Positions 1-64,000 of a DNA stretch of 64,000 nt are shown piece after piece; the first letter of the stretch is position 1, and every line of letters starts with the position of its first letter. The translations under genes and the position numbers were made by a program. This stretch comes from Alphaproteobacteria bacterium (GTDB taxonomy: Bacteria; Pseudomonadota; Alphaproteobacteria; UBA828), in contig CAXXVO010000007.1 in NCBI GenBank assembly GCA_963422645.2, forward strand, positions 544,001 through 608,000, given 5' to 3'. Below the pieces are notes generated by a model, which saw nothing but the letters and a program-made list of their open reading frames with translations, was not told the DNA's origin and made no database searches.

Positions 1-456
1 ATACGCCTCGATCGTCGGGCGGAGCCTCGCTGGGTGCTCCGGCCAGCTATTGGCGGCATAGAGAGGTGCCGCGGCCTCGGTGCGGCAGGACGGATGGTCC
101 GGCATCCGTAGCGGCCCGAACGAGATCGATTCCTTCAGATCTGGCGGCGTCTCCACACCGATCGTCGCAGAAAGCTGCTCTGTGCCGAGCGGCTCGTAGC
201 CGCGCACGGCCATGTCGTCCTGCGCTCGCCTGATGGCCAGCTTCTCCTCCAGCGGCAGATCGAAGAACGCCCGCGATAAGCTGCGCGCCTGCTCGCAGAG
301 CGCCGGGTCCACCCCGTGGCCCGAGACCATGAAGAAGCCGATCCGCTCGCAGGCACGGCTGATCTCGTCCGCAACCCGCTTCTTGTCGGCGTGGCCGCCG
401 GCGAAATAGGGGCCGAGGTCGATGAGCGGAATCTCAGAGAGAGATCTGGTCGACAT
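1..456 (-). CDS. 2OG-Fe(II) oxygenase, isopenicillin N synthase-like family (runs off the window edge)
   Basis: Read manually: ATG at 456 after an AAGGAG RBS. MSTRSLSEIPLIDLGPYFAGG...ISRACERIGFFMVSGHGVDP is a DIOX_N-type N-terminus, paralogous to 6501..7520. Confidence 0.85.
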   Translation of the reverse strand, partial: MSTRSLSEIPLIDLGPYFAGGHADKKRVADEISRACERIGFFMVSGHGVDPALCEQARSLSRAFFDLPLEEKLAIRRAQDDMAVRGYEPLGTEQLSATIGVETPPDLKESISFGPLRMPDHPSCRTEAAAPLYAANSWPEHPARLRPTIEAY

Positions 457-546
457 GGAAGCTCCTTTCTCTGCGCTTCGGGCTTTCCGCCGTCATCCCC
501 GGCGCCTCGTGGCCTCGGGCCGGCGGCGCGGCTCGCGTCCTCCCGA

Positions 547-1461
547 CTATTCGGCGGCAGGCGCGCCCTGGGTCGTGCCGTTGAAGGGATGGCGGCGTTT
601 GAAGTCCTCGGCCATCTCGCGCATCGTGACCATGCGCACGCCGGTATGCGCCAGCATGTGGTCGAAGATCCGCTCCAGCATCATCAGGACCTGCGGCTTG
701 CCCGCGCAGTCGGGATGGATCACGCAGGTGTAGATCGCGTAGTCGTAGTGGCGGTAGATCCAGTCGAACTGGTCGCGCCAGATGTCCTCGACGTCGCGCG
801 GGTTCACCCAGCCGTGGCTGTTGGGAAAGGTCTTCACGAACATCATGGGCGGCGCATCGTCGAGGTACCAGCTCGCCGGCAGCTCGACGAGATCGACCGC
901 TTCGCCCGCGACCCAGGGCTTCATCCACGACGCGGCCTCCTGGGAATAGTCGATTTTGGTCCAGCTGTCGCCTGTGCGCAGATAGTGCGGCGTGTAATCG
1001 TCCTCCATGACGCTGCGGTCGTAGAGGAAGCCGCGCTCGAGCAGCAGGTCGATGGTGTTGGGGCTGAGCTCCCACCACGGCGCGACATAGCCCACGGGCC
1101 TGACGCCGCAGAGATCGGTCACCAGCTCGATGCATTTGTCGAGGACATCGGCCTCCTGCTGGCGGGACATGGCGAGCGGATTCTCATGGGTGTAGCCGTG
1201 CACGCCCAGCTCGTGGCCGTACTTCACGATCAATTCCGACTCTTTCGGGAAGCTCTCGATCGAGTGGCCGGTGATGTCCCACGTCGTCCTGATGCCGTAG
1301 CGGTCCATCATCTCCAGGATTCGCGGCACCCCCTGCCGCGCCGCAAAGACGCCGCGCGAGATGTCGCAGGGTGAATCGGCGCCGCCGAACGATCCGATCC
1401 AGAGCGAAACCGAATCGAAATGGGGATTGAAGCAAACCTGGATGTCTTTCTTCGTGGCCAT
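547..1461 (-). CDS. Polysaccharide deacetylase family protein (PuuE/HpPgdA-like)
   Basis: C-terminal part of the 1033-aa ORF, starting at MATKKDIQVCF after a GAGG RBS. Contains GHELGVHGYTHENP, GYVAPWWE and ELPASWYLDD motifs. Confidence 0.9.
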   Translation of the reverse strand: MATKKDIQVCFNPHFDSVSLWIGSFGGADSPCDISRGVFAARQGVPRILEMMDRYGIRTTWDITGHSIESFPKESELIVKYGHELGVHGYTHENPLAMSRQQEADVLDKCIELVTDLCGVRPVGYVAPWWELSPNTIDLLLERGFLYDRSVMEDDYTPHYLRTGDSWTKIDYSQEAASWMKPWVAGEAVDLVELPASWYLDDAPPMMFVKTFPNSHGWVNPRDVEDIWRDQFDWIYRHYDYAIYTCVIHPDCAGKPQVLMMLERIFDHMLAHTGVRMVTMREMAEDFKRRHPFNGTTQGAPAAE

Positions 1462-1547
1462 GATCTCGCCTCCCTCTGTCGCCGCAACGCGGCGGGTGTC
1501 GTCAGCCGGTGCCCCTGCCTCAAGCGTCCGCGCGCTCGCGGAGCGCG

Positions 1548-3679
1548 TTATGCATCTGCGCGCTCGCGGAGCGCGACGATGGCGCCGAGCAGCACGAGTC
1601 CGTAGATGATACTGCGCACGGCCTCCGGCAGCATCGTTCCCGTTAGCAGCGAGCCGAGCGCCGTGAACAGCAAGGCGCCGCCGAGGATGCCGACGAAGTG
1701 GCCGCGCCCGCCCGTAATGAGCGTGCCGCCGAGCACCACCACGGCAATCGACTGCAACAGGTATGGATCCCCCATCCCGAAGAACGCCTGCGCGCTGAAA
1801 CCCGAGAAGAGCACGCCCACCAGCGCGGAACAGAAGCCGCTCAGCATGTAGGCGCCGACGATGACGGAGCCTGTCCAGACGCCGGAGAGGCGCGCGACCG
1901 TGACGCTGTTGCCGACCGCGTAGAGCCGCCGCCCGAAGGCTGTCCGGTTGAGGAAGATCGTGGCTGCGATCGCGAAGGCGATCAGGAACCAGCCAATGGG
2001 CGCGATGCCGAGCAGCCGGCCCGAAACGAACCAGCGCAACACGGGCGGCGAGCCGCCGATCGGCGCACCGTCGCTGAAGATGAGCGAAATGCCTTCGAGC
2101 ATGCCCGCCATCGCCAACGTGACGATGATAGGTGACAGCCTGAACAGCACGATCATGAGGCCGTTCAGAAAGCCGATCGCAAGGCCGATCGCCAGCGCGA
2201 GCGGCACCGCCCAATAGGCCGGACCGTCCTCGCCGAAGCAGTAGGTGGTGACGACGATCGCGGGGAAGGTGATGGCCCAGGCGACCGAGAGGTCGAGCCC
2301 GCCGGAAATGATGACCGCGCCCTGCCCGAGACCCAGGATTGCGAGAAAGGCCGTGAACAGCAGGAGGACGTTGAGATAGTCGAGCGCCGACAGGTTCTCC
2401 CCGAAAATCACCACCGTGGCGATCACGATCACGGCGAACATGGCGTAAGTGGGCGTGATGTAGCGCAGCGTGGCCTGGTTGCGAGTGAACCAACCTGCAG
2501 CCGGGCGGGTCAGGTCGGAACCGCCGCGCGCGGCCGCCCGGCCCAGCAGATCCTGCAATAGCCCCTGGCCTCCCGCCGTCACGCTTGTTGCCGGGCCCGC
2601 CGCAAGGGCCCGCGTACTGAGCGCACGCCGCCAGCCGCGCACGGTTTCGACCACCGGCAGGTCCCTGCTCAGTGAAAGGCCGAGAACCGCGAGGATCAGG
2701 ATGGCACCCTCGGCGAGCGGCACGTACCAGGTGCGCATGCCGAGAAGGAGGAAGATCGTCAGGATGATCGTGAGCGTCAGTGCACCGAATATGGAGCCGA
2801 CGCAGCCGCCGCGCCCGCCACCGATCAGCGTCCCGCCGATGACCACCGCCGCAAAAATCTTGAGCAGAAACTTGGCGCCGATCAGCGGGTCGGCGGAGCC
2901 TATCTGGGCCGTCATGAACATGCCGGCGGCGCCGTAACAGACGCCGGCGATGGTGTAGGTCCAGAACTTCGTCATCCGCACGTCGGTGCCGCTCGCCAGC
3001 GCCGACTTCTCGTCGCTGCCGATGGCATAGATGCCTGTGCCCAGGCGCGAGTTGCGAAGCGCCAGCCACAACACGATGACGATCGCGAGCACGAGGATCG
3101 GAGCAGGCAACACCCCGGCGATGGCCTCGCCGGTGAAGAACATGCTGAATTCCCACGGCGCCTCGCCCCCTGCATGGGCCATCACCAGCAGGGCCGCGCC
3201 TTGCGCAATGAACATAGTGGCAAGCGTCACGACGATTGCCGACAGACCGAGAAAGGCTATGAGGAAGCCGTTGATCGCGCCGATCGCCCCGCCCACCGCG
3301 AGCGCGAGCGCGAGCGCCGCCCCGATGAACTCGGCGCCCGAGAGCGCGGCAACATCGGAAGAGAACTCGGAGCCGCCGCCGAGGAACTGAATGATCATGA
3401 CGTTGACGAGCGAGATCACCGCGCCTGCGGACAGGTCGAAGCCGCCGGCGAGGATGACGATGGTCTCGCCGACAGCGGCGAGCGCGAGCGTGGTGGCTCC
3501 GGTGACGATGGAGCTCACGTCGAAATAGCTGATCCCTTCGCCCTTGATGAGCTGCAGGATGATCAGCATCACCAGAAAAACGCCGACCGAAATCAGCAGG
3601 CCACGCTGACGGTTCCAACTCACCGCCGGCAAGCCGACGCGGAGCCACCGCGACGGCGGCGGCAGCAGCGATCGGTCGC

Positions 3680-3683
<4 letters not shown>
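1548..3683 (-). CDS. Sugar-type ABC transporter permease with two fused BPD_transp_2 domains
   Basis: 711 aa, hydrophobic, with two GG(F/L)DLS and two AVV(I/L)GGT motif sets. Confidence 0.92.
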
Positions 3684-5215
<1,532 letters not shown>

Positions 5216-5228
5216 GGCAGCGCGTCAA

Positions 5229-5300
5229 GCCTGTTGGAGGCGTTCGTGCGAGACCCGCTTGCGCAGGTCCCGCACGGGACAGAGTGCCTCCCTGTCAGGC
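5229..5300. promoter_or_regulatory. Intergenic stem-loop after the binding-protein gene (possible mRNA stabiliser)
   Basis: Imperfect arms GCCTG..GGAGGC..GTGCG and CGCAC..GCCTCC..CAGGC. Confidence 0.4.
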
Positions 5301-5306
5301 CGACTA

Positions 5307-6431
5307 CTACTGACCCTCCGGTACCTTGCCCTCGAGCGCCGAGAACAGATCGAGCTCGCTGACCCAGGGATGCCAGACATCGACGAAGTAGTTCGGCGGC
5401 ACCCCGAGATCCGGATGGTAGGTGTTGCAGTTACGCTCGAGCAGCTCCTCGCGCGTCCCCTCGGTGCACACAACCACCTGGCCCGGCTCGACCAGCGGCA
5501 TCGGCACCTGGGTGAAACGCGGAGGCTCCGCACCGCCGTCGGCGTAGGCCACGGCGATCTTGAGAGCGTATGCCCCCAGCCAGTTGGGCGAGCCCATGGA
5601 GCTGCTCTTCATGCCCAGCGCACCCGGCACTGTGCCGGGCTCGGCGATGGCAATGCGATGGCCGTTGGTGCCGTTGCCGGCGCAGGGCACGAGCTGGTCC
5701 GCCCGGCCTGCCTCGACCTGGATTTGCGAGAGCATGTAGCAGCCGACCTGGGTCCACAGCCCGTCGATGTTGTCCCAGCCGTGGGTGGCGACGATCTTGG
5801 TCAGCTCCTGCCTGGCGTGGGCGTTGTTCCAGTTGCTGTAGGCATGAACCAGGATTTCGATGTCGGGGTATTGGGAGAAGACCTCCATGGCGCCGTCGGT
5901 GCGGGCGTGATCGATGTAGTGCCCGGGGTAACCGCCCATGACTATGATGCTGCCCTCGCCGCCAAGCTCCTCGGCCAGATACTCCGCGGGTCCAGCGCCG
6001 GCCCAGGTCTGATCGAGGCCGATGTGGTAGGCGCAGGGCTCTGTCACCGATGCGTCGAAGGTCATTACGATGATGCCCCTCTGGCACGCCTGACGAATCG
6101 AGCGATTGAGCGCAGTGCGCGAGTTCGGCCACAGGATGATGATATCGGCATCGCCCTGAACCATGGCGTTGACCTGCTGGATTTGGGTCTGAATATCGGC
6201 CCGCGCAGATTGCATGTTGAGCTCCACTCGATCCTTGAAGGCCTTGGTCTTGGCCATGGAGCGGATGAGGTTCTGCGCCGCATCCATCCAGGTGTTGCCC
6301 TCGAATCCCACGCTCACGAAAACCTTGTACTTGTCGTCCTGAGCCGCCGCCGGCGACGGGCCGAAGATGCCGGTCACCGCCAGTGCCAGGGCAGCGATCG
6401 CTAGCACTGCGAGTCTCGCCCGTTTGATCAT
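5307..6431 (-). CDS. Sugar ABC transporter periplasmic binding protein
   Basis: Signal peptide, Peripla_BP_4-like sequence, first gene of the ABC operon. Confidence 0.9.
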   Translation of the reverse strand: MIKRARLAVLAIAALALAVTGIFGPSPAAAQDDKYKVFVSVGFEGNTWMDAAQNLIRSMAKTKAFKDRVELNMQSARADIQTQIQQVNAMVQGDADIIILWPNSRTALNRSIRQACQRGIIVMTFDASVTEPCAYHIGLDQTWAGAGPAEYLAEELGGEGSIIVMGGYPGHYIDHARTDGAMEVFSQYPDIEILVHAYSNWNNAHARQELTKIVATHGWDNIDGLWTQVGCYMLSQIQVEAGRADQLVPCAGNGTNGHRIAIAEPGTVPGALGMKSSSMGSPNWLGAYALKIAVAYADGGAEPPRFTQVPMPLVEPGQVVVCTEGTREELLERNCNTYHPDLGVPPNYFVDVWHPWVSELDLFSALEGKVPEGQ

Positions 6432-6500
6432 GATTCCCTCCCCTTGGTTATGAGCCTCTTGGCGGCTCTCTTGTCGTTGCTTGACGTATCGCCCGGCGCC

Positions 6501-7520
6501 TCAGGGCTGATCGGATGCCCGTTCGCCCGAGGCACCAATGGCGGTCATCATCAGGAACTTGTCGAGCAGGTTCTTGCCCGTGGTGACCGGCGGGTACTTG
6601 GCCGGATTGTCCGCGCTCTGGCAGGCCGGGAAGCACTCGATGACGGTGTCGTAGTTCGTATAGAAGAAGATCATCGACTGCCGGCGGCTGTCGTTCGCCA
6701 GATTCCGCGGCGGGTTGACGACCCGGTGCAGGGTGGAGACCCAGCGGTCGTTGGTCCACATCTGCATCTGGTCGCCGAGATTGATGCTAAAGGCGTTGGG
6801 CACGACAGGCACGTCCACCCATTCGCCGTCGCGGTTCATCGCCTGAAGACCGCCGGGCCTGTCCTCGATCGCGCAGATCGTGCAGGCGCCGAAGTCGGAA
6901 TGCGCGCTGGCGCGAAACTGGTCTTCCAGAGGCTGCTCCGGCTGATCCGGGTAGTTGAGGACCCGGAACTGGCTGACATGCTTGTCGACCCGAGTATCGA
7001 AATAGCCTTCGTCGAGATCGAGGGCGCTGGCGAAGATGCGCATCAGCGTGAAAGCGAGCTGCTCCATCGCGTCCCAATAGGCGAGCCACGTCTCCTTGAG
7101 CTCAGGAGGGCGCGCCGGCCAGCGGTTCTCGACGAAGTGCTGGCCGGCCTCGGCGCAGTGGTAGTAGGGCTCGTCCGGCACATCGGGCGGTCCGATGGTC
7201 AGCGATTCCTTGAGGTCTCCGGGGCCCCGCTCGCCGCGGCTCTCGGCCAGGCATTCCTTGAGGGCGGGGCTGTAGCCCCTGATGACGTCGTCCGCCCAGC
7301 GCTCGATCGTCATCTTCTCCGCCAACGGCAGATCGAAGAAGCGCCGGCTGACGTCGTGGGTCGCCCCGGTCAGCGCCGGGTCGATCCCGTGGCCGGTGAT
7401 GACGAAGAAACCGATATCCTCGCACGCCTGCTTGACCTCGGCCGCCACGCGCGCCTTGCCCTCGCGCTCGCCGCCGAGAAACGGCGAGACGTCGATAACG
7501 GGAACCTGGCGAAGGGTCAT
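6501..7520 (-). CDS. 2OG-Fe(II) oxygenase, isopenicillin N synthase-like family
   Basis: VPVIDVSP, GFFVITGHG, HSD...H iron ligands (HSDFG, STLHRV) and RQS 2OG-binding motif. Confidence 0.93.
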   Translation of the reverse strand: MTLRQVPVIDVSPFLGGEREGKARVAAEVKQACEDIGFFVITGHGIDPALTGATHDVSRRFFDLPLAEKMTIERWADDVIRGYSPALKECLAESRGERGPGDLKESLTIGPPDVPDEPYYHCAEAGQHFVENRWPARPPELKETWLAYWDAMEQLAFTLMRIFASALDLDEGYFDTRVDKHVSQFRVLNYPDQPEQPLEDQFRASAHSDFGACTICAIEDRPGGLQAMNRDGEWVDVPVVPNAFSINLGDQMQMWTNDRWVSTLHRVVNPPRNLANDSRRQSMIFFYTNYDTVIECFPACQSADNPAKYPPVTTGKNLLDKFLMMTAIGASGERASDQP

Positions 7521-7609
7521 GCTTCAGCCCTCGTGTCCCGGTAGACGCAAAAGCTTGCCCGTTCGCGCGTTAACCCGTCAAGGCGCAATCGTGCCGTCGC
7601 GGTCTGCGC

Positions 7610-8470
7610 TCAGTCGGTATCGTTCTCGATTTGGGGGAGGGAGCGCACGTAGGCGAGGATCGCGCTGAGGTCCCGGCGGTCCATCGTGGCGTAGCGCTCG
7701 TAGGGCATCGGCGGACCAAGCTCATCGCCGTCGGGCCTTAGCCCCTTGGTGATAGCCGTGCGCATCTTGCGGCTGTTCCAGCGGCCGAGGCCAGTATCCC
7801 AGTCCGGCGTGATGTTGCGGGCCACGGTCTCGCCCCACGGCCCCTCCATCTCGTGGCCGCCGGCGCCGAGCATGTTCTCGTAGTCCCGCCAGCCGTCCGC
7901 GATCGGGGTATGGCAGTACGTGCAGTTGGCCATTGGGCCCGATAGATAGGCGCCGTAGGCGCCGAGATCGTAATAGGCGACCTCGGGCACCTCGCCGAGC
8001 GGCGGGCCGTAGTCGGCGGGCAAGTCGATGTCGTACTCGGAGGCCGGCACCTCGTTCCTGATCGGCGGGATGGAGCGCAGATAGGCGACGATGGCTTGCG
8101 CATCCCGATCCGAAATGCCGCGGTAGAGCCTAATTGGCATTGCGGGGCCGATGAGGGAGCCGTCCGGTCGCTTGCCCTCGCGGATCGCAACGATGATCTC
8201 CCCGTCGCTCCAGCCACCAATGCCAGTTTCGACATCGGGCGTGATGTTCGACGCGTAGGCCGTGTACTCGTCCTCCTCGAACATCAGGCCGCCAGCCATG
8301 TGCATATCGGCGAGCTGACCGTCCTCGTCCCACGGCGTGTGACAAACCGGGCAGGCGGCGACGCTCTTCATCAGATACGTCCCCCGCTCGAGAGGGGTCT
8401 CGGCGGCGCTCGTCCCGGCAAGCAGCAGCGCTGCCAGCATGACCGTAGCGGTCGCTGCAATCGTTCTCAT
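7610..8470 (-). CDS. Diheme cytochrome c
   Basis: Signal peptide, CPVCH and CTYCH heme sites, repeated NITPD.TG.G.WS motif. Confidence 0.9.
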   Translation of the reverse strand: MRTIAATATVMLAALLLAGTSAAETPLERGTYLMKSVAACPVCHTPWDEDGQLADMHMAGGLMFEEDEYTAYASNITPDVETGIGGWSDGEIIVAIREGKRPDGSLIGPAMPIRLYRGISDRDAQAIVAYLRSIPPIRNEVPASEYDIDLPADYGPPLGEVPEVAYYDLGAYGAYLSGPMANCTYCHTPIADGWRDYENMLGAGGHEMEGPWGETVARNITPDWDTGLGRWNSRKMRTAITKGLRPDGDELGPPMPYERYATMDRRDLSAILAYVRSLPQIENDTD

Positions 8471-8761
8471 GGCGGCCTCCCACCGGCGGAGCCACCTCCC
8501 CGCTTCACAGGGAAGCGGCGCGCCCGAATACCGCAACGGTAGCACGGGAATCCGCCCGCGGCGTCCTCACTTCTGTGCCGGCACGACCTTGCCGGCGTCC
8601 GCGACCCGCCGGGCGGGAACATCGACGTCGCGGCACTTATTCCAGCTTCTCTTGCGCCAGTGCGGGCGCTATGCTCGCGCCATTCGGAACGATAGGGCCC
8701 GATCGTGCGGAAAACAAAAAGAGGGTAAGCCGGCACAGCGAGGCCACGCAGGAGGCGACCG

Positions 8762-9853
8762 ATGACCAAGCCAGTGCTGAACCTGACGGGCGATCCCGGG
8801 GATCGGGGCCGTGCCCACGGCGAGATCATGTCGAAGGAGATCGGCCAAAACCTCGAGCGCTATCTCAAGCGGTTCCAGATTCTGGGCTTCGAGAAGGATG
8901 CGCTGATGGCCGAATCCGCAAATTGGGCCGAGGCGTTGAGGCCGAAAGACCCGATCTTCTGGGACGAGATCGACGGCGTGGTCGAGGGCTCAGGGCGCAG
9001 CCTGGAGGAGATCACCCTTCTCAACGTGCGCTACGAAATGCTCGTCAACATGATGAAGAGCAATGCTCAGGCGCAGTTCCAGCCCACCGCCATGGACGCC
9101 TGCACCTCCTTCGCGGTGCTGCCCGAGCGCTCGAAGAATGGCGACACCATGATCGGGCAGAACTGGGATTGGGTGAAGGACATCAACACCGTGGTCTCGC
9201 GGGTGCATCGGGACGACGGGCCGGACTTCATCCATATCGGCGAGGTCGGCACCATCGGCGGCCTTCAGGGCGTCAACGAGAATGGCATCGGCGTGGTCAT
9301 AAATGCGCTGCTGACGCCGGAGGACGGCAAGTACGAATACGAGAAGCCCTACCGCATGCGCGTGCGCGACATCCTCAACGCCCGCAACATGCAGGAGGCG
9401 ATCCTCGGCGTGTGCGGCACCAACCGCTCGGTCAGCATGAACTTCCTCATCGCCCATGAGGACGGCATCGCAATCGACATCGAGACCAGCCCCGACAAGG
9501 AGGCCTTCATTTATCCCGAGGACGGGCTGCTCACCCACTCCAACCACTTCTGCGAACTGGATGTGGAATCGGAGGTGGTGAAGCTCTGGCCCAACACCAT
9601 GTACCGCCACGTGCGCCTGGAGCGGCTGCTGCGCCAGTCGCAGGAGCTGGAAGTCTCCACCATCAAGTCGGCGATGGCGGACCACTTCGCCTATCCGCAC
9701 TCGATCTGCGCACACTATGACGAGGACGAGGCGGAGACGCTGCGGCTGCAGAGCAACCATTCGATCATGATTTCGCTGAAGCAGCGGTCGCTCCACATTA
9801 CCGACACGCATCCCTGCGAGTCCGAGTACGAGGAGTATTCGCTCGCCGCCTGA
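8762..9853 (+). CDS. C45 family peptidase / Ntn acyltransferase (AAT-like)
   Basis: DACTS autocleavage site, GQNWDW, GVNENG, THSNHF and SICAH motifs. Confidence 0.9.
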   Translation: MTKPVLNLTGDPGDRGRAHGEIMSKEIGQNLERYLKRFQILGFEKDALMAESANWAEALRPKDPIFWDEIDGVVEGSGRSLEEITLLNVRYEMLVNMMKSNAQAQFQPTAMDACTSFAVLPERSKNGDTMIGQNWDWVKDINTVVSRVHRDDGPDFIHIGEVGTIGGLQGVNENGIGVVINALLTPEDGKYEYEKPYRMRVRDILNARNMQEAILGVCGTNRSVSMNFLIAHEDGIAIDIETSPDKEAFIYPEDGLLTHSNHFCELDVESEVVKLWPNTMYRHVRLERLLRQSQELEVSTIKSAMADHFAYPHSICAHYDEDEAETLRLQSNHSIMISLKQRSLHITDTHPCESEYEEYSLAA

Positions 9854-9940
9854 TGGGCGGACTTGCGAGAGCGGTATCCAGTGGCCCGGCGGCGCACGGC
9901 GCGTCGCCGGGCCTCGCCGTTCAGGCCCCAGGAGGGCGCC

Positions 9941-10282
9941 ATGTGTGCGTTCTGCGCGATGATGGCCGACGGCACCGTCCACTGGACCGAGGCCGGCACC
10001 AACGCCGGCCAGGGCCGCGCGCCCGAGAGCGGGCGCGAGCGCTACCTCGGTCGGCTGCGCCGTGTCTCGCTGGTCAACCGCATCCTCGATCACTACGGCT
10101 GCCAGGCCTCGGACTGGGCCAACAACCAATACGTCGTCCGCAGCCGCGCCGGCCGCACGACCATGGTGGCGCACTTGCCCCAGGTCTGGGCGGCAGCAGA
10201 GGAAATCGCCGGGCGCCCACTCGACCCCCTGGATCCGGCGCTGCCCAATTCACTGCGCCACTCCACGCCCGTGCCGCGTTAA
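9941..10282 (+). CDS. Small hypothetical protein with N-terminal CxxC
   Basis: ATG at 9941 after GGAG. MCAFCAMM...HWTE...GRPLDPLDP resembles small proteins recurrent in catabolic clusters. Confidence 0.65.
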   Translation: MCAFCAMMADGTVHWTEAGTNAGQGRAPESGRERYLGRLRRVSLVNRILDHYGCQASDWANNQYVVRSRAGRTTMVAHLPQVWAAAEEIAGRPLDPLDPALPNSLRHSTPVPR

Positions 10283-10373
10283 ACAGGCAAAGACGGATCG
10301 ACCGAAGCGGACGGCGCCACACCGTTCAACCCCGCCGAATCCGACATTGTTCCACCGCGCGAAAGACGCACCG

Positions 10374-10960
10374 ATGGGCGGACTGGAATCGGGACAGCCC
10401 GCGCTGGCGGTGGTCGATATGCAGAACGATTTCGTCGACCACGATGTCGGCTCTTACGCGATCGGAGCAGAGCGGAACGTGACGCGGGTCGGCCGGGTGG
10501 TGGCCGCGGCCCGGCGCGCACGAGCGCCGGTGGTGTTCAGCCAGGAGGTGTAGCGGGCCGACGGGGTCGGCGGCGGGCGTCTCCTCCGGGATGGGCGGAG
10601 CGGCTGGTTCACCGGCAAGCGTCCCAGCGCCGCGCACGGAGAGCCGCCGGCACCGCCCTGCATCGAAGGCGCGAAGGGCTTTGAGATCGTCGACGAGCTG
10701 GCGCCCGAGCCTGGCGACATCCGCATTCTCAAGGGGCGCTTCAGCATCTTCGTCGGCACCGAGCTCGACATGATCCTGCGGCGCATCGGCGTCGACACGC
10801 TGCTGACCGCAGGCGTGTGCGGCGGCGTCAGCATGCTGTGGACCGCGGGCGACGCCTATCAGCGTAACCACAAGGTGCACGTGTTGGAGGACTGCGTGGC
10901 CGGCGCCAGTCCGCAAGGCCACGACGCGGCGCTCACGCTCACCCGGCGCTCACCAATGCC
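10374..10960 (+). pseudogene. Isochorismatase-family cysteine hydrolase with in-frame TAG
   Basis: ALAVVDMQNDF...QEV*RADG...KGRFSIFVGTELD...AGVCGGVSM...DAYQR...LEDCVAG in one frame; stop at 10551-10553. End coordinate approximate. Confidence 0.8.
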
Positions 10961-11005
10961 GGCAGGTTGCCGAGGGGCCGCGCAGCCCACCGGACGGCGG
11001 ACCGC

Positions 11006-11093
11006 GGAGGGGTGCCGGAGTGGTCGAACGGGGCGGTCTCGAAAACCGCGGCATGCGTGAGCGTACCGTGGGTTCAAATCGTCCCCTCCGCCA
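11006..11093 (+). tRNA. tRNA-Ser(CGA) with defective T-stem
   Basis: Acceptor stem GGAGGGG/CCCCTCC, G discriminator plus CCA, anticodon arm GCGGT-CTCGAAA-ACCGC, long variable arm. The 3' strand of the T-stem is CGT instead of CCCAC. Confidence 0.85.
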
Positions 11094-11246
11094 CCCATCT
11101 AAATGTAACTACCCAGGTACCCCAATCCTGAGTTGAGGACGGTGATTATGGCGGCGGCCGCGGCCTGGTTCTGCCACCGCGATTGGTTCTTGACCTCATA
11201 GAGTTGCGGGACTATGGACTGCTCTCTCGCGTGACGGGAGCGGTCC

Positions 11247-11912
11247 ATGGGGTATTTCGGCTCGAAGGCGACAGCAGGTCTGTGCCAAGCGCTGATTGCG
11301 CTGATGCCGCCGCACTCCGTCTACATCGAAAGCCACCTTGGGGGCGGGGCGCTGATGAAGCGCAAGCCGCCGGCCGTGCGTTCGATCGGCATCGACCGCG
11401 ATGCGCAGGCGCTCGAGGCCTTCGTCTGCGACTACCCGGTCGATCTGGTTCACGGCTGTGCCCATGACTTCCTGGCCTCGTTCCCGTTCCTGGGCCCGGA
11501 GCTGGTTTACAGCGATCCGCCCTATCTGCACGCGACCCGCCGCTCGGCGCAGCGCTACCGCTTCGAGTACGAGGAGGCCGGCCACGTCGCGCTTCTCGCG
11601 CTGCTCAAGGCTCTGCCCTGCCAGGTCATGATCTCGGGCCATCCGTCGGCGCTCTATGACGAGGTGCTGGCGGGATGGCGCCGGCTGGCGCTGCAGGTCA
11701 CGACCCAGGGTCTGGTGCGAACCGAGGTCGTCTGGTTCAACTACGCCCCCGACCGGATGCATTGGGCCAGCCACGCAGGCCGGAACTTCACCGACCGCCA
11801 GCGCATCAAGCGCAAGGCAGCCAACTGGGGCCGGCGCTACCAGGCCTTGCCGCCGGGCGAACGCCTCGCCGTGCTCGCCGCCATGATGGCCGTCGAGGCC
11901 GAAGACACGTGA
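11247..11912 (+). CDS. Compact DNA adenine methyltransferase (Dam/D12-like)
   Basis: YFGSK, YIESHLGGGA (SAM motif I) and SDPPY (motif IV); 221 aa. Confidence 0.85.
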   Translation: MGYFGSKATAGLCQALIALMPPHSVYIESHLGGGALMKRKPPAVRSIGIDRDAQALEAFVCDYPVDLVHGCAHDFLASFPFLGPELVYSDPPYLHATRRSAQRYRFEYEEAGHVALLALLKALPCQVMISGHPSALYDEVLAGWRRLALQVTTQGLVRTEVVWFNYAPDRMHWASHAGRNFTDRQRIKRKAANWGRRYQALPPGERLAVLAAMMAVEAEDT

Positions 11913-12356
11913 CGGTGTCGCACTGGCACGAAGACCTCGCCGCCCGTAACGAGGCCTTCTGCTGCCTGAAGGAGCTTCTCGAGCCATCATCCCTCGCAAC
12001 CACTGTCGTCGTTGCCGTCCGGGAATGGGGGCAGGGGCTGCTGCGATCAGCCACCGCGCTCGCCCGGGAAAATGCCGCACTCGAGCAGGAGAACGCGGCC
12101 CTGCGCGAGCGCATCGCCGAACTCGAGCGCAGCGCGGCCCTCAACAGCACCACAAGCAGCAAGCCCCCCGCCAGCGACGGGCTCAAGAAGAAAAGCGGAG
12201 CCCAGAGGCGCACCCAAAGCCAGCGCGGAAAGTCCGGCGGGCCCAGTGGCGGCCAGCCCGGCCACAAGGGAACCACCCTCGCGCGGAGCGACAGCCCGGA
12301 CCGTGTCGTCGATCACCACCCCTCCACCTGTTCCGGCTGTGGCGTCGAGCTCTCGG
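11909..12356 (+). pseudogene. IS66 transposase N-terminal fragment
   Basis: GTG overlaps the MTase stop. Coiled coil, LNSTTSSKPPASDGL, GGQPGHKG and CSGCG, as in 33477..34982. Confidence 0.85.
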
Positions 12357-12506
12357 TGAGCGCGCGCGGTCTTTCAGCGGGGATCGGGGCCTGATCCGCT
12401 CGGATTTGTTGAGGTTTTGGGGCGGGTGCCCCTCGGCGAACTTGCAAGAAGTTCGCCGGGGGGCTTTGTCTCGTGGTGACGGTCACAATCGCCAGAGACG
12501 GCCCCA

Positions 12507-13124
12507 ATGTCGCACAACATTTTCCGCCACTCCATGCTTTGCAACGCCCTGGTCTGGGCCTGGCTGCGCGAGGTCGATGAGGCCGAGGCGGCGCGCTGCC
12601 GCGAGGCGGGCTGCCGACACTGCCCCGGCAAGCTGCACAGCGCGACGTATCCGCGCAAGCCGTACGGTCTGGCAGCCGAGTTGAGGGAAGAGGGCACGCG
12701 GCGGTTCAGCTTCTGCTGCGCGGATTGCCGCCTGCGAGCGACCCCACCATCGGTACGATTCTTCGGGCGCCGCTTTTATCTGGGCGCCCTGTTCGTTCTG
12801 TTGAGTGCACTGGTTCTGAGAGGCGGGGTGCGGTTGCAGACGATCAAGCGGAAGTGGGGGGTCTCGGTCGCCACACTGCGCCGCTGGCGGAAGTGGTGGC
12901 TGGAGGCGTTCCCGGCGACGGAGCCCTGGGGAGCGAAGCGTGGCGAACTGGTGATGCCACCCGAGGAGGTGCCGCTGCTCTTCGTGCTGCGGCAGATGCG
13001 GGGCGGACGCTTCGGTGAGCGTCTGTTCCTGAGCCTGATCTGGTTCAAGCCGTGGACGGGCTATTGCGGGCTCGGCGATGGCTCGGCGCCGCCCGCAGAA
13101 AGTGTTCCTGTCACGCCCGGATAG
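12507..13124 (+). CDS. Transposon accessory protein with putative Zn finger and HTH
   Basis: CRHC...CCADC and GVSVATLRRWR; identical copy at 44961. Confidence 0.75.
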   Translation: MSHNIFRHSMLCNALVWAWLREVDEAEAARCREAGCRHCPGKLHSATYPRKPYGLAAELREEGTRRFSFCCADCRLRATPPSVRFFGRRFYLGALFVLLSALVLRGGVRLQTIKRKWGVSVATLRRWRKWWLEAFPATEPWGAKRGELVMPPEEVPLLFVLRQMRGGRFGERLFLSLIWFKPWTGYCGLGDGSAPPAESVPVTPG

Positions 13125-13173
13125 GGCGTTCTACATGGGCATCTCTCCGATGCGGCGAGGGAGGGATGCCGGA

Positions 13174-14652
13174 ATGGACAAGGACGACGCAGGCGCCAGG
13201 CGCGAGAAGTGGGCCCGGCTGCGCTTTGCGGTGGTGGGGCCGCTTCTGGCTTCACCGCCGCCTGCAGGCCAGCTGGGGGCCGAGTTCGAGCGTCTGTCGC
13301 AGCGCGACTGGGAGCACCCGTCGGGCAAGGGGCCGGTGCGCTTTGCGGCCTCGACGATCGAGCGCTGGTACTACCGGGCGCGGGCAGAGGAGCAGGACCC
13401 GGTCAAGGCGCTGCGCCGGAAGCCTCGGACCGACGTCGGCCGCGAGCGGTCCATGTCGGCGGGGCTGATCGCGGCGCTGCGCGAGCAGTACCGGGTCCAT
13501 CCCTCGTGGGCGGCGCAGCTCCACTACGAGACCCTCAAGGCTCATGTTGCGACCCATCCCGAGCTCGGCCCGATGCCGTCCTACGCGACGCTGACGCGGG
13601 CGATGCGCAATCGCGGCCTGGTGCGCGAGCGCCCCAGGAAGTGGCACGAGGGTGAGGACAAGCCGGCGGTCGAAGCCCGCGAGGTCCTTAGCTACGAGGT
13701 GTCTCGCAGTCACGCGCTGTGGCACGGGGACTTCCACCACGGCAAGCGCCGCGTGCTGACGGCGTCGGGCGAATGGCAGACGCCCATCCTGCTCGGCTTC
13801 CTCGACGACCACTCCAGGCTTGGCTGCCACCTGCAGTGGTACCTGGAGGAGACCGCCGAGGTCTTCGTCCACGGGCTCTGTCAGGCCTTCATGAAGAGGG
13901 ACTTGCCCAGGTCCCTGCTGACCGACAACGGCGGGCCGATGACGGCGGGCGAGGTCGAGGAGGGCTTGCACCGCCTCATCGGCATCGTGGGGGCCACGAC
14001 ACTCGCTTACAGCCCCCATCAAAATGGAAAAATCGAGTCGTTCTGGGGCACGGTCGAGGGCCGCCTGATGGCTCAGCTCGAAGGCGTCGACGCGCTCACC
14101 CTGAAGATGCTCAACGACGCCACCATAGCCTGGCTGGAGCAGGACTACCATCGGCGGGTGCACCGCGAGCTCGGCATGACGCCGCATGAACGCCTCGCCG
14201 GGAGCGTCAAGGCATCGAGGCCCTGCCCCGCCTCGGACGAGCTCAAGGCGGCCTTCCGCATCGCCAGGAAGCGCACGCTCAGGCGCTCGGACGGCACCGT
14301 CTCGGTCGAGGGCATCCGCTACCAGGTGCCACAGCCGTGGCGCCACCTGAGGACGCTCTGGGTCCGCTATGCGCGCTGGGACCTCAGCGGCGTCGATCTG
14401 GTGGAAGGCCGAAGCGGCGAGCGGCTGTGCACGCTGTACCCCCTCGACAAGCGCGGCAACGCCGATGGCGTCCGCCGTCCTGCGAGACCCGGCAGCGACC
14501 ATGGCGGCGCCAGCGCGGGCGTCGGCGAACTTCCGCCGCTGCTCAAGGGCGTGCTCGACGCCCAGGCCGCAACAGGCCTGCCGCCGGCCTGGGTACCCCA
14601 TAACAAGACGCCCGGTCCGGGCGAGGACGACGATCAGGGAGATCCGTCATGA
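13174..14652 (+). CDS. DDE transposase (rve core, Mu/IS481-like, Mu-type C-terminal domain)
   Basis: LWHGDFH, LDDHSR, LTDNGG, QNGKIESFW, HRELGMTP and RSDGTVSVEGIRY motifs. Confidence 0.92.
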   Translation: MDKDDAGARREKWARLRFAVVGPLLASPPPAGQLGAEFERLSQRDWEHPSGKGPVRFAASTIERWYYRARAEEQDPVKALRRKPRTDVGRERSMSAGLIAALREQYRVHPSWAAQLHYETLKAHVATHPELGPMPSYATLTRAMRNRGLVRERPRKWHEGEDKPAVEAREVLSYEVSRSHALWHGDFHHGKRRVLTASGEWQTPILLGFLDDHSRLGCHLQWYLEETAEVFVHGLCQAFMKRDLPRSLLTDNGGPMTAGEVEEGLHRLIGIVGATTLAYSPHQNGKIESFWGTVEGRLMAQLEGVDALTLKMLNDATIAWLEQDYHRRVHRELGMTPHERLAGSVKASRPCPASDELKAAFRIARKRTLRRSDGTVSVEGIRYQVPQPWRHLRTLWVRYARWDLSGVDLVEGRSGERLCTLYPLDKRGNADGVRRPARPGSDHGGASAGVGELPPLLKGVLDAQAATGLPPAWVPHNKTPGPGEDDDQGDPS

Positions 14653-15482
14653 ACCGCGAGCTGCTCACCTTCTACGGGCTCAAATGGAACCCCTTCGCCA
14701 CCGACCTTCCGGTCGACAGCCTCATGGTGAGCCCCGCCGTCGACAGCTTCTGCCTCAGAATCGAGCATCATCTTGTGCGCCAGGGCGGCTTCGCGTTGAT
14801 CGCCGGCGAGCCCGGCACCGGAAAGAGCGTGGCGTTGCGCGTGCTCGCCGACCGCCTCGGCCGCTCGGACGGGCTCAGGGTCTGTGCCATCACCCACCCC
14901 TCTTCCAGGCTGTCCGACTTCTACCGCGAGATCGGCGGGATGTTCGGCGTCGACCTGATGTACAACAACCGCTGGGCCAGCTTCAAAAACCTGCGCGAGC
15001 GATGGCTCACCCATGTCGACGACACCCGCATGCGGCCCGTGGTGCTCATCGACGAGGCCCAGGAGCTGCTGCCCTCGGTGATCTCCGAGATCCGCCTGCT
15101 GGCGTCCACCGACTTCGACTCGCGCGCCATCCTCTCGGTCGTCTTCGCCGGCGACAGCCGCCTGATCGACAGGCTCCGCCAGCCCGACTTGCAGCCCATC
15201 GCCTCGCGCCTGCGCCAGCGCCTGGTCATGACCCAGGCAGACGCCGGCGACCTCGCGGCCCTGCTCGACCATCTGGTCGAGCAGGCCGGCAATCCGGGCC
15301 TCATGAGCGCAGAGCTCAAGGACACCCTGGTCACCCACGCCGGCGGCAACCCCAGGGCGCTTACCGTCATGGGCGACATGCTGCTCGCCGCCGGCGCCGA
15401 GAAGAACCGCGAGGTTCTCGACGAGAAGCTCTTCATGGAGATCCTGGGCGAGCCCGCCAAGCCGAAGAGGGCACGGCGGTGA
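14649..15482 (+). CDS. ExeA-family AAA ATPase (MuB/TnsC-like helper)
   Basis: FYGLKWNPF, GEPGTGKS, VLIDEAQ and GGNPR; start overlaps the transposase stop. Confidence 0.9.
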   Translation: MNRELLTFYGLKWNPFATDLPVDSLMVSPAVDSFCLRIEHHLVRQGGFALIAGEPGTGKSVALRVLADRLGRSDGLRVCAITHPSSRLSDFYREIGGMFGVDLMYNNRWASFKNLRERWLTHVDDTRMRPVVLIDEAQELLPSVISEIRLLASTDFDSRAILSVVFAGDSRLIDRLRQPDLQPIASRLRQRLVMTQADAGDLAALLDHLVEQAGNPGLMSAELKDTLVTHAGGNPRALTVMGDMLLAAGAEKNREVLDEKLFMEILGEPAKPKRARR

Positions 15483-15770
15483 AGGGCTTCCCGACACGGG
15501 CGCCGATGCAGCTCGAGGATCGCCCCCGGGCGCAACAGTGGATGGTGGACACGCTGTGGGCCGAGCAGGCCGTGGGCATCGTCGGCGGCGAGCCCAAGTG
15601 CGGCAAATCCCTGCTCGCGCTCGATCTCGCCGTCGCCGTGGCCACCGGCGTCCCATGCCTGCGCCACTACCGCCCCAGCGCAAGCGGCACCGTGCTGCTC
15701 TTCGCCGCCGAGGACGCCGGCCACAGGGTGCGCAAGCGTCTGCAGGGGATCGCCCGCGCCGCCGCCACCC
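15479..15770 (+). pseudogene. AAA_25/RepA-like helicase, 5' fragment
   Basis: GGEPKCGKS and AAED; identical to the start of 50094..51092; cut by IS21-A. Confidence 0.85.
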
Positions 15771-15889
15771 TGTTGTTAAGCGTGGAAAAGTGACCCCCTA
15801 TTGGGGGTGATCGGCGTCCAAAATTGACCCCCTTGGATTTGTGTCCATGAACACACCTCGTCGTTTGGACGGACGGGGTGGTGGGGGAG

Positions 15890-17404
15890 ATGCTGGTTGT
15901 GGAAACGATCGCGAAGATCCGTCGGGATCATCTGGTGAAGGGCGTTCCGATCAAGAAGCTCGCCCGGGATTTGAGGGTTTCCAAGAACACGATACGCAAG
16001 GTGGTGCGGGGCGATGCGACCTCGCACAGCTACGAGCGCAAGATCCAGCCGATGCCGAAGCTTGGGCTGTGGGTGGAGGAGCTTGAGCGCCAGCTGAAGG
16101 CCAACGAGAAGAAGGCACGCAAGGATCGGCTGTCTCTTCTGCGGATTCATGAAGACCTTGTGTCGCTGGGCTACAAGGGCGGCTATGACGCGGTTCGCCG
16201 CTATGCCAGGGCCTGGCGGCGCCGGTGGCGGCTGTTGTCGCCGGCGCAGGCCTATGTGCCGCTGATCTTCGATCCCGGCGAGGCCTACCAGTTCGACTGG
16301 AGCCACGAGTACGCGCGTCTGTCGGGCGCGACGACCAGGGTGAAGGCGGCGCACATGCGGCTGTGCCACAGCCGGATGTATCTGGTCCAGATCTTTCCCC
16401 GCGAGAGCCAGGAGATGGTCTTCGAGGCGCACGAGCGTGCCTTCCGCTTCTTCGGCGGGGTCTGCCGGCGGGGCATCTACGACAACATGAAGACGGCGGT
16501 GAGCACGATCTTCGTGGGCAAGAAGCGGGACTACAACCGCCGCTTCCAGGAGCTGTGCTCGCACCATCTGGTGGAGCCTGTGGCGTGCACGCCAGGGGCT
16601 GGCTGGGAGAAGGGGCAGGTCGAGAAGCAGGTGGGTGACCTTCGCGGCCGCCTGTTCGTGCCCATCCCGCGGGGCCGCTCCTACGCCGAGATCAACGAGT
16701 GGCTGATGGATCGGTGCATCGAGGACGCCAAGAAGCATCCGCATCCGACAATCCCGGGCAAGACGGTGTGGCAGGTGTTCGAGGAGGAGCAGCCCTTCCT
16801 GATGGCGTATCGCGGCCCCTTCGACGGCTTCCATGCCAGCGAGGTGTCGGTCTCGAAGACCTGTCTGGTGCGCTTCGACAACAACCAGTACAGCGTCGCG
16901 GCCCGCGCCGTCGGCCGGCCGGTGGACGTGCGGGCCTATGCCGATCGGATCGTCATCCGCCAGGACGGCGAGACCGTTGCCGAGCACCCCCGCAGCTTCG
17001 GGCGCGGCCGGTTCGTCTACGATCCGTGGCATTACGTGCCGATCCTGACGCGGAAGCCCGGCGCGCTACGCAATGGCGCGCCCTTCAAGGACTGGCAGTT
17101 GCCCAACGCGCTCGGCCGCCTGCGAACCCGGCTCGCGGGCCACGACGACGGCGACCGGCAGTTCGTCAAGGTGCTCGCGGCGGTGCTGGAGGACGGACTG
17201 GAGGCGGTTGAGGCGGCCTGTGCCGAGACGCTCGACTGCGGTGCCTGCAGCGCCGACGTGGTGCTCAACATCCTCGCCCGGCAGCGCCAGCCGGCACCGC
17301 CGGCAATCATCCCGACGCCCGAGGGCCTGCAGCTTCGCCACAAGCCGGTAGCCGACTGTCAGCGCTACGACAGCCTGAGGGAGGCCGGTCATGGAGCGTC
17401 ATGA
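15890..17404 (+). CDS. istA: IS21 transposase
   Basis: [17 protein letters not shown] and WEKGQVE motifs. Confidence 0.95.
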
Positions 17405-18119
17405 TGTGCTGGAGATGATGACCCAGCTGAAGCTCGCAGGTATGCGCGCCGCTTACGACGACATCCTTGCCGACGGGCTCAAGCGCCGCCATCCGGTGCA
17501 ACAGATCATCGGTACGCTGCTGCAGGTCGAGATCGCCGACAAGAGGGCCCGCTCGATCAAGTACCAGATGGCCTCCGCCAAGCTGCCGACGGTCAAGGAG
17601 CTGGCCGACTTCGACTTCGCCGCCTCGCCGGTCAACGAGCCCCTGATCCAGGAGCTCGCCGGCGGCGGCTTCCTCGAGGGCAAACGCAACATCGTGCTGG
17701 TCGGCGGCACCGGTACCGGCAAGACCCATCTCGCCGTCGCCATCGCGCGGTCCTGCATCCGCAAGGGCGCGCGCGGCCGGTGCTACAACGTCGTCGACCT
17801 GGTCAACCTCCTCGAGGCCGAGCTTCGCGCCGGACGCCAGGGCCGCACTGCAGACCAGCTCGTCCGCCGCGACTTCGTCATCCTCGACGAGCTCGGCTAC
17901 CTGCCCTTCGCCCAGGCCGGTGGGCAGCTGCTCTTCCATCTGATGAGCCGGCTCTACGAGCGCACCTCGATCGTCATCACCACAAACCTCGCCTTCGGCG
18001 AATGGCCATCCGTCTTCGGCGACCCCAAGATGACCACAGCGCTGCTCGATCGCCTCACCCATCATTGCGAGATCATCGAGACCGGCAACGAGAGCTGGCG
18101 CTTCAAGAACCGCTCCTGA
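17391..18119 (+). CDS. istB: IS21 helper ATPase
   Basis: [16 protein letters not shown] and LLDRLTHH motifs. Confidence 0.95.
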
Positions 18120-18145
18120 CCCGCCGCCGGCCTCCCTTGCGGCCC

Positions 18146-18262
18146 GGTTGCCCCGGTGGGCCAACAGGGACCCCCCACGCGGCTTCGCTCCGCGTAGCGC
18201 AGGGCGCCACACGAAGCCGCGCGGGTCCCCCCTATTGGCTACCGGGACAACCTCCGCCGTGC
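18146..18262. repeat. Long imperfect hairpin in the IS21-A 3' non-coding end (also about 52175-52291)
   Basis: GGTTG.CCCGGT..GCCAA.AGGG..CGCGGCTTCG pairs with CGAAGCCGCG..CCCT.TTGGC.ACCGGG.CAACC. Confidence 0.75.
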
Positions 18263-18321
18263 CACTCAGGGGGGTCAATTTTGCACGCCGATCGGGGGTC
18301 AGTATTGAAAGCCGATTGACA

Positions 18322-19480
18322 GCCGGATCGCCGCGAGCTGCGCCAGAAGCGCCGCCTGCTCCTCGATCGCGGCCTCCAGGCGGCGGCGCGCCTCATCCTC
18401 CAGCGCGCGCTCCTTCGCAAGCGCCTCTGCATCCTCCAGCGCCTTGTGCGGGGGATCGCCGGGAAAGCTTGGCCACGCGCCACCCGCGGATTCCATGAGA
18501 CCGTTCATCGCCGCGACGCAGCGAACGAGCAGGGCGTGGCTCTCCAGCCGCTCCTGCGCGGTGGTGACGAGCGCCGCGCCGTCCTGCACTCGGGTAAGTT
18601 GGGGACTCCCGCCGTCGGCCAGCATCGCTTCGCCGGTCGCGTGCAGCGCCCGTTCGGCCTCCGTCAGCGGGGCGTAGCCCGGAAGGTCGACGATCGAGAC
18701 GTTCTCTCCGGTCGCGGCCTCCGCCCGCAGCGCATCCCAGCGCGCCCCGTGCGCCTCGGCGCTCGCGAGGAAGGCGTCGACCTCGCGGCAGCGGCGGTCG
18801 TAGTCCAGAATCGCCCTGGCCCCCCGGGCCGCCGCCTCGGGAAGACCGGGCCGCGCCAAGAGCGCCCCAGCCTTGTCGGCAAGCTCGTTCCATTCCGGCA
18901 GATCGAACGTCGCCGTGCCCTCCGCGCGCGCCCGTTCCGCGATGCCGCCGTGCATCGCGCACAACTCAGCCCATGCCTCGTCGTGGCCGCGCAGATCCCC
19001 GAGCCGATCCAGATCGGCTTCGAGCGCCGCCTTGCCGACCGCGGGACGATCGAGATGGGGGTCCCGGGTATCCGGCTCGTCGCGCATCGCCTGCCAGCGT
19101 TCTGCCGCCGCCTCGCAGCGCGCAGACCAGACGGCATAGTCCGCGTCCCTGGTGTAAGGGACCAGCTGGTCCTCCGGAACCTCGCTGAGGGCGGCCTCCA
19201 TCTCGCCACGCTCCTCCAGAAGTTGGGTCGCTTCGGCGCGCAGCGCCACGATCTCCGCGCGGCGCCGTTCGCACGCCTTTGCGTCGGCGATGACCTCCCC
19301 GGCCGCTTCCAGGGCATGTGCCGGCAGGTCCGCCATTCCCGCCAGCGCCCTGGCGCTTTCGAGGAGCGCGTCGTGGCCCTCGGCGTAGTACGGGATCGTG
19401 TCCTCCGCCGCCGCCCATGCCGTGACCTCGTCCCGCAGCGTCTCAAAGGCGCGGTGCGCATCGTCGAGGGCGTGCAGGGC
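18322..19480 (-). pseudogene. Internal fragment of a large Ala/Glu/Arg-rich helical protein (possibly a relaxase C-terminal region)
   Basis: About 380 open codons with protein-like composition, cut by the IS110 fragment and IS21-A; no diagnostic motif. Confidence 0.5.
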
Positions 19481-20472
19481 AGGGAGCTGACCGAGGACCG
19501 CTCCCGCTGCGTCCTGCACATGCAGAAGGCGCTGACCGAGATGAACGTCAAGCTCGACTCGGTGATCGCCAACATCACGGGACTGACCGGCCAGCGCATC
19601 CTGCGCGCGATCGTCGACGGCGAGCGTGACCCGGAGCGCCTGGCGACGCTCCGCCACCGGGCATCAAGGCCGACGCCGATACGATCGCCGCGAGCCTTCA
19701 GGGGACGTGGCGCGAGGAGCATCTCTTCGCCCTCGAACAGGCCATGCAGCGCTACGACTTCCTGAGCCAGCAGATCGACGCCTGCGAGGCCCGGGTGATG
19801 GCCGAGGTCGAGCGCCTGACACCGCCGGACGATCCCCCGGACGGCGGCGCGCCGGACCCTGTCCCCGGCACGACCTCGGACACCGCGTCGGGCTGCTCCG
19901 CGAACGCCGCAAGCAACGACACCGGCAAGGAGGGCATCCAGGCCCTGGCGTTGCGCAAGATGATGGGCGTCGACCTCACTGCGATCCCCACCGTCGGTCC
20001 CGGTACCGCACTGGTGATCGCCTCGGAGATCGGCCCGGACTTCTCCGCCTTCCCCTCCGCTCAGCACTTCTGCTCCTGGCTTGCGCTCGCGCCGGGAACC
20101 AGGATCAGCGGCGGCAAGAACCTCCCCGGCACGTTCCCGAAGGCGGTCAACCCCGTCGGACAGGCCCTGCGCATGGCGGCCATGGCCGCGCGCCGCAGCC
20201 AGACCTTCATCGGCGCCAAGCACCGGGCCCGGCTCGCCCGAATGGACACCCCCGTCGCGATCAAGGCGACCGCCCGCGAACTCGCCTGCCTGATCTACCT
20301 GATGGTGACCGAAGACCAGGAATACGTCGAGCAGGGCATCGACGGCTACGAGAAGCGGCGCCTCAACAGAAAGTTCGCTCATCTCGACCGCCAAGCCCAA
20401 AAGCTCGGCTTTCAACTCGTCCCGAAAACGCAAGGAGAGGAAAAACAGAACCCAATGCTGTCAATCGCTTAG
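19480..20472 (+). pseudogene. IS110-family transposase, 5'-truncated and frameshifted near 19660
   Basis: HMQKALTEMNVKLDSVIANITGLTGQRIL, EIGPDFSAFPSAQHFCSWLALAPGTRISGGK and AIKATARELA. Confidence 0.88.
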
Positions 20473-20931
20473 GCAGCTGTTACTCAAGAGCACGCTTTGT
20501 TGACCCCCCGAAATCCAGCCAGATCAATGGATTGCCGCGCCGATCGGCGCCGAACCCGCGCGCCGATCAACAGACTGGGCTCCAGCAGCGCTAGAAGACC
20601 TCCTTGGCGTGGATACCGCTTTCGCTTCATGCCGCTCTCCCCCGCTTGGGTCGGAGTGCGACAATAAGACTGCGTCGAGGAGAGAGCAGAGGTCACACAG
20701 AGCGGACAATGAGATACCCGGACAGTCCCTGATCGACGCCGTCGCGGCCGACGGCTCGCACATCCACGTCGGGATCTGTGCCAACGTTCCGTACGACTGC
20801 CGGACAACCAACATCGTCACGCCGCGAAAGCAGTGACGACGGATGACGTCGACCGACTGGCCGCTACGAGGGTGAAAGGGGTAGTGGATCGTCGCTACGG
20901 CACCCTGAACATGGGCAGTATGAGACTGGAT

Positions 20932-21636
20932 CGACCGGCACCGGCAAGACCCATGTCGCCCTGGGGCTCGGGCTGGCCGCCTGCCAGAGGGGCCTCTCTA
21001 CGGGCTTCACCACGGCCGCCGCGCTCGTGCACGAGTTGATGGAAGCCCGCGACGAGCGCCGCCTCCTGCGGCTCCAGAAGCAGATGGTCGCCTGCAAACT
21101 GCTGATCATCGACGAGTTGGGCTTCGTGCCGCTGAGCAAGACTGGCGCCGAGCTTCTGTTCGAGCTGATCTCGCAGCGCTACCAGCGGGGCGCCACGCTC
21201 ATCACCTCCAACCTCCCTTTCGACGAATGGACCGAGACCTTCGGCACCGAGCGCCTGACTGGGGCACTGCTCGACCGTCTCACCCATCACGTCAATATCC
21301 TCGAGATGAACGGCGACAGCTACCGCCTCAGCCAAAGCCGCGCCCGCAGAAACAGGGCCGATAGCTGAACTGCAGCACGCAGCCGATCGGCCCCGGCCTG
21401 CAACGCGCCCCTGAGGCCCGGGTGGCGAGACCAACCCCAACCCGATAAACCATGCCGCCCTGCGGGCGGCCGGCGGGCGCGGACCGCTTGAGCTCTGCAT
21501 GGCTCCGCTGCCCGCTCCCGCCGAAAAGCCCTCGCACCGCGTCTCCGACTCCCAGCCTCACGCCAAGGTCAGACCACCAGCCCAGGTGGCAGTCTTTTGC
21601 GCCGCCCTTTGGCCGAATCTTCAACCGTCGTTGACA
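20932..21636 (+). mobile_element. istB: IS21 remnant: 3' half of istB (to 21368) plus right end
   Basis: TGTGKTHVALGLG...IIDELGFVP; ends CGTTGACA; related to IS21-B at 35175. Confidence 0.85.
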
Positions 21637-21719
21637 GGCGCCAACGCACTCATACGACATTGATGCTGTCAGCATACTGATCGATGCATGATCGTCTCGA
21701 AGTCGAGGCAGCGCGTTGG

Positions 21720-22186
21720 TCATTGTCCGGCTAGGCGGTCCGGTGCAATTGGCAGCGGTAACGGCGAGGGATCCACGAAGCGCCCAAGAACGTTGCCCAC
21801 CATGCGGGACACATTATTGTCGTAGTTGTTCCAGGGTAAGCTGCTAATGAAAGCGATGGAGCCGACCGAGAAAACCGCGCCGCCATTGGGTGTCTCGTAG
21901 AATACGATGTCGGCACGCACCATGTCATTGTCGATTCCGCTGATCGACGCGGATGACATGATTATTTCCTCGACCACCAGTAGGTAAAGAGGCCCATGGT
22001 TTTCCGAAGATGCCAGTACCAGAGCATGGGGCGGCGTGCCAAGGCGTTGATCAGCGCGGTCAATCTCGTTGCCAGCTGCCCCCCCGCCGTGATAGCCGAA
22101 GTCGCCGATCAGCTCGTCATCGCCGATGCCTTCGAAGATAAACCCTGCTCGAGGATCAAAGCTGTCCTCTGTCCGTCGGTAATAAG
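21720..22186 (-). pseudogene. N,N-dimethylformamidase large-subunit family, C-terminal fragment
   Basis: SYYRR..FIFEGIGDDELIGDFG..GAAGNEID..LGTPPHALVLASS..RADIVFYETPNGGAVFSVGSI. Confidence 0.8.
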
Positions 22187-24704
22187 ATCAGACTTCCTGA
22201 CCTCTGCTGATTTTAGGTGACACGAGCCGCGCGGATTCCGAGGCCCCGTCGATGTCGTAGACTATGCGCAGACGGGTGCCGGGGAAGACCGTTTCGGTGG
22301 CGTTCAGGTCGCTCAGAACCGCATCGATCCAACGGTCGCAGGCGTCGTTTGCGAGGCCAAGAATGTGGACCCGCAGGAGGCCATTGCCAGGATCCGGCAG
22401 GATGTCGGCATCGGCGGTGAGCAGCGCTTGAAGCAGTTTCCGGGGATGGGGCTTGTGGCCCTGCGCCTGCATGACGGGAAGCATCATGCGGGTTTCGGCG
22501 CGGTAGGCGATCATCCGGATGACGTCGAGGAGGAGGCGCTCGCGCGCGGGCAAGGCATCGAGCTGCTCGGCTTCGTCGAGGTCGCCGGCCCGGCAGTGCT
22601 TGGGCGTCTCCCTGCGGCTGGCCCTGACGATGTCGCGGACATCCTGGAGGTCCCTGACTTCCCTCCTGAGTTCCGCCGTCGGCTGCTTCTTCCGGGCCGT
22701 GTCGGCGATGCGGTTGCGCAGGCGGCCAAGCTGGCGGTCGAGGCGATGGATTGCCTTGTCATAGGCCCGCCGCAGCGGGTTGACGACCATGGCGGCGGGA
22801 TCGAGAGGCTCGAGCTCGTGGGTCGGCAGGGCGTCGAGATTGAACTCGTCACGCATGTACTTGAAGAAGTTCTCCTGCGACCAGCGCGAGAACATGGCGC
22901 CCGCAACCTCAGCCATCGGCTTGTGCGGATCGGTGGTGATCAGCGGCACCTGACGGCCGTTGTCGAGCAGGCGGCGGATCTGGCGCACCCTGAAGCCGTT
23001 CGGCAACGTCACCGGCTTCTCAGCCAGCCGCATGGTGGCGCTGCCGTCCGCCGCCGGTCCGTGAATGGGAACGGTCATCGCGCCGAAGTCCTCGGCCGGC
23101 CAGTCCTCGCCCCTGAAGTTCTTGTGCCAGGTCAGGCAGGCGACGCCGCGCCTCGCCAGCCGGCGGAACAGATCCGGGCTCCAGCCCTCGCGGTCGAAGA
23201 CCAGGGTGAGCGCCGGCTGGCCGGGATGCTCGGCGGTCAGGTCCGGCGCCCCGGCGCCAACGATCCCAAGCTCCTGCAGCGCCGGCACCACGTCGGCTTC
23301 GATGGCCGCGACCATCTTCGGGTCCAGCGGCTTGTGCAGACAGAGCAGCGGCTTGCCGCCCAGAGCGTTGATCCAGTAGCTGGCGCTCGCCGGCAGGCAC
23401 AGCTTCTCGCGCGAGACGAAGTGCTTGGGCAAGCGCCCCTTGCGGCCGGAGTAGACCTTGACGTGCCCGTCGATGGCCAGCGTCGCCCAGAGCTCCGGCT
23501 CGTCGGCCTTGCCAGCGCCTGGCAAGGGCGAGCTGCCACGCCCGCACGCCGGCCTCGTCGTCGGCGATGAGAGCGATCTTGCGGCGCAGCGTCTTGACCT
23601 CGGGGCAGCGATCGAGGCCGAGAATGGCGCCCCATTCGCCCGGCGCCTGGTAGCGCAGGCTCTCGGGGTTGCGCACCCGCGCCAAGGTCATGAAGGCCAG
23701 GAAGAGCAGGATCGTAGGCAAGCCGTAATAGCCCTTCGGCAGCAATGGCAGGAGACCGGTCTCGGAGAGAAGACCTTCCTTCAGCAGGGCCGGCAGGGCG
23801 GCGAGCACGCCGCCGAAGCGGACACCGCGGGCGGCGGCGGCGAACTGCGGTTCGACCGGCCCCGCCTGTCCACAACTGGCCAGAACCCGAGCCGGAACAT
23901 CGCAAGTCGCACGCCCCATCGGCGCCTGCCGGTCCCGCCGATCGCGCGCGCTGCGATCCGTTTGCGGCTGCGCTTCCAGCCCCGGCGCCGTCTCCGGCCC
24001 CGGGGCACCGGTACTCTCTTCATCGACACGGCCTTCAGGAGCCGCACCCGCGTCAGGCGGCGCAGCCAGCGCTGAGCGTCCGGGCTCCCCATCCGCCTCC
24101 GTGTTGCCGATCAGTCCCTGACGGCGCCACTTGTTGACCGATGGCGCTGACACGCCGAGAACCCGGGCCGCCGCAGAGCCGCTCAGGCCCGATGCCAGCA
24201 ACGCCGTCGCCTTCTCCGCCAACTCCGGAGTGAACACCGACGGCCCGCGACCGCGCCGGGGCTTCATGAACCCCGCTTCGCCCTCGGCCAGGTAGCGCCG
24301 TCGTGCGCGCTGCACCGTCGCGCGCGAGACAGCGAAAGCGTCAGCCAGTTCCTGCGGCGAGACCGCGCTGATCGCCGCGAGGCGGCCGATCCGCAAGAGC
24401 ATGGCCGTGCGGTCATCGGCGGCGTGGCTGTCAAAGGGAATGAGGTTGGAAAAGTAGGTGAAGGTGTCGTCCGAGATCAGGACGGCGAAGCAGCTGTTGC
24501 CGATCGAGACCGCCTCTGGAGGGCACATTGGGAGGGTACTGGGCATGGTTGAGACCCCGTGCAATTGGTATCAAATTATAATATCAGACCTCGGGCGCGA
24601 CACCCAGCGAAAAACCGCCTGAAACAACCGAAATGTATCAGAATTCAAGGAGTTCCCGGCACGCTGCCCAGAACAGCCAGCATCACGAGGTCAGGAAGTC
24701 TGAT
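22187..24704 (-). mobile_element. Unclassified insertion sequence with 18-bp perfect terminal IRs
   Basis: ATCAGACTTCCTGACCTC at 22187 and its reverse complement at 24687-24704; no TSD. Confidence 0.85.
22188..24564 (-). pseudogene. Large putative DDE transposase with N-terminal HTH; frameshift near 23510
   Basis: IDGHVKVY, LVFDREGWS and RWSQENFFKY motifs; two ORFs joined by a 1-nt shift; stop codon lies inside the IR. Confidence 0.8.
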
Positions 24705-24882
24705 GTTTGGCTACCCGTACATCCTTCAACTGGGGGATAATGGGCGAAATACCTCCTCGAAAACGTGGTCGTGTCCCCGTGGCGTGGTGTAGGAAATTTT
24801 GGTGCCAGCGGGTATGGGGGTGATCGGCTTGCTGTAGCGACCGCCAAGAGTCTGGCGGAGGCAAGCCAAGTTGCCGGACCGG

Positions 24883-25197
24883 TCAGCCGATATCGACGTA
24901 GACGGACCCCTTCTCGATCCGCACCGGATAGACGGCCAGATCGTCGAGAACCGGGGCACCGAGCGCCTCGCCCGTCTTGTAGTGGAATCGGCCGTTGTGC
25001 TTCGGGCACACGATCACGTCGTCGAACACCATGCCTTCGGCGAGGTGCGTCTCCTCGTGGGTGCAGTATCCGTCGGTCGCATGGAACTCGTTGTCGGGGC
25101 TGCGGTAGATCGCGAACGTCCGCCCGTCGTGATCGAAGCGGATCACGTCCTCGGGCTCGATATCGTCGACAGCGCAGGCCCTGACCCAGTCGCTCAT
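24883..25197 (-). CDS. mocE: Rieske 2Fe-2S ferredoxin (MocE-like)
   Basis: CTHE...CPKHNGRF; directly downstream of the mocD-like gene. Confidence 0.85.
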   Translation of the reverse strand: MSDWVRACAVDDIEPEDVIRFDHDGRTFAIYRSPDNEFHATDGYCTHEETHLAEGMVFDDVIVCPKHNGRFHYKTGEALGAPVLDDLAVYPVRIEKGSVYVDIG

Positions 25198-25274
25198 CGA
25201 AATCCTTTCCTGACCGCCGGGCTCCTGCACCGCGCGCGTGCTGCGCTCGCTCGGCCGACGCCCCCGACGCCGGT

Positions 25275-26339
25275 TCACTCCGCCGCGGCTGCCGCCCTTG
25301 CTTCGGCGGGGGCCTGGGGCAGGTCCTTGTGGATCCAGAGCTCCGGGTCCCGGCGCTGCTTGAACAGAGTAGGAACCAGCTCCCGGTAGGCCGCCCAGAC
25401 GCTCGGGCAGGGTGGCGGGCAGTCCGCCTTGATCTCCTCGTGCAGCTTGGGCAGGGCATGGTAGGGCACCAGCGGGAACATGTGGTGCTCCACGTGATAG
25501 TTCATGTTGAGGTAGAGGAAACGCAGCACCGGGTTCATGTAGACGGTGCGGGTACAGAGGCGGTGGTCGAGCACGTCGTCGGCAAGGGCCAGGTGCTGGG
25601 TCACCCCGAAGAAGAGGGCGATCCAGAAGCCGACGAAGGGCGGCACCAGCACCAGCGCGATCGGCAGCACCGAACCGGTCGCGATCGCCAGCGCGATGAC
25701 GCCGAACCAGATCGCGATCCACACCCGCGCGGCCAGGTACACCCTCCACCACTCCGATTCCGGCACGAAGTCCTCTTCCGGGAAGGTCTTCTTGCCGCAC
25801 GCGTGGATGAAGACCTTATTGATCGCCTTGACTCCGATGTTGAGATTGAAGGCGGCGAAGAGCAGCGAGCGAAAGTTGGGCGGCCGCGGGGTGATGATCT
25901 CCGGGTCCCGGCCGACGATGATCGTGTCGGTGTGGTGGCGCGTGTGGCTCCAGCGCCAGATTGTCGGCTCACGCAGCAGGAAGAACGATGCGAAGTTGTA
26001 GACCGCATCGTTAACCCACGGGATGGCGGTCGCCGTGCCGTGACCGAACTCGTGCCAGCGCGGATCGGACGAGCCGCCGAGAATTGTGCAGTAGGCGAAA
26101 TAGACGGGCACCATCCACCAGGTGCCCCAGGTGAACCAGGTGAGGACGCCGAGCCCGGCGATCAGCGCAAACCAGAGGAAGAGATGCCAGAGAGCGGGGA
26201 AGTTGCGGCGCTTCATGAGCTCCTTGAGGCGCGCGCGCGGCACCGGGGACTGGTACCAGTCCGCCGAGACGAGGCCCTTCTCCCAGGCGCGCCTGGTTTC
26301 CTCGCCGTTCAGGCTGTAGTCCCGGCTTGCAATGGCCAT
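25275..26339 (-). CDS. mocD: Desaturase-family membrane oxygenase (MocD-like)
   Basis: His boxes HEFGH, HTRHH and HVEHH; TIIVGRDPEI and NMNYHVEHHMFP. Confidence 0.85.
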   Translation of the reverse strand: MAIASRDYSLNGEETRRAWEKGLVSADWYQSPVPRARLKELMKRRNFPALWHLFLWFALIAGLGVLTWFTWGTWWMVPVYFAYCTILGGSSDPRWHEFGHGTATAIPWVNDAVYNFASFFLLREPTIWRWSHTRHHTDTIIVGRDPEIITPRPPNFRSLLFAAFNLNIGVKAINKVFIHACGKKTFPEEDFVPESEWWRVYLAARVWIAIWFGVIALAIATGSVLPIALVLVPPFVGFWIALFFGVTQHLALADDVLDHRLCTRTVYMNPVLRFLYLNMNYHVEHHMFPLVPYHALPKLHEEIKADCPPPCPSVWAAYRELVPTLFKQRRDPELWIHKDLPQAPAEARAAAAAE

Positions 26340-26731
26340 GCCTGCATCCCTCCTGTGCGTTCAGGCCCACGGGATTGAGCCGAGCCCCACCGCCTCGCGA
26401 GCAGCCGCCTACCGATATGAAGCGCACGCGGCGCTCCCGATCCGGCGGCTCTCGACGATCCTCCGGCCGACCCGATTGCGGCTGGCAACTGCCAACGGGC
26501 CAGGACCCTGACCGGGTTGTCCGGCCCGGATTTTAGCCCATGCTCGGCCTTGCGCTCCAATTTTTCTCCACGGCTCGGGTTGCGACCGGCAGTTGCGGCT
26601 TCCCGAGACGTCGCGCCGCGCGCCGGGTCGGCAGCGTTGTAATCCAAATTTGTGCTTGCTAGGGTTTCGAAGCGGCGGTCCTGGTTACCGTCACGGGTCC
26701 GGGCGCGCCGACGGGATCGAGGGAGAACCTC

Positions 26732-27664
26732 ATGGCGATCACCGACCAGCAGGTTCAGCAGTACTTCGACGATGGCTTTCTCATCGTGGAGGACTTGCTG
26801 ACGGACGACGACCTCCAGCCGGTCATGGACGAGCTTGAGCAGGTCGTGGACGAATGGGCCGAGAAGCTCTATCGGGCAGGCAAGATCTCGGACAAGTGCG
26901 CGGACGAGGACTTTTTCCATCGCCTCGCGAAGCTCGAGGAGCAGTGGCCGGGCGCCGCCCCGCTCGTTCACAACCGGGAGCAGGTTCGACCGGCACTGGC
27001 GAGGCTCTGGACGTCGGACAAGCTCCTCGACATTCTCGAACGCTTTCTCGGCCCCGACATCTGCGGCCATCCGATCAGCGCGATTCGGCCCAAGACCCCG
27101 AACACGCAGCTGATGACCGTCCCGTGGCACCAGGACGCGGCCTATTTCACCCCGGGAATGGAGCGCACGCTGCAGCCGGTCGCGTGGATCCCCTTTATCG
27201 ATGCGAACAGCGAAAACGGAGCACTCCAGGTGGTCCGCGGCGGGCACCGGTCAGGGCAGGTGTTCCGCCACCGCAAGGAGTGCGTGGTCGGGCATCCGAA
27301 GTCCTGGTACGTCTACATCGACGAGGCCGACCTCCCGGAAGGCGAGCGCGTCACCTGCGAGATGAAGATGGGCTCGGTCCTCTTCCACAACACGATGATG
27401 CCGCACCGCTCGACCGAGAATTACTCCGACAAGATCCGGTGGTCGGTCGACCTCCGCTATCAACGGCCGGGCGAGCCGGCGGGGTTCGACGACCGGCCGC
27501 TGGTGCAGATGCGATCGGCCGACGATCCCGATTTCTGTATCGACGTTGCCGAATGGGCGGAAGGGCAGCTCGACGACGTCCAGGCGTACCGGGGCCTTGC
27601 TGACGACAGCTTCGAGTACTCGTGCTCCGGGCCCTGGCTCGATCGTTGGGAGGAGGCGGCCTGA
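26732..27664 (+). CDS. Phytanoyl-CoA dioxygenase (PhyH) family protein
   Basis: YFDDGFLIV, PWHQD, PHRS and RWSVDLRY motifs. Confidence 0.9.
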   Translation: MAITDQQVQQYFDDGFLIVEDLLTDDDLQPVMDELEQVVDEWAEKLYRAGKISDKCADEDFFHRLAKLEEQWPGAAPLVHNREQVRPALARLWTSDKLLDILERFLGPDICGHPISAIRPKTPNTQLMTVPWHQDAAYFTPGMERTLQPVAWIPFIDANSENGALQVVRGGHRSGQVFRHRKECVVGHPKSWYVYIDEADLPEGERVTCEMKMGSVLFHNTMMPHRSTENYSDKIRWSVDLRYQRPGEPAGFDDRPLVQMRSADDPDFCIDVAEWAEGQLDDVQAYRGLADDSFEYSCSGPWLDRWEEAA

Positions 27665-27791
27665 CGAAGGTCCTGCGTGAATGCGATACGAACGACATGG
27701 GTGTTGGCGAACCCAGAACGGATGCCCGGCCGCGCTGGCCGGGTGTGCCGCGAAGACCGCCAGCCTTGAATAAGAGGGAGGAAATCAGACC

Positions 27792-28742
27792 ATGACTCGA
27801 AACCGGATCCTCGTCGCGCTTGGAGCGGCGATCCTCGGACTGTCGTTGGCCCAACCGGGTCAGGCCAAGCTGGACGACGACAATGTCGACGTGACCCTCA
27901 TCGTCCACTGCTGTCCGGGCAACGTCTTCTTCGAGCCGGTGATGTTCGGCGCGAGGGAAGCGGCGGAGCTCTTCAACGTCAATCTCGACATCCAGAATGC
28001 CGAGGGCGACCCGCAGCGCCAGATCAACATCATCGAGACCGCCATCGCCAACCGGCAGGACGGCGTGGTGCCGATGATCTCCGTCGAGGACGCGATGATC
28101 GAGGTCATCGCCAAGGCGCGTGAGGCGGGAATGGCGGTCATCTCTTCAAACATCGACGACCCCGATACCGCGCGCCAGGCCTTCGTCGGCCAGGACTTCA
28201 TCGCTTCCGGCTTCATCATCGGGTCGAGGATGATCGCGGAGCACGGCCTCAAGGAAGGCGATCACTGTGTCGCGCCGGTCGAGTTCCCCGATCTCATCTA
28301 CGCCGGCGAGCGCTACCAGGGCGTCAAGAATGCGCTGGACGCGGCCGGGATCACGAGCGAGATGATCGGCACCGGCGACCAGGTCGCGGAGAACCTCAAC
28401 ATCGTCGCCGAATACCTGCTCGCCAATCCGGATACCGACTGCGCCATCGGGCTCGGCAACGTGCCGACCTCGGTGCTGCCGCAGGCCGCGGAAGAGGCGG
28501 GGCTCGAGGGCCTGCCCAACGGCGGGTTCGACGTCAATCCGCGCATCATGGAGAACATCAACGCCGGACTGACCACGGCAACCATGGATCAGCAGCCCTT
28601 CTGGCAGGGCTTCCTGCCCGTCATGTTCATCGCCTACCAGGTCCGCTACAACCTGGCGCCAGGAGGCGTTGACACGGGCAACGGCGTCGTCGATGCGTCG
28701 AATGCCCAGGCGGCGACCGACTTCGCCGGAAGCTATCGCTAG
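27792..28742 (+). CDS. Sugar/inositol-type ABC periplasmic binding protein
   Basis: Signal peptide, FVGQD, GGFD and DQQPFWQG motifs. Confidence 0.9.
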   Translation: MTRNRILVALGAAILGLSLAQPGQAKLDDDNVDVTLIVHCCPGNVFFEPVMFGAREAAELFNVNLDIQNAEGDPQRQINIIETAIANRQDGVVPMISVEDAMIEVIAKAREAGMAVISSNIDDPDTARQAFVGQDFIASGFIIGSRMIAEHGLKEGDHCVAPVEFPDLIYAGERYQGVKNALDAAGITSEMIGTGDQVAENLNIVAEYLLANPDTDCAIGLGNVPTSVLPQAAEEAGLEGLPNGGFDVNPRIMENINAGLTTATMDQQPFWQGFLPVMFIAYQVRYNLAPGGVDTGNGVVDASNAQAATDFAGSYR

Positions 28743-28854
28743 AGTTCCGGCCCCCGCCTGATTTGGGAACCGAAATCCCTCCCCGCGGCCGTCCACGGAC
28801 GGACGGTCGCGGGGACGGGCAGGCTCGGTCTCCGCTAGGGAATTCCCGACGGAC

Positions 28855-29907
28855 ATGAGCGCATCGGAATCGAACGCCGGCACGGAAGCGGGCGCGGGTC
28901 GCTATGTTCGCCAGACGCTGTGGACGCGCTTCCTCCGATACCCCGCCGCCAACATCGTCGTCCTCTACGGCACCTTCCTCCTCACCCTCATCGTCATCGG
29001 AATCGTGGTTCCCAGCGACTTCCGCTTCCTCGCCACCGGCAATCTCGGTGTTTTGTTCCAGACCATACCGACCCTCGGGATACTCGCTCTCGGCGTCGGA
29101 ATGCTGATGATTGCCGGCGAGTTCGATCTGTCGGTCGCCGGCGTCTACACCCTCGCCCCCTACTTGATGGGGCTGTCCATGAACGAATGGAACTGGCCGC
29201 TCTGGGCGGCGGTTCTGCTCGCCCTCTTCGTCGGCGTCGTGGTCGGGATCGTGAACGGGCTCATCACGACCAAGCTGGTGATCCCCTCCTTCATTGCCAC
29301 CCTCGGGATGATGTTCCTCCTGCGCGGCGTGGTCCGGTACTTCTCATCGGACCCCAAGTCGTCGTCGTCCGAGCAGGTATCGATCTATCCCGGCGAGACC
29401 TTCGAGGCGGTCCTCACCGGTCACATCGTGGGGCCGCTCCATGCCCAGTTCCTGTGGTTCATCTTCTTCGCGGTCCTCGCATATTTTTTCCTGAACCGGC
29501 ATCGGCTCGGTAATCATTTCCTTGCCGTCGGCGGCAACCGCGAGGCGGCGATCGCCGTCGGTGTCAACGTGAACCGGGTCAAACGGGCCGGATTCGTCAT
29601 CTGTTCGGTGGGCGCGGCAATCGCGGGAACGATCTCGGCAACCCGGGTCAACGCGATCATCCCCGCCCAGACCCTCACCGGGCTCGAGCTCCAGGCCATC
29701 GCCGCCTGCGTCGTCGGCGGCGTCTTCCTCTTTGGCGGTCGCGGCACGGTGCTCGGCATCTGTCTCGGTGTCGCCCTCATCCTCACCGTCGACGACCTCC
29801 TCATCCTGCTGCGCGCCCCCGGCGTCTACCTGCAGGGCTTCGTCGGAGCGATCGTGATTGTCGCGGTCATCGTCAACGCCTGGTTCGCCCGGCGGGTCAG
29901 CGGTTAG
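28855..29907 (+). CDS. ABC transporter permease
   Basis: MIAGEFDLSV, IPSFIATLG and LELQAIAACVVGG. Confidence 0.93.
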   Translation: MSASESNAGTEAGAGRYVRQTLWTRFLRYPAANIVVLYGTFLLTLIVIGIVVPSDFRFLATGNLGVLFQTIPTLGILALGVGMLMIAGEFDLSVAGVYTLAPYLMGLSMNEWNWPLWAAVLLALFVGVVVGIVNGLITTKLVIPSFIATLGMMFLLRGVVRYFSSDPKSSSSEQVSIYPGETFEAVLTGHIVGPLHAQFLWFIFFAVLAYFFLNRHRLGNHFLAVGGNREAAIAVGVNVNRVKRAGFVICSVGAAIAGTISATRVNAIIPAQTLTGLELQAIAACVVGGVFLFGGRGTVLGICLGVALILTVDDLLILLRAPGVYLQGFVGAIVIVAVIVNAWFARRVSG

Positions 29908-29928
29908 TCCGGCTGAGCGGGGCCCGGC

Positions 29929-30942
29929 ATGGCAGATTCCTGGAGCAGCAAAACGGCCCCCGATCGCTACGCGGGTGCAAACCTTCTCGATCGGTTCCGC
30001 GCCCATCCGGCCGGCAACGTCATCATCGTGTTCCTCGTGTTCCTCGCCGTCTGCGTCGTCATCTCGCTGCTCTATCCGAGCGATTTCCGCTTCACGCAGC
30101 CGGCCAACATCCGAATCCTGATGCGCGCGATCCCTCCGCTCGGGATCATGGCGCTCGGGGTCGGACTGCTGATGATCTGCGGCGAGTTCGACCTGTCCGT
30201 GGGCGCCGTCTTCATCGTCGCGCCCTATGTGATGGTGTTCGCCTACGTGAACGACGTGCCGCTTGCCGTCGCCATTCTCGCCGGCATGGTGAGCGGAATG
30301 ACGATCGGGTTGATCAACGGGCTCATCACCACCCGGTTCGGCATACCATCCTTCATAACGACGCTCGGCATGCTCTTTATATTGCGTGCCGGGGCACGCA
30401 TCATCGCCAACAGCCGCCCGCTCAGCTTCTTCCCGCCGGACGACTTCGAGGACGCGCTGACCGGGCGCCTCGGTTCGTACATGCAGGCGCAGTTCCTCTG
30501 GTTCATCGGGATTGCGGTCATCTGCTACTTCTTCCTGAACCGCCATCGCCTCGGCAACCACTTCTTCGCGGCCGGAGGCAACCGCGAAGCGGCGCTCTCA
30601 GTCGGCATCAACGTGGTGCAAACGAAGCTGCTCGCCTTCGTCCTCTGTTCCGGCCTCGCCACGTTCGCCGGCATCATCAGCACCACGCGAATTAATTCTG
30701 CGACGTCGACTCCCGTGCTCTATCTCGAGCTGGAGGCGATCGCGATCTGCGTCATCGGGGGCCTGGCGTTGGCCGGCGGGCGCGGAGCGATCATCGGCAT
30801 CGTCGTCGGGACCATCATCCTGCAGATGGTCAAGGACGTGATTATCCTGGCGAAGCTGCCCGGCTTTTATCTCGACATGTTCATCGGTATCGTCATTGTC
30901 TTCGGGGTCGTGCTCAACCAGATCGCCCGCAAGAAGTACTGA
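29929..30942 (+). CDS. ABC transporter permease
   Basis: MICGEFDLSV, IPSFITTLG and LELEAIA. Confidence 0.93.
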   Translation: MADSWSSKTAPDRYAGANLLDRFRAHPAGNVIIVFLVFLAVCVVISLLYPSDFRFTQPANIRILMRAIPPLGIMALGVGLLMICGEFDLSVGAVFIVAPYVMVFAYVNDVPLAVAILAGMVSGMTIGLINGLITTRFGIPSFITTLGMLFILRAGARIIANSRPLSFFPPDDFEDALTGRLGSYMQAQFLWFIGIAVICYFFLNRHRLGNHFFAAGGNREAALSVGINVVQTKLLAFVLCSGLATFAGIISTTRINSATSTPVLYLELEAIAICVIGGLALAGGRGAIIGIVVGTIILQMVKDVIILAKLPGFYLDMFIGIVIVFGVVLNQIARKKY

Positions 30943-30964
30943 CAGCGCCGGAGGAGGAAGGAAG

Positions 30965-31744
30965 ATGGCGGAAGTTCAAGCGGCAGTTGACGAGACCGGC
31001 AGCGTCGACGCGAGCGCACCGATCTTCGAGGTGCAGGGGGTATCGAAGTCCTACGGCCACGTGGAAGCGCTGATCGACGTCGACTTCCAGATCTATCCCA
31101 ACGAGGTGGTCGGACTCCTCGGCGACAACGGCGCGGGCAAGTCCACCCTCATCAAGATCATGTCGGGGGTGGTGCAGCCCGACTCCGGGACGTTCATACG
31201 AGACGGAAAGCAGATCTCCATCAACTCCCGGAGAGCGTCGGAGGCGGCGGGCATCGAGACGATCTATCAGGACATCGCGCTGGTGGGCTCGATGTCGATC
31301 ATGCGCAACATCTTCGCCGGGCGAGAGCTGGTCAACCGGGCCGGCTTCCTGCGCATCAAGGAGATGCGCGACACCGCGATGGAGATCCTGGACAAGTACG
31401 TCCGCATCGCGGGGATCACCTCGCCGGAGCTGATGGTGGAAGAGCTCTCGGGCGGACAGCAGCAGGCGGTCGCCATCGCCCGCGCGGTGCACTTCAAGCA
31501 CGACATGCTGCTGCTCGATGAGCCGACCAGCGCGCTCTCGGTGCGGGAGACCGAGAAGGTGCTCGGCTTCATGACCGAACTCGCGTCAACCGGGGTCTCG
31601 TGCGTCTTCGTGACCCACAACCTCTACCAGGCTTCTCAGGTCTGTCACCGCTTCGTGGTGATGGCCCACGGACAGGTGATCAAGGTCGCCCGCAAGGAAG
31701 AGACCACGATCGAAGAGCTGACGGAGCTCCTCGTCACCCACTAA
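30965..31744 (+). CDS. ABC transporter ATP-binding protein
   Basis: GDNGAGKST, LSGGQQQ and LLDEPT. Confidence 0.94.
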   Translation: MAEVQAAVDETGSVDASAPIFEVQGVSKSYGHVEALIDVDFQIYPNEVVGLLGDNGAGKSTLIKIMSGVVQPDSGTFIRDGKQISINSRRASEAAGIETIYQDIALVGSMSIMRNIFAGRELVNRAGFLRIKEMRDTAMEILDKYVRIAGITSPELMVEELSGGQQQAVAIARAVHFKHDMLLLDEPTSALSVRETEKVLGFMTELASTGVSCVFVTHNLYQASQVCHRFVVMAHGQVIKVARKEETTIEELTELLVTH

Positions 31745-31782
31745 GCCGCATCAGCGGCTCCGTCCCGAGCCGCGGGACAGGG

Positions 31783-32757
31783 TCAGCGGTAAGCGATCGG
31801 CGTCGTCTGGCCTTGGATCGCCTTCTCCGCCGCCTCAATCATGCAGAGCGCGTCGCGCGCGTCCGCGAGGGTGGAGAGCGGCGGCTCTCCCCCCGCGCCG
31901 AGGCACTTGCGAGCGAGATGTTCGTACAGGTGCCGGAAGCTCTCGTGGTAGCCGGCGCGGTCCCAGCCCGTCAGCGGCGCATCGCGGAAGTCGACGTCGC
32001 CCCAACTGAACGAGAACCCGCCCTCGGTGCCCAGCAGCTTGTAGATCATCGTCCACGGATCGCGGGTCCGGTCGTCGGCCGCGAAGCTGCCCCAGACCGT
32101 GGCAATCGCGCCGCCATCGGTCTTGAAGGCCATCAGCACCTGGTCGTCGCCGCGTGATTCCGGAGCGCGGGCGTTGGCCGAGAGAGCGACCGCGGTCGAA
32201 GGGCGGCCGAGAAAGAAGAGCACGGCGTAGGCGTGGTGGATGCAGAGCTCGCGCATCGTGAGCCCGGGCGCCATCGCGCCCGCATCGTGTGACTGGTTGT
32301 AGATCATCCAGAAGCTCGCGATGCGGCCGAACTTCCCCTCCCGGGCGAACTCCCGCCCGCGCACGAGGGCAGGGTCGTAGACGTAGTTGTGGCAGGGCAT
32401 GCAGAGCCTCCCGGCCTTTTCCGCCTCGCGCTCCAGGAGGTCAATTTCGTCGAGGGTGGTTGAAATGGGCTTCTCGACGACGACGTGCTTCCCGGCCCGC
32501 AGCGCCGCGAGGGCCTGCGGGACATGCTCCGGCGCCGGCGAGCAGACCGTGACGACCTCGACGGCGTCGTCCGCGAGCAGCGCATCCTGGCTCGCGAAGG
32601 CCCGCCCGCCTTGCGCGTCCACGAAGCGACGGACGTTCTCGGGATTCCGGCTGAACGCGCCCGCAACCTCGATACCCGCGACCGCGTTGATCGCGTTCGC
32701 ATGCAGGGTGGCGACCCCGCCCGTTCCAATCAATCCGATTCCAACCGGCTCGGCCAT
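31783..32757 (-). CDS. Gfo/Idh/MocA family oxidoreductase
   Basis: GLIGTGGVA and GKHVVVEKP. Confidence 0.9.
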   Translation of the reverse strand: MAEPVGIGLIGTGGVATLHANAINAVAGIEVAGAFSRNPENVRRFVDAQGGRAFASQDALLADDAVEVVTVCSPAPEHVPQALAALRAGKHVVVEKPISTTLDEIDLLEREAEKAGRLCMPCHNYVYDPALVRGREFAREGKFGRIASFWMIYNQSHDAGAMAPGLTMRELCIHHAYAVLFFLGRPSTAVALSANARAPESRGDDQVLMAFKTDGGAIATVWGSFAADDRTRDPWTMIYKLLGTEGGFSFSWGDVDFRDAPLTGWDRAGYHESFRHLYEHLARKCLGAGGEPPLSTLADARDALCMIEAAEKAIQGQTTPIAYR

Positions 32758-32911
32758 GGCTGCGTCATCCTGATCGGGAGTTGGCGCAAAACACTACACC
32801 TCTCCGCATATTGGCGACATCCCGCATACGGCGCGAGTGCTATCGGCCTAAACAGGTGACGGCGAGGAACGCGCCCCCGGGATGGGAGCGGCTTGCGCCC
32901 CGTCGTCGGTG

Positions 32912-33362
32912 CTATCCGTCGCGGTCACCCTCCTTGACCTTGAGGCCGGAGGCCAAGCGCTGGAGATCCGTGTTGAACATGACGGCGGCGATGGTCAGGC
33001 CACCCAGCGCGAGGCGGAAGTACTCTATATCGACGCGCGCCATGATGAATCCGTTGTCGATGGAGCGCACGAGTAGGGCGCCCACCAGCGCGCCCAGTAC
33101 CGATCCGACGCCGCCGAATAGCGAAGTGCCACCGATCACCGCCGCCGCGATCGCCTCCAACTCGAGGCCCACGCCATAGGTGGGCAGCACGCTCCCGCCG
33201 ACACGGAAGGTCTGTAGGATCCCGGCGAAACCAGCGAGCATGGAACAAACCATGAAACATCCCATCTTCACGCGACGCCAGCCGATGCCCATGTCCCTTG
33301 CCGCCTGGGTGTGCCCGCCGGTGGCATAGACCCAGTTTCCGACGTTGGTACGGTGTATAATG
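32912..33362 (-). pseudogene. ABC permease 3' fragment truncated by IS66
   Basis: GNWVYATGG and LELEAIAAAVIGGTSLFGG; 5' part replaced by IS66. Confidence 0.85.
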
Positions 33363-35120
33363 GTAACTGCCCAGGTCGTCTGATTTGTCATTTTGGGCCA
33401 GTGGATTGAGGCGTTTCTCGTTCGGAGTTGGTGGAAAGGGCTTGACGGGAATTTCGGGAAATGACTCAACAACGACATGAGCAATCCCGAGTCGCCGCGC
33501 GGCCCTTCGACGGGAGCAGCGCCCGAAACGCCCGCGCAGAAGATCGCCCGCCTGGAGGAGGAGAACGCCCGGCTTCGGGAGGAAAATGCCTGGCTTCGGC
33601 AGCAGAACGCGCGGCTGGAAGAGCAAGTCGCGCGTCTCGTCGAGCGCATCGAGGAGTTGGAGCGCCGTCTCGGCCTCAACAGCGGCAACAGCGTCAAGCC
33701 GCCTTCGAGCGATGGGCTGAGGAAGCCGAATTCGAAGCGGCGAACCCGAAGCCTGCGCGGCAAATCGGGCCGCAAGCCCGGTGGCCAGCCCGGCCACAAG
33801 GGCAAGACGCTGCGCCGCGCCGATCACCCGGATCGGGTGAAGGATCACGTCCCGGCTTCCTGCAAGGGATGCGGTTCGCCGCTTTCGGACGCGGCCAGGG
33901 CGGGAACGCCCGTCGCCCGCCAGGTGTTCGATCTGCCCGAGCCGAGCCCCCTGGAGGTGACCGAGCACCGGGCGCATGCCAAGTGCTGCGGGCATTGCGG
34001 GACGGTGACCCGGGCGGCGTTCCCCGACGGGGTGTCGGCGCCGGTGCAGTACGGCCCGCGCATTGCCGGGGTGGCGGTCTACCTTCAGCACGCTCACTTC
34101 CTGCCGGAGGATCGGCTGTCGCAGGTGATGGCCGAGCTCTTCGGCGCGCCGGTGACGGCTGCGACGTTGGCGACGATGAGCGAGAGGGCGGCCGAGCGGC
34201 TGCGGGACGCGGCCTTGCACATACAGGACCTGGCGGCGGGCACGGCGCGGGTGAAACACATGGACGAGACCGGCTTGCGGATCGGCGGTCAGACGCAGTG
34301 GCTTCATGTGATCTGCACGCCGCTGCTGGCGGCGTACCGGGTCAGCGGCAAGCGCGGCGCCCTGCTCTCGGGTGTCTCCGGCATCGTCGTGCACGATCAC
34401 TGGAAGCCGTACTTCGCGATGGAAGGGGTGGAGCACGGCCTGTGCAACGCCCATCACCTGCGGGAGTTGCAGGCGCTGGTGGACATCGAAGGGGAGGCTT
34501 GGGCCCGGCGGATGCAGCAGCTCCTGCGCCGAGCCAATCGCGCCGCCCGCATCGCGCTGGACAAGGATATCGCCGTTCCGGCGAGGCTTGTGGCGCTGAT
34601 CGAGCGCCGATACGACGAGATCATCGCCGATGCGCTGGCCTTTCACGAGAGCCAACCACCGTTCTCGCCTGGCAAGAGGAAGAAGCGCCGGAAGCGAAGG
34701 ATCGGTCACAATCTGGCCTTGAGGCTGCGCGACCACAAATGCGCGGTGCTCCGGTTCCTGATCGACCTCGAGGTCGGGTTCACGAACAACGAGGCCGAGC
34801 GCGACCTTCGGATGATGAAGCTGCGCCAGAAGATCTCCGGGGGCTTCCGGTCCGCGCAGGGGGCCGAGAACTTCGCCATCCTGCGCAGCGTCATCACCAC
34901 CGCCAGAAAGCAGGGCTGGAATATCATCGAAGCCCTGACCAGCCCATCGGATCGGCTCATCGCCACCGTCAAGTGCGCGTAAGCTCACCTGGCACGGGTT
35001 CTCCAACAGCGGAGCCATTCTCATAAACGATCATGGTCGACGCCGTGCTGGACCACCCCATAGAATGAAAATCGGTGCCCGTCGCGCGGGCGGACTTCGG
35101 GCCACATCGGGGTAGCTTAC
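33363..35120 (+). mobile_element. IS66-family element, single-ORF type; right end uncertain
   Basis: Left end GTAACTGCCCAGG; candidate right end GGGGTAGCTTAC at 35120; no TSD. Confidence 0.75.
33477..34982 (+). CDS. IS66 transposase
   Basis: GGQPGHKG, HMDETG, VHDHWKPY, LCNAHHLREL and FTNNEAERDLR. Confidence 0.95.
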   Translation: MSNPESPRGPSTGAAPETPAQKIARLEEENARLREENAWLRQQNARLEEQVARLVERIEELERRLGLNSGNSVKPPSSDGLRKPNSKRRTRSLRGKSGRKPGGQPGHKGKTLRRADHPDRVKDHVPASCKGCGSPLSDAARAGTPVARQVFDLPEPSPLEVTEHRAHAKCCGHCGTVTRAAFPDGVSAPVQYGPRIAGVAVYLQHAHFLPEDRLSQVMAELFGAPVTAATLATMSERAAERLRDAALHIQDLAAGTARVKHMDETGLRIGGQTQWLHVICTPLLAAYRVSGKRGALLSGVSGIVVHDHWKPYFAMEGVEHGLCNAHHLRELQALVDIEGEAWARRMQQLLRRANRAARIALDKDIAVPARLVALIERRYDEIIADALAFHESQPPFSPGKRKKRRKRRIGHNLALRLRDHKCAVLRFLIDLEVGFTNNEAERDLRMMKLRQKISGGFRSAQGAENFAILRSVITTARKQGWNIIEALTSPSDRLIATVKCA

Positions 35121-35481
35121 CGGTCGCAGTCCGCAAGAGGGGCATCGTGAGCTGTGAAACCCGGCGACCCCAGATGTCAACGCCGGATGAAGATTCGGCC
35201 AGAGGGCGGCGCAAAAGACTGCCACTCTGGGTGATGCGTCGTTGTGACGGTTTTTCGGCGGGCGCGGTCCGTGGAGCCATCCAGAGCTCAAGCGGTCCGC
35301 GCGCGCCGGCCGACCGGAGGGCGGCCTACTGGTTTCGGTTTGTCGAGGTTCAACTTTGCGCCGTCAACGGACACGCCTGATGGCGGGATGACGGTGAGTG
35401 CCCGAGCACCGTCACGGCAGGTGGCGGGGGCTGGGGCTGGGCGCCTTGGCCGATCGGTGTCGGTCGTCGGCGTGCCGGGGT

Positions 35482-36246
35482 TCAGCTTGCGGTCTTGTTC
35501 CTGCGTGCACGGCTCTGGCTGAGGCGGTAGCTGTCGCCGTTCATCTCGAGGATGTTGACGTGGTGGGTGAGACGATCGAGGAGCGCCCCGGTGAGGCGCT
35601 CGGAGCCAAAGGTCTCGGTCCATTCGTCGAAAGGGAGGTTGGAGGTGATCAGGGTGGCGCCCCGTTCGTAGCGCTGGGAGACCAGCTCGAACAGCAACTC
35701 GGCGCCTGTCTTCGATAGCGGGACGAAGCCGACCTCGTCGATGATCAACAGCTTGAGGCTTGCCAGCTGCTTCTGCAGCCGCAGCAGTCGTCGTTCGTCA
35801 CGCGCCTCCATGAGCTCATGCACCAGCGCCGCTGCGGTGATGAAGCGCACGCTCAGCCCCTTCTGGCAGGCGGCCAGTCCGAGCCCCAGGGCGACATGGC
35901 TCTTGCCGGTGCCCGATGGGCCGAGGGCGATGACGTTCTCGCGCCGCTCGATCCATTCGCAGCGCGCCAACTCCAGCACCCGCGGCTTGTTCAGCGCGGG
36001 CATGGCCTTGAAGTCGAAGCTGTCGAGGCTCTTGGTGACCGGGAACTTCGCCGCCTTGATGCGCCGCTCGACCATGCGCCGTTCGCGCTCGATCAACTCC
36101 AGCTCCGCCAGCCGGGCCAGGAACTGGATATGATCCAGGCCCTCGGCCGCGCACTGGTGCGCCACTTTCTCGTATTGGCGCAGGAAGGTCGGCAGCTTCA
36201 GGGCCTTGAGGCGGTGCGCCAGCAGGATGTGGGGCGTGTCCGTCAT
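35482..36246 (-). CDS. istB: IS21 helper ATPase
   Basis: GPSGTGKSH, IIDEVGF and LLDRLTHH. Confidence 0.93.
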   Translation of the reverse strand: MTDTPHILLAHRLKALKLPTFLRQYEKVAHQCAAEGLDHIQFLARLAELELIERERRMVERRIKAAKFPVTKSLDSFDFKAMPALNKPRVLELARCEWIERRENVIALGPSGTGKSHVALGLGLAACQKGLSVRFITAAALVHELMEARDERRLLRLQKQLASLKLLIIDEVGFVPLSKTGAELLFELVSQRYERGATLITSNLPFDEWTETFGSERLTGALLDRLTHHVNILEMNGDSYRLSQSRARRNKTAS

Positions 36247-36322
36247 GCCGCGTCCTCCGACAGCAGGCACATGTAGCTGGCCGCCGAGGTCCTGCCGACG
36301 GTAGCCTTCGGCAGATAGGGGT
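36243..36322 (-). pseudogene. istA: IS21-B istA, last codons
   Basis: (YP)YLPKATVGRTSAASYMCLLS continues LDLDVYPY from 57634. Confidence 0.8.
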
Positions 36323-36502
36323 GTAATGCTTCTGTTCTCAGGTGATGGATGGTGATTTCACCGATTGAGTGTCCGCTTCCAGTCTCGTCGGAGAGGCCGC
36401 AGCCAGATGTCCCTCCTGGGCTCGGCCCGCTTCATGTGCGTGTCGTAGCGCCCGCGCAAAAGCCTCTGGTAACGCCGCCGGTGATTCGATATCGTCTCGC
36501 CC

Positions 36503-38941
36503 ATGGCGATGCGAGACGAGGATTTCGGGACGGCGCTGACACCGACCGAGGGGGACGAGGCGATCTGGTCGCCCCCCATGTCGGCGCCGGCGAGCGAGCC
36601 GCGCGACTGGCAATCTCTGTGCGAACAGGCGCAGGCGCGGGCGGAAGCAGCGGAAGCGCGTGCGGAAGAGTTGCGCTGGGCGGAAGTCGCCGCCCGCAGC
36701 GATGCGGGTGCGTGGAAGTCGCGGTTCAAGGCCTGCCGGCAGAGGCTGAGCGAGGCCGAGGAAGAGACCGGGGACCTCCGCCGCGCGGCCAAGGACGTGC
36801 CGGCCTTGCAGGCCGAAGTGGCGCACTTGCAGGAGTTGCTCTCCGAAGCCCGCAGCGTATCGAGCGAGTTCGGCACGATCGAAGCGCTGCGCGACGAGGT
36901 TGCTCAGTTGCAAGAGGCCCTGGCGTCGAAAGCCCGGAAGGACGCGACGGGGCCACTGTCGAGGGAGAATGCCCGGCTCCGCAAGACCCTGGAGCGGTCG
37001 CAGGGACAGAAGGACGAGGTCGCGGCGTTGCGCGGAGAGGTCTCGGCGCGGCGCAAGTCGGAGCGGGCCGCGCAGACGGCGCTGTCGAAGGAGAGCATCC
37101 GGCTGGGCAAGGCGCTGGAACGGACGCAGAAGCAGAAGGACACGGTCAAGGCGCTGCGCGAGGAAGTCGATTCCCTGACCCGGGAGACCCGTCGGCAGAA
37201 CCGGGAGAACGGCCGGCTGCGCCGCGAGCTGGAGTGGTTGCAGGGCATCAGGGCGACGGCACGTGGGTTGTCCGACGAGGTCGAGCTGCTGCGCGCGGAA
37301 CTGGCGGAATACCACGACCAGACGAACTTCATCGATTGGCAGGACAGGCGCATCGTCGACTTGCAAATTGCCCTGGATACGTCGGCCTTCAAGACCGAGC
37401 GGCTGGAGGCCGAGCTTGCCGAACGTCCCCTGCTGCCTGCGGCCTTGAAGAGATTGCGCCAGCAGGAGAAGACCATCGAGTCCCTGCGGGCCCGGATCGA
37501 GACGCTGGAAGAGGAGCTGGCCAAGCTGCGCTCGAGCCGGGCCGTCCTGTCGAAGGCGCTCCACGGCAGGAAGAGCGAGCAGCAGCAGAAGCCCGGTACG
37601 GGGCGCAAGCGCGGCCAGCAACGCGGCGCGCCCGGCCACGGCCGCACCCCGCGGCCCAAGCTCCAGGAGAAGAAGGAACGGCGCAACCCGCCGAAGGATG
37701 CGCGCATCTGTTCCTGTTGCGGCAAGCCCTATGTCGCCAACGGCGAACGCTCCACGAGCCTGATCGAGATCGAGGTCAAGGCCCACATCCGCAGGATCGT
37801 GCGGCCGCGCTACCGCCGGGGCTGCGAGTGTGCGTCCTCGCCCCTGGAAGCGATTGCGCCGCCGGTGCCGCGGCTGTTCCCCGGAACGCTCTTCGGAACC
37901 AGCTTCTGGGCACGGTTCCTGTTCGAACACTGTGGGTGTCTGCGCCCGCTGTGCCGGGTCGCCGCGTGGTACGGGGACCAGGGGCTGCCGGTCTCGCCGG
38001 GTACGCTGGCCAACAGCCTGAAGCGCTTCGTGCCGCTGTTCGACCCGCTCTACGAGGCGATCCTCGCGCACCAGAACACCGCGGCGTTGCGCCATGCCGA
38101 CGAGACCGGCTGGCGGGTACAGGAGTTCCGCGACACCGGCCGTTCGAGCCGCGCCTGGCTGTGGGTCTCGGTCAGCAAGGATTCGGTCTACTACATCATC
38201 GACCCCTCGCGCAGCGCCGAGGTCGCAAGGACCCTGTTCCGCGACACCGCCTGTATCGTCTTCCTGGTCTGCGACCGCTACAGCGCATACAAAACGCTGG
38301 CGCGCGAACTCGCCGGCAAGGTGATCCTGTGCTGGTGCTGGGCACATCAGCGACGCGACTTCGTCGACTGCGCGACCGGGCAGGAGGCGCTGACCGAATG
38401 GTGCCAGGAATGGGTCGAGCGGATCGCGCTCGTCTACCACCTGAACGACGAACGGCTGAAGCATTACGACCCCGCTCTCGAACGCCAGACACGGGCCTTC
38501 GACGCGGCGCAGCGCAAGCTCGGAAGGGCGGTCAAGCGCCTGTTCGCGGACGCCGAGGCGGAACTGGCCGGCCTGCCGGACAAGGACCGTCGGGCAAAGC
38601 CCTTGCGCTCGCTGCTCAACCACCGCGAAGGGTTGTGCGTCTTCGTCGACAATCCCCAGGTTCCGATGGACAACAACGCCGGGGAGCGGGCGATCCGCGG
38701 GCCGGCCATCGGGCGCCGATTGAGCTTCGGTTCCAACAGCGAGGACGGCGCGAAGTTCACCGCGACCATGTACTCCGTCATCGGCACGCTCTCGATGAAC
38801 GGCATCGACGTGCCGCGCTGGCTGGAGGCATGGTTGAAGGCCTGCGCGGAGAATGGCGGCAAACCGCCCGACGACCTGTCCCCATGGCTGCCGTGGACGA
38901 TGAGCGAGGCGCGCAGGCGCAAGTTCACGGCGCAGGAATGA
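36503..38941 (+). CDS. IS66 transposase with long N-terminal coiled coil
   Basis: RGQQRGAPGHGR, CSCCG, HADETGW, CDRYSAY, CWAHQRRDF and MDNNAGERAIR. Confidence 0.92.
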   Translation: MAMRDEDFGTALTPTEGDEAIWSPPMSAPASEPRDWQSLCEQAQARAEAAEARAEELRWAEVAARSDAGAWKSRFKACRQRLSEAEEETGDLRRAAKDVPALQAEVAHLQELLSEARSVSSEFGTIEALRDEVAQLQEALASKARKDATGPLSRENARLRKTLERSQGQKDEVAALRGEVSARRKSERAAQTALSKESIRLGKALERTQKQKDTVKALREEVDSLTRETRRQNRENGRLRRELEWLQGIRATARGLSDEVELLRAELAEYHDQTNFIDWQDRRIVDLQIALDTSAFKTERLEAELAERPLLPAALKRLRQQEKTIESLRARIETLEEELAKLRSSRAVLSKALHGRKSEQQQKPGTGRKRGQQRGAPGHGRTPRPKLQEKKERRNPPKDARICSCCGKPYVANGERSTSLIEIEVKAHIRRIVRPRYRRGCECASSPLEAIAPPVPRLFPGTLFGTSFWARFLFEHCGCLRPLCRVAAWYGDQGLPVSPGTLANSLKRFVPLFDPLYEAILAHQNTAALRHADETGWRVQEFRDTGRSSRAWLWVSVSKDSVYYIIDPSRSAEVARTLFRDTACIVFLVCDRYSAYKTLARELAGKVILCWCWAHQRRDFVDCATGQEALTEWCQEWVERIALVYHLNDERLKHYDPALERQTRAFDAAQRKLGRAVKRLFADAEAELAGLPDKDRRAKPLRSLLNHREGLCVFVDNPQVPMDNNAGERAIRGPAIGRRLSFGSNSEDGAKFTATMYSVIGTLSMNGIDVPRWLEAWLKACAENGGKPPDDLSPWLPWTMSEARRRKFTAQE

Positions 38942-39392
38942 CCGGCGCCATCGAGTGCCGGTACTACGGGCGCGACTTCACCGCCGAGGAGATGGCGCTC
39001 CTGCGCGTGCTCATCGCCGCCGGCCCACCGCCCAACCGCCATGCCCTGTCGAGGGAGTTCTGCCGGCGCATCGGCTGGTTCAAGCCTGACGGCGGGCTCA
39101 AGGACATGATGGCCAGGGTGACGATGCTGGCCATGCACAAGGACGGCCTGATCGTCCTCCCGCCGCCGAAATGGCCGCGCCCGCCGCGCCCGCCGCGTCG
39201 GCCCATGGTCTTCGGACCCGACACCGAGCCGCCGGTGCATCCGGCGCCGACATCCCTCGACGCGGTTCGCCCGCTCGATCTGCGGCCTGCCGTCCGCTAC
39301 AGCCGCGAGGGCAAGCTGTGGAACGAGTTCGTCGCCCGCTACCACTATCTCGGCTACAAGACCCTGGTCGGCGCCCAGATGCGCTACGCCGT
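38938..39392 (+). pseudogene. DUF4338 (DruA-like) gene, part 1 of 3
   Basis: RYYGRDFT...LSREFC..GW..PDGGLKDM...LWNEFVARYHYLGY...GAQMRYAV. Confidence 0.85.
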
Positions 39393-39564
39393 TGTAGCCG
39401 GCCGAAAGTCTTTGCGAATCGCGGCCGGAAGTCTTTGCGAATGGCCTGGAAAATCGGCTGGTTTTCGGGGCTGAATCGGGCTGGAAAAACCGGCCTGTGC
39501 ATGGGCCGTGAAGGAGCGCTGCGCGGGGGGTTCAGGGCCCGTGCACGGGCGGTGCGTGAGGGTT

Positions 39565-40446
39565 TCAGGCGCGGTCGGGACCGGGGCGGGCGCCGGGGCG
39601 GCACGGGCGTTCGAGTTCGGCCTTCCACCATTCGGGGTCTTCGACGGCGCGTTCTGCGGCGTCGTATCCGTCGTGACCGGTCCATCTTCCGGGGTCGGCG
39701 TCGGCGTACCATCGGCCTGCGCCGCGGTGTCGTTCGAGGGCGTCGTCGATGCGGGCGATCCCGTCCGCCGGGCGTCCCCGGCAGAAGCGCTCGAAGAAGG
39801 CGTTGAGGCGGCATCGGGGGCAGCGTCCGCAGGGCTCTGCCGCGACGGTGCATCGCCAGGTGAGCGCCTCCAGCCCGGGCGGGAGCAGGGCCTGGAGCAT
39901 GAAGCGCCCGGCGACGGGTCCGAAGGGGTCGTCCCGCGACGGCGGCCACTGCGCGCCGTCCTCCCAGCCGGGGAAGAAGGGGAGTTCCATGGGGACGGCG
40001 GTGCGCGCGCGGTAGGCCGGATGCCAGTACATGCGGTGCATGTCGTCGGCGGTGTCCCACGAGGTGATGCCGAGCATCACCCGGTCGGCGCGGTGCCGTT
40101 CGGCCTCGTCGGCGTGGGTTGCGTACCGGTCGAGGCCCCAGGGACCGAAGGTGGGGTCGCAGACGCCCTCCCACCCTCTCCCGTCCCTGATCGGGTATCC
40201 GGCGCCGGCGTCGAGGTCGAGGCGCAGGGCGTCGCGCGACACGTGGCGCACGGGCCGGACGTTGCGGGAAAGCCAGTCTGCGACGGCCTCGCTTGCGGCC
40301 TGCCCGCGGGCGATGCGCTCCGGCAGCTCGCGGGCGGGTTCGCGGTAGCAGGAGAGGACGACCTCGTCTTCGGTCTCGCGCAGGACGAGGAGGGCGAGGG
40401 CGGTGCTGTCGATGCCGCCGCCTGCGGGGACGAGGGTGCGGCGCAT
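39565..40446 (-). CDS. QueC-like PP-loop ATP pyrophosphatase
   Basis: N-terminal GGGIDS PP-loop variant and C-terminal WRC-x6-CGRCPRC Zn motif. Confidence 0.7.
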   Translation of the reverse strand: MRRTLVPAGGGIDSTALALLVLRETEDEVVLSCYREPARELPERIARGQAASEAVADWLSRNVRPVRHVSRDALRLDLDAGAGYPIRDGRGWEGVCDPTFGPWGLDRYATHADEAERHRADRVMLGITSWDTADDMHRMYWHPAYRARTAVPMELPFFPGWEDGAQWPPSRDDPFGPVAGRFMLQALLPPGLEALTWRCTVAAEPCGRCPRCRLNAFFERFCRGRPADGIARIDDALERHRGAGRWYADADPGRWTGHDGYDAAERAVEDPEWWKAELERPCRPGARPGPDRA

Positions 40447-40451
40447 CGCGA

Positions 40452-41222
40452 TCAGCCCCACTCGATGACGATATAGCCGGCGGAGACCGGGGAGGGCACG
40501 GTGAGCTGGGTGTGGCGGCTGACGCCGCTTGCGCCGGCGGGGGCGGAGGAGGTTCCGTCTGCGCCGTCTGCGCCGTTGCGTCGGCCATACGCTCTCTTGC
40601 CGCCCTTGCCGCCGCGCGCCGTGCCGCCGAGGACGGCGGTGTTGCTGCCGTCGCCGCCGTCCCTCAATCGCGCTCCGTCCACGCCGTTGTCTCCCACGGT
40701 CAAGCTGTAGGAGGTGCCCGGCGAGACCGCGATCTCGAAGTAGATGAAGCCGCCTTCGCCGCCGTCGCCGCCCGTCCAGCTGATCGGCGCGGCGCCCCTG
40801 TTGTATTCGAAGCCGCTATCGCCGGCGCCGTCGCCGCCGTCGCCGCCCCGCAACTGCACGCGCACGCGGGTCACGCCCGCGGGCGCGCGCCAGTACCCGG
40901 AGCCGGGCGAGGTGAAGGTCTTGCGCCCGCGCGGCGTTGGCCGGGGCGCGGGCTCGGGCCCGGGACGCGGCGGCGCCGTGCGCTCGCTGAGGTTGGCCAG
41001 CCGCGTGCGCTCGGCGGCGGTGAATACCTCGCCCCGCATCTGGCGGAAGGGGTGCAGGCCGGAGCCGTCGAGGGTGGCGACGCCGTTCGGATCGCCGAAG
41101 GCGTCGATCATGGCGTTGATTGTGTCGGCCATGGCCTTGATGGCGGCGCGGGCGTGGGCGGGCGAATCGCTGCCCTGGTCGAGGTGGGTGGTGTCGATCT
41201 TCCGGGTGGGCCATGCGGTCAT
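40452..41222 (-). CDS. Phage tail-fibre-like glycine-rich protein, paralog 2
   Basis: NGVATLDGSG, FTSPG..PAGVTRVRV..GG, VSPGTSYSLTVG and GYIVIEW. Confidence 0.7.
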   Translation of the reverse strand: MTAWPTRKIDTTHLDQGSDSPAHARAAIKAMADTINAMIDAFGDPNGVATLDGSGLHPFRQMRGEVFTAAERTRLANLSERTAPPRPGPEPAPRPTPRGRKTFTSPGSGYWRAPAGVTRVRVQLRGGDGGDGAGDSGFEYNRGAAPISWTGGDGGEGGFIYFEIAVSPGTSYSLTVGDNGVDGARLRDGGDGSNTAVLGGTARGGKGGKRAYGRRNGADGADGTSSAPAGASGVSRHTQLTVPSPVSAGYIVIEWG

Positions 41223-41243
41223 GGGGTTTCCTTTCGTGATCGC

Positions 41244-41375
41244 TCAGCGCGGCGGAGCGGCGATCCGGGCGCGGTAGCAGGAGAGGACGACCTCGTCGTC
41301 GGTCTCGCGCAGGACGAGGAGGGCGAGGGCGGTGCTGTCGATGCCGCCGCCTGCGGGGACGAGGGTGCGGCGCAT
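41244..41375 (-). pseudogene. Chimeric junction ORF: first 35 codons of the QueC-like gene plus the tail of the upstream gene
   Basis: MRRTLVPAGGGIDS...SCYR then ARIAAPPR*, compared with ARAHIAAPAS* at 42170. Confidence 0.75.
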
Positions 41376-41380
41376 CGCGA

Positions 41381-42148
41381 TCAGCCCCACTCGACGACGA
41401 CATAGCCGGCGGAGACCGGGGAGGGCACGACGAGCTGGACCTGCTTGCTCGAGTTGCTCACACTCGACATGAAGGGGGCGTAGGAGTTTCCGTCTGCGCC
41501 GTCTGCGCCGTTGCGGTTGTATTGCGCTCTCTTGCCGCCCTTGCCGCCGTACGCCTTGCCGTAGAGGAAGGTGGTGTCGCCGCCGTCGGCGCCGTCCCTG
41601 CCGCGCGCTCCGTTCGCTCCGTTGCCTCCAACGATGACGGGGTAGGTCCCGCCCGCCCTGACCGCGATATCGAAGTAGATGAATCCGCCGCCGCCGCCCT
41701 CGCCGCCACGCCAGGTGGTGGTCCTCGAGTCGCCCCTGCCGCTGACGGTGCGGCTATAGTCGCTGCCGTCGCCGCCGCTGCCGCCCTGCAACTGCGTGCG
41801 CACGCGGGTCACGCCCGAGGGCACCTTGAAGTAGAATGTCCCGGGCGTGGTGAAGGTCTTCCGCCCGCGCGGCGTGGGCGTGGGCGCGGGACGCGGCGGC
41901 GGCGTGGTCTCGCTGAGGTTGGCCAGCCGCGTGCGCTCGGACGCGGTGAACACCTCGCCCCGCATCTGGCGGAAGGGGTGCTCGCCGCCGTCGTCGAGGG
42001 TGGCAACGCCGCCCGGATCGCCGGCGGCGTCGATCATGGCGTTCAGGGTGTCGGCCATGGCCTTGATGGCGGCCCGGGCGTGGGCGGGCGAATCGCTGTC
42101 CTGGTCGAGGTGGGTGGTGTCGATCTTCCGGGTGGGCCATGCGGTCAT
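41381..42148 (-). CDS. Phage tail-fibre-like glycine-rich protein, paralog 1
   Basis: First ~80 aa near-identical to 40452..41222; Gly-rich C-terminal domain diverged. Confidence 0.7.
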   Translation of the reverse strand: MTAWPTRKIDTTHLDQDSDSPAHARAAIKAMADTLNAMIDAAGDPGGVATLDDGGEHPFRQMRGEVFTASERTRLANLSETTPPPRPAPTPTPRGRKTFTTPGTFYFKVPSGVTRVRTQLQGGSGGDGSDYSRTVSGRGDSRTTTWRGGEGGGGGFIYFDIAVRAGGTYPVIVGGNGANGARGRDGADGGDTTFLYGKAYGGKGGKRAQYNRNGADGADGNSYAPFMSSVSNSSKQVQLVVPSPVSAGYVVVEWG

Positions 42149-42169
42149 GGGGTTTCCTTTCGCGCCCAC

Positions 42170-42441
42170 TCAGCTCGCCGGCGCGGCGATATGGGCGCGG
42201 GCGAGGCCGAAGCAGAGGTACTTGACGGTGGGAATCTGCCCCCGTTCCCAGGTCCAGGTCCACTCGACCTGGACCACGCGACCGGTAATCGCGTCCCCGG
42301 CGGCGTAGCCGGTCCAGGCGGCGTCGTCGAGGTCGTCGCGGTAGTCGGCGGCGCGCACGCGCACCGTCGGCTGGACAGGGGAATCGGACTCCCAGGTCAG
42401 TAGCGAGACGACGCCGTCCTGGCCGAGGGCCGCCGGCATGG
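42170..42441 (-). pseudogene. 3' fragment of a probable phage tail gene cut by IS21-A
   Basis: Open frame from the IS boundary; AAWTGYAAGDAITGRVVQVEW. Confidence 0.5.
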
Positions 42442-42560
42442 TGTTGTTAAGCGTGGAAAAGTGACCCCCTATTGGGGGTGATCGGCGTCCAAAATTGACC
42501 CCCTTGGATTTGTGTCCATGAACACACCTCGTCGTTTGGACGGACGGGGTGGTGGGGGAG

Positions 42561-44075
42561 ATGCTGGTTGTGGAAACGATCGCGAAGATCCGTCGGGATC
42601 ATCTGGTGAAGGGCGTTCCGATCAAGAAGCTCGCCCGGGATTTGAGGGTTTCCAAGAACACGATACGCAAGGTGGTGCGGGGCGATGCGACCTCGCACAG
42701 CTACGAGCGCAAGATCCAGCCGATGCCGAAGCTTGGGCTGTGGGTGGAGGAGCTTGAGCGCCAGCTGAAGGCCAACGAGAAGAAGGCACGCAAGGATCGG
42801 CTGTCTCTTCTGCGGATTCATGAAGACCTTGTGTCGCTGGGCTACAAGGGCGGCTATGACGCGGTTCGCCGCTATGCCAGGGCCTGGCGGCGCCGGTGGC
42901 GGCTGTTGTCGCCGGCGCAGGCCTATGTGCCGCTGATCTTCGATCCCGGCGAGGCCTACCAGTTCGACTGGAGCCACGAGTACGCGCGTCTGTCGGGCGC
43001 GACGACCAGGGTGAAGGCGGCGCACATGCGGCTGTGCCACAGCCGGATGTATCTGGTCCAGATCTTTCCCCGCGAGAGCCAGGAGATGGTCTTCGAGGCG
43101 CACGAGCGTGCCTTCCGCTTCTTCGGCGGGGTCTGCCGGCGGGGCATCTACGACAACATGAAGACGGCGGTGAGCACGATCTTCGTGGGCAAGAAGCGGG
43201 ACTACAACCGCCGCTTCCAGGAGCTGTGCTCGCACCATCTGGTGGAGCCTGTGGCGTGCACGCCAGGGGCTGGCTGGGAGAAGGGGCAGGTCGAGAAGCA
43301 GGTGGGTGACCTTCGCGGCCGCCTGTTCGTGCCCATCCCGCGGGGCCGCTCCTACGCCGAGATCAACGAGTGGCTGATGGATCGGTGCATCGAGGACGCC
43401 AAGAAGCATCCGCATCCGACAATCCCGGGCAAGACGGTGTGGCAGGTGTTCGAGGAGGAGCAGCCCTTCCTGATGGCGTATCGCGGCCCCTTCGACGGCT
43501 TCCATGCCAGCGAGGTGTCGGTCTCGAAGACCTGTCTGGTGCGCTTCGACAACAACCAGTACAGCGTCGCGGCCCGCGCCGTCGGCCGGCCGGTGGACGT
43601 GCGGGCCTATGCCGATCGGATCGTCATCCGCCAGGACGGCGAGACCGTTGCCGAGCACCCCCGCAGCTTCGGGCGCGGCCGGTTCGTCTACGATCCGTGG
43701 CATTACGTGCCGATCCTGACGCGGAAGCCCGGCGCGCTACGCAATGGCGCGCCCTTCAAGGACTGGCAGTTGCCCAACGCGCTCGGCCGCCTGCGAACCC
43801 GGCTCGCGGGCCACGACGACGGCGACCGGCAGTTCGTCAAGGTGCTCGCGGCGGTGCTGGAGGACGGACTGGAGGCGGTTGAGGCGGCCTGTGCCGAGAC
43901 GCTCGACTGCGGTGCCTGCAGCGCCGACGTGGTGCTCAACATCCTCGCCCGGCAGCGCCAGCCGGCACCGCCGGCAATCATCCCGACGCCCGAGGGCCTG
44001 CAGCTTCGCCACAAGCCGGTAGCCGACTGTCAGCGCTACGACAGCCTGAGGGAGGCCGGTCATGGAGCGTCATGA
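42561..44075 (+). CDS. istA: IS21 transposase
   Basis: Same protein as 15890..17404. Confidence 0.95.
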
Positions 44076-44790
44076 TGTGCTGGAGATGATGACCCAGCTG
44101 AAGCTCGCAGGTATGCGCGCCGCTTACGACGACATCCTTGCCGACGGGCTCAAGCGCCGCCATCCGGTGCAACAGATCATCGGTACGCTGCTGCAGGTCG
44201 AGATCGCCGACAAGAGGGCCCGCTCGATCAAGTACCAGATGGCCTCCGCCAAGCTGCCGACGGTCAAGGAGCTGGCCGACTTCGACTTCGCCGCCTCGCC
44301 GGTCAACGAGCCCCTGATCCAGGAGCTCGCCGGCGGCGGCTTCCTCGAGGGCAAACGCAACATCGTGCTGGTCGGCGGCACCGGTACCGGCAAGACCCAT
44401 CTCGCCGTCGCCATCGCGCGGTCCTGCATCCGCAAGGGCGCGCGCGGCCGGTGCTACAACGTCGTCGACCTGGTCAACCTCCTCGAGGCCGAGCTTCGCG
44501 CCGGACGCCAGGGCCGCACTGCAGACCAGCTCGTCCGCCGCGACTTCGTCATCCTCGACGAGCTCGGCTACCTGCCCTTCGCCCAGGCCGGTGGGCAGCT
44601 GCTCTTCCATCTGATGAGCCGGCTCTACGAGCGCACCTCGATCGTCATCACCACAAACCTCGCCTTCGGCGAATGGCCATCCGTCTTCGGCGACCCCAAG
44701 ATGACCACAGCGCTGCTCGATCGCCTCACCCATCATTGCGAGATCATCGAGACCGGCAACGAGAGCTGGCGCTTCAAGAACCGCTCCTGA
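44062..44790 (+). CDS. istB: IS21 helper ATPase
   Basis: Same protein as 17391..18119. Confidence 0.95.
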
Positions 44791-44960
44791 CCCGCCGCCG
44801 GCCTCCCTTGTGAGCGCGCGCGGTCTTTCAGCGGGGATCGGGGCCTGATCCGCTCGGATTTGTTGAGGTTTTGGGGCGGGTGCCCCTCGGCGAACTTGCA
44901 AGAAGTTCGCCGGGGGGCTTTGTCTCGTGGTGACGGTCACAATCGCCAGAGACGGCCCCA

Positions 44961-45578
44961 ATGTCGCACAACATTTTCCGCCACTCCATGCTTTGCAACG
45001 CCCTGGTCTGGGCCTGGCTGCGCGAGGTCGATGAGGCCGAGGCGGCGCGCTGCCGCGAGGCGGGCTGCCGACACTGCCCCGGCAAGCTGCACAGCGCGAC
45101 GTATCCGCGCAAGCCGTACGGTCTGGCAGCCGAGTTGAGGGAAGAGGGCACGCGGCGGTTCAGCTTCTGCTGCGCGGATTGCCGCCTGCGAGCGACCCCA
45201 CCATCGGTACGATTCTTCGGGCGCCGCTTTTATCTGGGCGCCCTGTTCGTTCTGTTGAGTGCACTGGTTCTGAGAGGCGGGGTGCGGTTGCAGACGATCA
45301 AGCGGAAGTGGGGGGTCTCGGTCGCCACACTGCGCCGCTGGCGGAAGTGGTGGCTGGAGGCGTTCCCGGCGACGGAGCCCTGGGGAGCGAAGCGTGGCGA
45401 ACTGGTGATGCCACCCGAGGAGGTGCCGCTGCTCTTCGTGCTGCGGCAGATGCGGGGCGGACGCTTCGGTGAGCGTCTGTTCCTGAGCCTGATCTGGTTC
45501 AAGCCGTGGACGGGCTATTGCGGGCTCGGCGATGGCTCGGCGCCGCCCGCAGAAAGTGTTCCTGTCACGCCCGGATAG
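44961..45578 (+). CDS. Transposon accessory Zn-finger/HTH protein
   Basis: Same protein as 12507..13124. Confidence 0.75.
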   Translation: MSHNIFRHSMLCNALVWAWLREVDEAEAARCREAGCRHCPGKLHSATYPRKPYGLAAELREEGTRRFSFCCADCRLRATPPSVRFFGRRFYLGALFVLLSALVLRGGVRLQTIKRKWGVSVATLRRWRKWWLEAFPATEPWGAKRGELVMPPEEVPLLFVLRQMRGGRFGERLFLSLIWFKPWTGYCGLGDGSAPPAESVPVTPG

Positions 45579-45627
45579 GGCGTTCTACATGGGCATCTCT
45601 CCGATGCGGCGAGGGAGGGATGCCGGA

Positions 45628-47104
45628 ATGGACAAGGACGACGCGGGCGCCAGGCGCGAGAAGTGGGCCCGGCTGCGCTTTGCGGTGGTGGGGCCGCTTC
45701 TGGCTTCACCGCCGCCTGCAGGCCAGCTGGGGGCCGAGTTCGAGCGTCTGTCGCAGCGCGACTGGGAGCACCCGTCGGGCAAGGGGCCGGTGCGCTTTGC
45801 GGCCTCGACGATCGAGCGCTGGTACTACCGGGCGCGGGCAGAGGAGCAGGACCCGGTCAAGGCGCTGCGCCGGAAGCCTCGGACCGACGTCGGCCGCGAG
45901 CGGTCCATGTCGGCGGGGCTGATCGCGGCGCTGCGCGAGCAGTACCGGGTCCATCCCTCGTGGGCGGCGCAGCTCCACTACGAGACCCTCAAGGCTCATG
46001 TTGCGACCCATCCCGAGCTCGGCCCGATGCCGTCCTACGCGACGCTGAGCGCGGGCGATGCGCAATCGCGGCCTGGTGCGCGAGCGCCCCAGGAAGTGGC
46101 ACGAGGGTGAGGACAAGCCGGCGGTCGAAGCCCGCGAGGTCCTTAGCTACGAGGTGTCTCGCAGTCACGCGCTGTGGCACGGGGACTTCCACCACGGCAA
46201 GCGCCGCGTGCTGACGGCGTCGGGCGAATGGCAGACGCCCATCCTGCTCGGCTTCCTCGACGACCACTCCAGGCTTGGCTGCCACCTGCAGTGGTACCTG
46301 GAGGAGACCGCCGAGGTCTTCGTCCACGGGCTCTGTCAGGCCTTCATGAAGAGGGACTTGCCCAGGTCCCTGCTGACCGACAACGGCGGGCCGATGACGG
46401 CGGGCGAGGTCGAGGAGGGCTTGCACCGCCTCGGCATCGTGGGGGCCACGACACTCGCTTACAGCCCCCATCAAAATGGAAAAATCGAGTCGTTCTGGGG
46501 CACGGTCGAGGGCCGCCTGATGGCTCAGCTCGAAGGCGTCGACGCGCTCACCCTGAAGATGCTCAACGACGCCACCATAGCCTGGCTGGAGCAGGACTAC
46601 CATCGGCGGGTGCACCGCGAGCTCGGCATGACGCCGCATGAACGCCTCGCCGGGAGCGTCAAGGCATCGAGGCCCTGCCCCGCCTCGGACGAGCTCAAGG
46701 CGGCCTTCCGCATCGCCAGGAAGCGCACGCTCAGGCGCTCGGACGGCACCGTCTCGGTCGAGGGCATCCGCTACCAGGTGCCACAGCCGTGGCGCCACCT
46801 GAGGACGCTCTGGGTCCGCTATGCGCGCTGGGACCTCAGCGGCGTCGATCTGGTGGAAGGCCGAAGCGGCGAGCGGCTGTGCACGCTGTACCCCCTCGAC
46901 AAGCGCGGCAACGCCGATGGCGTCCGCCGTCCTGCGAGACCCGGCAGCGACCATGGCGGCGCCAGCGCGGGCGTCGGCGAACTTCCGCCGCTGCTCAAGG
47001 GCGTGCTCGACGCCCAGGCCGCAACAGGCCTGCCGCCGGCCTGGGTACCCCATAACAAGACGCCCGGTCCGGGCGAGGACGACGATCAGGGAGATCCGTC
47101 ATGA
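45628..47104 (+). pseudogene. Mu/IS481-like DDE transposase with +1 frameshift near 46049
   Basis: CTGAGCGCGG here versus CTGACGCGG in copy 1. Confidence 0.88.
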
Positions 47105-47888
47105 ACCGCGAGCTGCTCACCTTCTACGGGCTCAAATGGAACCCCTTCGCCACCGACCTTCCGGTCGACAGCCTCATGGTGAGCCCCGCCGTCGACAGCT
47201 TCTGCCTCAGAATCGAGCATCATCTTGTGCGCCAGGGCGGCTTCGCGTTGATCGCCGGCGAGCCCGGCACCGGAAAGAGCGTGGCGTTGCGCGTGCTCGC
47301 CGACCGCCTCGGCCGCTCGGACGGGCTCAGGGTCTGTGCCATCACCCACCCCTCTTCCAGGCTGTCCGACTTCTACCGCGAGATCGGCGGGATGTTCGGC
47401 GTCGACCTGATGTACAACAACCGCTGGGCCAGCTTCAAAAACCTGCGCGAGCGATGGCTCACCCATGTCGACGACACCCGCATGCGGCCCGTGGTGCTCA
47501 TCGACGAGGCCCAGGAGCTGCTGCCCTCGGTGATCTCCGAGATCCGCCTGCTGGCGTCCACCGACTTCGACTCGCGCGCCATCCTCTCGGTCGTCTTCGC
47601 CGGCGACAGCCGCCTGATCGACAGGCTCCGCCAGCCCGACTTGCAGCCCATCGCCTCGCGCCTGCGCCAGCGCCTGGTCATGACCCAGGCAGACGCCGGC
47701 GACCTCGCGGCCCTGCTCGACCATCTGGTCGAGCAGGCCGGCAATCCGGGCCTCATGAGCGCAGAGCTCAAGGACACCCTGGTCACCCACGCCGGCGGCA
47801 ACCCCAGGGCGCTTACCGTCATGGGCGACATGCTGCTCGCCGCCGGCGCCGAGAAGAACCGCGAGGTTCTCGACGAGAAGCTCTTCAT
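47101..47888 (+). CDS. ExeA-family ATPase; last codons displaced to 50048-50097 by IS1634
   Basis: Identical to copy 1 up to EKLF. Confidence 0.85.
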
Positions 47889-50047
47889 CCCAGGTTGGCA
47901 CTTTTTGTGTTCTGCTGTCGTTTATCGCTTTGATATGGCGCAATATTTTTCTCTGCCGATTCCAACATGGCACTACATTTTGTGAGATTCTGTCAGCTCG
48001 TCAGGCGGGTCCTCGTGCGGTGGATGGCGGGGTCAACACCCGCCGCCGAGGAGATTTGGGCGACCTCGGCGGCCGGGCGCGTGTCCTGGCGGTTGACGAT
48101 CAAGGTGCCGTCGGTCTGGCGCAGTCGCGTGGTGATCCGCACCCAGGTCCGCATGCCCTCGCGGATCGATGCCCAGCACTTGTGGATGCCCCGCGCGGCC
48201 AGTCGGGTACGGATCAGATGCACGGCGTGATAGGCCAGCACGGCGATCAGCAGGTGGGCCGCGATGCGACGGTCGAGCTGGTGCCAGATCGGGCGAAGGC
48301 CGAGCTCGGATTTCAGGCTGCGGAAGGTGGCCTCGATGTCGGTGATGCGCCAGTAGGTCCGCAGGATCGTCTCGATATCCCAGTCGACGTGGCTGGTGCG
48401 CAGCACATAGGCGCCGGCGCCCTCGTCGGCCTCGTCGTATTGCGGCCTGCGCTTGAAGCGCACGGCGGCGGCGTTGGGGCCGGTTTTCGCCTTCTCGACC
48501 GTGACCTCGTAGTGTCTGGCGACGGTGGAGAAGCGCTGCTTGAGACGGCCAATGCTCTCCAGCACCCTGTCGTAGCGCTTGAGGCGGCCCTTGACCGGCA
48601 GGCCGCTATGGAGCCTTTCCAGCGCCGCCTCGAAGCGGTTCCGCCTGAGGCCGATGATCGCGTTCTCGGCCTTCTTCTTGCCCTCGCTGACGACGTAGAG
48701 CCGCGCCTCGCCGTCCTCGCTGGCAAGCCGCCAGGCGCGCACCTCGTGCCGCGCGCTGGTGATCAGCAGAGCCTCGGGCCCGCCCTCGGGCAGCGGCGGC
48801 CTGGCGCCGCGGCTGACCGCGATCCAGTCGTAGCCCTGCTCGCCCAGCCACGCGACGTTCTCCTCGGTGGCGATGCCCGCGTCCATGACCACCGTGGGCT
48901 TCGGCGCCGTGCCGCCGCACACCGCCTCGAGCCTGACCAGCGCGTCCTCCAGCGTGCCCGGCTCGCTCACGTTGCCCGGCAGGATCTCGCAACTGCGCGG
49001 GAAGCCTGCGCCGTCGAGCGCCAGCGCCAGCGTGATCAGCGGACAGTCGTCGCGCTTCTGCTTGGAGCGCCCGAACCTGGGAAGCTGGCCGTGGGTGTGG
49101 CCGTGGTAGTGGACATTGGTGAGATCGTAAAAGGCGATCGTTTCGGGCAGGTCGAGCAGCGCGCGCTCGCGGTTGAACAGCTCCCGCTGAATGGCGGCCC
49201 GGTGGCGCCAGAGCAGGTCGCCGATGCGGTAGAGCGTCTTGCGCCGCAGCGCCTTGCGGTCGCCCTCCAGCCCCAGGAGCTCGGCGGTCGCGCTGTCGCG
49301 GCGCAGCCAGCGGCTGGTGTCACGCTCGCTGGCGGGATGGACCATCCTGGCGACGATCAGCGCGCTGGCGATGCGCCCGTCGCGGCCCTTGATATCGAGG
49401 CCGTGGAGGATGTCGGCGAAGCCGAGGTCGTCGAGGGCCTTGAGGCACAGGCGCTCGCAGCCGACCGTGCGCGGGTTCTCGTGCTCCAGGGTATCGAGGT
49501 CGACGGTGGCGATGTCGGGCTTGCGCGCCTCTTCCTGTATCGCCTCGGGGCGGAACCCCCTGGCCCTGAGCTTGGCGACGATGTCCTCGGCTGCGGCCTG
49601 CACGTCCGGCGCGGCTTCGAGCAGCGGCGGGCGGCCGTTGAGCAGCGCCTCGGCGAGTCCGGCAACTTCGCGCCATTTCTCCTTCGGCACCGGATAGTCG
49701 GTGCCGAGGTTGAGAAGCGTGCGCTGCCTGACCTTGTCGCCGATGCGCTGCGAGAGCACGAGGCGATGGCTGCGGACCGGCTTGCCTTCGGTAGTGTGGG
49801 TCTTGGTTGCCCTGATGAACATGTCGCCCGGCACGTTTTGGTCGTGGCGGGTTCAGATATGTCGGCTTTGGTGGTGGGGTCAAGGGAAATCCTGCAAACC
49901 CACCATTCCCTGGCACTACAAAGGGAGTTCGAGACGGCAATCGCAAATGTAGGGGCGTGCCCTTCTCGTCAACGCTATATCTGGTGTGTCAGCCGGAAAA
50001 ACCTGGCCAATTCGGCCCCGAACAAACGGAAAAAGTGCCAACTTGGG
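47889..50047 (-). mobile_element. IS1634-family element
   Basis: IRs CCCAGGTTGGCACTTTT and AAAAGTGCCAACTTGGG; 4-bp TSD TCAT. Confidence 0.92.
47993..49822 (-). CDS. IS1634 transposase
   Basis: QRTLLNLG, YDLTN, FGRSKQKRDD, VMDAG and IEATFRSLKSELGLRPIWH. Confidence 0.93.
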   Translation of the reverse strand: MFIRATKTHTTEGKPVRSHRLVLSQRIGDKVRQRTLLNLGTDYPVPKEKWREVAGLAEALLNGRPPLLEAAPDVQAAAEDIVAKLRARGFRPEAIQEEARKPDIATVDLDTLEHENPRTVGCERLCLKALDDLGFADILHGLDIKGRDGRIASALIVARMVHPASERDTSRWLRRDSATAELLGLEGDRKALRRKTLYRIGDLLWRHRAAIQRELFNRERALLDLPETIAFYDLTNVHYHGHTHGQLPRFGRSKQKRDDCPLITLALALDGAGFPRSCEILPGNVSEPGTLEDALVRLEAVCGGTAPKPTVVMDAGIATEENVAWLGEQGYDWIAVSRGARPPLPEGGPEALLITSARHEVRAWRLASEDGEARLYVVSEGKKKAENAIIGLRRNRFEAALERLHSGLPVKGRLKRYDRVLESIGRLKQRFSTVARHYEVTVEKAKTGPNAAAVRFKRRPQYDEADEGAGAYVLRTSHVDWDIETILRTYWRITDIEATFRSLKSELGLRPIWHQLDRRIAAHLLIAVLAYHAVHLIRTRLAARGIHKCWASIREGMRTWVRITTRLRQTDGTLIVNRQDTRPAAEVAQISSAAGVDPAIHRTRTRLTS

Positions 50048-50093
50048 TCATGGAGATCCTGGGCGAGCCCGCCAAGCCGAAGAGGGCACGGCG

Positions 50094-51092
50094 GTGAAGG
50101 GCTTCCCGACACGGGCGCCGATGCAGCTCGAGGATCGCCCCCGGGCGCAACAGTGGATGGTGGACACGCTGTGGGCCGAGCAGGCCGTGGGCATCGTCGG
50201 CGGCGAGCCCAAGTGCGGCAAATCCCTGCTCGCGCTCGATCTCGCCGTCGCCGTGGCCACCGGCGTCCCATGCCTGCGCCACTACCGCCCCAGCGCAAGC
50301 GGCACCGTGCTGCTCTTCGCCGCCGAGGACGCCGGCCACAGGGTGCGCAAGCGTCTGCAGGGGATCGCCCGCGCCGCCGCCACCCCCTTCGACGAACTCG
50401 ACATCGCCGTCATCGACGTGCCCACCCTGCGTCTCGACCAGCGCATCGACCGTCAGCGCCTGCAGGAGACCGTGGAGCGCATCGAACCGCGCCTCCTGAT
50501 CCTCGATCCCCTGGTCCGCCTGCACAGCGTCGACGAGAACGCCGTCGCAGAGATCGCCCCCATCCTCGGCTTCCTGCGCGAACTGCAGCGCCGCTTCGAA
50601 ACCGCCGTCCTCCTCGTCCACCACGCCCGCAAGAGCGGCGGCACCCGGCCGGGGCAGGCCCTGCGCGGGAGCAGCGAGCTGCACGCTTGGGGTGACTCAA
50701 ATCTGTACCTGCGCCGGCGCGACAAGAAGATCGTCATGACGGTCGAGCAGCGCGACGCCCGGGGCCTCAACGACATCGAGCTGGAACTCGTCGACGGCGG
50801 ACATGGGCCGGCCTTCCGTCTGCACCAGGACGCGGCAGATGAAGACAGGCACGAGCCCGCCACCGTCGAGCAGCGCGTCTTCAAGGCGATCGAGCAGGCC
50901 GAAAAGCCGCTCTCGAAAGCCCAGATCCGCTCACGCGCCGCTGCCCGCAACGCCACCGTCGTTGCCGCCATCGAGAGCCTCACCAGGGAGGGGCGCATCG
51001 AACGGGCGCCCAGGGGTGGCTATCGCCTCGCAGCCGCCGAGGCGCACCGGGAGCCGCAATCCCCTGCCGCCATCAACGGAAGTGCGGGATGA
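50094..51092 (+). CDS. AAA_25/RepA-like (SF4-type) helicase with probable C-terminal winged helix
   Basis: GGEPKCGKS, AAED, LLILDP, DEN, LVHHARK and RGSS; GTG overlaps the ATPase stop. Confidence 0.88.
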   Translation: MKGFPTRAPMQLEDRPRAQQWMVDTLWAEQAVGIVGGEPKCGKSLLALDLAVAVATGVPCLRHYRPSASGTVLLFAAEDAGHRVRKRLQGIARAAATPFDELDIAVIDVPTLRLDQRIDRQRLQETVERIEPRLLILDPLVRLHSVDENAVAEIAPILGFLRELQRRFETAVLLVHHARKSGGTRPGQALRGSSELHAWGDSNLYLRRRDKKIVMTVEQRDARGLNDIELELVDGGHGPAFRLHQDAADEDRHEPATVEQRVFKAIEQAEKPLSKAQIRSRAAARNATVVAAIESLTREGRIERAPRGGYRLAAAEAHREPQSPAAINGSAG

Positions 51093-51153
51093 GGCGTTCC
51101 CGTTCCCGTTCCCGGAACTCTTAAGCGTTGAAGGGTACAGGAACGGGAACGCC
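51093..51153. repeat. 14-bp perfect inverted repeat with GTTCCC x3 (putative origin)
   Basis: GGCGTTCCCGTTCC (51093) and GGAACGGGAACGCC (ending 51153), between the helicase and primase genes. Confidence 0.8.
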
Positions 51154-51194
51154 GTCAGCCTCCCTTCCAAGCAGACCTTCGCCGGGACCCGGCA

Positions 51195-52064
51195 ATGAGC
51201 GGCGGCGATCCCCTGGCCACCTGCCGCAACATCCCCCTCGACCGGGTCGCCGCCGCCCTCGGCTACCGCAGAGACCCGACCGACCGGGCGCGCTTCAAGC
51301 GCGGGGGCTCGGTCATCAGCATCAACGGCGAGAAGTTCTTCGATCACCTGCGCGGCACGGGAGGGGGTGGCGCCATCGACCTCGTCATCCATGCGACGGG
51401 ATGCCGCTTCCCGGAAGCCCTCCGCTTCCTCGGAAGCCATGAGGGGCGGAGGGAGATCACCACCATCCCAGCCGCCCCGCGACGCCTGCGGCTGCCAAGG
51501 CCCAGTCCCCGCGCCTGGCCCAGGGTCCGGGACGCCCTCATCCGCCAACGCGCTATCGGCACCGACGTGCTCGAAGCCTGCCACGGCCGAGGCCTCCTCT
51601 ACGCCGATGACAGGATCAACGCCGTCTTCATCTGCCGAAACGCCAGCGGGCACACGACCGGCGCCGAGATCCTCGGCACCGCGCCGCAGCCCGGAACAAA
51701 ACGCTTCAGGGGCATGGCCCCGGGATCGCGCAAGGCGCGTGGCGGCTTCTGGCTCCACTGCGACCGAAACCAGCCCGCCCTCGTCATCCTCACCGAGAGC
51801 GCCGTCGACGCCATCTCTGCACGAAGCCTGCGCGTCGAGGGGACGCGCGAGAACGGCGCCGTCGTCGCCTCAACCGCCGGCATCGCCAGCTCGGTCCCGC
51901 CCTGGATCAAGGAGTGGAAGCCACGTCGCATCGTCTGTGCCTACGACGCAGACAGCGCCGGCGACACTGCCGCCGAGCATCTCGTGCTCAACGATCCAAG
52001 GGTGAAAAGGTTGCGCCCACGACACGCCAAGGACTGGAACGAGATGCTCCTGCGGTCTCGATGA
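51195..52064 (+). CDS. Primase-like protein (DUF3991/Toprim)
   Basis: GGGGAIDLV, LTESAVDAIS, CAYDADSAG (Toprim E and DxD) and KDWNE. Confidence 0.85.
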   Translation: MSGGDPLATCRNIPLDRVAAALGYRRDPTDRARFKRGGSVISINGEKFFDHLRGTGGGGAIDLVIHATGCRFPEALRFLGSHEGRREITTIPAAPRRLRLPRPSPRAWPRVRDALIRQRAIGTDVLEACHGRGLLYADDRINAVFICRNASGHTTGAEILGTAPQPGTKRFRGMAPGSRKARGGFWLHCDRNQPALVILTESAVDAISARSLRVEGTRENGAVVASTAGIASSVPPWIKEWKPRRIVCAYDADSAGDTAAEHLVLNDPRVKRLRPRHAKDWNEMLLRSR

Positions 52065-52350
52065 AAGCCAGGCCACTCACCGCTCTCGCAGATCAACCAA
52101 GCGCCGCATCACGAACATCAAATAATCCGAAAACCGCACCATCAAATGCTGGGCGCACGCTCACCTTGCGGCCCGGTTGCCCCGGTGGGCCAACAGGGAC
52201 CCCCCACGCGGCTTCGCTCCGCGTAGCGCAGGGCGCCACACGAAGCCGCGCGGGTCCCCCCTATTGGCTACCGGGACAACCTCCGCCGTGCCACTCAGGG
52301 GGGTCAATTTTGCACGCCGATCGGGGGTCAGTATTGAAAGCCGATTGACA

Positions 52351-53003
52351 CCATGGACGCCCCCGTCAACGCCGCCATGCGCCTCGATGCCCCCGACTTC
52401 CGCATCGCCGCCGTCCTGCCCCGGGTCGACACCCGCCAGCTCCTCGCCATGCGATCCTTCCTCACCGACAGGATGAAGGACGTCTCCGCCGCCCTCGCAG
52501 ACCGCGTCAACACCCAGATCGGCCTCGCCATGACCGGCTCGGTCCCCGTCGGCGAGACCACCGGCCGCGTCGCCGCCATCCTCAAGACCGGCGGCAGGTC
52601 CCGCGCCCTGACAATCGTGCGGACCGAGCTCGGCCGCGCATACTCCATGGCCGGACAGCAGCGCATGGAGCAGGCCGCCGGGATCCTGCCGGGGCTGAGG
52701 AAGCAGTGGCGACGCTCCGGAAAGCTCAGAAGCCGCATCGCCCACGACGCCGTCGACGGACAGACCAGGGAAGCCGCCAGGCCCTTCGACGTCGGCGGCG
52801 CCACGCTCATGTACCCCCGCGATCCCGCCGGACCCGCCGCCGAGACGATCAACTGCGGATGCCAGTCGCTGCCATGGATGGAAAGCTGGGAGGTCGAGAA
52901 CCCCGGGCGAAAGCCGTTCTCCGACGAGGAGATCGCACGCGACCCGCGGCGCGCCGATCTCGAAGGGAAGGAGGCCGGCGCGGGGACAACGCCGGCATCG
53001 TAG
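52351..53003 (+). pseudogene. Phage head morphogenesis protein (Mu gpF/SPP1 gp7-like), 5'-truncated
   Basis: RALTIVRTE, KQW, R..H..VDGQ, LMYPRDP and ETINCGC. Confidence 0.85.
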
Positions 53004-53273
53004 ACCGGGCGAGGCGAAGCCCCGCGCCGCACCCCGATTTACCGGCGAATCCGCACCCCCGGAACCGCCCCGATTTACAGGCCTTTCAGCACCCCTGAAA
53101 CGCCCCGAAAATCACCGTTTCCAGCCAATTCACGGCCCTTTCCGGGCCGGATTCGCAAAGACTTTCGTCCGGCCCGCCAGACCCCGGAAACGCCGCCAAC
53201 CCCTTGACCGTCCGCCATCTTCCGCCTTCTTCCCGGCATCTTCCGGATTCGCAATGACTTTCGTCCCCCTACA

Positions 53274-53538
53274 GCCGTCCACGACCGTGACGGCCGGCCC
53301 ATCGCCATGCTCGGCTTCAGCACCGCGGCGCGAAAGCTCGCACCCCGCGACCGCTTCATCGGATGGACGCCGCAGTCGCGCGAGAAGAACCTCCCGCTTG
53401 TGATCGACAACCCGAGGTTCCTTATTCTGCCCTGGATCGTCATCCCGAACCTGGGCTCGCACATCCTCTCGCTCGTGCGCCGGCAACTGCCCGGCGACTG
53501 GGAGGCGCGCTTCGGAGCGCGCCCGGTTCTGGTGGAGA
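53274..53538 (+). pseudogene. DUF4338 gene, part 2 of 3
   Basis: HDRDGRPIAMLGFS..RDRFIGW..NPRFLILPW..NLGSHILS..PVLVE. Confidence 0.85.
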
Positions 53539-53727
53539 TGAAGGCTTCATAATGCTTCTCCGTTGTGCAGGTGGGCGGGCGTTTCTACCGCATTGATAGA
53601 AAAGGCGGTTTGGATTCCGTTGTTGCCGCCGCGGCGACCTTTACATCGTGCCGGACGTGATTTTCCAGTATCGCACGTTGGAGGTGCGGATCTGCATCGG
53701 GCGTTTTGCCTGACGGTCCGGGCATGG

Positions 53728-55908
53728 TCACCCCCCATCACCGTTGAGCCCGCGCAGCAGCGGCAGTTCGTCCTCGACCGGCAAACGCACATACAGTCCG
53801 CGCGTCTTGCCGCGGGTCACATGGCAGCTGTCCAGCCTGCCCGCCTTGATCCGTTCCCAGACCGTCTGCCGCGTGACACCCAGACGATCCATTGCCACAG
53901 CGAGGGGAACAAACCCCTCCGGAGGCGCCTCACGAAAGCGCTCGCGCAAGGTCGGGGTCATCCGGATCCGAAGAGGAGCACCTTCGATATCGGGCTGGGC
54001 AACCGGAACCAGCCCCTCGCGGATCCAGCGATAGATGGTGTCATCCGAGACTCCGATCTCCTTCGCCACATCGGCAACGCCCATGAGCACCGGCTCGTCC
54101 CCGTCGGGCTGGTAGGGCGCAATGCCATGGCGGCGACGCAGGCTGCCAACAAGCTCGGCCGTGAAATCCAGACCCCGTGCTGTGCGCCGTCCCTGGCGGG
54201 TGAGAACCTTCGCGGTCTCCCGGTCGTTGTAAAAGCATGACAGCTTGCGCACGAGCTCGACCGTGCTGCGCTCATCGCGCCGGGGTGTCGGAGAGCCCGC
54301 GAGCATCGGCAAAGTGATCTCGTCGATCTGCCCGCCACGCCAGCGCAATGTTGCCATGATCTCACGCTCCTGTCGCGCAAGCTCGATCGTCACCTCGTCG
54401 AGGAGGCAGGCGAGCAGGCGCTTGCGCTCGCGCATGGTCGTCGACGACGCCCCCCAGACCTGCGACAGGCGCGCGCCGAGACCCTCGAAAACCGCCGGGG
54501 CAGGGGCCGCGGGCTGACGCGCCCGTGCCGCCTCAAGCGCTTCCTGTGCAGCCTTCTCGGCGCGAAGCGCCTTCTCCCACTCGCGCTCCAGCGTTGCCGC
54601 AATCAGACGGTTGTCGGGATCGACCTGCTTTTAGCGCCGCTCGGCAAGCCGCGCCTCGTACCGGCAGTGCTCAAGATCCAGCTCCCAACGGCGCAACGCG
54701 CGCAGGCCGCGTTCAGCAACATCACAAGCCGCCTGCCGGGCCGCCTCCACCCCCGCCGGCGTGACCGCATCGAGAAACAGACGGGCAACTTCCGCATCAA
54801 CGCGCTTGCCGCCTGTCGACCAACAACCGCCGCGCCGGCGCGCAGCATCGCGCTTGCGGCACTCATACCCCCAGCCCGTCTTGCTGTAGTAGACGGTCAT
54901 CGGCAATCCGCAGCCGCCGCAGACCGCGAGACCCTGGAGCAGAGCCGACCCTTCCCGCGCCGCGCCGCGGGCTCCGTCCGGAGCCATGTGGTTGCGGGCC
55001 AGCTGCTCCTGTACTTCAAGCCATTCTGCCCAACTGACATATCCCTCATGCTTCTCCGGCTGAAGAATATCCCAGCGCTCCTGGACCGGCCGCAGCGGCG
55101 CACCGTGACCAACGCCGCGTTTGAAGCCGTAGGCATAGGCGCCGCCCATCGCCGGGTTGGTGAGGATGCGGTACACCCGTTCATAGCGCGCCGGGCCCCA
55201 TTCCAATGCTGCCCCCGGGTGCCGGCGAGAGGGAACATCCTCGCCCGCCTCACGCAGCAGCATCGTCGCCTGGCGGGCCGAACCGGCTTGCCGAAAACGC
55301 GCAAAGACCGTTGCAATCGCCGCCTGAACCCGGGCATCCGGATCCTTCCGCAAAGTCGAGCCATCCCGCACAAATCCGATCGGAACGCGCGAGTACAACT
55401 CGCCACGAAGCGCCTTGTTCCGCTTTCCGCCCTCCATCCGGGCGCGAATAAGAGACAGCTCAGCGGCGCTCACGGTTCCCTTGATCCCCAGGACAAGGGA
55501 GTCGTCGTCCCGGCTCGGGCAGTAGATGTGGCAGTCCTCAACCAGAACCGTGTCGTGCCTGCGACATAGATCGAGAAGCTGAAACCATTCCATCGTGTTC
55601 CTGGCGAGCCGCGAAACCTCAATCCCGAAGATGCCCCCGACATGGTCCCGGGCGATCAGGTCGCACATCTCCCGAAAGCCGCCACGCTCGCCGCGCGCCT
55701 TCTCGCTTGCGCTCTCGCCAAGATCGGCGTCGATCGTCCGTATCCGCTCGGCCGGCCAGCCAATCTCCCGGGCACGCTCGCCAAGCGCGTATTGGCGCAG
55801 CTGCGATTCCTGGTGCGCGTTCACTTGCAAGGGTGTCGACTGGCGAACGTAGACAACTGCAAGACGCTCAAGATGACGCTGGGTGATCTTCGACGGATCG
55901 ACCGTCAT
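53728..55908 (-). pseudogene. Large serine recombinase with C-terminal HTH; in-frame TAA at 54631
   Basis: AVVYVRQST, DADLGES, EVSRLARN, LLQGLAVCGGCG and ERR*KQVDPDNRL; one frame throughout. Confidence 0.9.
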
Positions 55909-56059
55909 CGGCCGCCTCCCGATCCGCAATCCGAACCATCAGATCGGCCAGACCCTGCACGACGCGATCCCGGTCCGGAGCCGGAAACGCCAGCCACCGG
56001 TCCCGGCGCTCCTCCCACTCCATCAGCGCGATCAGCGCCAACTCCTGCTCCGCATCCAT
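55868..56059 (-). CDS. Small hypothetical protein upstream of the recombinase
   Basis: W.AFPAPDRDRVVQGLADLM; overlaps the recombinase start. Confidence 0.5.
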   Translation of the reverse strand: MDAEQELALIALMEWEERRDRWLAFPAPDRDRVVQGLADLMVRIADREAADDGRSVEDHPASS

Positions 56060-56123
56060 CGCGCCTGAGTTCCCTCTCATCAAGGTCATTCAGAAGATTA
56101 AGGAGGGTGAGGAAATCAGACAA

Positions 56124-57174
56124 ACCGCTTATGCACATGGCTCCGGTTCGATCAACATGCTGTAGGTAAGGGGTTTTGCATTGGTGGCGATGCGGAAGAG
56201 CGAGCGGAAAGCAGCGTGGCGGGTTTTGCGGCGGTTGAAGCGAAAGGCGAACTCATCGAGATAGGCCTGCAGATGCTTGCGGCGCAGCCCGTGGTAGACG
56301 CCTCGCGCCCATCCTTTGAGGTTGGAGAAGACTTGGTGGATCCACGGCAGGACGAGGTGAGCGGCGGTCTTCCCGACGACATGGACATTGTGGCGATCGG
56401 CGGGGACCGCAGCGTAGCCGGACCAGCCGTCGGTTTTCGCGATGGCGTCGGGATCGGCGGCGGTTTCGACGAAGTGTCCGAGGTCGGCGGCGCCGTAGGA
56501 GGAGATTTCGGCCAGCCGCAGGCGGCCCGGGATGGTTCCATCCCCCAGTTCGATGGCGCCGACGATGAGCATCTTGCCGTCGTGGCTGCGTCCTTGCCCT
56601 CCGGTGGGAGGATCGTCTTTGGTCCGGAATGGAAGGCTGGCCTCGTCGATTTCCACCAGGCCCGACAACGGGTTGCGCTCGGGGTCGACCATGCTGGCGC
56701 GCAGCTTGTGGGCGAGCAGCCAAGCGCTGCGGTAAGAGCCGATACCGAGCTGTTTCTGGAGCTGCAGGGCAGAGATGCCGTTGGAGTGGGTCGCCATCAG
56801 GTAGGCGGCCCAGAACCAGACGGTGAGCGGCAGCTTGCTGGCGTGCAGGATCGTCCCGGCCGTCACCGAGGTCTGCCGGCGGCAGCCGGCGCACTCGAAG
56901 GTGTGTGCTTTTCTGCGCAGCGCCCATCCCTTTTCATGGCCGCACGCGGGACAGACGAAGCCGTCCGGCCAGCGCATTTCGATCAGCCAGGCGGCGCAGG
57001 CGTCATCGTCCGGGAACATGTGCTGGAAGGCGAGGAGGCTGTCGGCGACCTGTTTCATGTGGTGGCTCCGTCGGCAGGAACGTATAGGCAACATTCTACC
57101 CGTTCTCCCGCCCTAACCTCAACCTCAACATCTGGTGGCAAACTCTCGCGACCGGAGCCATGTGCATAAGCGGT
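56124..57174 (-). mobile_element. IS1595-family element
   Basis: IR ACCGCTTATGCACATGGCTCCGGT at both ends; 8-bp TSD TCAGACAA. Confidence 0.95.
56129..57058 (-). CDS. IS1595 transposase
   Basis: RWPDGFVCPAC, VEIDE, TDGWSGY and YLDEFAFRFNRR. Confidence 0.95.
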   Translation of the reverse strand: MKQVADSLLAFQHMFPDDDACAAWLIEMRWPDGFVCPACGHEKGWALRRKAHTFECAGCRRQTSVTAGTILHASKLPLTVWFWAAYLMATHSNGISALQLQKQLGIGSYRSAWLLAHKLRASMVDPERNPLSGLVEIDEASLPFRTKDDPPTGGQGRSHDGKMLIVGAIELGDGTIPGRLRLAEISSYGAADLGHFVETAADPDAIAKTDGWSGYAAVPADRHNVHVVGKTAAHLVLPWIHQVFSNLKGWARGVYHGLRRKHLQAYLDEFAFRFNRRKTRHAAFRSLFRIATNAKPLTYSMLIEPEPCA

Positions 57175-57182
57175 TCAGACAA

Positions 57183-57415
57183 CTCTCCGATCAGGCGTGG
57201 TGCATCCTCGGGACGGGCTCCAAGGCTCGTCCATGCCGCTGGTATCCAACAACAGCTGCCGTCCGGCATCCGAACCTTCAGAGTCCGGCCCCCGTAACCT
57301 CCTTTGCGCCGATCGAGAATCTCGATCGCCTCACCGTCGAAAGGATGCTTGTAGCGTCGAATGCGAACGGGCTCAGGAGCCTCGGAAGCCTGCAAGATAG
57401 TAGTCTGTGACGTTC
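57183..57415 (-). pseudogene. DUF5372/Y4bD-like ORF lacking its own start; interrupted by IS1595
   Basis: HPFDG...MPDGSCCWIPAAWTSL; frame continues after IS1595 (ELS|DFLTLL). Confidence 0.6.
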
Positions 57416-57422
57416 GTGGAGA

Positions 57423-57598
57423 CCTTCGTCGAGACGCCCCGCTACACCGGCGCCGTCTACAAGGCATCCGGCTGGATCCGCGTCGGGACCACCCAGGGGC
57501 GCGGGCGCTACGACACGCACATGAAGCGGGCCGAGCCCAGGAAGGACATCTGGCTGCGGCCTCTCCGACGAGACTGGAAGCGGACACTCAATCGGTGA
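57423..57598 (+). pseudogene. DUF4338 gene, part 3 of 3
   Basis: TFVETPRYTGAVYKASGWIRVGTTQGRGR...PLRRDWKRTLNR*. Confidence 0.85.
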
Positions 57599-57633
57599 AA
57601 TCACCATCCATCACCTGAGAACGGAAGCATTAC

Positions 57634-59059
57634 ATAGGGGTAGACATCGAGGTCGAGCTTCGGCGGGCGCTTCTCGAGGCGGCACAGCACCAGGTGCTTG
57701 ACCGCGTCGAAGCCTATGGCGCCCAGGCGCAGGGCATCCTTCACTGCGGCGTGGAGATCCTCCAGCCCGAAGCTCTCCAGCAGCCGCAGGACCTGCACGT
57801 ACTCCCGCCGCCCCGCCTTGAGCGCGCGTGCCTCCATCAGGCGGCGCAGGGTCTGGAAGGCGGGCGGCAGGTCCCATCCGGCGAGCGGCGCTGCCTGGTC
57901 CAGGGCGCCGATCTTCTGCTCGATCAGGGGCAGATAGTGGATCGGCTCGAAGATCATGTCCTCACGCTCATAGGACCGGGGATGGCGGGCGATGACGTCT
58001 CCGCCACAGCCGATCACCACTCGATCGACGTAACCGCGTACCCAGACGTCACGATGGCCATAGGCCACCGGCACCGAGTAGTCGTTGGTCCGATAGCGAA
58101 CCAGAGACTGCGAGCTGACCTGGCCGGGAGCCTGGTCACAGGCCTCGAAGGGCGTAGCCGGCGGCGCGGCCATGGCCGCCACATCCCGCGCCAGGCGCTC
58201 TCCGATGGTCTCGCGGTGTCCGCGCAGGATATCGCCCTGGCGGCTGTGGCATTGCTCCTCGAGCCGCAGGTTGAACTCTTCCCAGCTCGCAAACCGTGGC
58301 AGCGGCACCATGAAGTTGCGCCGGGCGAAGCCCACCAGACCCTCGACCGCGCCCTTGTCGTTCCCCTTGCCCGGACGCCCGTAACGATCATGCACGAGGT
58401 AGTGCGACAGGAACCCGTTGAAGAGCCCCGCCCGCTTGCGCGTCCCGTCCGCCAGGATGCGCGACACCAGGCAGCGGTCGTTGTCGTAGAGAACCCGATC
58501 GGGGAACCCCGCCGAAGAAGGCGAAGGCATGCACATGCCCGTCCATCCACGCCTCGGCCGTCGCCGCAGGGTAGGCCCGCACGTAGCAGGCGTCGCTGTG
58601 CGGAAGATCGAACACGAAGAAGTGCGCCTTGCGCGCGATACCCCCGATCACCGCCCGCGCCTCGCCGAAGTCCGCCTGCCCATGCCCCGGCGGATGGATC
58701 AGCGGCACGAACATCTCTCGCCGCCGGCGCCGATGCTCGCGCACATGATCCTTCACAATCGTGTAGCCGCCGCTGAACCCGTGCTCGGCCCGAAGACGGT
58801 CGAAAATGCGCTTCGCCGTGTGCCGCTGCTTGGGCAGCTGCTCCAGATCGTCCCGCAGCCACCCGTCGATGATCTCGATGAACCCGTCCAGCTTCGGACG
58901 CCGAAGCGGCGCCGTCCGCCGATAGCCCGGCGGCGCCGAAAACTGCAGCATCTTCTTCACGCTCTCGCGTGAAATCCCGAAGTGACGCGCCGCAGCCCGC
59001 TCACTCATCCCGTCCCGGCAGGCGAGACGGACCTTCCGATAAAGTTCCACGGTATGCAT
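57634..59059 (-). pseudogene. istA: IS21-B transposase, interrupted, with +1 frameshift near 58495
   Basis: PGHGQADFG, FFGGVPRS/VLYDN and NDKGAVE. Confidence 0.9.
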
Positions 59060-59168
59060 GCCCCCGCCCTCCCCGTCGCCGGGAAGGGCCTATCTGGCAG
59101 AGTCTTGCTCCGCCCGCAGCGAGACAATCCCGCCGCTACCGTGGACTAATTTCGCACCGCCGTTTCCA

Positions 59169-59738
59169 ACCGTGCACCAGTTCGGCGGCACGTTCCCCTT
59201 GATGTCAATCGGCCGGTCCTTCTTCGTCGGGGTCGAACCGACCAAGAGATGGGGGCCCTTCACTGTCTTCGACCGCAAGAGAGCCAACGAGATCGCGGTG
59301 AAAGCGGTGCAGGACTTCGGGATCAACCGGATCGACGACGGCAACCGGCTAGTCGGCGGGCTTTCGGGCGGTGAGCGTCAGTCGCTCGCCATAGCCCGGG
59401 CGGTGTACTTTGGCGCTCGCGTGTTGATCCTTGACGAGCCCACCGCCGCGCTCGGCGTAAAGCAGGCGGCCCACGCGCTTCGGATTGTCAACGAGGCCAA
59501 GCGCCGGGGACTGCCCGTCATCTTCATCACTCACCAGGTCCTGCACGCGCGCGCTGTCGGCGACCACTTCGCGGTCCTGATCCGCGGTGCTGTCGCCGCC
59601 GACTTCCGAAAGGGCGAAAAGACCCGCGAGGAAATCACCGACCTCATGGCCGGCGGCGAGGACATGTCCGAGTTGGAAGCCGAATTCGCGAGCCTCATGG
59701 AGACGCAGGACGATCGTGGCTCGCCACCGGGCCAGTAA
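59169..59738 (+). pseudogene. Sugar ABC ATPase, 5'-truncated by IS21-B
   Basis: LSGGERQ and ILDEPT present; Walker A missing. Confidence 0.85.
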
Positions 59739-59744
59739 CCGCCG

Positions 59745-60752
59745 TCAGGCGATCTCGGAGACCTGGACCAGGCGCTTCTCGCTTAGCGACTTGTAGGCGG
59801 CCTCGGCCAGGATGAGGGCGCGGCGGCCATCCTCGAAGCTTACCTCGGGCTGCTCTCCCGTCTCGATTGCGTCGACGAAGGCGTCGATTTCGGCCATGAA
59901 GGCCTCGGTGTAGCGCTCGATGAAGAAGAAGAGGTAGGGCTCGGCGCCTTCGATGCTGTCTGCCGAGTAGCGCCGCATCTCGTGGGGCTTGCGGTTGCCG
60001 GATTGCACCATGCCCTTGGTTCCCATCAGCTCGATGCGCTGGTCGTAGCCGTAGACCGCGGTGCGCGAGTTGTTGATGTGGCACTGCGTGCCGCTCGCCG
60101 TGCGCATGACGATCATGGCGGTGTCGATCTCGTCCAGCTCGGCGCCCAGTACCGGGTCGATCAGCGCGCCCGCAACCGCGAAGACCTCGACCGGCTCCTC
60201 GCCCAGCATGTAGCGGGCGAGATCGAAGTCGTGGATGGTCATGTCGCGCAGCAGCCCGCCGGCATCCTCCAGGTAGCCGCGCGGCGGCAGCTCCGGGTCG
60301 CGCGAGGTGATGATGACCTGGTGGAGATCGCCGATCTCGCCGGCGAGAAGGGCGTTGCGCGCCGCCCGGTGGCCCGGGTCGAAGCGGCGGTTGAAGCCGA
60401 TCTGGATCGGCACCGACGAGCCCGCGATCCGGGCCCTGCAGGCCTCGACCCGGGCGAGATCGAGGTGAATGGGCTTCTCGCAAAGCGCGGGCTTCCCAGC
60501 CTCGACCGCCATCTCGATATACTCGACATGAGTCGGCGTCGCGGATGCGATCAGGACCGCGTCGACCTCGGGCGACGCCAGCACCTCCTCGGCGCTCGCT
60601 GAGGCGCGGGCCCCTTCGCGCTCGGCCACGGCCGCTGCCGCCGCCGCGTCGATGTCGTAGACCATCGCCAGCGAGGCGCGCGGGTGGCGCGCGACGTTGG
60701 CCGCATGCATCTGGCCGATGCGCCCGCACCCGAGAACCGCGATCCGAACCAT
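59745..60752 (-). CDS. iolG: myo-inositol 2-dehydrogenase
   Basis: GCGRIG, CEKP, GFNRRFDP, ITSRDP, DMTIHDFD and YGYDQRIE. Confidence 0.9.
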   Translation of the reverse strand: MVRIAVLGCGRIGQMHAANVARHPRASLAMVYDIDAAAAAAVAEREGARASASAEEVLASPEVDAVLIASATPTHVEYIEMAVEAGKPALCEKPIHLDLARVEACRARIAGSSVPIQIGFNRRFDPGHRAARNALLAGEIGDLHQVIITSRDPELPPRGYLEDAGGLLRDMTIHDFDLARYMLGEEPVEVFAVAGALIDPVLGAELDEIDTAMIVMRTASGTQCHINNSRTAVYGYDQRIELMGTKGMVQSGNRKPHEMRRYSADSIEGAEPYLFFFIERYTEAFMAEIDAFVDAIETGEQPEVSFEDGRRALILAEAAYKSLSEKRLVQVSEIA

Positions 60753-60824
60753 GTCATCCTCCTCCTGTATGTCTGCGCTGTTCGGCGCTTGGCGCCGGAA
60801 CGATCCGGCCGCGATGGGGCGGCG

Positions 60825-61958
60825 TCAAGTCTTGACCGGGAGCCAGCGCCCTTCGCGCGAAGACCGCCGGATCGTCTCCAGCAAGATCTGGGAGCGCAGA
60901 CCGTCGCGGAAGTTGAAGGTCTCCGGGCCCTTGCCCGCCATGGCGTCGACGAAGCCCGCCATCTCGATCGCCTTCAGGTCGTTGAAGCCGAGCTGATGGC
61001 CCGCCCCCGGGCAGAAGCGGCCATAGGGCGGATGATCCGGCGCGGCTTCGATGCGGCGGAAGCCACGCCGCCCCGGCGCATCGTCCACCCTGTAGTAGTG
61101 CAGCTCGCTGAACCGTTCCTGGCTGAAGGCCAAAGCGCCCTTGGAGCCGTAAACCTCGAAGTCGTGCTGCATCTTGCGGCCGGTCGACATCCAGTTGCCC
61201 TCGATCGACCCGGTGGCGCCGCTCTCGAACACGACGAAGGCGCGGCCCACATCGTCGACTTCCATCGTGCGCCGGCCGCCCTCCTCGTCGGGACGCTCGG
61301 CGATCGTGGTCACGCAATGCCCCATCACCTCGGCGATCGGCCCGAGTAGATACTCCGCCGTGGCGAGCGCGTGGCTGCCGATATCGGCCAGCGCCCCGCC
61401 GCCCGCCGGCTCGTGGCGGAAGTTGGGCGGCGCCTCGGCATCGGTCATGTAGTCCTCGCAGTGGAGACCGCGGTAGCCGCGGATATCGCCGAGCTCGCCG
61501 GACGCGATCATCTCCTTCGCGAGAGCCATCATCGGGTTGCAGAGATAATTGAACCCGACCTGAGTCTTGATGCCTGCGGCCTCGGCCGCCGCCGTCATCG
61601 CGCGCGCATCCTCGACCGACGTCGCGAGCGGCTTCTCGCAGTGGACGTGCTTGCCCGCGGCGATGGCCGCGAGCGACATCTCACAGTGCAGCGCGTTGGG
61701 CGTGGCGACGTGGATCACGTCGATCGTGGGATCGTCGATCATGGTCCGCCAGTCGGTCGTCCACTGCGCGAAACCCATTGCGTCGGCCGCGGTCGCCGCG
61801 AGTTCCTCCGTGATGTCGGCGACCGTATGCATGACCGGCGCCAGCGGCAGGTCGAGGACCTTCTGCGCCGTGGCATAGCCGAAGACGTGGGCTTTGCCGA
61901 TGTATCCGGTTCCGATGACACCGACCTGGAGTTGGGGTTTTTGTTGTGCGCGGGGCAT
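60825..61958 (-). CDS. Gfo/Idh/MocA family oxidoreductase
   Basis: IGTGYIG, GKHVHCEKP, GALADIGSH and GHQLGFNDLK. Confidence 0.9.
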   Translation of the reverse strand: MPRAQQKPQLQVGVIGTGYIGKAHVFGYATAQKVLDLPLAPVMHTVADITEELAATAADAMGFAQWTTDWRTMIDDPTIDVIHVATPNALHCEMSLAAIAAGKHVHCEKPLATSVEDARAMTAAAEAAGIKTQVGFNYLCNPMMALAKEMIASGELGDIRGYRGLHCEDYMTDAEAPPNFRHEPAGGGALADIGSHALATAEYLLGPIAEVMGHCVTTIAERPDEEGGRRTMEVDDVGRAFVVFESGATGSIEGNWMSTGRKMQHDFEVYGSKGALAFSQERFSELHYYRVDDAPGRRGFRRIEAAPDHPPYGRFCPGAGHQLGFNDLKAIEMAGFVDAMAGKGPETFNFRDGLRSQILLETIRRSSREGRWLPVKT

Positions 61959-62770
61959 CAGTAGATGCTCCCGGACTTGGGCTCGGTCTGGAGGTCTTGG
62001 CCTGTGAGGCTGCGCCATGCGGCGACCGAGGCGCCTGCGGCGGCGGCGAGCAGGCGCGAGTCCGCTGCGACCGTGGTCCAGGCGTAGCCCCACTCGATGG
62101 CGCGGAGCGCATACTCCGGCGTGCCGCAATGGATGCCGGCCTTGATGCCCTTTTCCCGGCAGACGTCGGCGATGCGGCGGATGATGGCGATCATCTCCTC
62201 CTCCTCCCGGTCGAGCGCAGGCGGGAGCCGCCCCTCCTGGGTGCCAAGGGTGAGGTCGGCGGGGCCGACATAGACGCCGTCGAGGCCAGGCGTGGCACAG
62301 ATCGCCTCGAGGTTGCGCACACCGTCGGCGGTCTCGATCATCGCCATCGCCAGCACCTCGGCATTGGCGTCCACGCCGTAGCCCGGCATGGCGACGGCCG
62401 CGCGTGTCGGGCCGAAGCTGCGCTGGCCGAGCGGCGGGTAGCGCATGTAGGAGACCAACGCTTCCGCGTCGTCCCGGGTGTTGACCATGGGGCAGATGAT
62501 ACCCATGGCGCCGGCATCCAGCGCCTTCATGATCACCCCGGGCTCGAGCCAGGGGACGCGCGCCATGGGCACCACGTCAGAGGCGCGCACCGCCTGCAGC
62601 ATGGGCAGGAGCGCGGCGTAGTCCAGCGCGCCGTGCTGGACGTCGACCGTGATCGCATCGTAGCCCTGCGATGCCATGATCTCGGCGGTGAAGGAATTGC
62701 CGATGGAGCACCAGCCGTTGAGCACCGGCGAGCCTGAGGCCCAGATCTCTTTCAGCGCGTTGTGTTGCAT
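61958..62770 (-). CDS. HpcH/HpaI aldolase family protein
   Basis: DVQHG, YPPLGQRSFG, MIET and VGPADL. Confidence 0.9.
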   Translation of the reverse strand: MQHNALKEIWASGSPVLNGWCSIGNSFTAEIMASQGYDAITVDVQHGALDYAALLPMLQAVRASDVVPMARVPWLEPGVIMKALDAGAMGIICPMVNTRDDAEALVSYMRYPPLGQRSFGPTRAAVAMPGYGVDANAEVLAMAMIETADGVRNLEAICATPGLDGVYVGPADLTLGTQEGRLPPALDREEEEMIAIIRRIADVCREKGIKAGIHCGTPEYALRAIEWGYAWTTVAADSRLLAAAAGASVAAWRSLTGQDLQTEPKSGSIY

Positions 62771-63000
62771 GTCGTCTCCCTCGGCGTAGGGGCCGGACCG
62801 ACGCGGCATCGGCGGGCCCGCCCCTCTCCTCGCTGCGCCCGCTTTCCTACCATCGCGCGCGCCGGAAGGCGATCTGCCCCTTCGCGTCTCCTGCGCACCT
62901 CACCGGCGCTCTGCCGACAGCAGTCATTGCAACCGGCGCGCTCTGTCAATATGAGATCGTCAGTCATCGGGGATCACGCTTGCGCGGGGAGGGGACGACG

Positions 63001-64000
63001 ATGCCACGCGATACCGTACGCCTGACGATGGCGCAGGCCCTGGTCCGCTATCTTTGCAGCCAGCACACCATCATCGACGCAGAGCAGGTTCCGCTCTTCG
63101 CCGGTGTGTTCGCGATCTTCGGCCACGGCAACGTCACCTGTCTCTCGGAGGCGCTGGAGCCGGTTCAGGACCGGCTGCCGACCTGGCGCGGGCAGAACGA
63201 GCAATCCATGGCGCTGGCGGCCATGGGCTACGCCAAGGCGAAGCGCCGGCGCCAGATCATGATCGCGACGTCCTCGATCGGCCCGGGCGCGCTCAACATG
63301 ATGACGGCTGCGGGCGCGGCCCATGCCAACCGGCTGCCGATGCTGATCCTCGCGGGCGATACCTTCATGAACCGGCTGCCCGATCCGGTGCTGCAACAGG
63401 TGGAGCACTTCGGCGACCCCACCGTCACCGTGAACGACGCCTTCAAGGCGGTCTCGCGCTACTGGGACCGGATCGCGCACCCGGCGCAGCTGATGGCGTC
63501 GCTGCCGCAGGCCATCGCCACCATGCTCGACCCGGGCGACTGCGGCCCTGCCTTTATCGCGCTGCCCCAGGACACGCAGGAGATGGCCTTCGACTACCCG
63601 GAGGCGTTCTTCGAGGAGCGGGTCTGGACCATCCCCCGCCCGCGCCCGGACCGTGACCGCGTGGCCGAGGCTGCGGCGTTGCTGCAGACGGCGAAATCGC
63701 CGCTCATCATCTCGGGCGGCGGGGTGCGCTACTCCGGCGCCGAGGCGGCGGTGGCGGCCTTTGCCGCCGAGCGCGGGATTCCGGTGGTCGAGACGATTGC
63801 CGGCAAGGGTGCGTTCAGCCACGACGACCCGGTCCATTGCGGCCCGATCGGGGTGGTGGGCTCGACCTCGGCCAATACCCTCGCCGCAAGCGCCGACGTG
63901 ATCCTCGCCATCGGCACCCGGCTGCAGGACTTCACCACCGGGTCGTGGACCGCGTTTGCGCACGATGCGGCCTTCATCTCGATCAACGCCGCGCGCTGGG
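63001..64000 (+). CDS. iolD: 3D-(3,5/4)-trihydroxycyclohexane-1,2-dione acylhydrolase (runs off the window edge)
   Basis: Read manually: RLTMAQALVRYL, IFGHGNV, GQNEQSMA, SSIGPGALNM, PDPVLQQVE and GTRLQDFTTGS. Confidence 0.93.
   Translation, partial: MPRDTVRLTMAQALVRYLCSQHTIIDAEQVPLFAGVFAIFGHGNVTCLSEALEPVQDRLPTWRGQNEQSMALAAMGYAKAKRRRQIMIATSSIGPGALNMMTAAGAAHANRLPMLILAGDTFMNRLPDPVLQQVEHFGDPTVTVNDAFKAVSRYWDRIAHPAQLMASLPQAIATMLDPGDCGPAFIALPQDTQEMAFDYPEAFFEERVWTIPRPRPDRDRVAEAAALLQTAKSPLIISGGGVRYSGAEAAVAAFAAERGIPVVETIAGKGAFSHDDPVHCGPIGVVGSTSANTLAASADVILAIGTRLQDFTTGSWTAFAHDAAFISINAARW

Follow-up and report, generated by a model that had tools for sequence, protein, structure and literature searches.

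A Tn6049-family transposon with a RepA-type helicase homolog, an iteron block and a putative DnaG-type primase: a candidate for self-replication

Introduction

Mu and other replicative transposons are generally regarded as fully dependent on host replication-restart proteins. The locus discussed here raises the question whether a bacterial DDE transposon might instead bring part of the replication machinery with it. It lies in a 64,000-nucleotide stretch of DNA from an alphaproteobacterium (GCA_963422645.2 CAXXVO010000007.1:544001-608000), referred to as the window, in which an earlier note had described a Mu-type transposon carrying its own helicase and primase. To our knowledge, no other bacterial DDE transposon is equipped with part of a replisome, and the present element would be the first. 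An element with its own helicase, a site for loading it and a primase would supply a missing link from transposons to plasmids.

Boundaries, copies and recent movement

The window carries two copies of the element, copy 1 and copy 2, and the features of both are collected in Table 1. The termini are TGAGCG/CGCTCA. The TG...CA ends and 11-bp inverted repeats with one mismatch that had been proposed are indeed present, with 10 of 11 bases matching between TGAGCGCGCGC (left, 44811) and TGAGCGTGCGC (right, 52163). The left terminal repeat is bipartite: TGAGCG is followed, after approximately 10 nt, by a TTxAxxGG-type motif, a second copy of which is located approximately 45 nt further inside. Both flanks of copy 2 carry the exact 5-bp duplication CCTTG claimed earlier, and the second IS21 copy in the window is uninterrupted across a single CCTTG. 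This empty site proves insertion with a 5-bp duplication and excludes chance. The claimed size of 5.2 kb does not apply to the interval as such; it is correct once the IS1634-family insertion has been removed. For relatives, element boundaries were taken from multi-copy genomes only. A strict terminal-repeat rule (at least 10 of 14 matches) failed in most of them because the repeats match poorly beyond 6 nt.

Table 1. Coordinates of the element copies and their features, counted from the first letter of the window.
Feature	Position	Strand	Description	Basis
Element copy 1	12357-15770	+	restricted to the left 3414 bp; carries intact orf1, transposase and ATPase, plus first 292 bp of helicase	
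Unoccupied target, single CCTTG	18135-18139	.	in the window's other IS21 copy	
Element copy 2	44811-52163	+	7353 bp: 5190-bp Tn6049-family transposon plus nested IS	ends, duplication, empty site
Target duplication CCTTG	44806-44810 (left), 52164-52168 (right)	.	unduplicated at 18135-18139	
Left terminal inverted repeat	44811-44838	+		
Terminator-like hairpin	44882-44918	+	in left end, upstream of orf1 (L122 572-608)	
orf1	44961-45578	+	205 aa; zinc ribbon (4 invariant Cys) and HTH_23	
DDE (rve) transposase	45532-47104	+	frameshifted in copy 2 by extra G at 46049	
AAA_22 (MuB/ExeA-like) ATPase	47101-47888	+	last 16 codons moved to 50048-50097 by the IS	
Nested IS1634-family insertion sequence	47889-50047	-	2159 bp; TCAT 4-bp duplication; transposase 47993-49834, minus strand; foreign to the element	
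RepA(RSF1010)-type hexameric-helicase homolog (AAA_25)	50094-51092	+	332 aa; C-terminal winged helix	
Iteron / inverted repeat	51093-51153	.	hexamers in tandem, three facing two; spacer conserved; candidate origin or site bound by the helicase	
DnaG-type primase homolog (DUF3991 + Toprim_2)	51195-52064	+	289 aa	
Right terminal inverted repeat	52136-52163	-		

Copy 2 is damaged twice, by the IS1634-family insertion, which cuts off the C-terminus of the ATPase, and by the transposase frameshift. The near-identical second copy reported at 12357 is 99.8% identical, and it comprises only the left part of the element, as an IS21-family element (15771-18320) has replaced the remainder. In the whole genome, each position of the element is represented 20-26 times at 99.6-100% identity, and six copies are fully intact (5189-5192 bp each), an example being G000 C8:135589-140777. 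At 5.19 kb each, approximately 24 copies make up approximately 2% of the 5.9-Mb genome. One insertion site is unoccupied in an older sequencing run, which together with the number and identity of the copies bears out the recent movement suggested before. This bacterial transposon is real, has been active recently and exists in multiple copies.

A 4- or 5-bp duplication flanks five of the 12 complete copies in the genome, and the other seven are without one; in three other genomes duplications are found at 8/8, 4/4 and 2/2 copies. The copies without duplication fit replicative intramolecular events and recombination between copies equally well. Shared flanks among them were also considered, and this line was dropped since the two to three five-base cross-matches, relative to approximately one expected by our own estimate, are not significant. 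Some element copies sit inside other element copies, and strong target immunity is therefore unlikely.

Core genes and family placement

The element has five genes, all co-oriented as described before. In the intact copies, stop and start codons overlap at two junctions, from transposase to ATPase and from ATPase to helicase (GTGA, 50094-50097, at the latter), again in agreement with the earlier description. The first gene, orf1, has no sequence match in the PDB. The Atlas led to DUF6431-bearing clusters, but Pfam scans of 29 members gave HTH families only; kinship of orf1 to DUF6431 is no more than a lead. The transposase is intact in copy 1 (13078-14652, 523-524 aa), with M33 as its likely true start. 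The DDE triad D218/D283/E320 is invariant (n = 15 sequences); the rve match (1.8e-6) is under the Pfam cut-off, and the match to phrog_310 reaches 1e-33. The ATPase matches AAA_22 (7.7e-19) and phrog_296, "DNA transposition protein" (6e-19). The invariant triad, the Mu-type PHROG families and the AAA_22 match uphold the assignment as a Mu-type transposon with DDE transposase and AAA+ ATPase. The ATPase also matches the PADLOC "mad8" model (1.3e-8), an observation that lies outside the question of passenger genes discussed below. The domain scan of the five ORFs gave no TnsA, TniQ/TnsD or resolvase domain, no DNA polymerase domain or separate initiator gene, and no partition or relaxase gene; for resolvase and relaxase this is what had been noted earlier.

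The earlier note recognised no named family with this layout. This does not hold for the core, which is homologous to Tn6049 of Cupriavidus metallidurans at 41-50% identity: orf1 at 41.4%, the transposase at 47.7% (across 95% of the query, measured against the Tn6049 copy on pMOL28) and the "gspA"/ExeA-like ATPase at 49.6%, with the gene order common to both. Moreover, the pMOL28 copy nests within a tree of 57 related loci. In C. metallidurans CH34, Tn6049 is a multi-copy element of 3.5 kb, present in 12 copies (PMC2864759). Its three-gene layout is not shared by the present element, which has five genes in 5189-5192 bp and is therefore filed as an extended Tn6049-family variant. RefSeq labels the Tn6049 transposase as IS481 family; this placement was rejected, as the score is 109.9 bits relative to an NCBIfam cut-off of 224 and the element has five genes and is not a single-gene IS. 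The family is abundant in metagenome assemblies from soil, water and sponge-associated sources. Natural three-, four- and five-gene versions of the element exist, and a helicase-less three-gene element of 3267 bp (loci L065/L066/L068) has multiplied, as has Tn6049 with its 12 copies. Hence, the replication genes are not needed for transposition as such.

The helicase and its candidate site

The best PDB match of the helicase is RSF1010 RepA (1g8y; 8e-9 with the single sequence, 9.7e-15 with the profile), and all 30 sequences compared agree at the Walker A, acidic, Walker B, His and Arg positions. The protein is a homolog of the RSF1010-RepA-type replicative helicases, with predicted activity. 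Its relatives occur fused to DnaB_N or DnaA_N domains and, at approximately 40% identity, in phage contigs. Plasmid matches are two in number, both weak, and among 400 genomes of the same class a close homolog was found in one.

Within the family, 56 of the 66 related loci that could be evaluated have a helicase. Helicase and transposase distances correlate with r = 0.89, a value that none of 2000 permutations reaches, and the mean divergence of the two proteins is equal (0.38). Judged from these comparisons, the helicase has long been co-inherited with the transposase and is integral to the element.

Directly 3′ of the helicase gene, a triple-hexamer motif is present in 30 of 33 loci with the helicase and in none of 20 loci without it; across 505 kb, 43 of 44 matches to the iteron motif fall at this position. 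Seven of 14 inverted-repeat pairs carry a compensatory change. A terminator was rejected as an explanation for the block, which is without a T tail and has a loop of approximately 20 nt. The type of iteron, which differs in its third base (G, T or A), follows one residue (Asn, Pro/Thr or Ala) in the recognition helix of the helicase winged helix (5/5, 4/4 and 1/1), and the helicase C-domain and the iteron have been exchanged together between close relatives. These data show that the iteron sequence covaries with the predicted C-terminal winged helix.

The primase

The stop codon of the primase gene is located 99 nt short of the right end, and so both replication genes, for helicase and for primase, are internal to the mobile unit, as the earlier note had stated. 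The protein matches Toprim_2 (3.3e-9) and DUF3991 (1.7e-10). As to the Toprim Glu and DxD residues, E201, D251 and D257 are invariant among 17 sequences and D253 is present in 16 of them; the N-terminus has no conserved zinc-finger cysteines in this set. Profile matches in the PDB are to the E. coli DnaG core only and are weak (E approximately 0.04). The same type of primase is common on mobilisable plasmids, often within MobV relaxase genes, and is also found on IS21-like elements.

The possibility had been raised that helicase and primase are sporadic cargo. For the helicase, its frequency among the loci, its correlation with the transposase and its own cis site contradict this. The primase, in five of 80 genome loci, is accessory, and the comparison of loci indicates that the Tn6049 family has gained it at least twice. 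As far as sequence comparison goes, the iteron site 3′ of the helicase, its covariation with the winged helix, the co-divergence of helicase and transposase and the repeated gain of a primase are new.

Proposed model for replication of the element

With a plasmid-type helicase, a candidate DNA site for it and a primase on board, the element may start its own DNA replication, and self-replication is plausible. The reading that we favour, and regard as moderately probable, is a Tn6049-family transposon to which a replication-initiation module has been added (helicase and iterons, with a primase in a sub-lineage), such that the element supplies its own helicase and primase. The base is a transposon with TG/CA ends and 4-5-bp duplications, which encodes a DDE transposase of the Mu-like kind, a target ATPase (AAA_22) and a small protein with zinc ribbon and HTH. 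One lineage would then have gained the helicase of the RepA(RSF1010) type, with a C-terminal winged helix that is predicted to recognise the hexamer iterons directly 3′ of the helicase gene, and the sub-lineage represented here would have gained the DnaG-type primase too. The transposase would nick the 3′ ends only, because there is no TnsA-like second nuclease, and join them to a target with a 5-bp stagger. The branched product of this joining, or alternatively a copied-out circle, would then need to be replicated. In this model, the element's own helicase would be recruited to element DNA via the iterons and its own primase would provide priming; only the host polymerase would be borrowed, and the host restart primosome would not be needed. 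That forks are set up at the strand-transfer intermediate is a possibility that we advance tentatively, and replication that starts at the iterons of an excised or episomal copy appears unlikely.

On a broader scale, it is conceivable, and no firmer than that, that there is a widespread class of bacterial DDE transposons that carry an origin-like site of their own, a helicase that reads this site as an initiator and, in some lineages, a primase, and that assemble a primosome of their own on either the transposition intermediate or the copied-out circle. If so, replicative transposition would be free of the host restart machinery and portable across phyla. The claim is open to direct test, given the compactness of the element (5.2 kb), its six intact copies and the natural three-, four- and five-gene versions, and the predicted protein-DNA code, iteron type versus one helix residue, can be swapped.

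Alternative explanations

The element could be a small integrating replicon, a "transposable plasmid" or satellite that exists partly as a free circle, uses the DDE machinery solely to enter and leave the chromosome and has the helicase, iterons and primase as its vegetative replicon. We consider this rather improbable. A rep gene adjoining iterons is a typical plasmid layout, and the primase type is the one frequent on mobilisable plasmids; however, genes for partition, a relaxase or a polymerase are absent from the element. Among the metagenome contigs with a close primase homolog, many measure approximately 5.2 kb, but collapsed repeats in assemblies likewise yield contigs of this size. Terminal overlaps, which would indicate circularity, occur in none of the 141 contigs up to 9 kb in length, and no joint of right end to left end occurs in the assembled contigs of four runs, although contigs drop rare forms and the missing joint is no evidence against circles. 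There is no clear excess of read depth: the word depth in run X3 is approximately 52 times that of the flank, relative to 20-26 assembled copies, while in run X1 it is approximately 25 times the flank and fits the integrated copies alone. Of the runs that contain the stretch, none is recorded as RNA, and three in which its share is low may be RNA.

It is also doubtful that the helicase serves transposition itself, through remodelling or disassembly of the transpososome, through target choice (e.g., forks or single-stranded DNA) or through regulation via the iterons, with the primase as a dispensable add-on. Other two-component transposons have extra ATPases or selectors (TnsD/E in Tn7, TniQ in Tn5053), and since helicase-less relatives transpose, the module would modulate the process and not enable it; the iteron block, inside the element near its right end, is at a possible position for a regulator or enhancer. 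Nevertheless, the nearest solved relative of the helicase is a replicative helicase, other relatives bear DnaB_N or DnaA_N domains and occur in phage genomes, and recruitment of a primase beside the helicase on at least two occasions points to priming on unwound DNA.

That helicase and primase are passengers with a host-level role (anti-phage defence or a captured-plasmid remnant), unrelated to the life cycle of the element, is very unlikely: the primase Toprim matches the PADLOC "RTasDnaG-like" model (3e-9) and defence cargo, including pairs of Toprim nuclease and helicase, is frequent on transposons (PMC8649781), but neither protein has another PADLOC match below E 0.005, for which the defence-cargo reading was rejected, and the helicase has diverged in step with the transposase at an equal rate, has a dedicated cis site that covaries with it and is part of a compact element with overlapping stop and start codons.

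Comparison with known systems

The reading as a transposon with an added replication-initiation module can be set against several known systems. Tn6049 and the present element both have short terminal inverted repeats and 4-5-bp duplications (a 4-bp direct repeat is reported for Tn6049 in PMC4739549), and the Tn6049 end sequences given there differ from those described here. Tn6049 is without helicase, iteron block and primase and has a 72-aa ORF after the ATPase instead. A literature search outside ISfinder, TnCentral and paper supplements returned no helicase- or primase-bearing relative of Tn6049 or IS21.

With the Mu/Tn552/Tn5053/Tn7 class, the element shares an rve DDE transposase with an ATPase partner, TG/CA ends, a 5-bp duplication and repeated motif copies at each end. 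It differs in the absence of TnsA, TniQ/TnsD and resolvase genes and in carrying a helicase, a candidate site for it and a primase. Elements of that class depend on host replication.

The RSF1010 (IncQ) replicon consists of the RepA helicase, the RepB′ primase, RepC and oriV. RepA is the best solved match of the helicase here, and common to both systems are a separate primase gene and iterons with an inverted repeat beside the replication genes. In contrast to RSF1010, the primase here belongs to the DnaG/Toprim type where RSF1010 has RepB′, a RepC-like initiator is missing, a winged helix is part of the helicase itself and the iterons are triplets of 6-7 bp.

Casposons and Polintons, the self-synthesizing transposons, are likewise mobile and carry part of their own replication machinery (PMC4779613). 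Their genes include one for a DNA polymerase, and they rely on Cas1 or on an integrase of the retroviral type, whereas the present element has a helicase and a primase, and a polymerase domain in none of its five ORFs.

Finally, IS21-like elements of approximately 5 kb share the combination of DDE transposase and AAA+ ATPase (IstA/IstB) with a 3′-terminal DUF3991-Toprim primase. Their transposase and ATPase belong to another family, and they have a ParB/KorB-like gene in place of the helicase gene. IS21-like elements with a ParB-HTH protein and a DUF3991-Toprim primase are apparently undescribed. If a class of transposons that build their own primosome does exist, the same primase on these elements would mean that the solution arose more than once.

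Insertion and decay of the element in the window

The left end of the element reads TGAGCGCGCGC, and its right end, read on the other strand, is TGAGCGTGCGC, of which 10 of 11 bases match the left end; CCTTG adjoins both. Self-comparison of the window places this copy (copy 2) within the right end of an IS21-family insertion sequence, a 2550-bp element present twice in the window. The other IS21 copy is uninterrupted and reads through a single CCTTG. With this unoccupied target in the same window, it is proven that the element inserted precisely and duplicated 5 bp. The size of 5.2 kb in the earlier note applies to the element rather than to the interval, which spans 7353 bp and is reduced to 5190 bp by removing a nested IS1634-family element and one TCAT. 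The nested element has terminal repeats of 18 bp (imperfect) and is flanked by a TCAT duplication; its position between the ATPase and helicase genes severs the final 16 codons of the ATPase. The transposase gene is also split, by one extra G. The second copy (copy 1), reported as near-identical, is indeed 99.8% identical; however, it is confined to the left part of the element and ends where the uninterrupted IS21 copy starts. The sequence past this IS21 copy is not the remainder of the element, implying a deletion or rearrangement. Judged by their sequences, both copies in the window are non-functional. Neighboring features are included in the table; the region around the ORF that adjoins the IS21 right end may be prophage-derived.

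Coordinates of the element copies and associated features (window positions unless a contig of this genome's assembly, G000 Cn, or a compared locus, L-number, is given)
Feature	Position	Description
DUF6444-domain gene	11675-12394	contains the left end of copy 1
Copy 1	12357-15770	left 3414 bp only
IS21, uninterrupted	15771-18320	second copy
Unoccupied CCTTG	18135-18139	within uninterrupted IS21
Tandem units	40341-42167	two units of ~930 bp, 74-97% identical (repeat families D6, D7, D9, D10), just upstream of split IS21
IS21, split by copy 2	42442-44810 and 52164-52350	IstA and IstB confirmed
Copy 2	44811-52163	element with nested IS
Extra G	46049	in transposase gene of copy 2
Nested IS1634-family element	47889-50047	2159 bp; transposase on minus strand, 613 aa, NCBIfam 5.4e-76
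Iteron block	51093-51153	directly after helicase stop; three tandem hexamers facing two on the other strand, spacer ~20 nt
ORF adjoining IS21 right end	52353-53003	weak Phage_Mu_F match, 3.4e-6, below cut-off
Intact reference copy	G000 C8:135589-140777	in locus L122 (G000 C8:135089-141277)
Copies within helicase gene of other copies	G000 C3:162385-166181 and C6:430794-436755
Copy with 613-aa ORF of IS1634 kind	G000 C19:9476-16827	ORF at a different position
IS21-like primase element	L129:313-4709	example
Small ORF after ATPase	L091:7396-7611	in a helicase-less element

Copy number and recent movement

The 5.9-Mb assembly (23 contigs) contains 23 left and 26 right ends, and every position of the element is represented by 20-26 copies with 99.6-100% identity. 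Eight copies are uninterrupted (5189-5192 bp); six of them retain all five open reading frames, one has a shortened primase and one the transposase frameshift. Together with four copies carrying a nested IS, this gives 12 complete copies, which are flanked by 5-bp duplications in three cases, 4-bp duplications in two and none in seven. Scrambled flanks would be expected from recombination between near-identical copies and equally from intramolecular replicative events; cross-matching of the flanks gave 2-3 matches against ~1 expected (our estimate) and did not separate the two routes.

Contigs of public runs were compared with the intact reference copy. In a 2015 run with the same organism label, the site is empty, the joint skipping 5193 bases with 4 shared bases, whereas both filled junctions are present in a 2023 run. 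This demonstrates an insertion polymorphism, and that the 4-bp duplications are real. In run X1, the word depth of ~246 for the element versus 9.9 for the flank (ratio ~25) equals the assembled copy number. The corresponding values in the older run X3, where the site is empty, are ~457 and 8.8 (ratio ~52, relative to 20-26 assembled copies), an excess that may stem from additional copies in that culture, from bias or from free copies. No right-to-left end joint was seen in the contigs of four runs, and none of 141 contigs of 9 kb or less was circular. Copies have also inserted into the helicase gene of other copies, which suggests that strong target immunity is absent.

The element belongs to the Tn6049 family

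The earlier note recognized no named family, but the core of the element corresponds to Tn6049. A translated plasmid search identified a 48% identical transposase on pMOL28 and pMOL30 of Cupriavidus metallidurans CH34, and the annotated pMOL region has orf1, transposase and ATPase in the same order. In the passages that mention it, Tn6049 is described as a 3.5-kb transposon with 12 copies, noted for its "gspA" ATPase gene (PMC2864759), and, on a Pseudomonas plasmid, as having 12-bp imperfect terminal repeats and a 4-bp direct repeat (PMC4739549). Hence, the core family is known already, albeit barely studied. Our full-text search returned no description of helicase-, iteron- or primase-bearing versions; ISfinder, TnCentral and supplements were outside that search.

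The transposition proteins have the expected motifs. Orf1 (205 aa) has four cysteines, arranged as two CxxC pairs, that are invariant; an HTH_23-type helix-turn-helix was identified in 19 of 29 members. The transposase open frame is 523-524 aa and probably starts at Met33, because most relatives are ~491 aa; D218, D283 and E320 are invariant. It matches a Mu-type PHROG transposase family (1e-33), and its IS481 score of 109.9 bits is below the NCBIfam cut-off of 224. The ATPase (277 aa) matches AAA_22 (7.7e-19) and the PHROG "DNA transposition protein" (6e-19). Domain scans of the element ORFs agree with the reported absence of resolvase, capsid and relaxase genes, and likewise gave no TnsA, TniQ or polymerase domains.

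Scanning one genome per prokaryote species yielded 472 confirmed relatives. The best 80 loci of these, all in genomes that are metagenome-assembled or uncultured and span many assigned phyla, match the ATPase in 80 cases, orf1 in 74 and the primase in five; the helicase directly follows the ATPase in 56, is absent despite room in 10, and the contig is too short in 14. Genomes with several copies gave exact boundaries for four elements: OZ224045 (4384 bp, four genes, 4-6 bp duplications in 8/8 copies), OZ220705 (4354 bp, four genes, 5 bp in 4/4), OZ219747 (5160 bp, five genes including a 47% identical primase, 5 bp in 2/2) and CAWHYG (3267 bp, three genes without helicase, a duplication in 1/3). 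The termini of all four are TGAGCG or TAAGCG at one end and CGCTCA or ACTCA at the opposite end, with a second conserved motif ~17-27 nt inward. In a transposase tree of 58 rows (omitting seven loci with stops in the match and 17 same-genome duplicates), helicase-bearing elements occupy several clades and helicase-less ones, including Tn6049, occupy others. Where the other elements have the helicase, Tn6049 and several helicase-less relatives instead encode a small ORF behind the ATPase (L091, L080, L086 and L043); as we read the DNA, a comparable acidic and aromatic stretch recurs in its products. Some assembled genomes placed in different phyla or classes share transposases that are nearly identical (end branches 0-0.024; L064, L081 and L083; L041 and L045), reflecting either very recent transfer or mis-binned repeat contigs.

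A co-inherited helicase and its iterons

The helicase (332 aa; AAA_25, 3.5e-36) starts at a GTG overlapping the ATPase stop. Its closest solved structure is RSF1010 RepA (8e-9 with a single sequence, 9.7e-15 with a 30-sequence profile), and the C-terminal 60-70 residues match a winged-helix domain (~1e-3). Walker A (GGEPKxxKS), the acidic pair E78 and D79, Walker B D138, H176/H177 and R207/R208 are invariant in 30 sequences, positions that we take to parallel the RepA catalytic residues. Among 26 elements with all three genes complete, pairwise helicase and transposase distances correlate with r=0.89, reached in 0 of 2000 permutations (ATPase versus transposase, 0.96), and mean divergence is equal, 0.38-0.39, for all three proteins. 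The helicase is thus an old component that has been inherited along with the rest of the element; under the refuting condition set in the earlier note, it does not qualify as sporadic cargo. Outside the Tn6049 family it is rare: 72,556 plasmids gave two weak matches, 400 other genomes from the host's class gave one close homolog (45%), and three of three genomes from the host's taxonomic family gave none. In a full scan of 1.84 billion representatives, it has relatives in 452 clusters at E up to 1e-30. Longer ones are fused to a DnaB or DnaA N-terminal domain, and others (~40% identity) are in viral contigs, one beside terminase and portal genes, which supports a replicative role.

An iteron block directly follows the helicase gene. 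Searched between 60 nt upstream and 400 nt downstream of the helicase end, a simple pattern of three tandem G-G-x-A-A-x units is present in 30 of 33 distinct helicase loci with at least 150 bp of room and absent in 20 of 20 loci lacking the helicase. Of 44 matches in 505 kb of loci, 43 are at the post-helicase position, and 24 of 25 in this genome belong to the element. In thirteen aligned blocks a 14-pair inverted repeat is preserved, seven of the pairs showing compensatory changes. One sub-clade retains only a single arm, making a protein-binding iteron more likely than a mere hairpin. The block does not look like a terminator, a reading we rejected. Moreover, the iteron type tracks a single residue of the winged helix, within its predicted recognition helix: GGGAAC with Arg-Asn (5/5 elements), GGTAAC with Arg-Pro or Arg-Thr (4/4), GGAAAC with Arg-Ala (1/1 in the close clade) and GGAAGC with a different helix (12 elements). 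On the transposase tree, L012 is sister to L017 (support 99), yet the two have different iterons and different helices; by its N-domain the L017 helicase is nearest L021 (92%), and by its C-domain nearest L011 (83%, versus 55% to L021). These data suggest that winged helix and iterons were exchanged together, as a specific protein-DNA pair predicts; the evidence is strong but circumstantial, the phylogenetic contrasts being few.

An accessory primase gained repeatedly

The primase (289 aa; DUF3991, 1.7e-10; Toprim_2, 3.3e-9) is an accessory gene. With a 17-sequence profile, its sole PDB match is the E. coli DnaG catalytic core, which is weak (E 0.04-0.09). Five acidic residues (the Toprim glutamate E201, D205, D251, D257 and D280) never vary in this alignment, and the second DxD aspartate, D253, is nearly invariant. 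Close homologs (74-94% identity) form ~70 protein clusters, many on ~5.2 kb contigs; plasmid homologs (30-38%) are mostly annotated as MobV relaxase or DUF3991/Toprim.

Metagenome contigs scanned with the primase profile gave 80 loci. Three are Tn6049-like, and in 60 the primase lies directly behind istB of an IS21-like element. The full layout of the latter (small ORF, ParB-HTH/KorB-like protein, IstA, IstB, primase; ~5 kb contigs) is seen in 30 loci. These IS21-like primase elements (L128-L202) come from many metagenomes, and full text again gave no description of them, ISfinder, TnCentral and supplements lying outside the search. In a FastTree phylogeny, Tn6049-family primases fall in two places, one with the query, L019, L021, L123 and L028, the other (L156 and L158) nested among IS21-type primases, indicating at least two acquisitions by the family. 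With the IS21-like occurrences included, primases of this type have been recruited repeatedly by transposons built on a DDE transposase plus an AAA+ ATPase, which argues that priming helps this kind of transposition.

Models of the replication module

What is established is an active Tn6049-family transposon and, from comparative sequence evidence, a helicase that is co-inherited and retains its motifs, an iteron site dedicated to the helicase and an accessory, putatively DnaG-type primase. The versions bearing these parts appear new to the family, and their proposed function in replication is testable and unusual. A strict need for the module is opposed by the three-gene relatives that multiply without it, by the missing end-to-end joint or circular contig, and by the agreement of X1 depth with copy number. 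The module might instead help to control transposition or choose targets. Another alternative is that the element lives mainly as an episome, on which both the X3 excess, for which free copies are one possible source, and the missing circular contig bear. The last alternative, unrelated cargo, conflicts with the co-inheritance of helicase and transposase.

In the replicative model, the helicase would be tethered to the element via the iterons and load onto forks or an origin-like site, the primase would initiate synthesis of the lagging strand, and host polymerase would perform the remaining synthesis. Mu and Tn5053 generate a branched strand-transfer product that requires replication. Since no second nuclease for the 5′ ends accompanies the transposase, the element would form such a product and likewise need replication. 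Alternatively, it might be copied out as a circle, as are IS3 and IS481 relatives.

Follow-up and report, generated by a model that had tools for sequence, protein, structure and literature searches.

How could a gene be translated that runs open to the very end of its mobile element and has no ATG? The window (the whole 64,000-nucleotide stretch of DNA analysed) carries at 53532–57422 one of at least 11 copies in the genome of a 2.8-kb element, which comprises a DUF5372-like open reading frame (ORF), a small ORF and a large serine recombinase (LSR) gene. According to the original prediction, excision and circularization of the element build a coding sequence, with the ribosome-binding site (RBS) and ATG contributed by the opposite end.

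Layout of the window copy

The features of this copy and its flanks are:

53307–53531, plus strand: 5′ part of the interrupted DruA/DUF4338-like target gene (Pfam DruA PF14236, E 6.7e-17, profile 99–177)
53532–53538: left core GTGGAGA, with the exchange placed inside GAGA (53535–53538)
53539–53727, minus strand: distal (far) non-coding end, downstream of the recombinase stop; forms the distal arm of attP
53548–53550, minus strand: outward-facing ATG, starting 19 nt before the core end; in frame with the DUF5372-like ORF after end joining
53558–53561, minus strand: outward-facing Shine-Dalgarno (SD) GGAG, followed by a 7-nt spacer and the ATG
53728–55908, minus strand: LSR gene, broken in this copy by TAA at 54631–54633
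55868–56089, minus strand: ORF2, a small ORF of 73 aa that overlaps the DUF5372-like frame at its tail
55905–56115, minus strand: 3′ part of the DUF5372-like ORF, a low-complexity tail; its TGA overlaps the recombinase ATG
56124–57174, minus strand: IS1595-family insertion splitting the DUF5372-like ORF (transposase 56129–57094; flanking duplication TCAGACAA)
57183–57415, minus strand: first (5′) part of the DUF5372-like ORF, with no ATG and no stop up to the element end; contains TTG 57395–57393
57416–57422: right core GTGGAGA, from direct reading and junction comparison
57423–57598, plus strand: 3′ part of the target gene, continuing the 5′ part (Pfam DruA, E 2.7e-4, profile 186–225)

From the insertion, the DUF5372-like frame continues without a stop into and across the right core. 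Within the element it contains no ATG, and the TTG is its only canonical in-frame start. At the opposite end, direct reading of the minus strand finds the GGAG (53561–53558) and ATG (53550–53548) at the predicted spacing; the separation of RBS and ATG from the ORF noted earlier is a plain feature of this DNA. The flank next to the right core holds an in-frame ATG without an SD (57467–57465).

The window copy had been suspected of being inactive, and both lesions are seen: the TAA in the recombinase gene and the insertion. The latter has 25-nt perfect inverted repeats at its termini (56123–56147 and 57151–57175), a transposase matching DDE_Tnp_IS1595 (PF12762, 5.7e-26) with an N-terminal zinc ribbon (PF12760, 1e-12) and, by reading, an 8-bp duplication (TCAGACAA) on both sides, which together assign it to the IS1595 family. 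Intact copies lack it, and in an intact copy the DUF5372-like ORF is a single frame of 152 codons. Six other copies encode an uninterrupted recombinase of 726 aa.

The recombinase matches Pfam Resolvase (PF00239, 2.1e-17), Recombinase (PF07508, 7.5e-10) and, C-terminally, HTH_17 (4.8e-11); the match to Zn_ribbon_recom (PF13408, 2.4e-5, 25.0 bits) lies just under the 25.3 cut-off. In an alignment of seven recombinases, R22, Q23 and S24 of the catalytic serine region and C330, C333, C350 and C362 are invariant. A resolvase domain with the catalytic serine, a recombinase domain with zinc ribbon and a short core identify the enzyme as an LSR. Small ORF2 has no Pfam match, and its peptide is conserved in a relative of the element in genome G028.

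Ends and target site

The comparison covered 11 left and 10 right junctions from this genome, among which nine pairs occur in three flank types. The right core is GTGGAGA in 10/10 junctions, whereas the left core is GTGGAGA in 8/11 and ATCGAGA in 3/11; in three of the nine pairs, GAGA is the full extent of attL/attR identity. Because left cores vary and right cores are constant, the crossover is placed within GAGA and attP has the form originally proposed. In the other families of related elements the shared attL/attR core is 2–5 nt. The element sits site-specifically in DruA/DUF4338-type genes, uninterrupted paralogs of which read straight through the site, and it lies antisense to the target gene in every case seen.

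End joining in related elements

Joining the ends of the window copy by script reproduced the claim that the junction ATG is in frame with the DUF5372-like ORF. When the last 80 nt were shuffled 20,000 times, the probability of obtaining an SD together with an in-frame ATG no more than 30 nt from the joint was 0.0022. We then repeated the joining on related elements with definable ends (11 lineages), as the original prediction had proposed. An in-frame ATG from the far end, 11–25 nt from the joint, is present in 10 of the 11 lineages, which span five families and three proteobacterial classes; elements of this type occur in Alpha-, Beta- and Gammaproteobacteria. Nine lineages were joined by script: eight have the in-frame ATG, 16–25 nt from the end of the shared core, and seven have GGAG or GAGG 6–8 nt upstream of it. 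The other two frames lack an SD plus ATG in 8/9 lineages, and the shuffle P for an SD with in-frame ATG at the joint ranges from 0.0022 to 0.0151 per lineage. Two further elements, on the TOL plasmid pWW53 and on a Mycetohabitans megaplasmid, were joined by hand, and both are in frame. The out-of-frame lineage, family FG, has a 14-codon leader that stops 4 nt before an internal GTG. These counts include three lineages of family FB with ends placed by homology only, and the lineages are not independent trials because families share ancestry.

Several loci lie outside this tally. Family FD adjoins ssb paralogs; the homology between its copies runs at least 1.9 kb further, the right-hand ssb is a complete gene and a search for the distal end did not locate it, so that FD counts neither for nor against. 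A search for related loci with a single protein returned three. The L106 locus has lost its distal end and half of its target, the L107 locus is decayed, with a TGA before the domain and IS insertions, and no distal end was found for the G028 relative, the genome of which is 62% complete.

Coding evidence for the DUF5372-like frame

The ORF of the window copy scores 17.4 bits (E 0.0047) against Pfam PF17342 and that of an intact copy 19.9 bits, below the 25-bit gathering cut-off; the FB and FF ORFs score 74.5 and 26.3 bits. Yet a profile built from homologues of the window ORF finds the FB, FE, FF and FG ORFs, and we therefore term it DUF5372-like. A word-index protein search with the 100-aa ORF gave no match, and HMMER found 66 homologues, eight of them below 1e-10. 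The subthreshold score, together with a high G+C content that leaves many frames open, might suggest that the frame in the window family is untranslated, being open by chance or as attP DNA. We consider this very improbable given these homologues, a pN/pS of 0.15 in the domain against L106 and a confidently predicted fold (pLDDT 82). Furthermore, in six lineages the frame ends at or nearly at the recombinase ATG: its stop overlaps that ATG in the window family (F0), the G028 relative, L106, FF and FG, and nearly does so in FC. Fold searches with the predicted structure retrieve only small, generic barrels of the SH3/KOW/Tudor-like type (best Foldseek E, 0.038; highest VIA Z, 4.8), and we therefore draw no function from the fold. 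A literature search outside subscription journals found no mention of ‘DUF5372’.

The stretch between the joint and the domain also looks coding in some families. Its pN/pS is 0.37 in F0, compared with 0.15 in the domain (the latter against L106), and 0.24 compared with 0.22 in FF. Its length varies in whole codons (by 9 nt in L106 and by 6 nt in the G028 relative).

Internal start codons

Translation might instead begin inside the element, at the TTG in the window copy and at a GTG or ATG before the domain elsewhere, in which case the outward ATG and its purine-rich tract would be a by-product of the attP arm. The original prediction named conserved internal starts, such as the TTG at ILQ, as the observation that would speak against it, and here the outcome is divided. 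The TTG is not conserved: candidate starts vary in position, with the TTG found 16 codons before an HPF motif in the window family and L106 and no candidate in the G028 relative. A GTG just before the domain is, by contrast, conserved in FB/FE, at the point where position 1 of the Pfam DUF5372 profile falls, and an internal GTG is conserved in FG as well. The 19 codons upstream of the FB/FE GTG evolve neutrally (pN/pS 0.7–3.8; variable sites by codon position 9/13/11), and FG is the lineage that joins out of frame. In a relative in genome G321, an ATG precedes the domain and its HPF motif by four codons, a gene in G136 that follows another gene has its own GGAG-7-GTG, and many predicted homologues begin 3–5 residues before the domain.

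The attP arms are, moreover, imperfect inverted repeats of each other (19/36 positions identical in FB), and the SD and ATG lie inside the predicted recombinase-binding arm, so their conservation may partly serve recombinase binding. Against an internal start, FF, pWW53, Mycetohabitans, Cupriavidus and the G028 relative have no canonical start at all between the joint and the conserved domain, and by reading no internal GTG or TTG is preceded by a suitably spaced SD. Distant homologues share conserved residues that lie upstream of the TTG, and in the pWW53 group, by reading, synonymous changes lie upstream of any internal start. We therefore regard internal initiation as unlikely. The claim that excision builds a coding sequence is partly supported, by the recurrence of the in-frame ATG and by the several lineages without an internal start; the conserved GTG and neutral upstream stretch of FB/FE and the out-of-frame join of FG speak against it.

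The integrated and circular states

The frame stays open into the flank and in the window copy reaches the ATG at 57467–57465, which raises the question of whether the ORF is translated while integrated, from starts or transcripts in the flank. The flanks, however, differ among copies. No in-frame flank start exists in 13 of 29 copies, none has a nearby SD (the single SD-linked start among the 29 lies 727 nt away) and all five integrated FF copies lack any start. The antisense orientation of the element to its target gene also argues against read-in, and we consider it hardly credible.

Neither the attP 31-mer nor the attP 43-mer occurs in the assembly. The only joint in contigs from four sequencing runs is that of the empty site (a 2825-nt skip), for which the numerous unoccupied paralogous sites can account. 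A back-joint is missing from them, but rare forms are lost from contigs, and its absence favours neither side. A simple sigma-70 scan found no promoter or terminator in three distal ends, in hosts with promoters that may not fit the consensus, and the distal end has no match in Rfam.

A probable split translation start

We conclude that the start of the DUF5372-like gene is probably split by attP, with circle closure supplying the RBS and ATG, such that the gene would be expressed from the circle and silent in the chromosome. The reading draws on ends, core and frame as observed in the DNA, and on their recurrence across families. We propose that these are minimal integrative elements moved by an LSR, with attP placed four to six codons inside the first gene. 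In the integrated form, the RBS, the ATG and the first few codons would lie at the far end and point into the flank, and the body of the DUF5372-like gene, at the near end, would lack a translation start. Both parts would be joined when the element is excised and closes into a circle, and ribosomes could then initiate at the junction ATG and continue through attP into the DUF5372-like frame. The recombinase gene itself is whole in integrated copies, attP being in the first gene of the operon. The stop/start overlap in most families suggests coupled translation of the DUF5372-like ORF and the recombinase, and recombinase translation would then probably be boosted in the circle too. Expression in the circle and silence in the chromosome would favour re-integration followed by silence.

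The DUF5372-like protein could be an integration-phase helper of the recombinase, a role that we suggest with low confidence. We find no support for the directionality factor originally envisaged, which is a poor match for a protein that would be produced only once the element is excised. More broadly, and only tentatively, the attP-split start may be an obligatory switch in widespread proteobacterial LSR mini-elements, with a mobility operon efficiently translated only when excised and DUF5372 as a new integration-phase partner.

If real, the split start would explain why the first gene of such elements goes uncalled by annotation pipelines; three annotated plasmid records have CDS features on the small ORF and the recombinase and none on the DUF5372-like frame. 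It also predicts a protein N terminus that no linear genome annotation can yield. DUF5372 would gain a context, as a gene tied to the excised form, and serine-integrase tools a compact natural design to report or gate the integration state. Finally, a family of small elements would be defined that reach high copy numbers and whose insertion sites are conserved motifs within genes of other mobile elements.

Comparison with known systems

LSR transposons such as Tn4451 and Tn5397 and multi-targeting LSR elements use the LSR as sole mobility enzyme, a short identity core and many insertion sites. The present elements share these three properties. Unlike those transposons, however, they have no cargo, reach at least 11 copies in one genome, carry a DUF5372 gene first in the operon and target conserved motifs in genes of other mobile elements.

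Circle-junction or circle-specific promoters are described for Tn4451/Tn4453 TnpX, IS1111/IS110 elements (ISEc11), ICEclc (Pcir), ICEKp1 (P3′end) and Tn916 (PMC11187229, PMC13023037). There too, mobility-gene expression depends on end joining in the circle, and Tn4451 is likewise moved by an LSR. Those systems assemble a promoter or bring one upstream of a coding sequence that is intact whether integrated or circular. In the present elements, by contrast, the RBS, the start codon and the first four to six codons are separated from the ORF, and the scanned distal ends yielded no promoter.

Gene splitting by attP is known from archaeal ‘suicidal’ tyrosine integrases (SSV-type, pTN3, pT26-2), in which attP lies inside an element gene that is whole only in the circle, a system given as exclusive to Archaea in a review (PMC8371274). 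The same arrangement of attP and gene is seen here. Those integrases are tyrosine recombinases and are themselves cut into two large halves, whereas in our bacterial elements the recombinase is a serine recombinase, the split gene is an accessory one and only its start region is detached.

In the integration-dependent immunity of mycobacteriophage BPs and its relatives, which have tyrosine integrases, attP lies within a coding sequence and the 3′ end of the repressor gene is exchanged (PMC4557955). As in BPs, the protein would differ between the integrated and free states; unlike in BPs, the exchanged part is the 5′ start region, in an element of 2.6–3.4 kb without other cargo.

A literature search outside subscription journals found no description of an attP-split start codon in a serine-recombinase element. 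Beside the known promoter-level and split-gene cases, what is probably new here is that, in a bacterial element moved by a serine recombinase, it is the translation start that is split off.

Architecture of the element and definition of its ends

The element at window positions 53532–57422 lies within a DruA/DUF4338-like gene and divides it into two parts, which match positions 99–177 and 186–225 of the Pfam DruA profile. All of its genes lie on the minus strand.

Features of the window element
53532–53538 and 57416–57422: two copies of the core GTGGAGA bounding the element, read from the sequence
Right end, minus strand: DUF5372-like ORF (PF17342, 17.4 bits, under the 25-bit cut-off)
Minus strand: ORF2, 73 amino acids
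Minus strand: large serine recombinase (Pfam domains Resolvase, Recombinase and zinc ribbon; HTH at the C terminus)

This copy carries two breaks, both anticipated in the original prediction: the DUF5372-like ORF is split by an IS1595-family insertion whose inverted repeats match perfectly over 25 nt, and a TAA at 54631–54633 ends the recombinase. The same TAA is found in one other copy of the family, on contig 13; the recombinase is uninterrupted (726 amino acids) in six copies, and two further copies are split. The surroundings form a cluster of nested mobile elements, with IS21-type istA-like ORFs of 311 and 223 amino acids (57601–59059) adjoining the target gene on the minus strand. A 42–46-nt stretch immediately 5′ to the truncated DruA-like gene (53232–53277) has exact matches at about 30 genomic sites and probably marks where another repeat element ends; that element would have removed the 5′ part of the gene.

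In this genome the family (F0) has 11 left junctions and 10 right ones, which form nine pairs of 2,825 nt (five), 2,827 nt (two) or, because of insertions, more (two). Every copy is inserted in a DruA/DUF4338-type gene, and the flanks fall into three types, one of which is an IS4-like transposase N-terminal domain; about 15 further copies of that transposase are uninterrupted. The right core is GTGGAGA in all 10 junctions, whereas 3 of the 11 left junctions read ATCGAGA. Exchange therefore takes place within GAGA, and the attP fixed in this way is the join originally drawn at the core.

A predicted start codon at the circle junction

At the left end, an outward-facing minus-strand GGAG (53561–53558) is followed after 7 nt by an ATG (53550–53548). 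When the ends are joined by script, this ATG continues in frame into the DUF5372-like ORF, and the remaining two frames contain no ATG. When the final 80 nt were shuffled 20,000 times, an equal or better arrangement arose at P = 0.0022. Before the domain, the element itself contains a single canonical in-frame start, a TTG (57395–57393); the flank of this copy offers an in-frame ATG (57467–57465) lacking a Shine–Dalgarno (SD) motif. The arrangement originally noted at 53532–57422 is confirmed as an observation.

Recurrence in related families

Several genomes from the genus of the window encode recombinases 36–40% identical to that of the element, mostly in several copies. Ends of these elements were defined by differently flanked copies, or by rebuilding the interrupted target gene.

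Families and definition of their ends
FB: genome G037 with three flanks, homology being used to place G038, G040 and G041; differently flanked copies; core CG
FE: G034; differently flanked copies
FC: G033; YN..RPH motif of IS3-type transposases; core TTGTA
FF: G038; Walker A motif of IstB; core GA
FG: G238 and G202, seven plus one copies; differently flanked copies

Scripted end-joining of these families and F0 covered nine lineages. In eight of them the shared core ends 16–25 nt from an in-frame ATG, seven have a strict SD motif 6–8 nt upstream, and shuffle P values per lineage are 0.002–0.015. A plasmid search yielded a sixth family (FH), antisense in group II intron reverse-transcriptase genes; its empty sites were rebuilt from the reverse-transcriptase motif in the TOL plasmid pWW53 and a Mycetohabitans megaplasmid, and both joins keep the frame, the ATG being preceded at 7 nt by an AAGGG tract. 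The in-frame join predicted for related elements is thus found in 10 of 11 lineages, which share ancestry and do not amount to eleven independent trials. The miss is FG, where a distal GAGG, 9 nt and an ATG open a 14-codon frame out of register, whose stop falls 4 nt short of a GTG that is in frame with the DUF5372 ORF; re-initiation could still pass ribosomes on in this layout, which we count as a miss. For a further family, FD, the distal end was sought at copies flanked by an ssb paralogue and not located. At the FD loci (L068, L069, L070 and L074), the flanks are a truncated ssb copy on one side and, on the other, a complete ssb paralogue with its terminator; homology between copies extends at least 1.9 kb beyond the recombinase, so FD may be a larger element with cargo.

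A possible internal start, or a by-product of the attP arm

Alternatively, the gene may start at an internal codon, which would need to be conserved. Within F0, the candidates differ and none is conserved, including the TTG singled out originally: the window copy and that at locus L106 have a TTG 16 codons before the HPF motif, a relative in G028 has no internal start and a decayed one in G321 has an ATG four codons before it. (The L106 copy has lost its far end and second target half; a long perfect inverted repeat with arms of about 30 nt follows its recombinase gene at the expected distal end, at about 8730–8900.) No canonical start occurs between joint and domain in FF, pWW53, Mycetohabitans or Cupriavidus. 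In the integrated state, the flank provides no in-frame start in 13 of 29 copies, including all five of FF, and an SD-linked one in only 1 of 29, at a distance of 727 nt.

FB and FE lend the internal start more weight. A GTG directly before the domain, on which the Pfam profile begins, is kept in all five lineages, and the 19 codons from joint to GTG have no peptide constraint (pN/pS 0.7–3.8; variable sites by codon position 9/13/11, compared with 35/24/54 in the domain), yet their length is unchanged across the five. Moreover, SD and ATG sit inside the distal attP arm, which repeats the proximal arm imperfectly in inverted orientation (19/36 in FB), so part of their conservation may serve recombinase binding. 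In our reading of the arm alignment, the purine tract and the ATG arise from just those positions at which the two arms differ. Not every member of the family is split: a DUF5372 gene in G136 follows another gene and starts from a GGAG-7-GTG of its own.

The DUF5372-like ORF has 66 homologues by HMMER, and pN/pS of the domain (F0, 0.15; FF, 0.22; FB/FE, 0.25–0.53) indicates purifying selection. The stretch from joint to domain also looks constrained in F0 (0.37) and FF (0.24), over few sites. Three annotated plasmid records call the small ORF and the recombinase and leave the DUF5372-like frame uncalled; 17 of 22 plasmid records have no annotation beneath the match, in a gene table that omits pseudogenes and with at least one record almost unannotated. 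These uncalled frames fit a frame without a callable start. Taken together, the sequences make it probable that the junction-built coding sequence is real, and as a predicted arrangement it is widely recurrent among related elements.

Possible coupling to the recombinase, expression and predicted product

In F0, G028, L106, FF and FG, the DUF5372-like frame is open for 146–158 codons; its tail is non-conserved and overlaps the conserved ORF2 in another frame. Its TGA overlaps the recombinase ATG as ATGA (window 55905–55908; also L007, L040, L110 and L126), with GGAG-type motifs 6 nt before that ATG. FC has a TAATG overlap, and stop/start overlap was tallied in six lineages. This overlap suggests that translation begun at the junction would be handed on to the recombinase. 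FB has no such overlap; a helix-turn-helix gene (HTH_32/HTH_23/HTH_28; L059, 3193–3687) intervenes. A gene of this kind also occurs in a related element in G041 (L029), where it has an ATG of its own 12 nt from the element end.

Words spanning the attP circle joint are absent from the genome assembly, and contigs of four sequencing runs, a form of data that drops rare forms, contain the empty-site joint only. A simple sigma-70 promoter and terminator scan of three distal ends found none; the promoters of these hosts may depart from the consensus. In pWW53, the ATG follows the recombinase stop by only about 18 nt, so that transcripts in a circle may just continue past the joint.

The DUF5372-like protein is predicted to fold into a small SH3/KOW/Tudor-like barrel with a C-terminal helix, preceded by a disordered stretch (pLDDT 82), and its structure matches are generic only. 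It is difficult to see a directionality factor in a protein that would be produced only from the excised circle.

Targets and relation to known systems

Each family targets a conserved motif in a gene that belongs to a different mobile element. The targets are the DUF4338/DruA ‘VETF’ region (in part the IS4-like transposase N-terminal domain), IS3-type YN..RPH, the IstB Walker A or the group II intron reverse-transcriptase motif (window 53307–53538 and 57416–57598; L064–L067; L109–L112; L135 and L136). In the copies seen, the element is always antisense to the target gene.

The openly accessible literature searched contained no mention of ‘DUF5372’ and no serine-recombinase element with an attP-split start codon. 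Dependence of promoters on circle formation is established for ISEc11 and its relatives (PMC11187229) and for ICEclc, ICEKp1, Tn916 and Tn4451 (PMC13023037); in these systems the dependence is at the level of the promoter, whereas here the predicted start codon is what is split off. The putatively split DUF5372-like gene resembles those divided by attP in the suicidal integrases of archaea, a type found in no other domain according to a review (PMC8371274), and the attP-split repressor gene of mycobacteriophage BPs (PMC4557955). Judged against these systems, circle-dependent expression and attP-split genes are already known, and a start codon split off by attP in a serine-recombinase element would be new.
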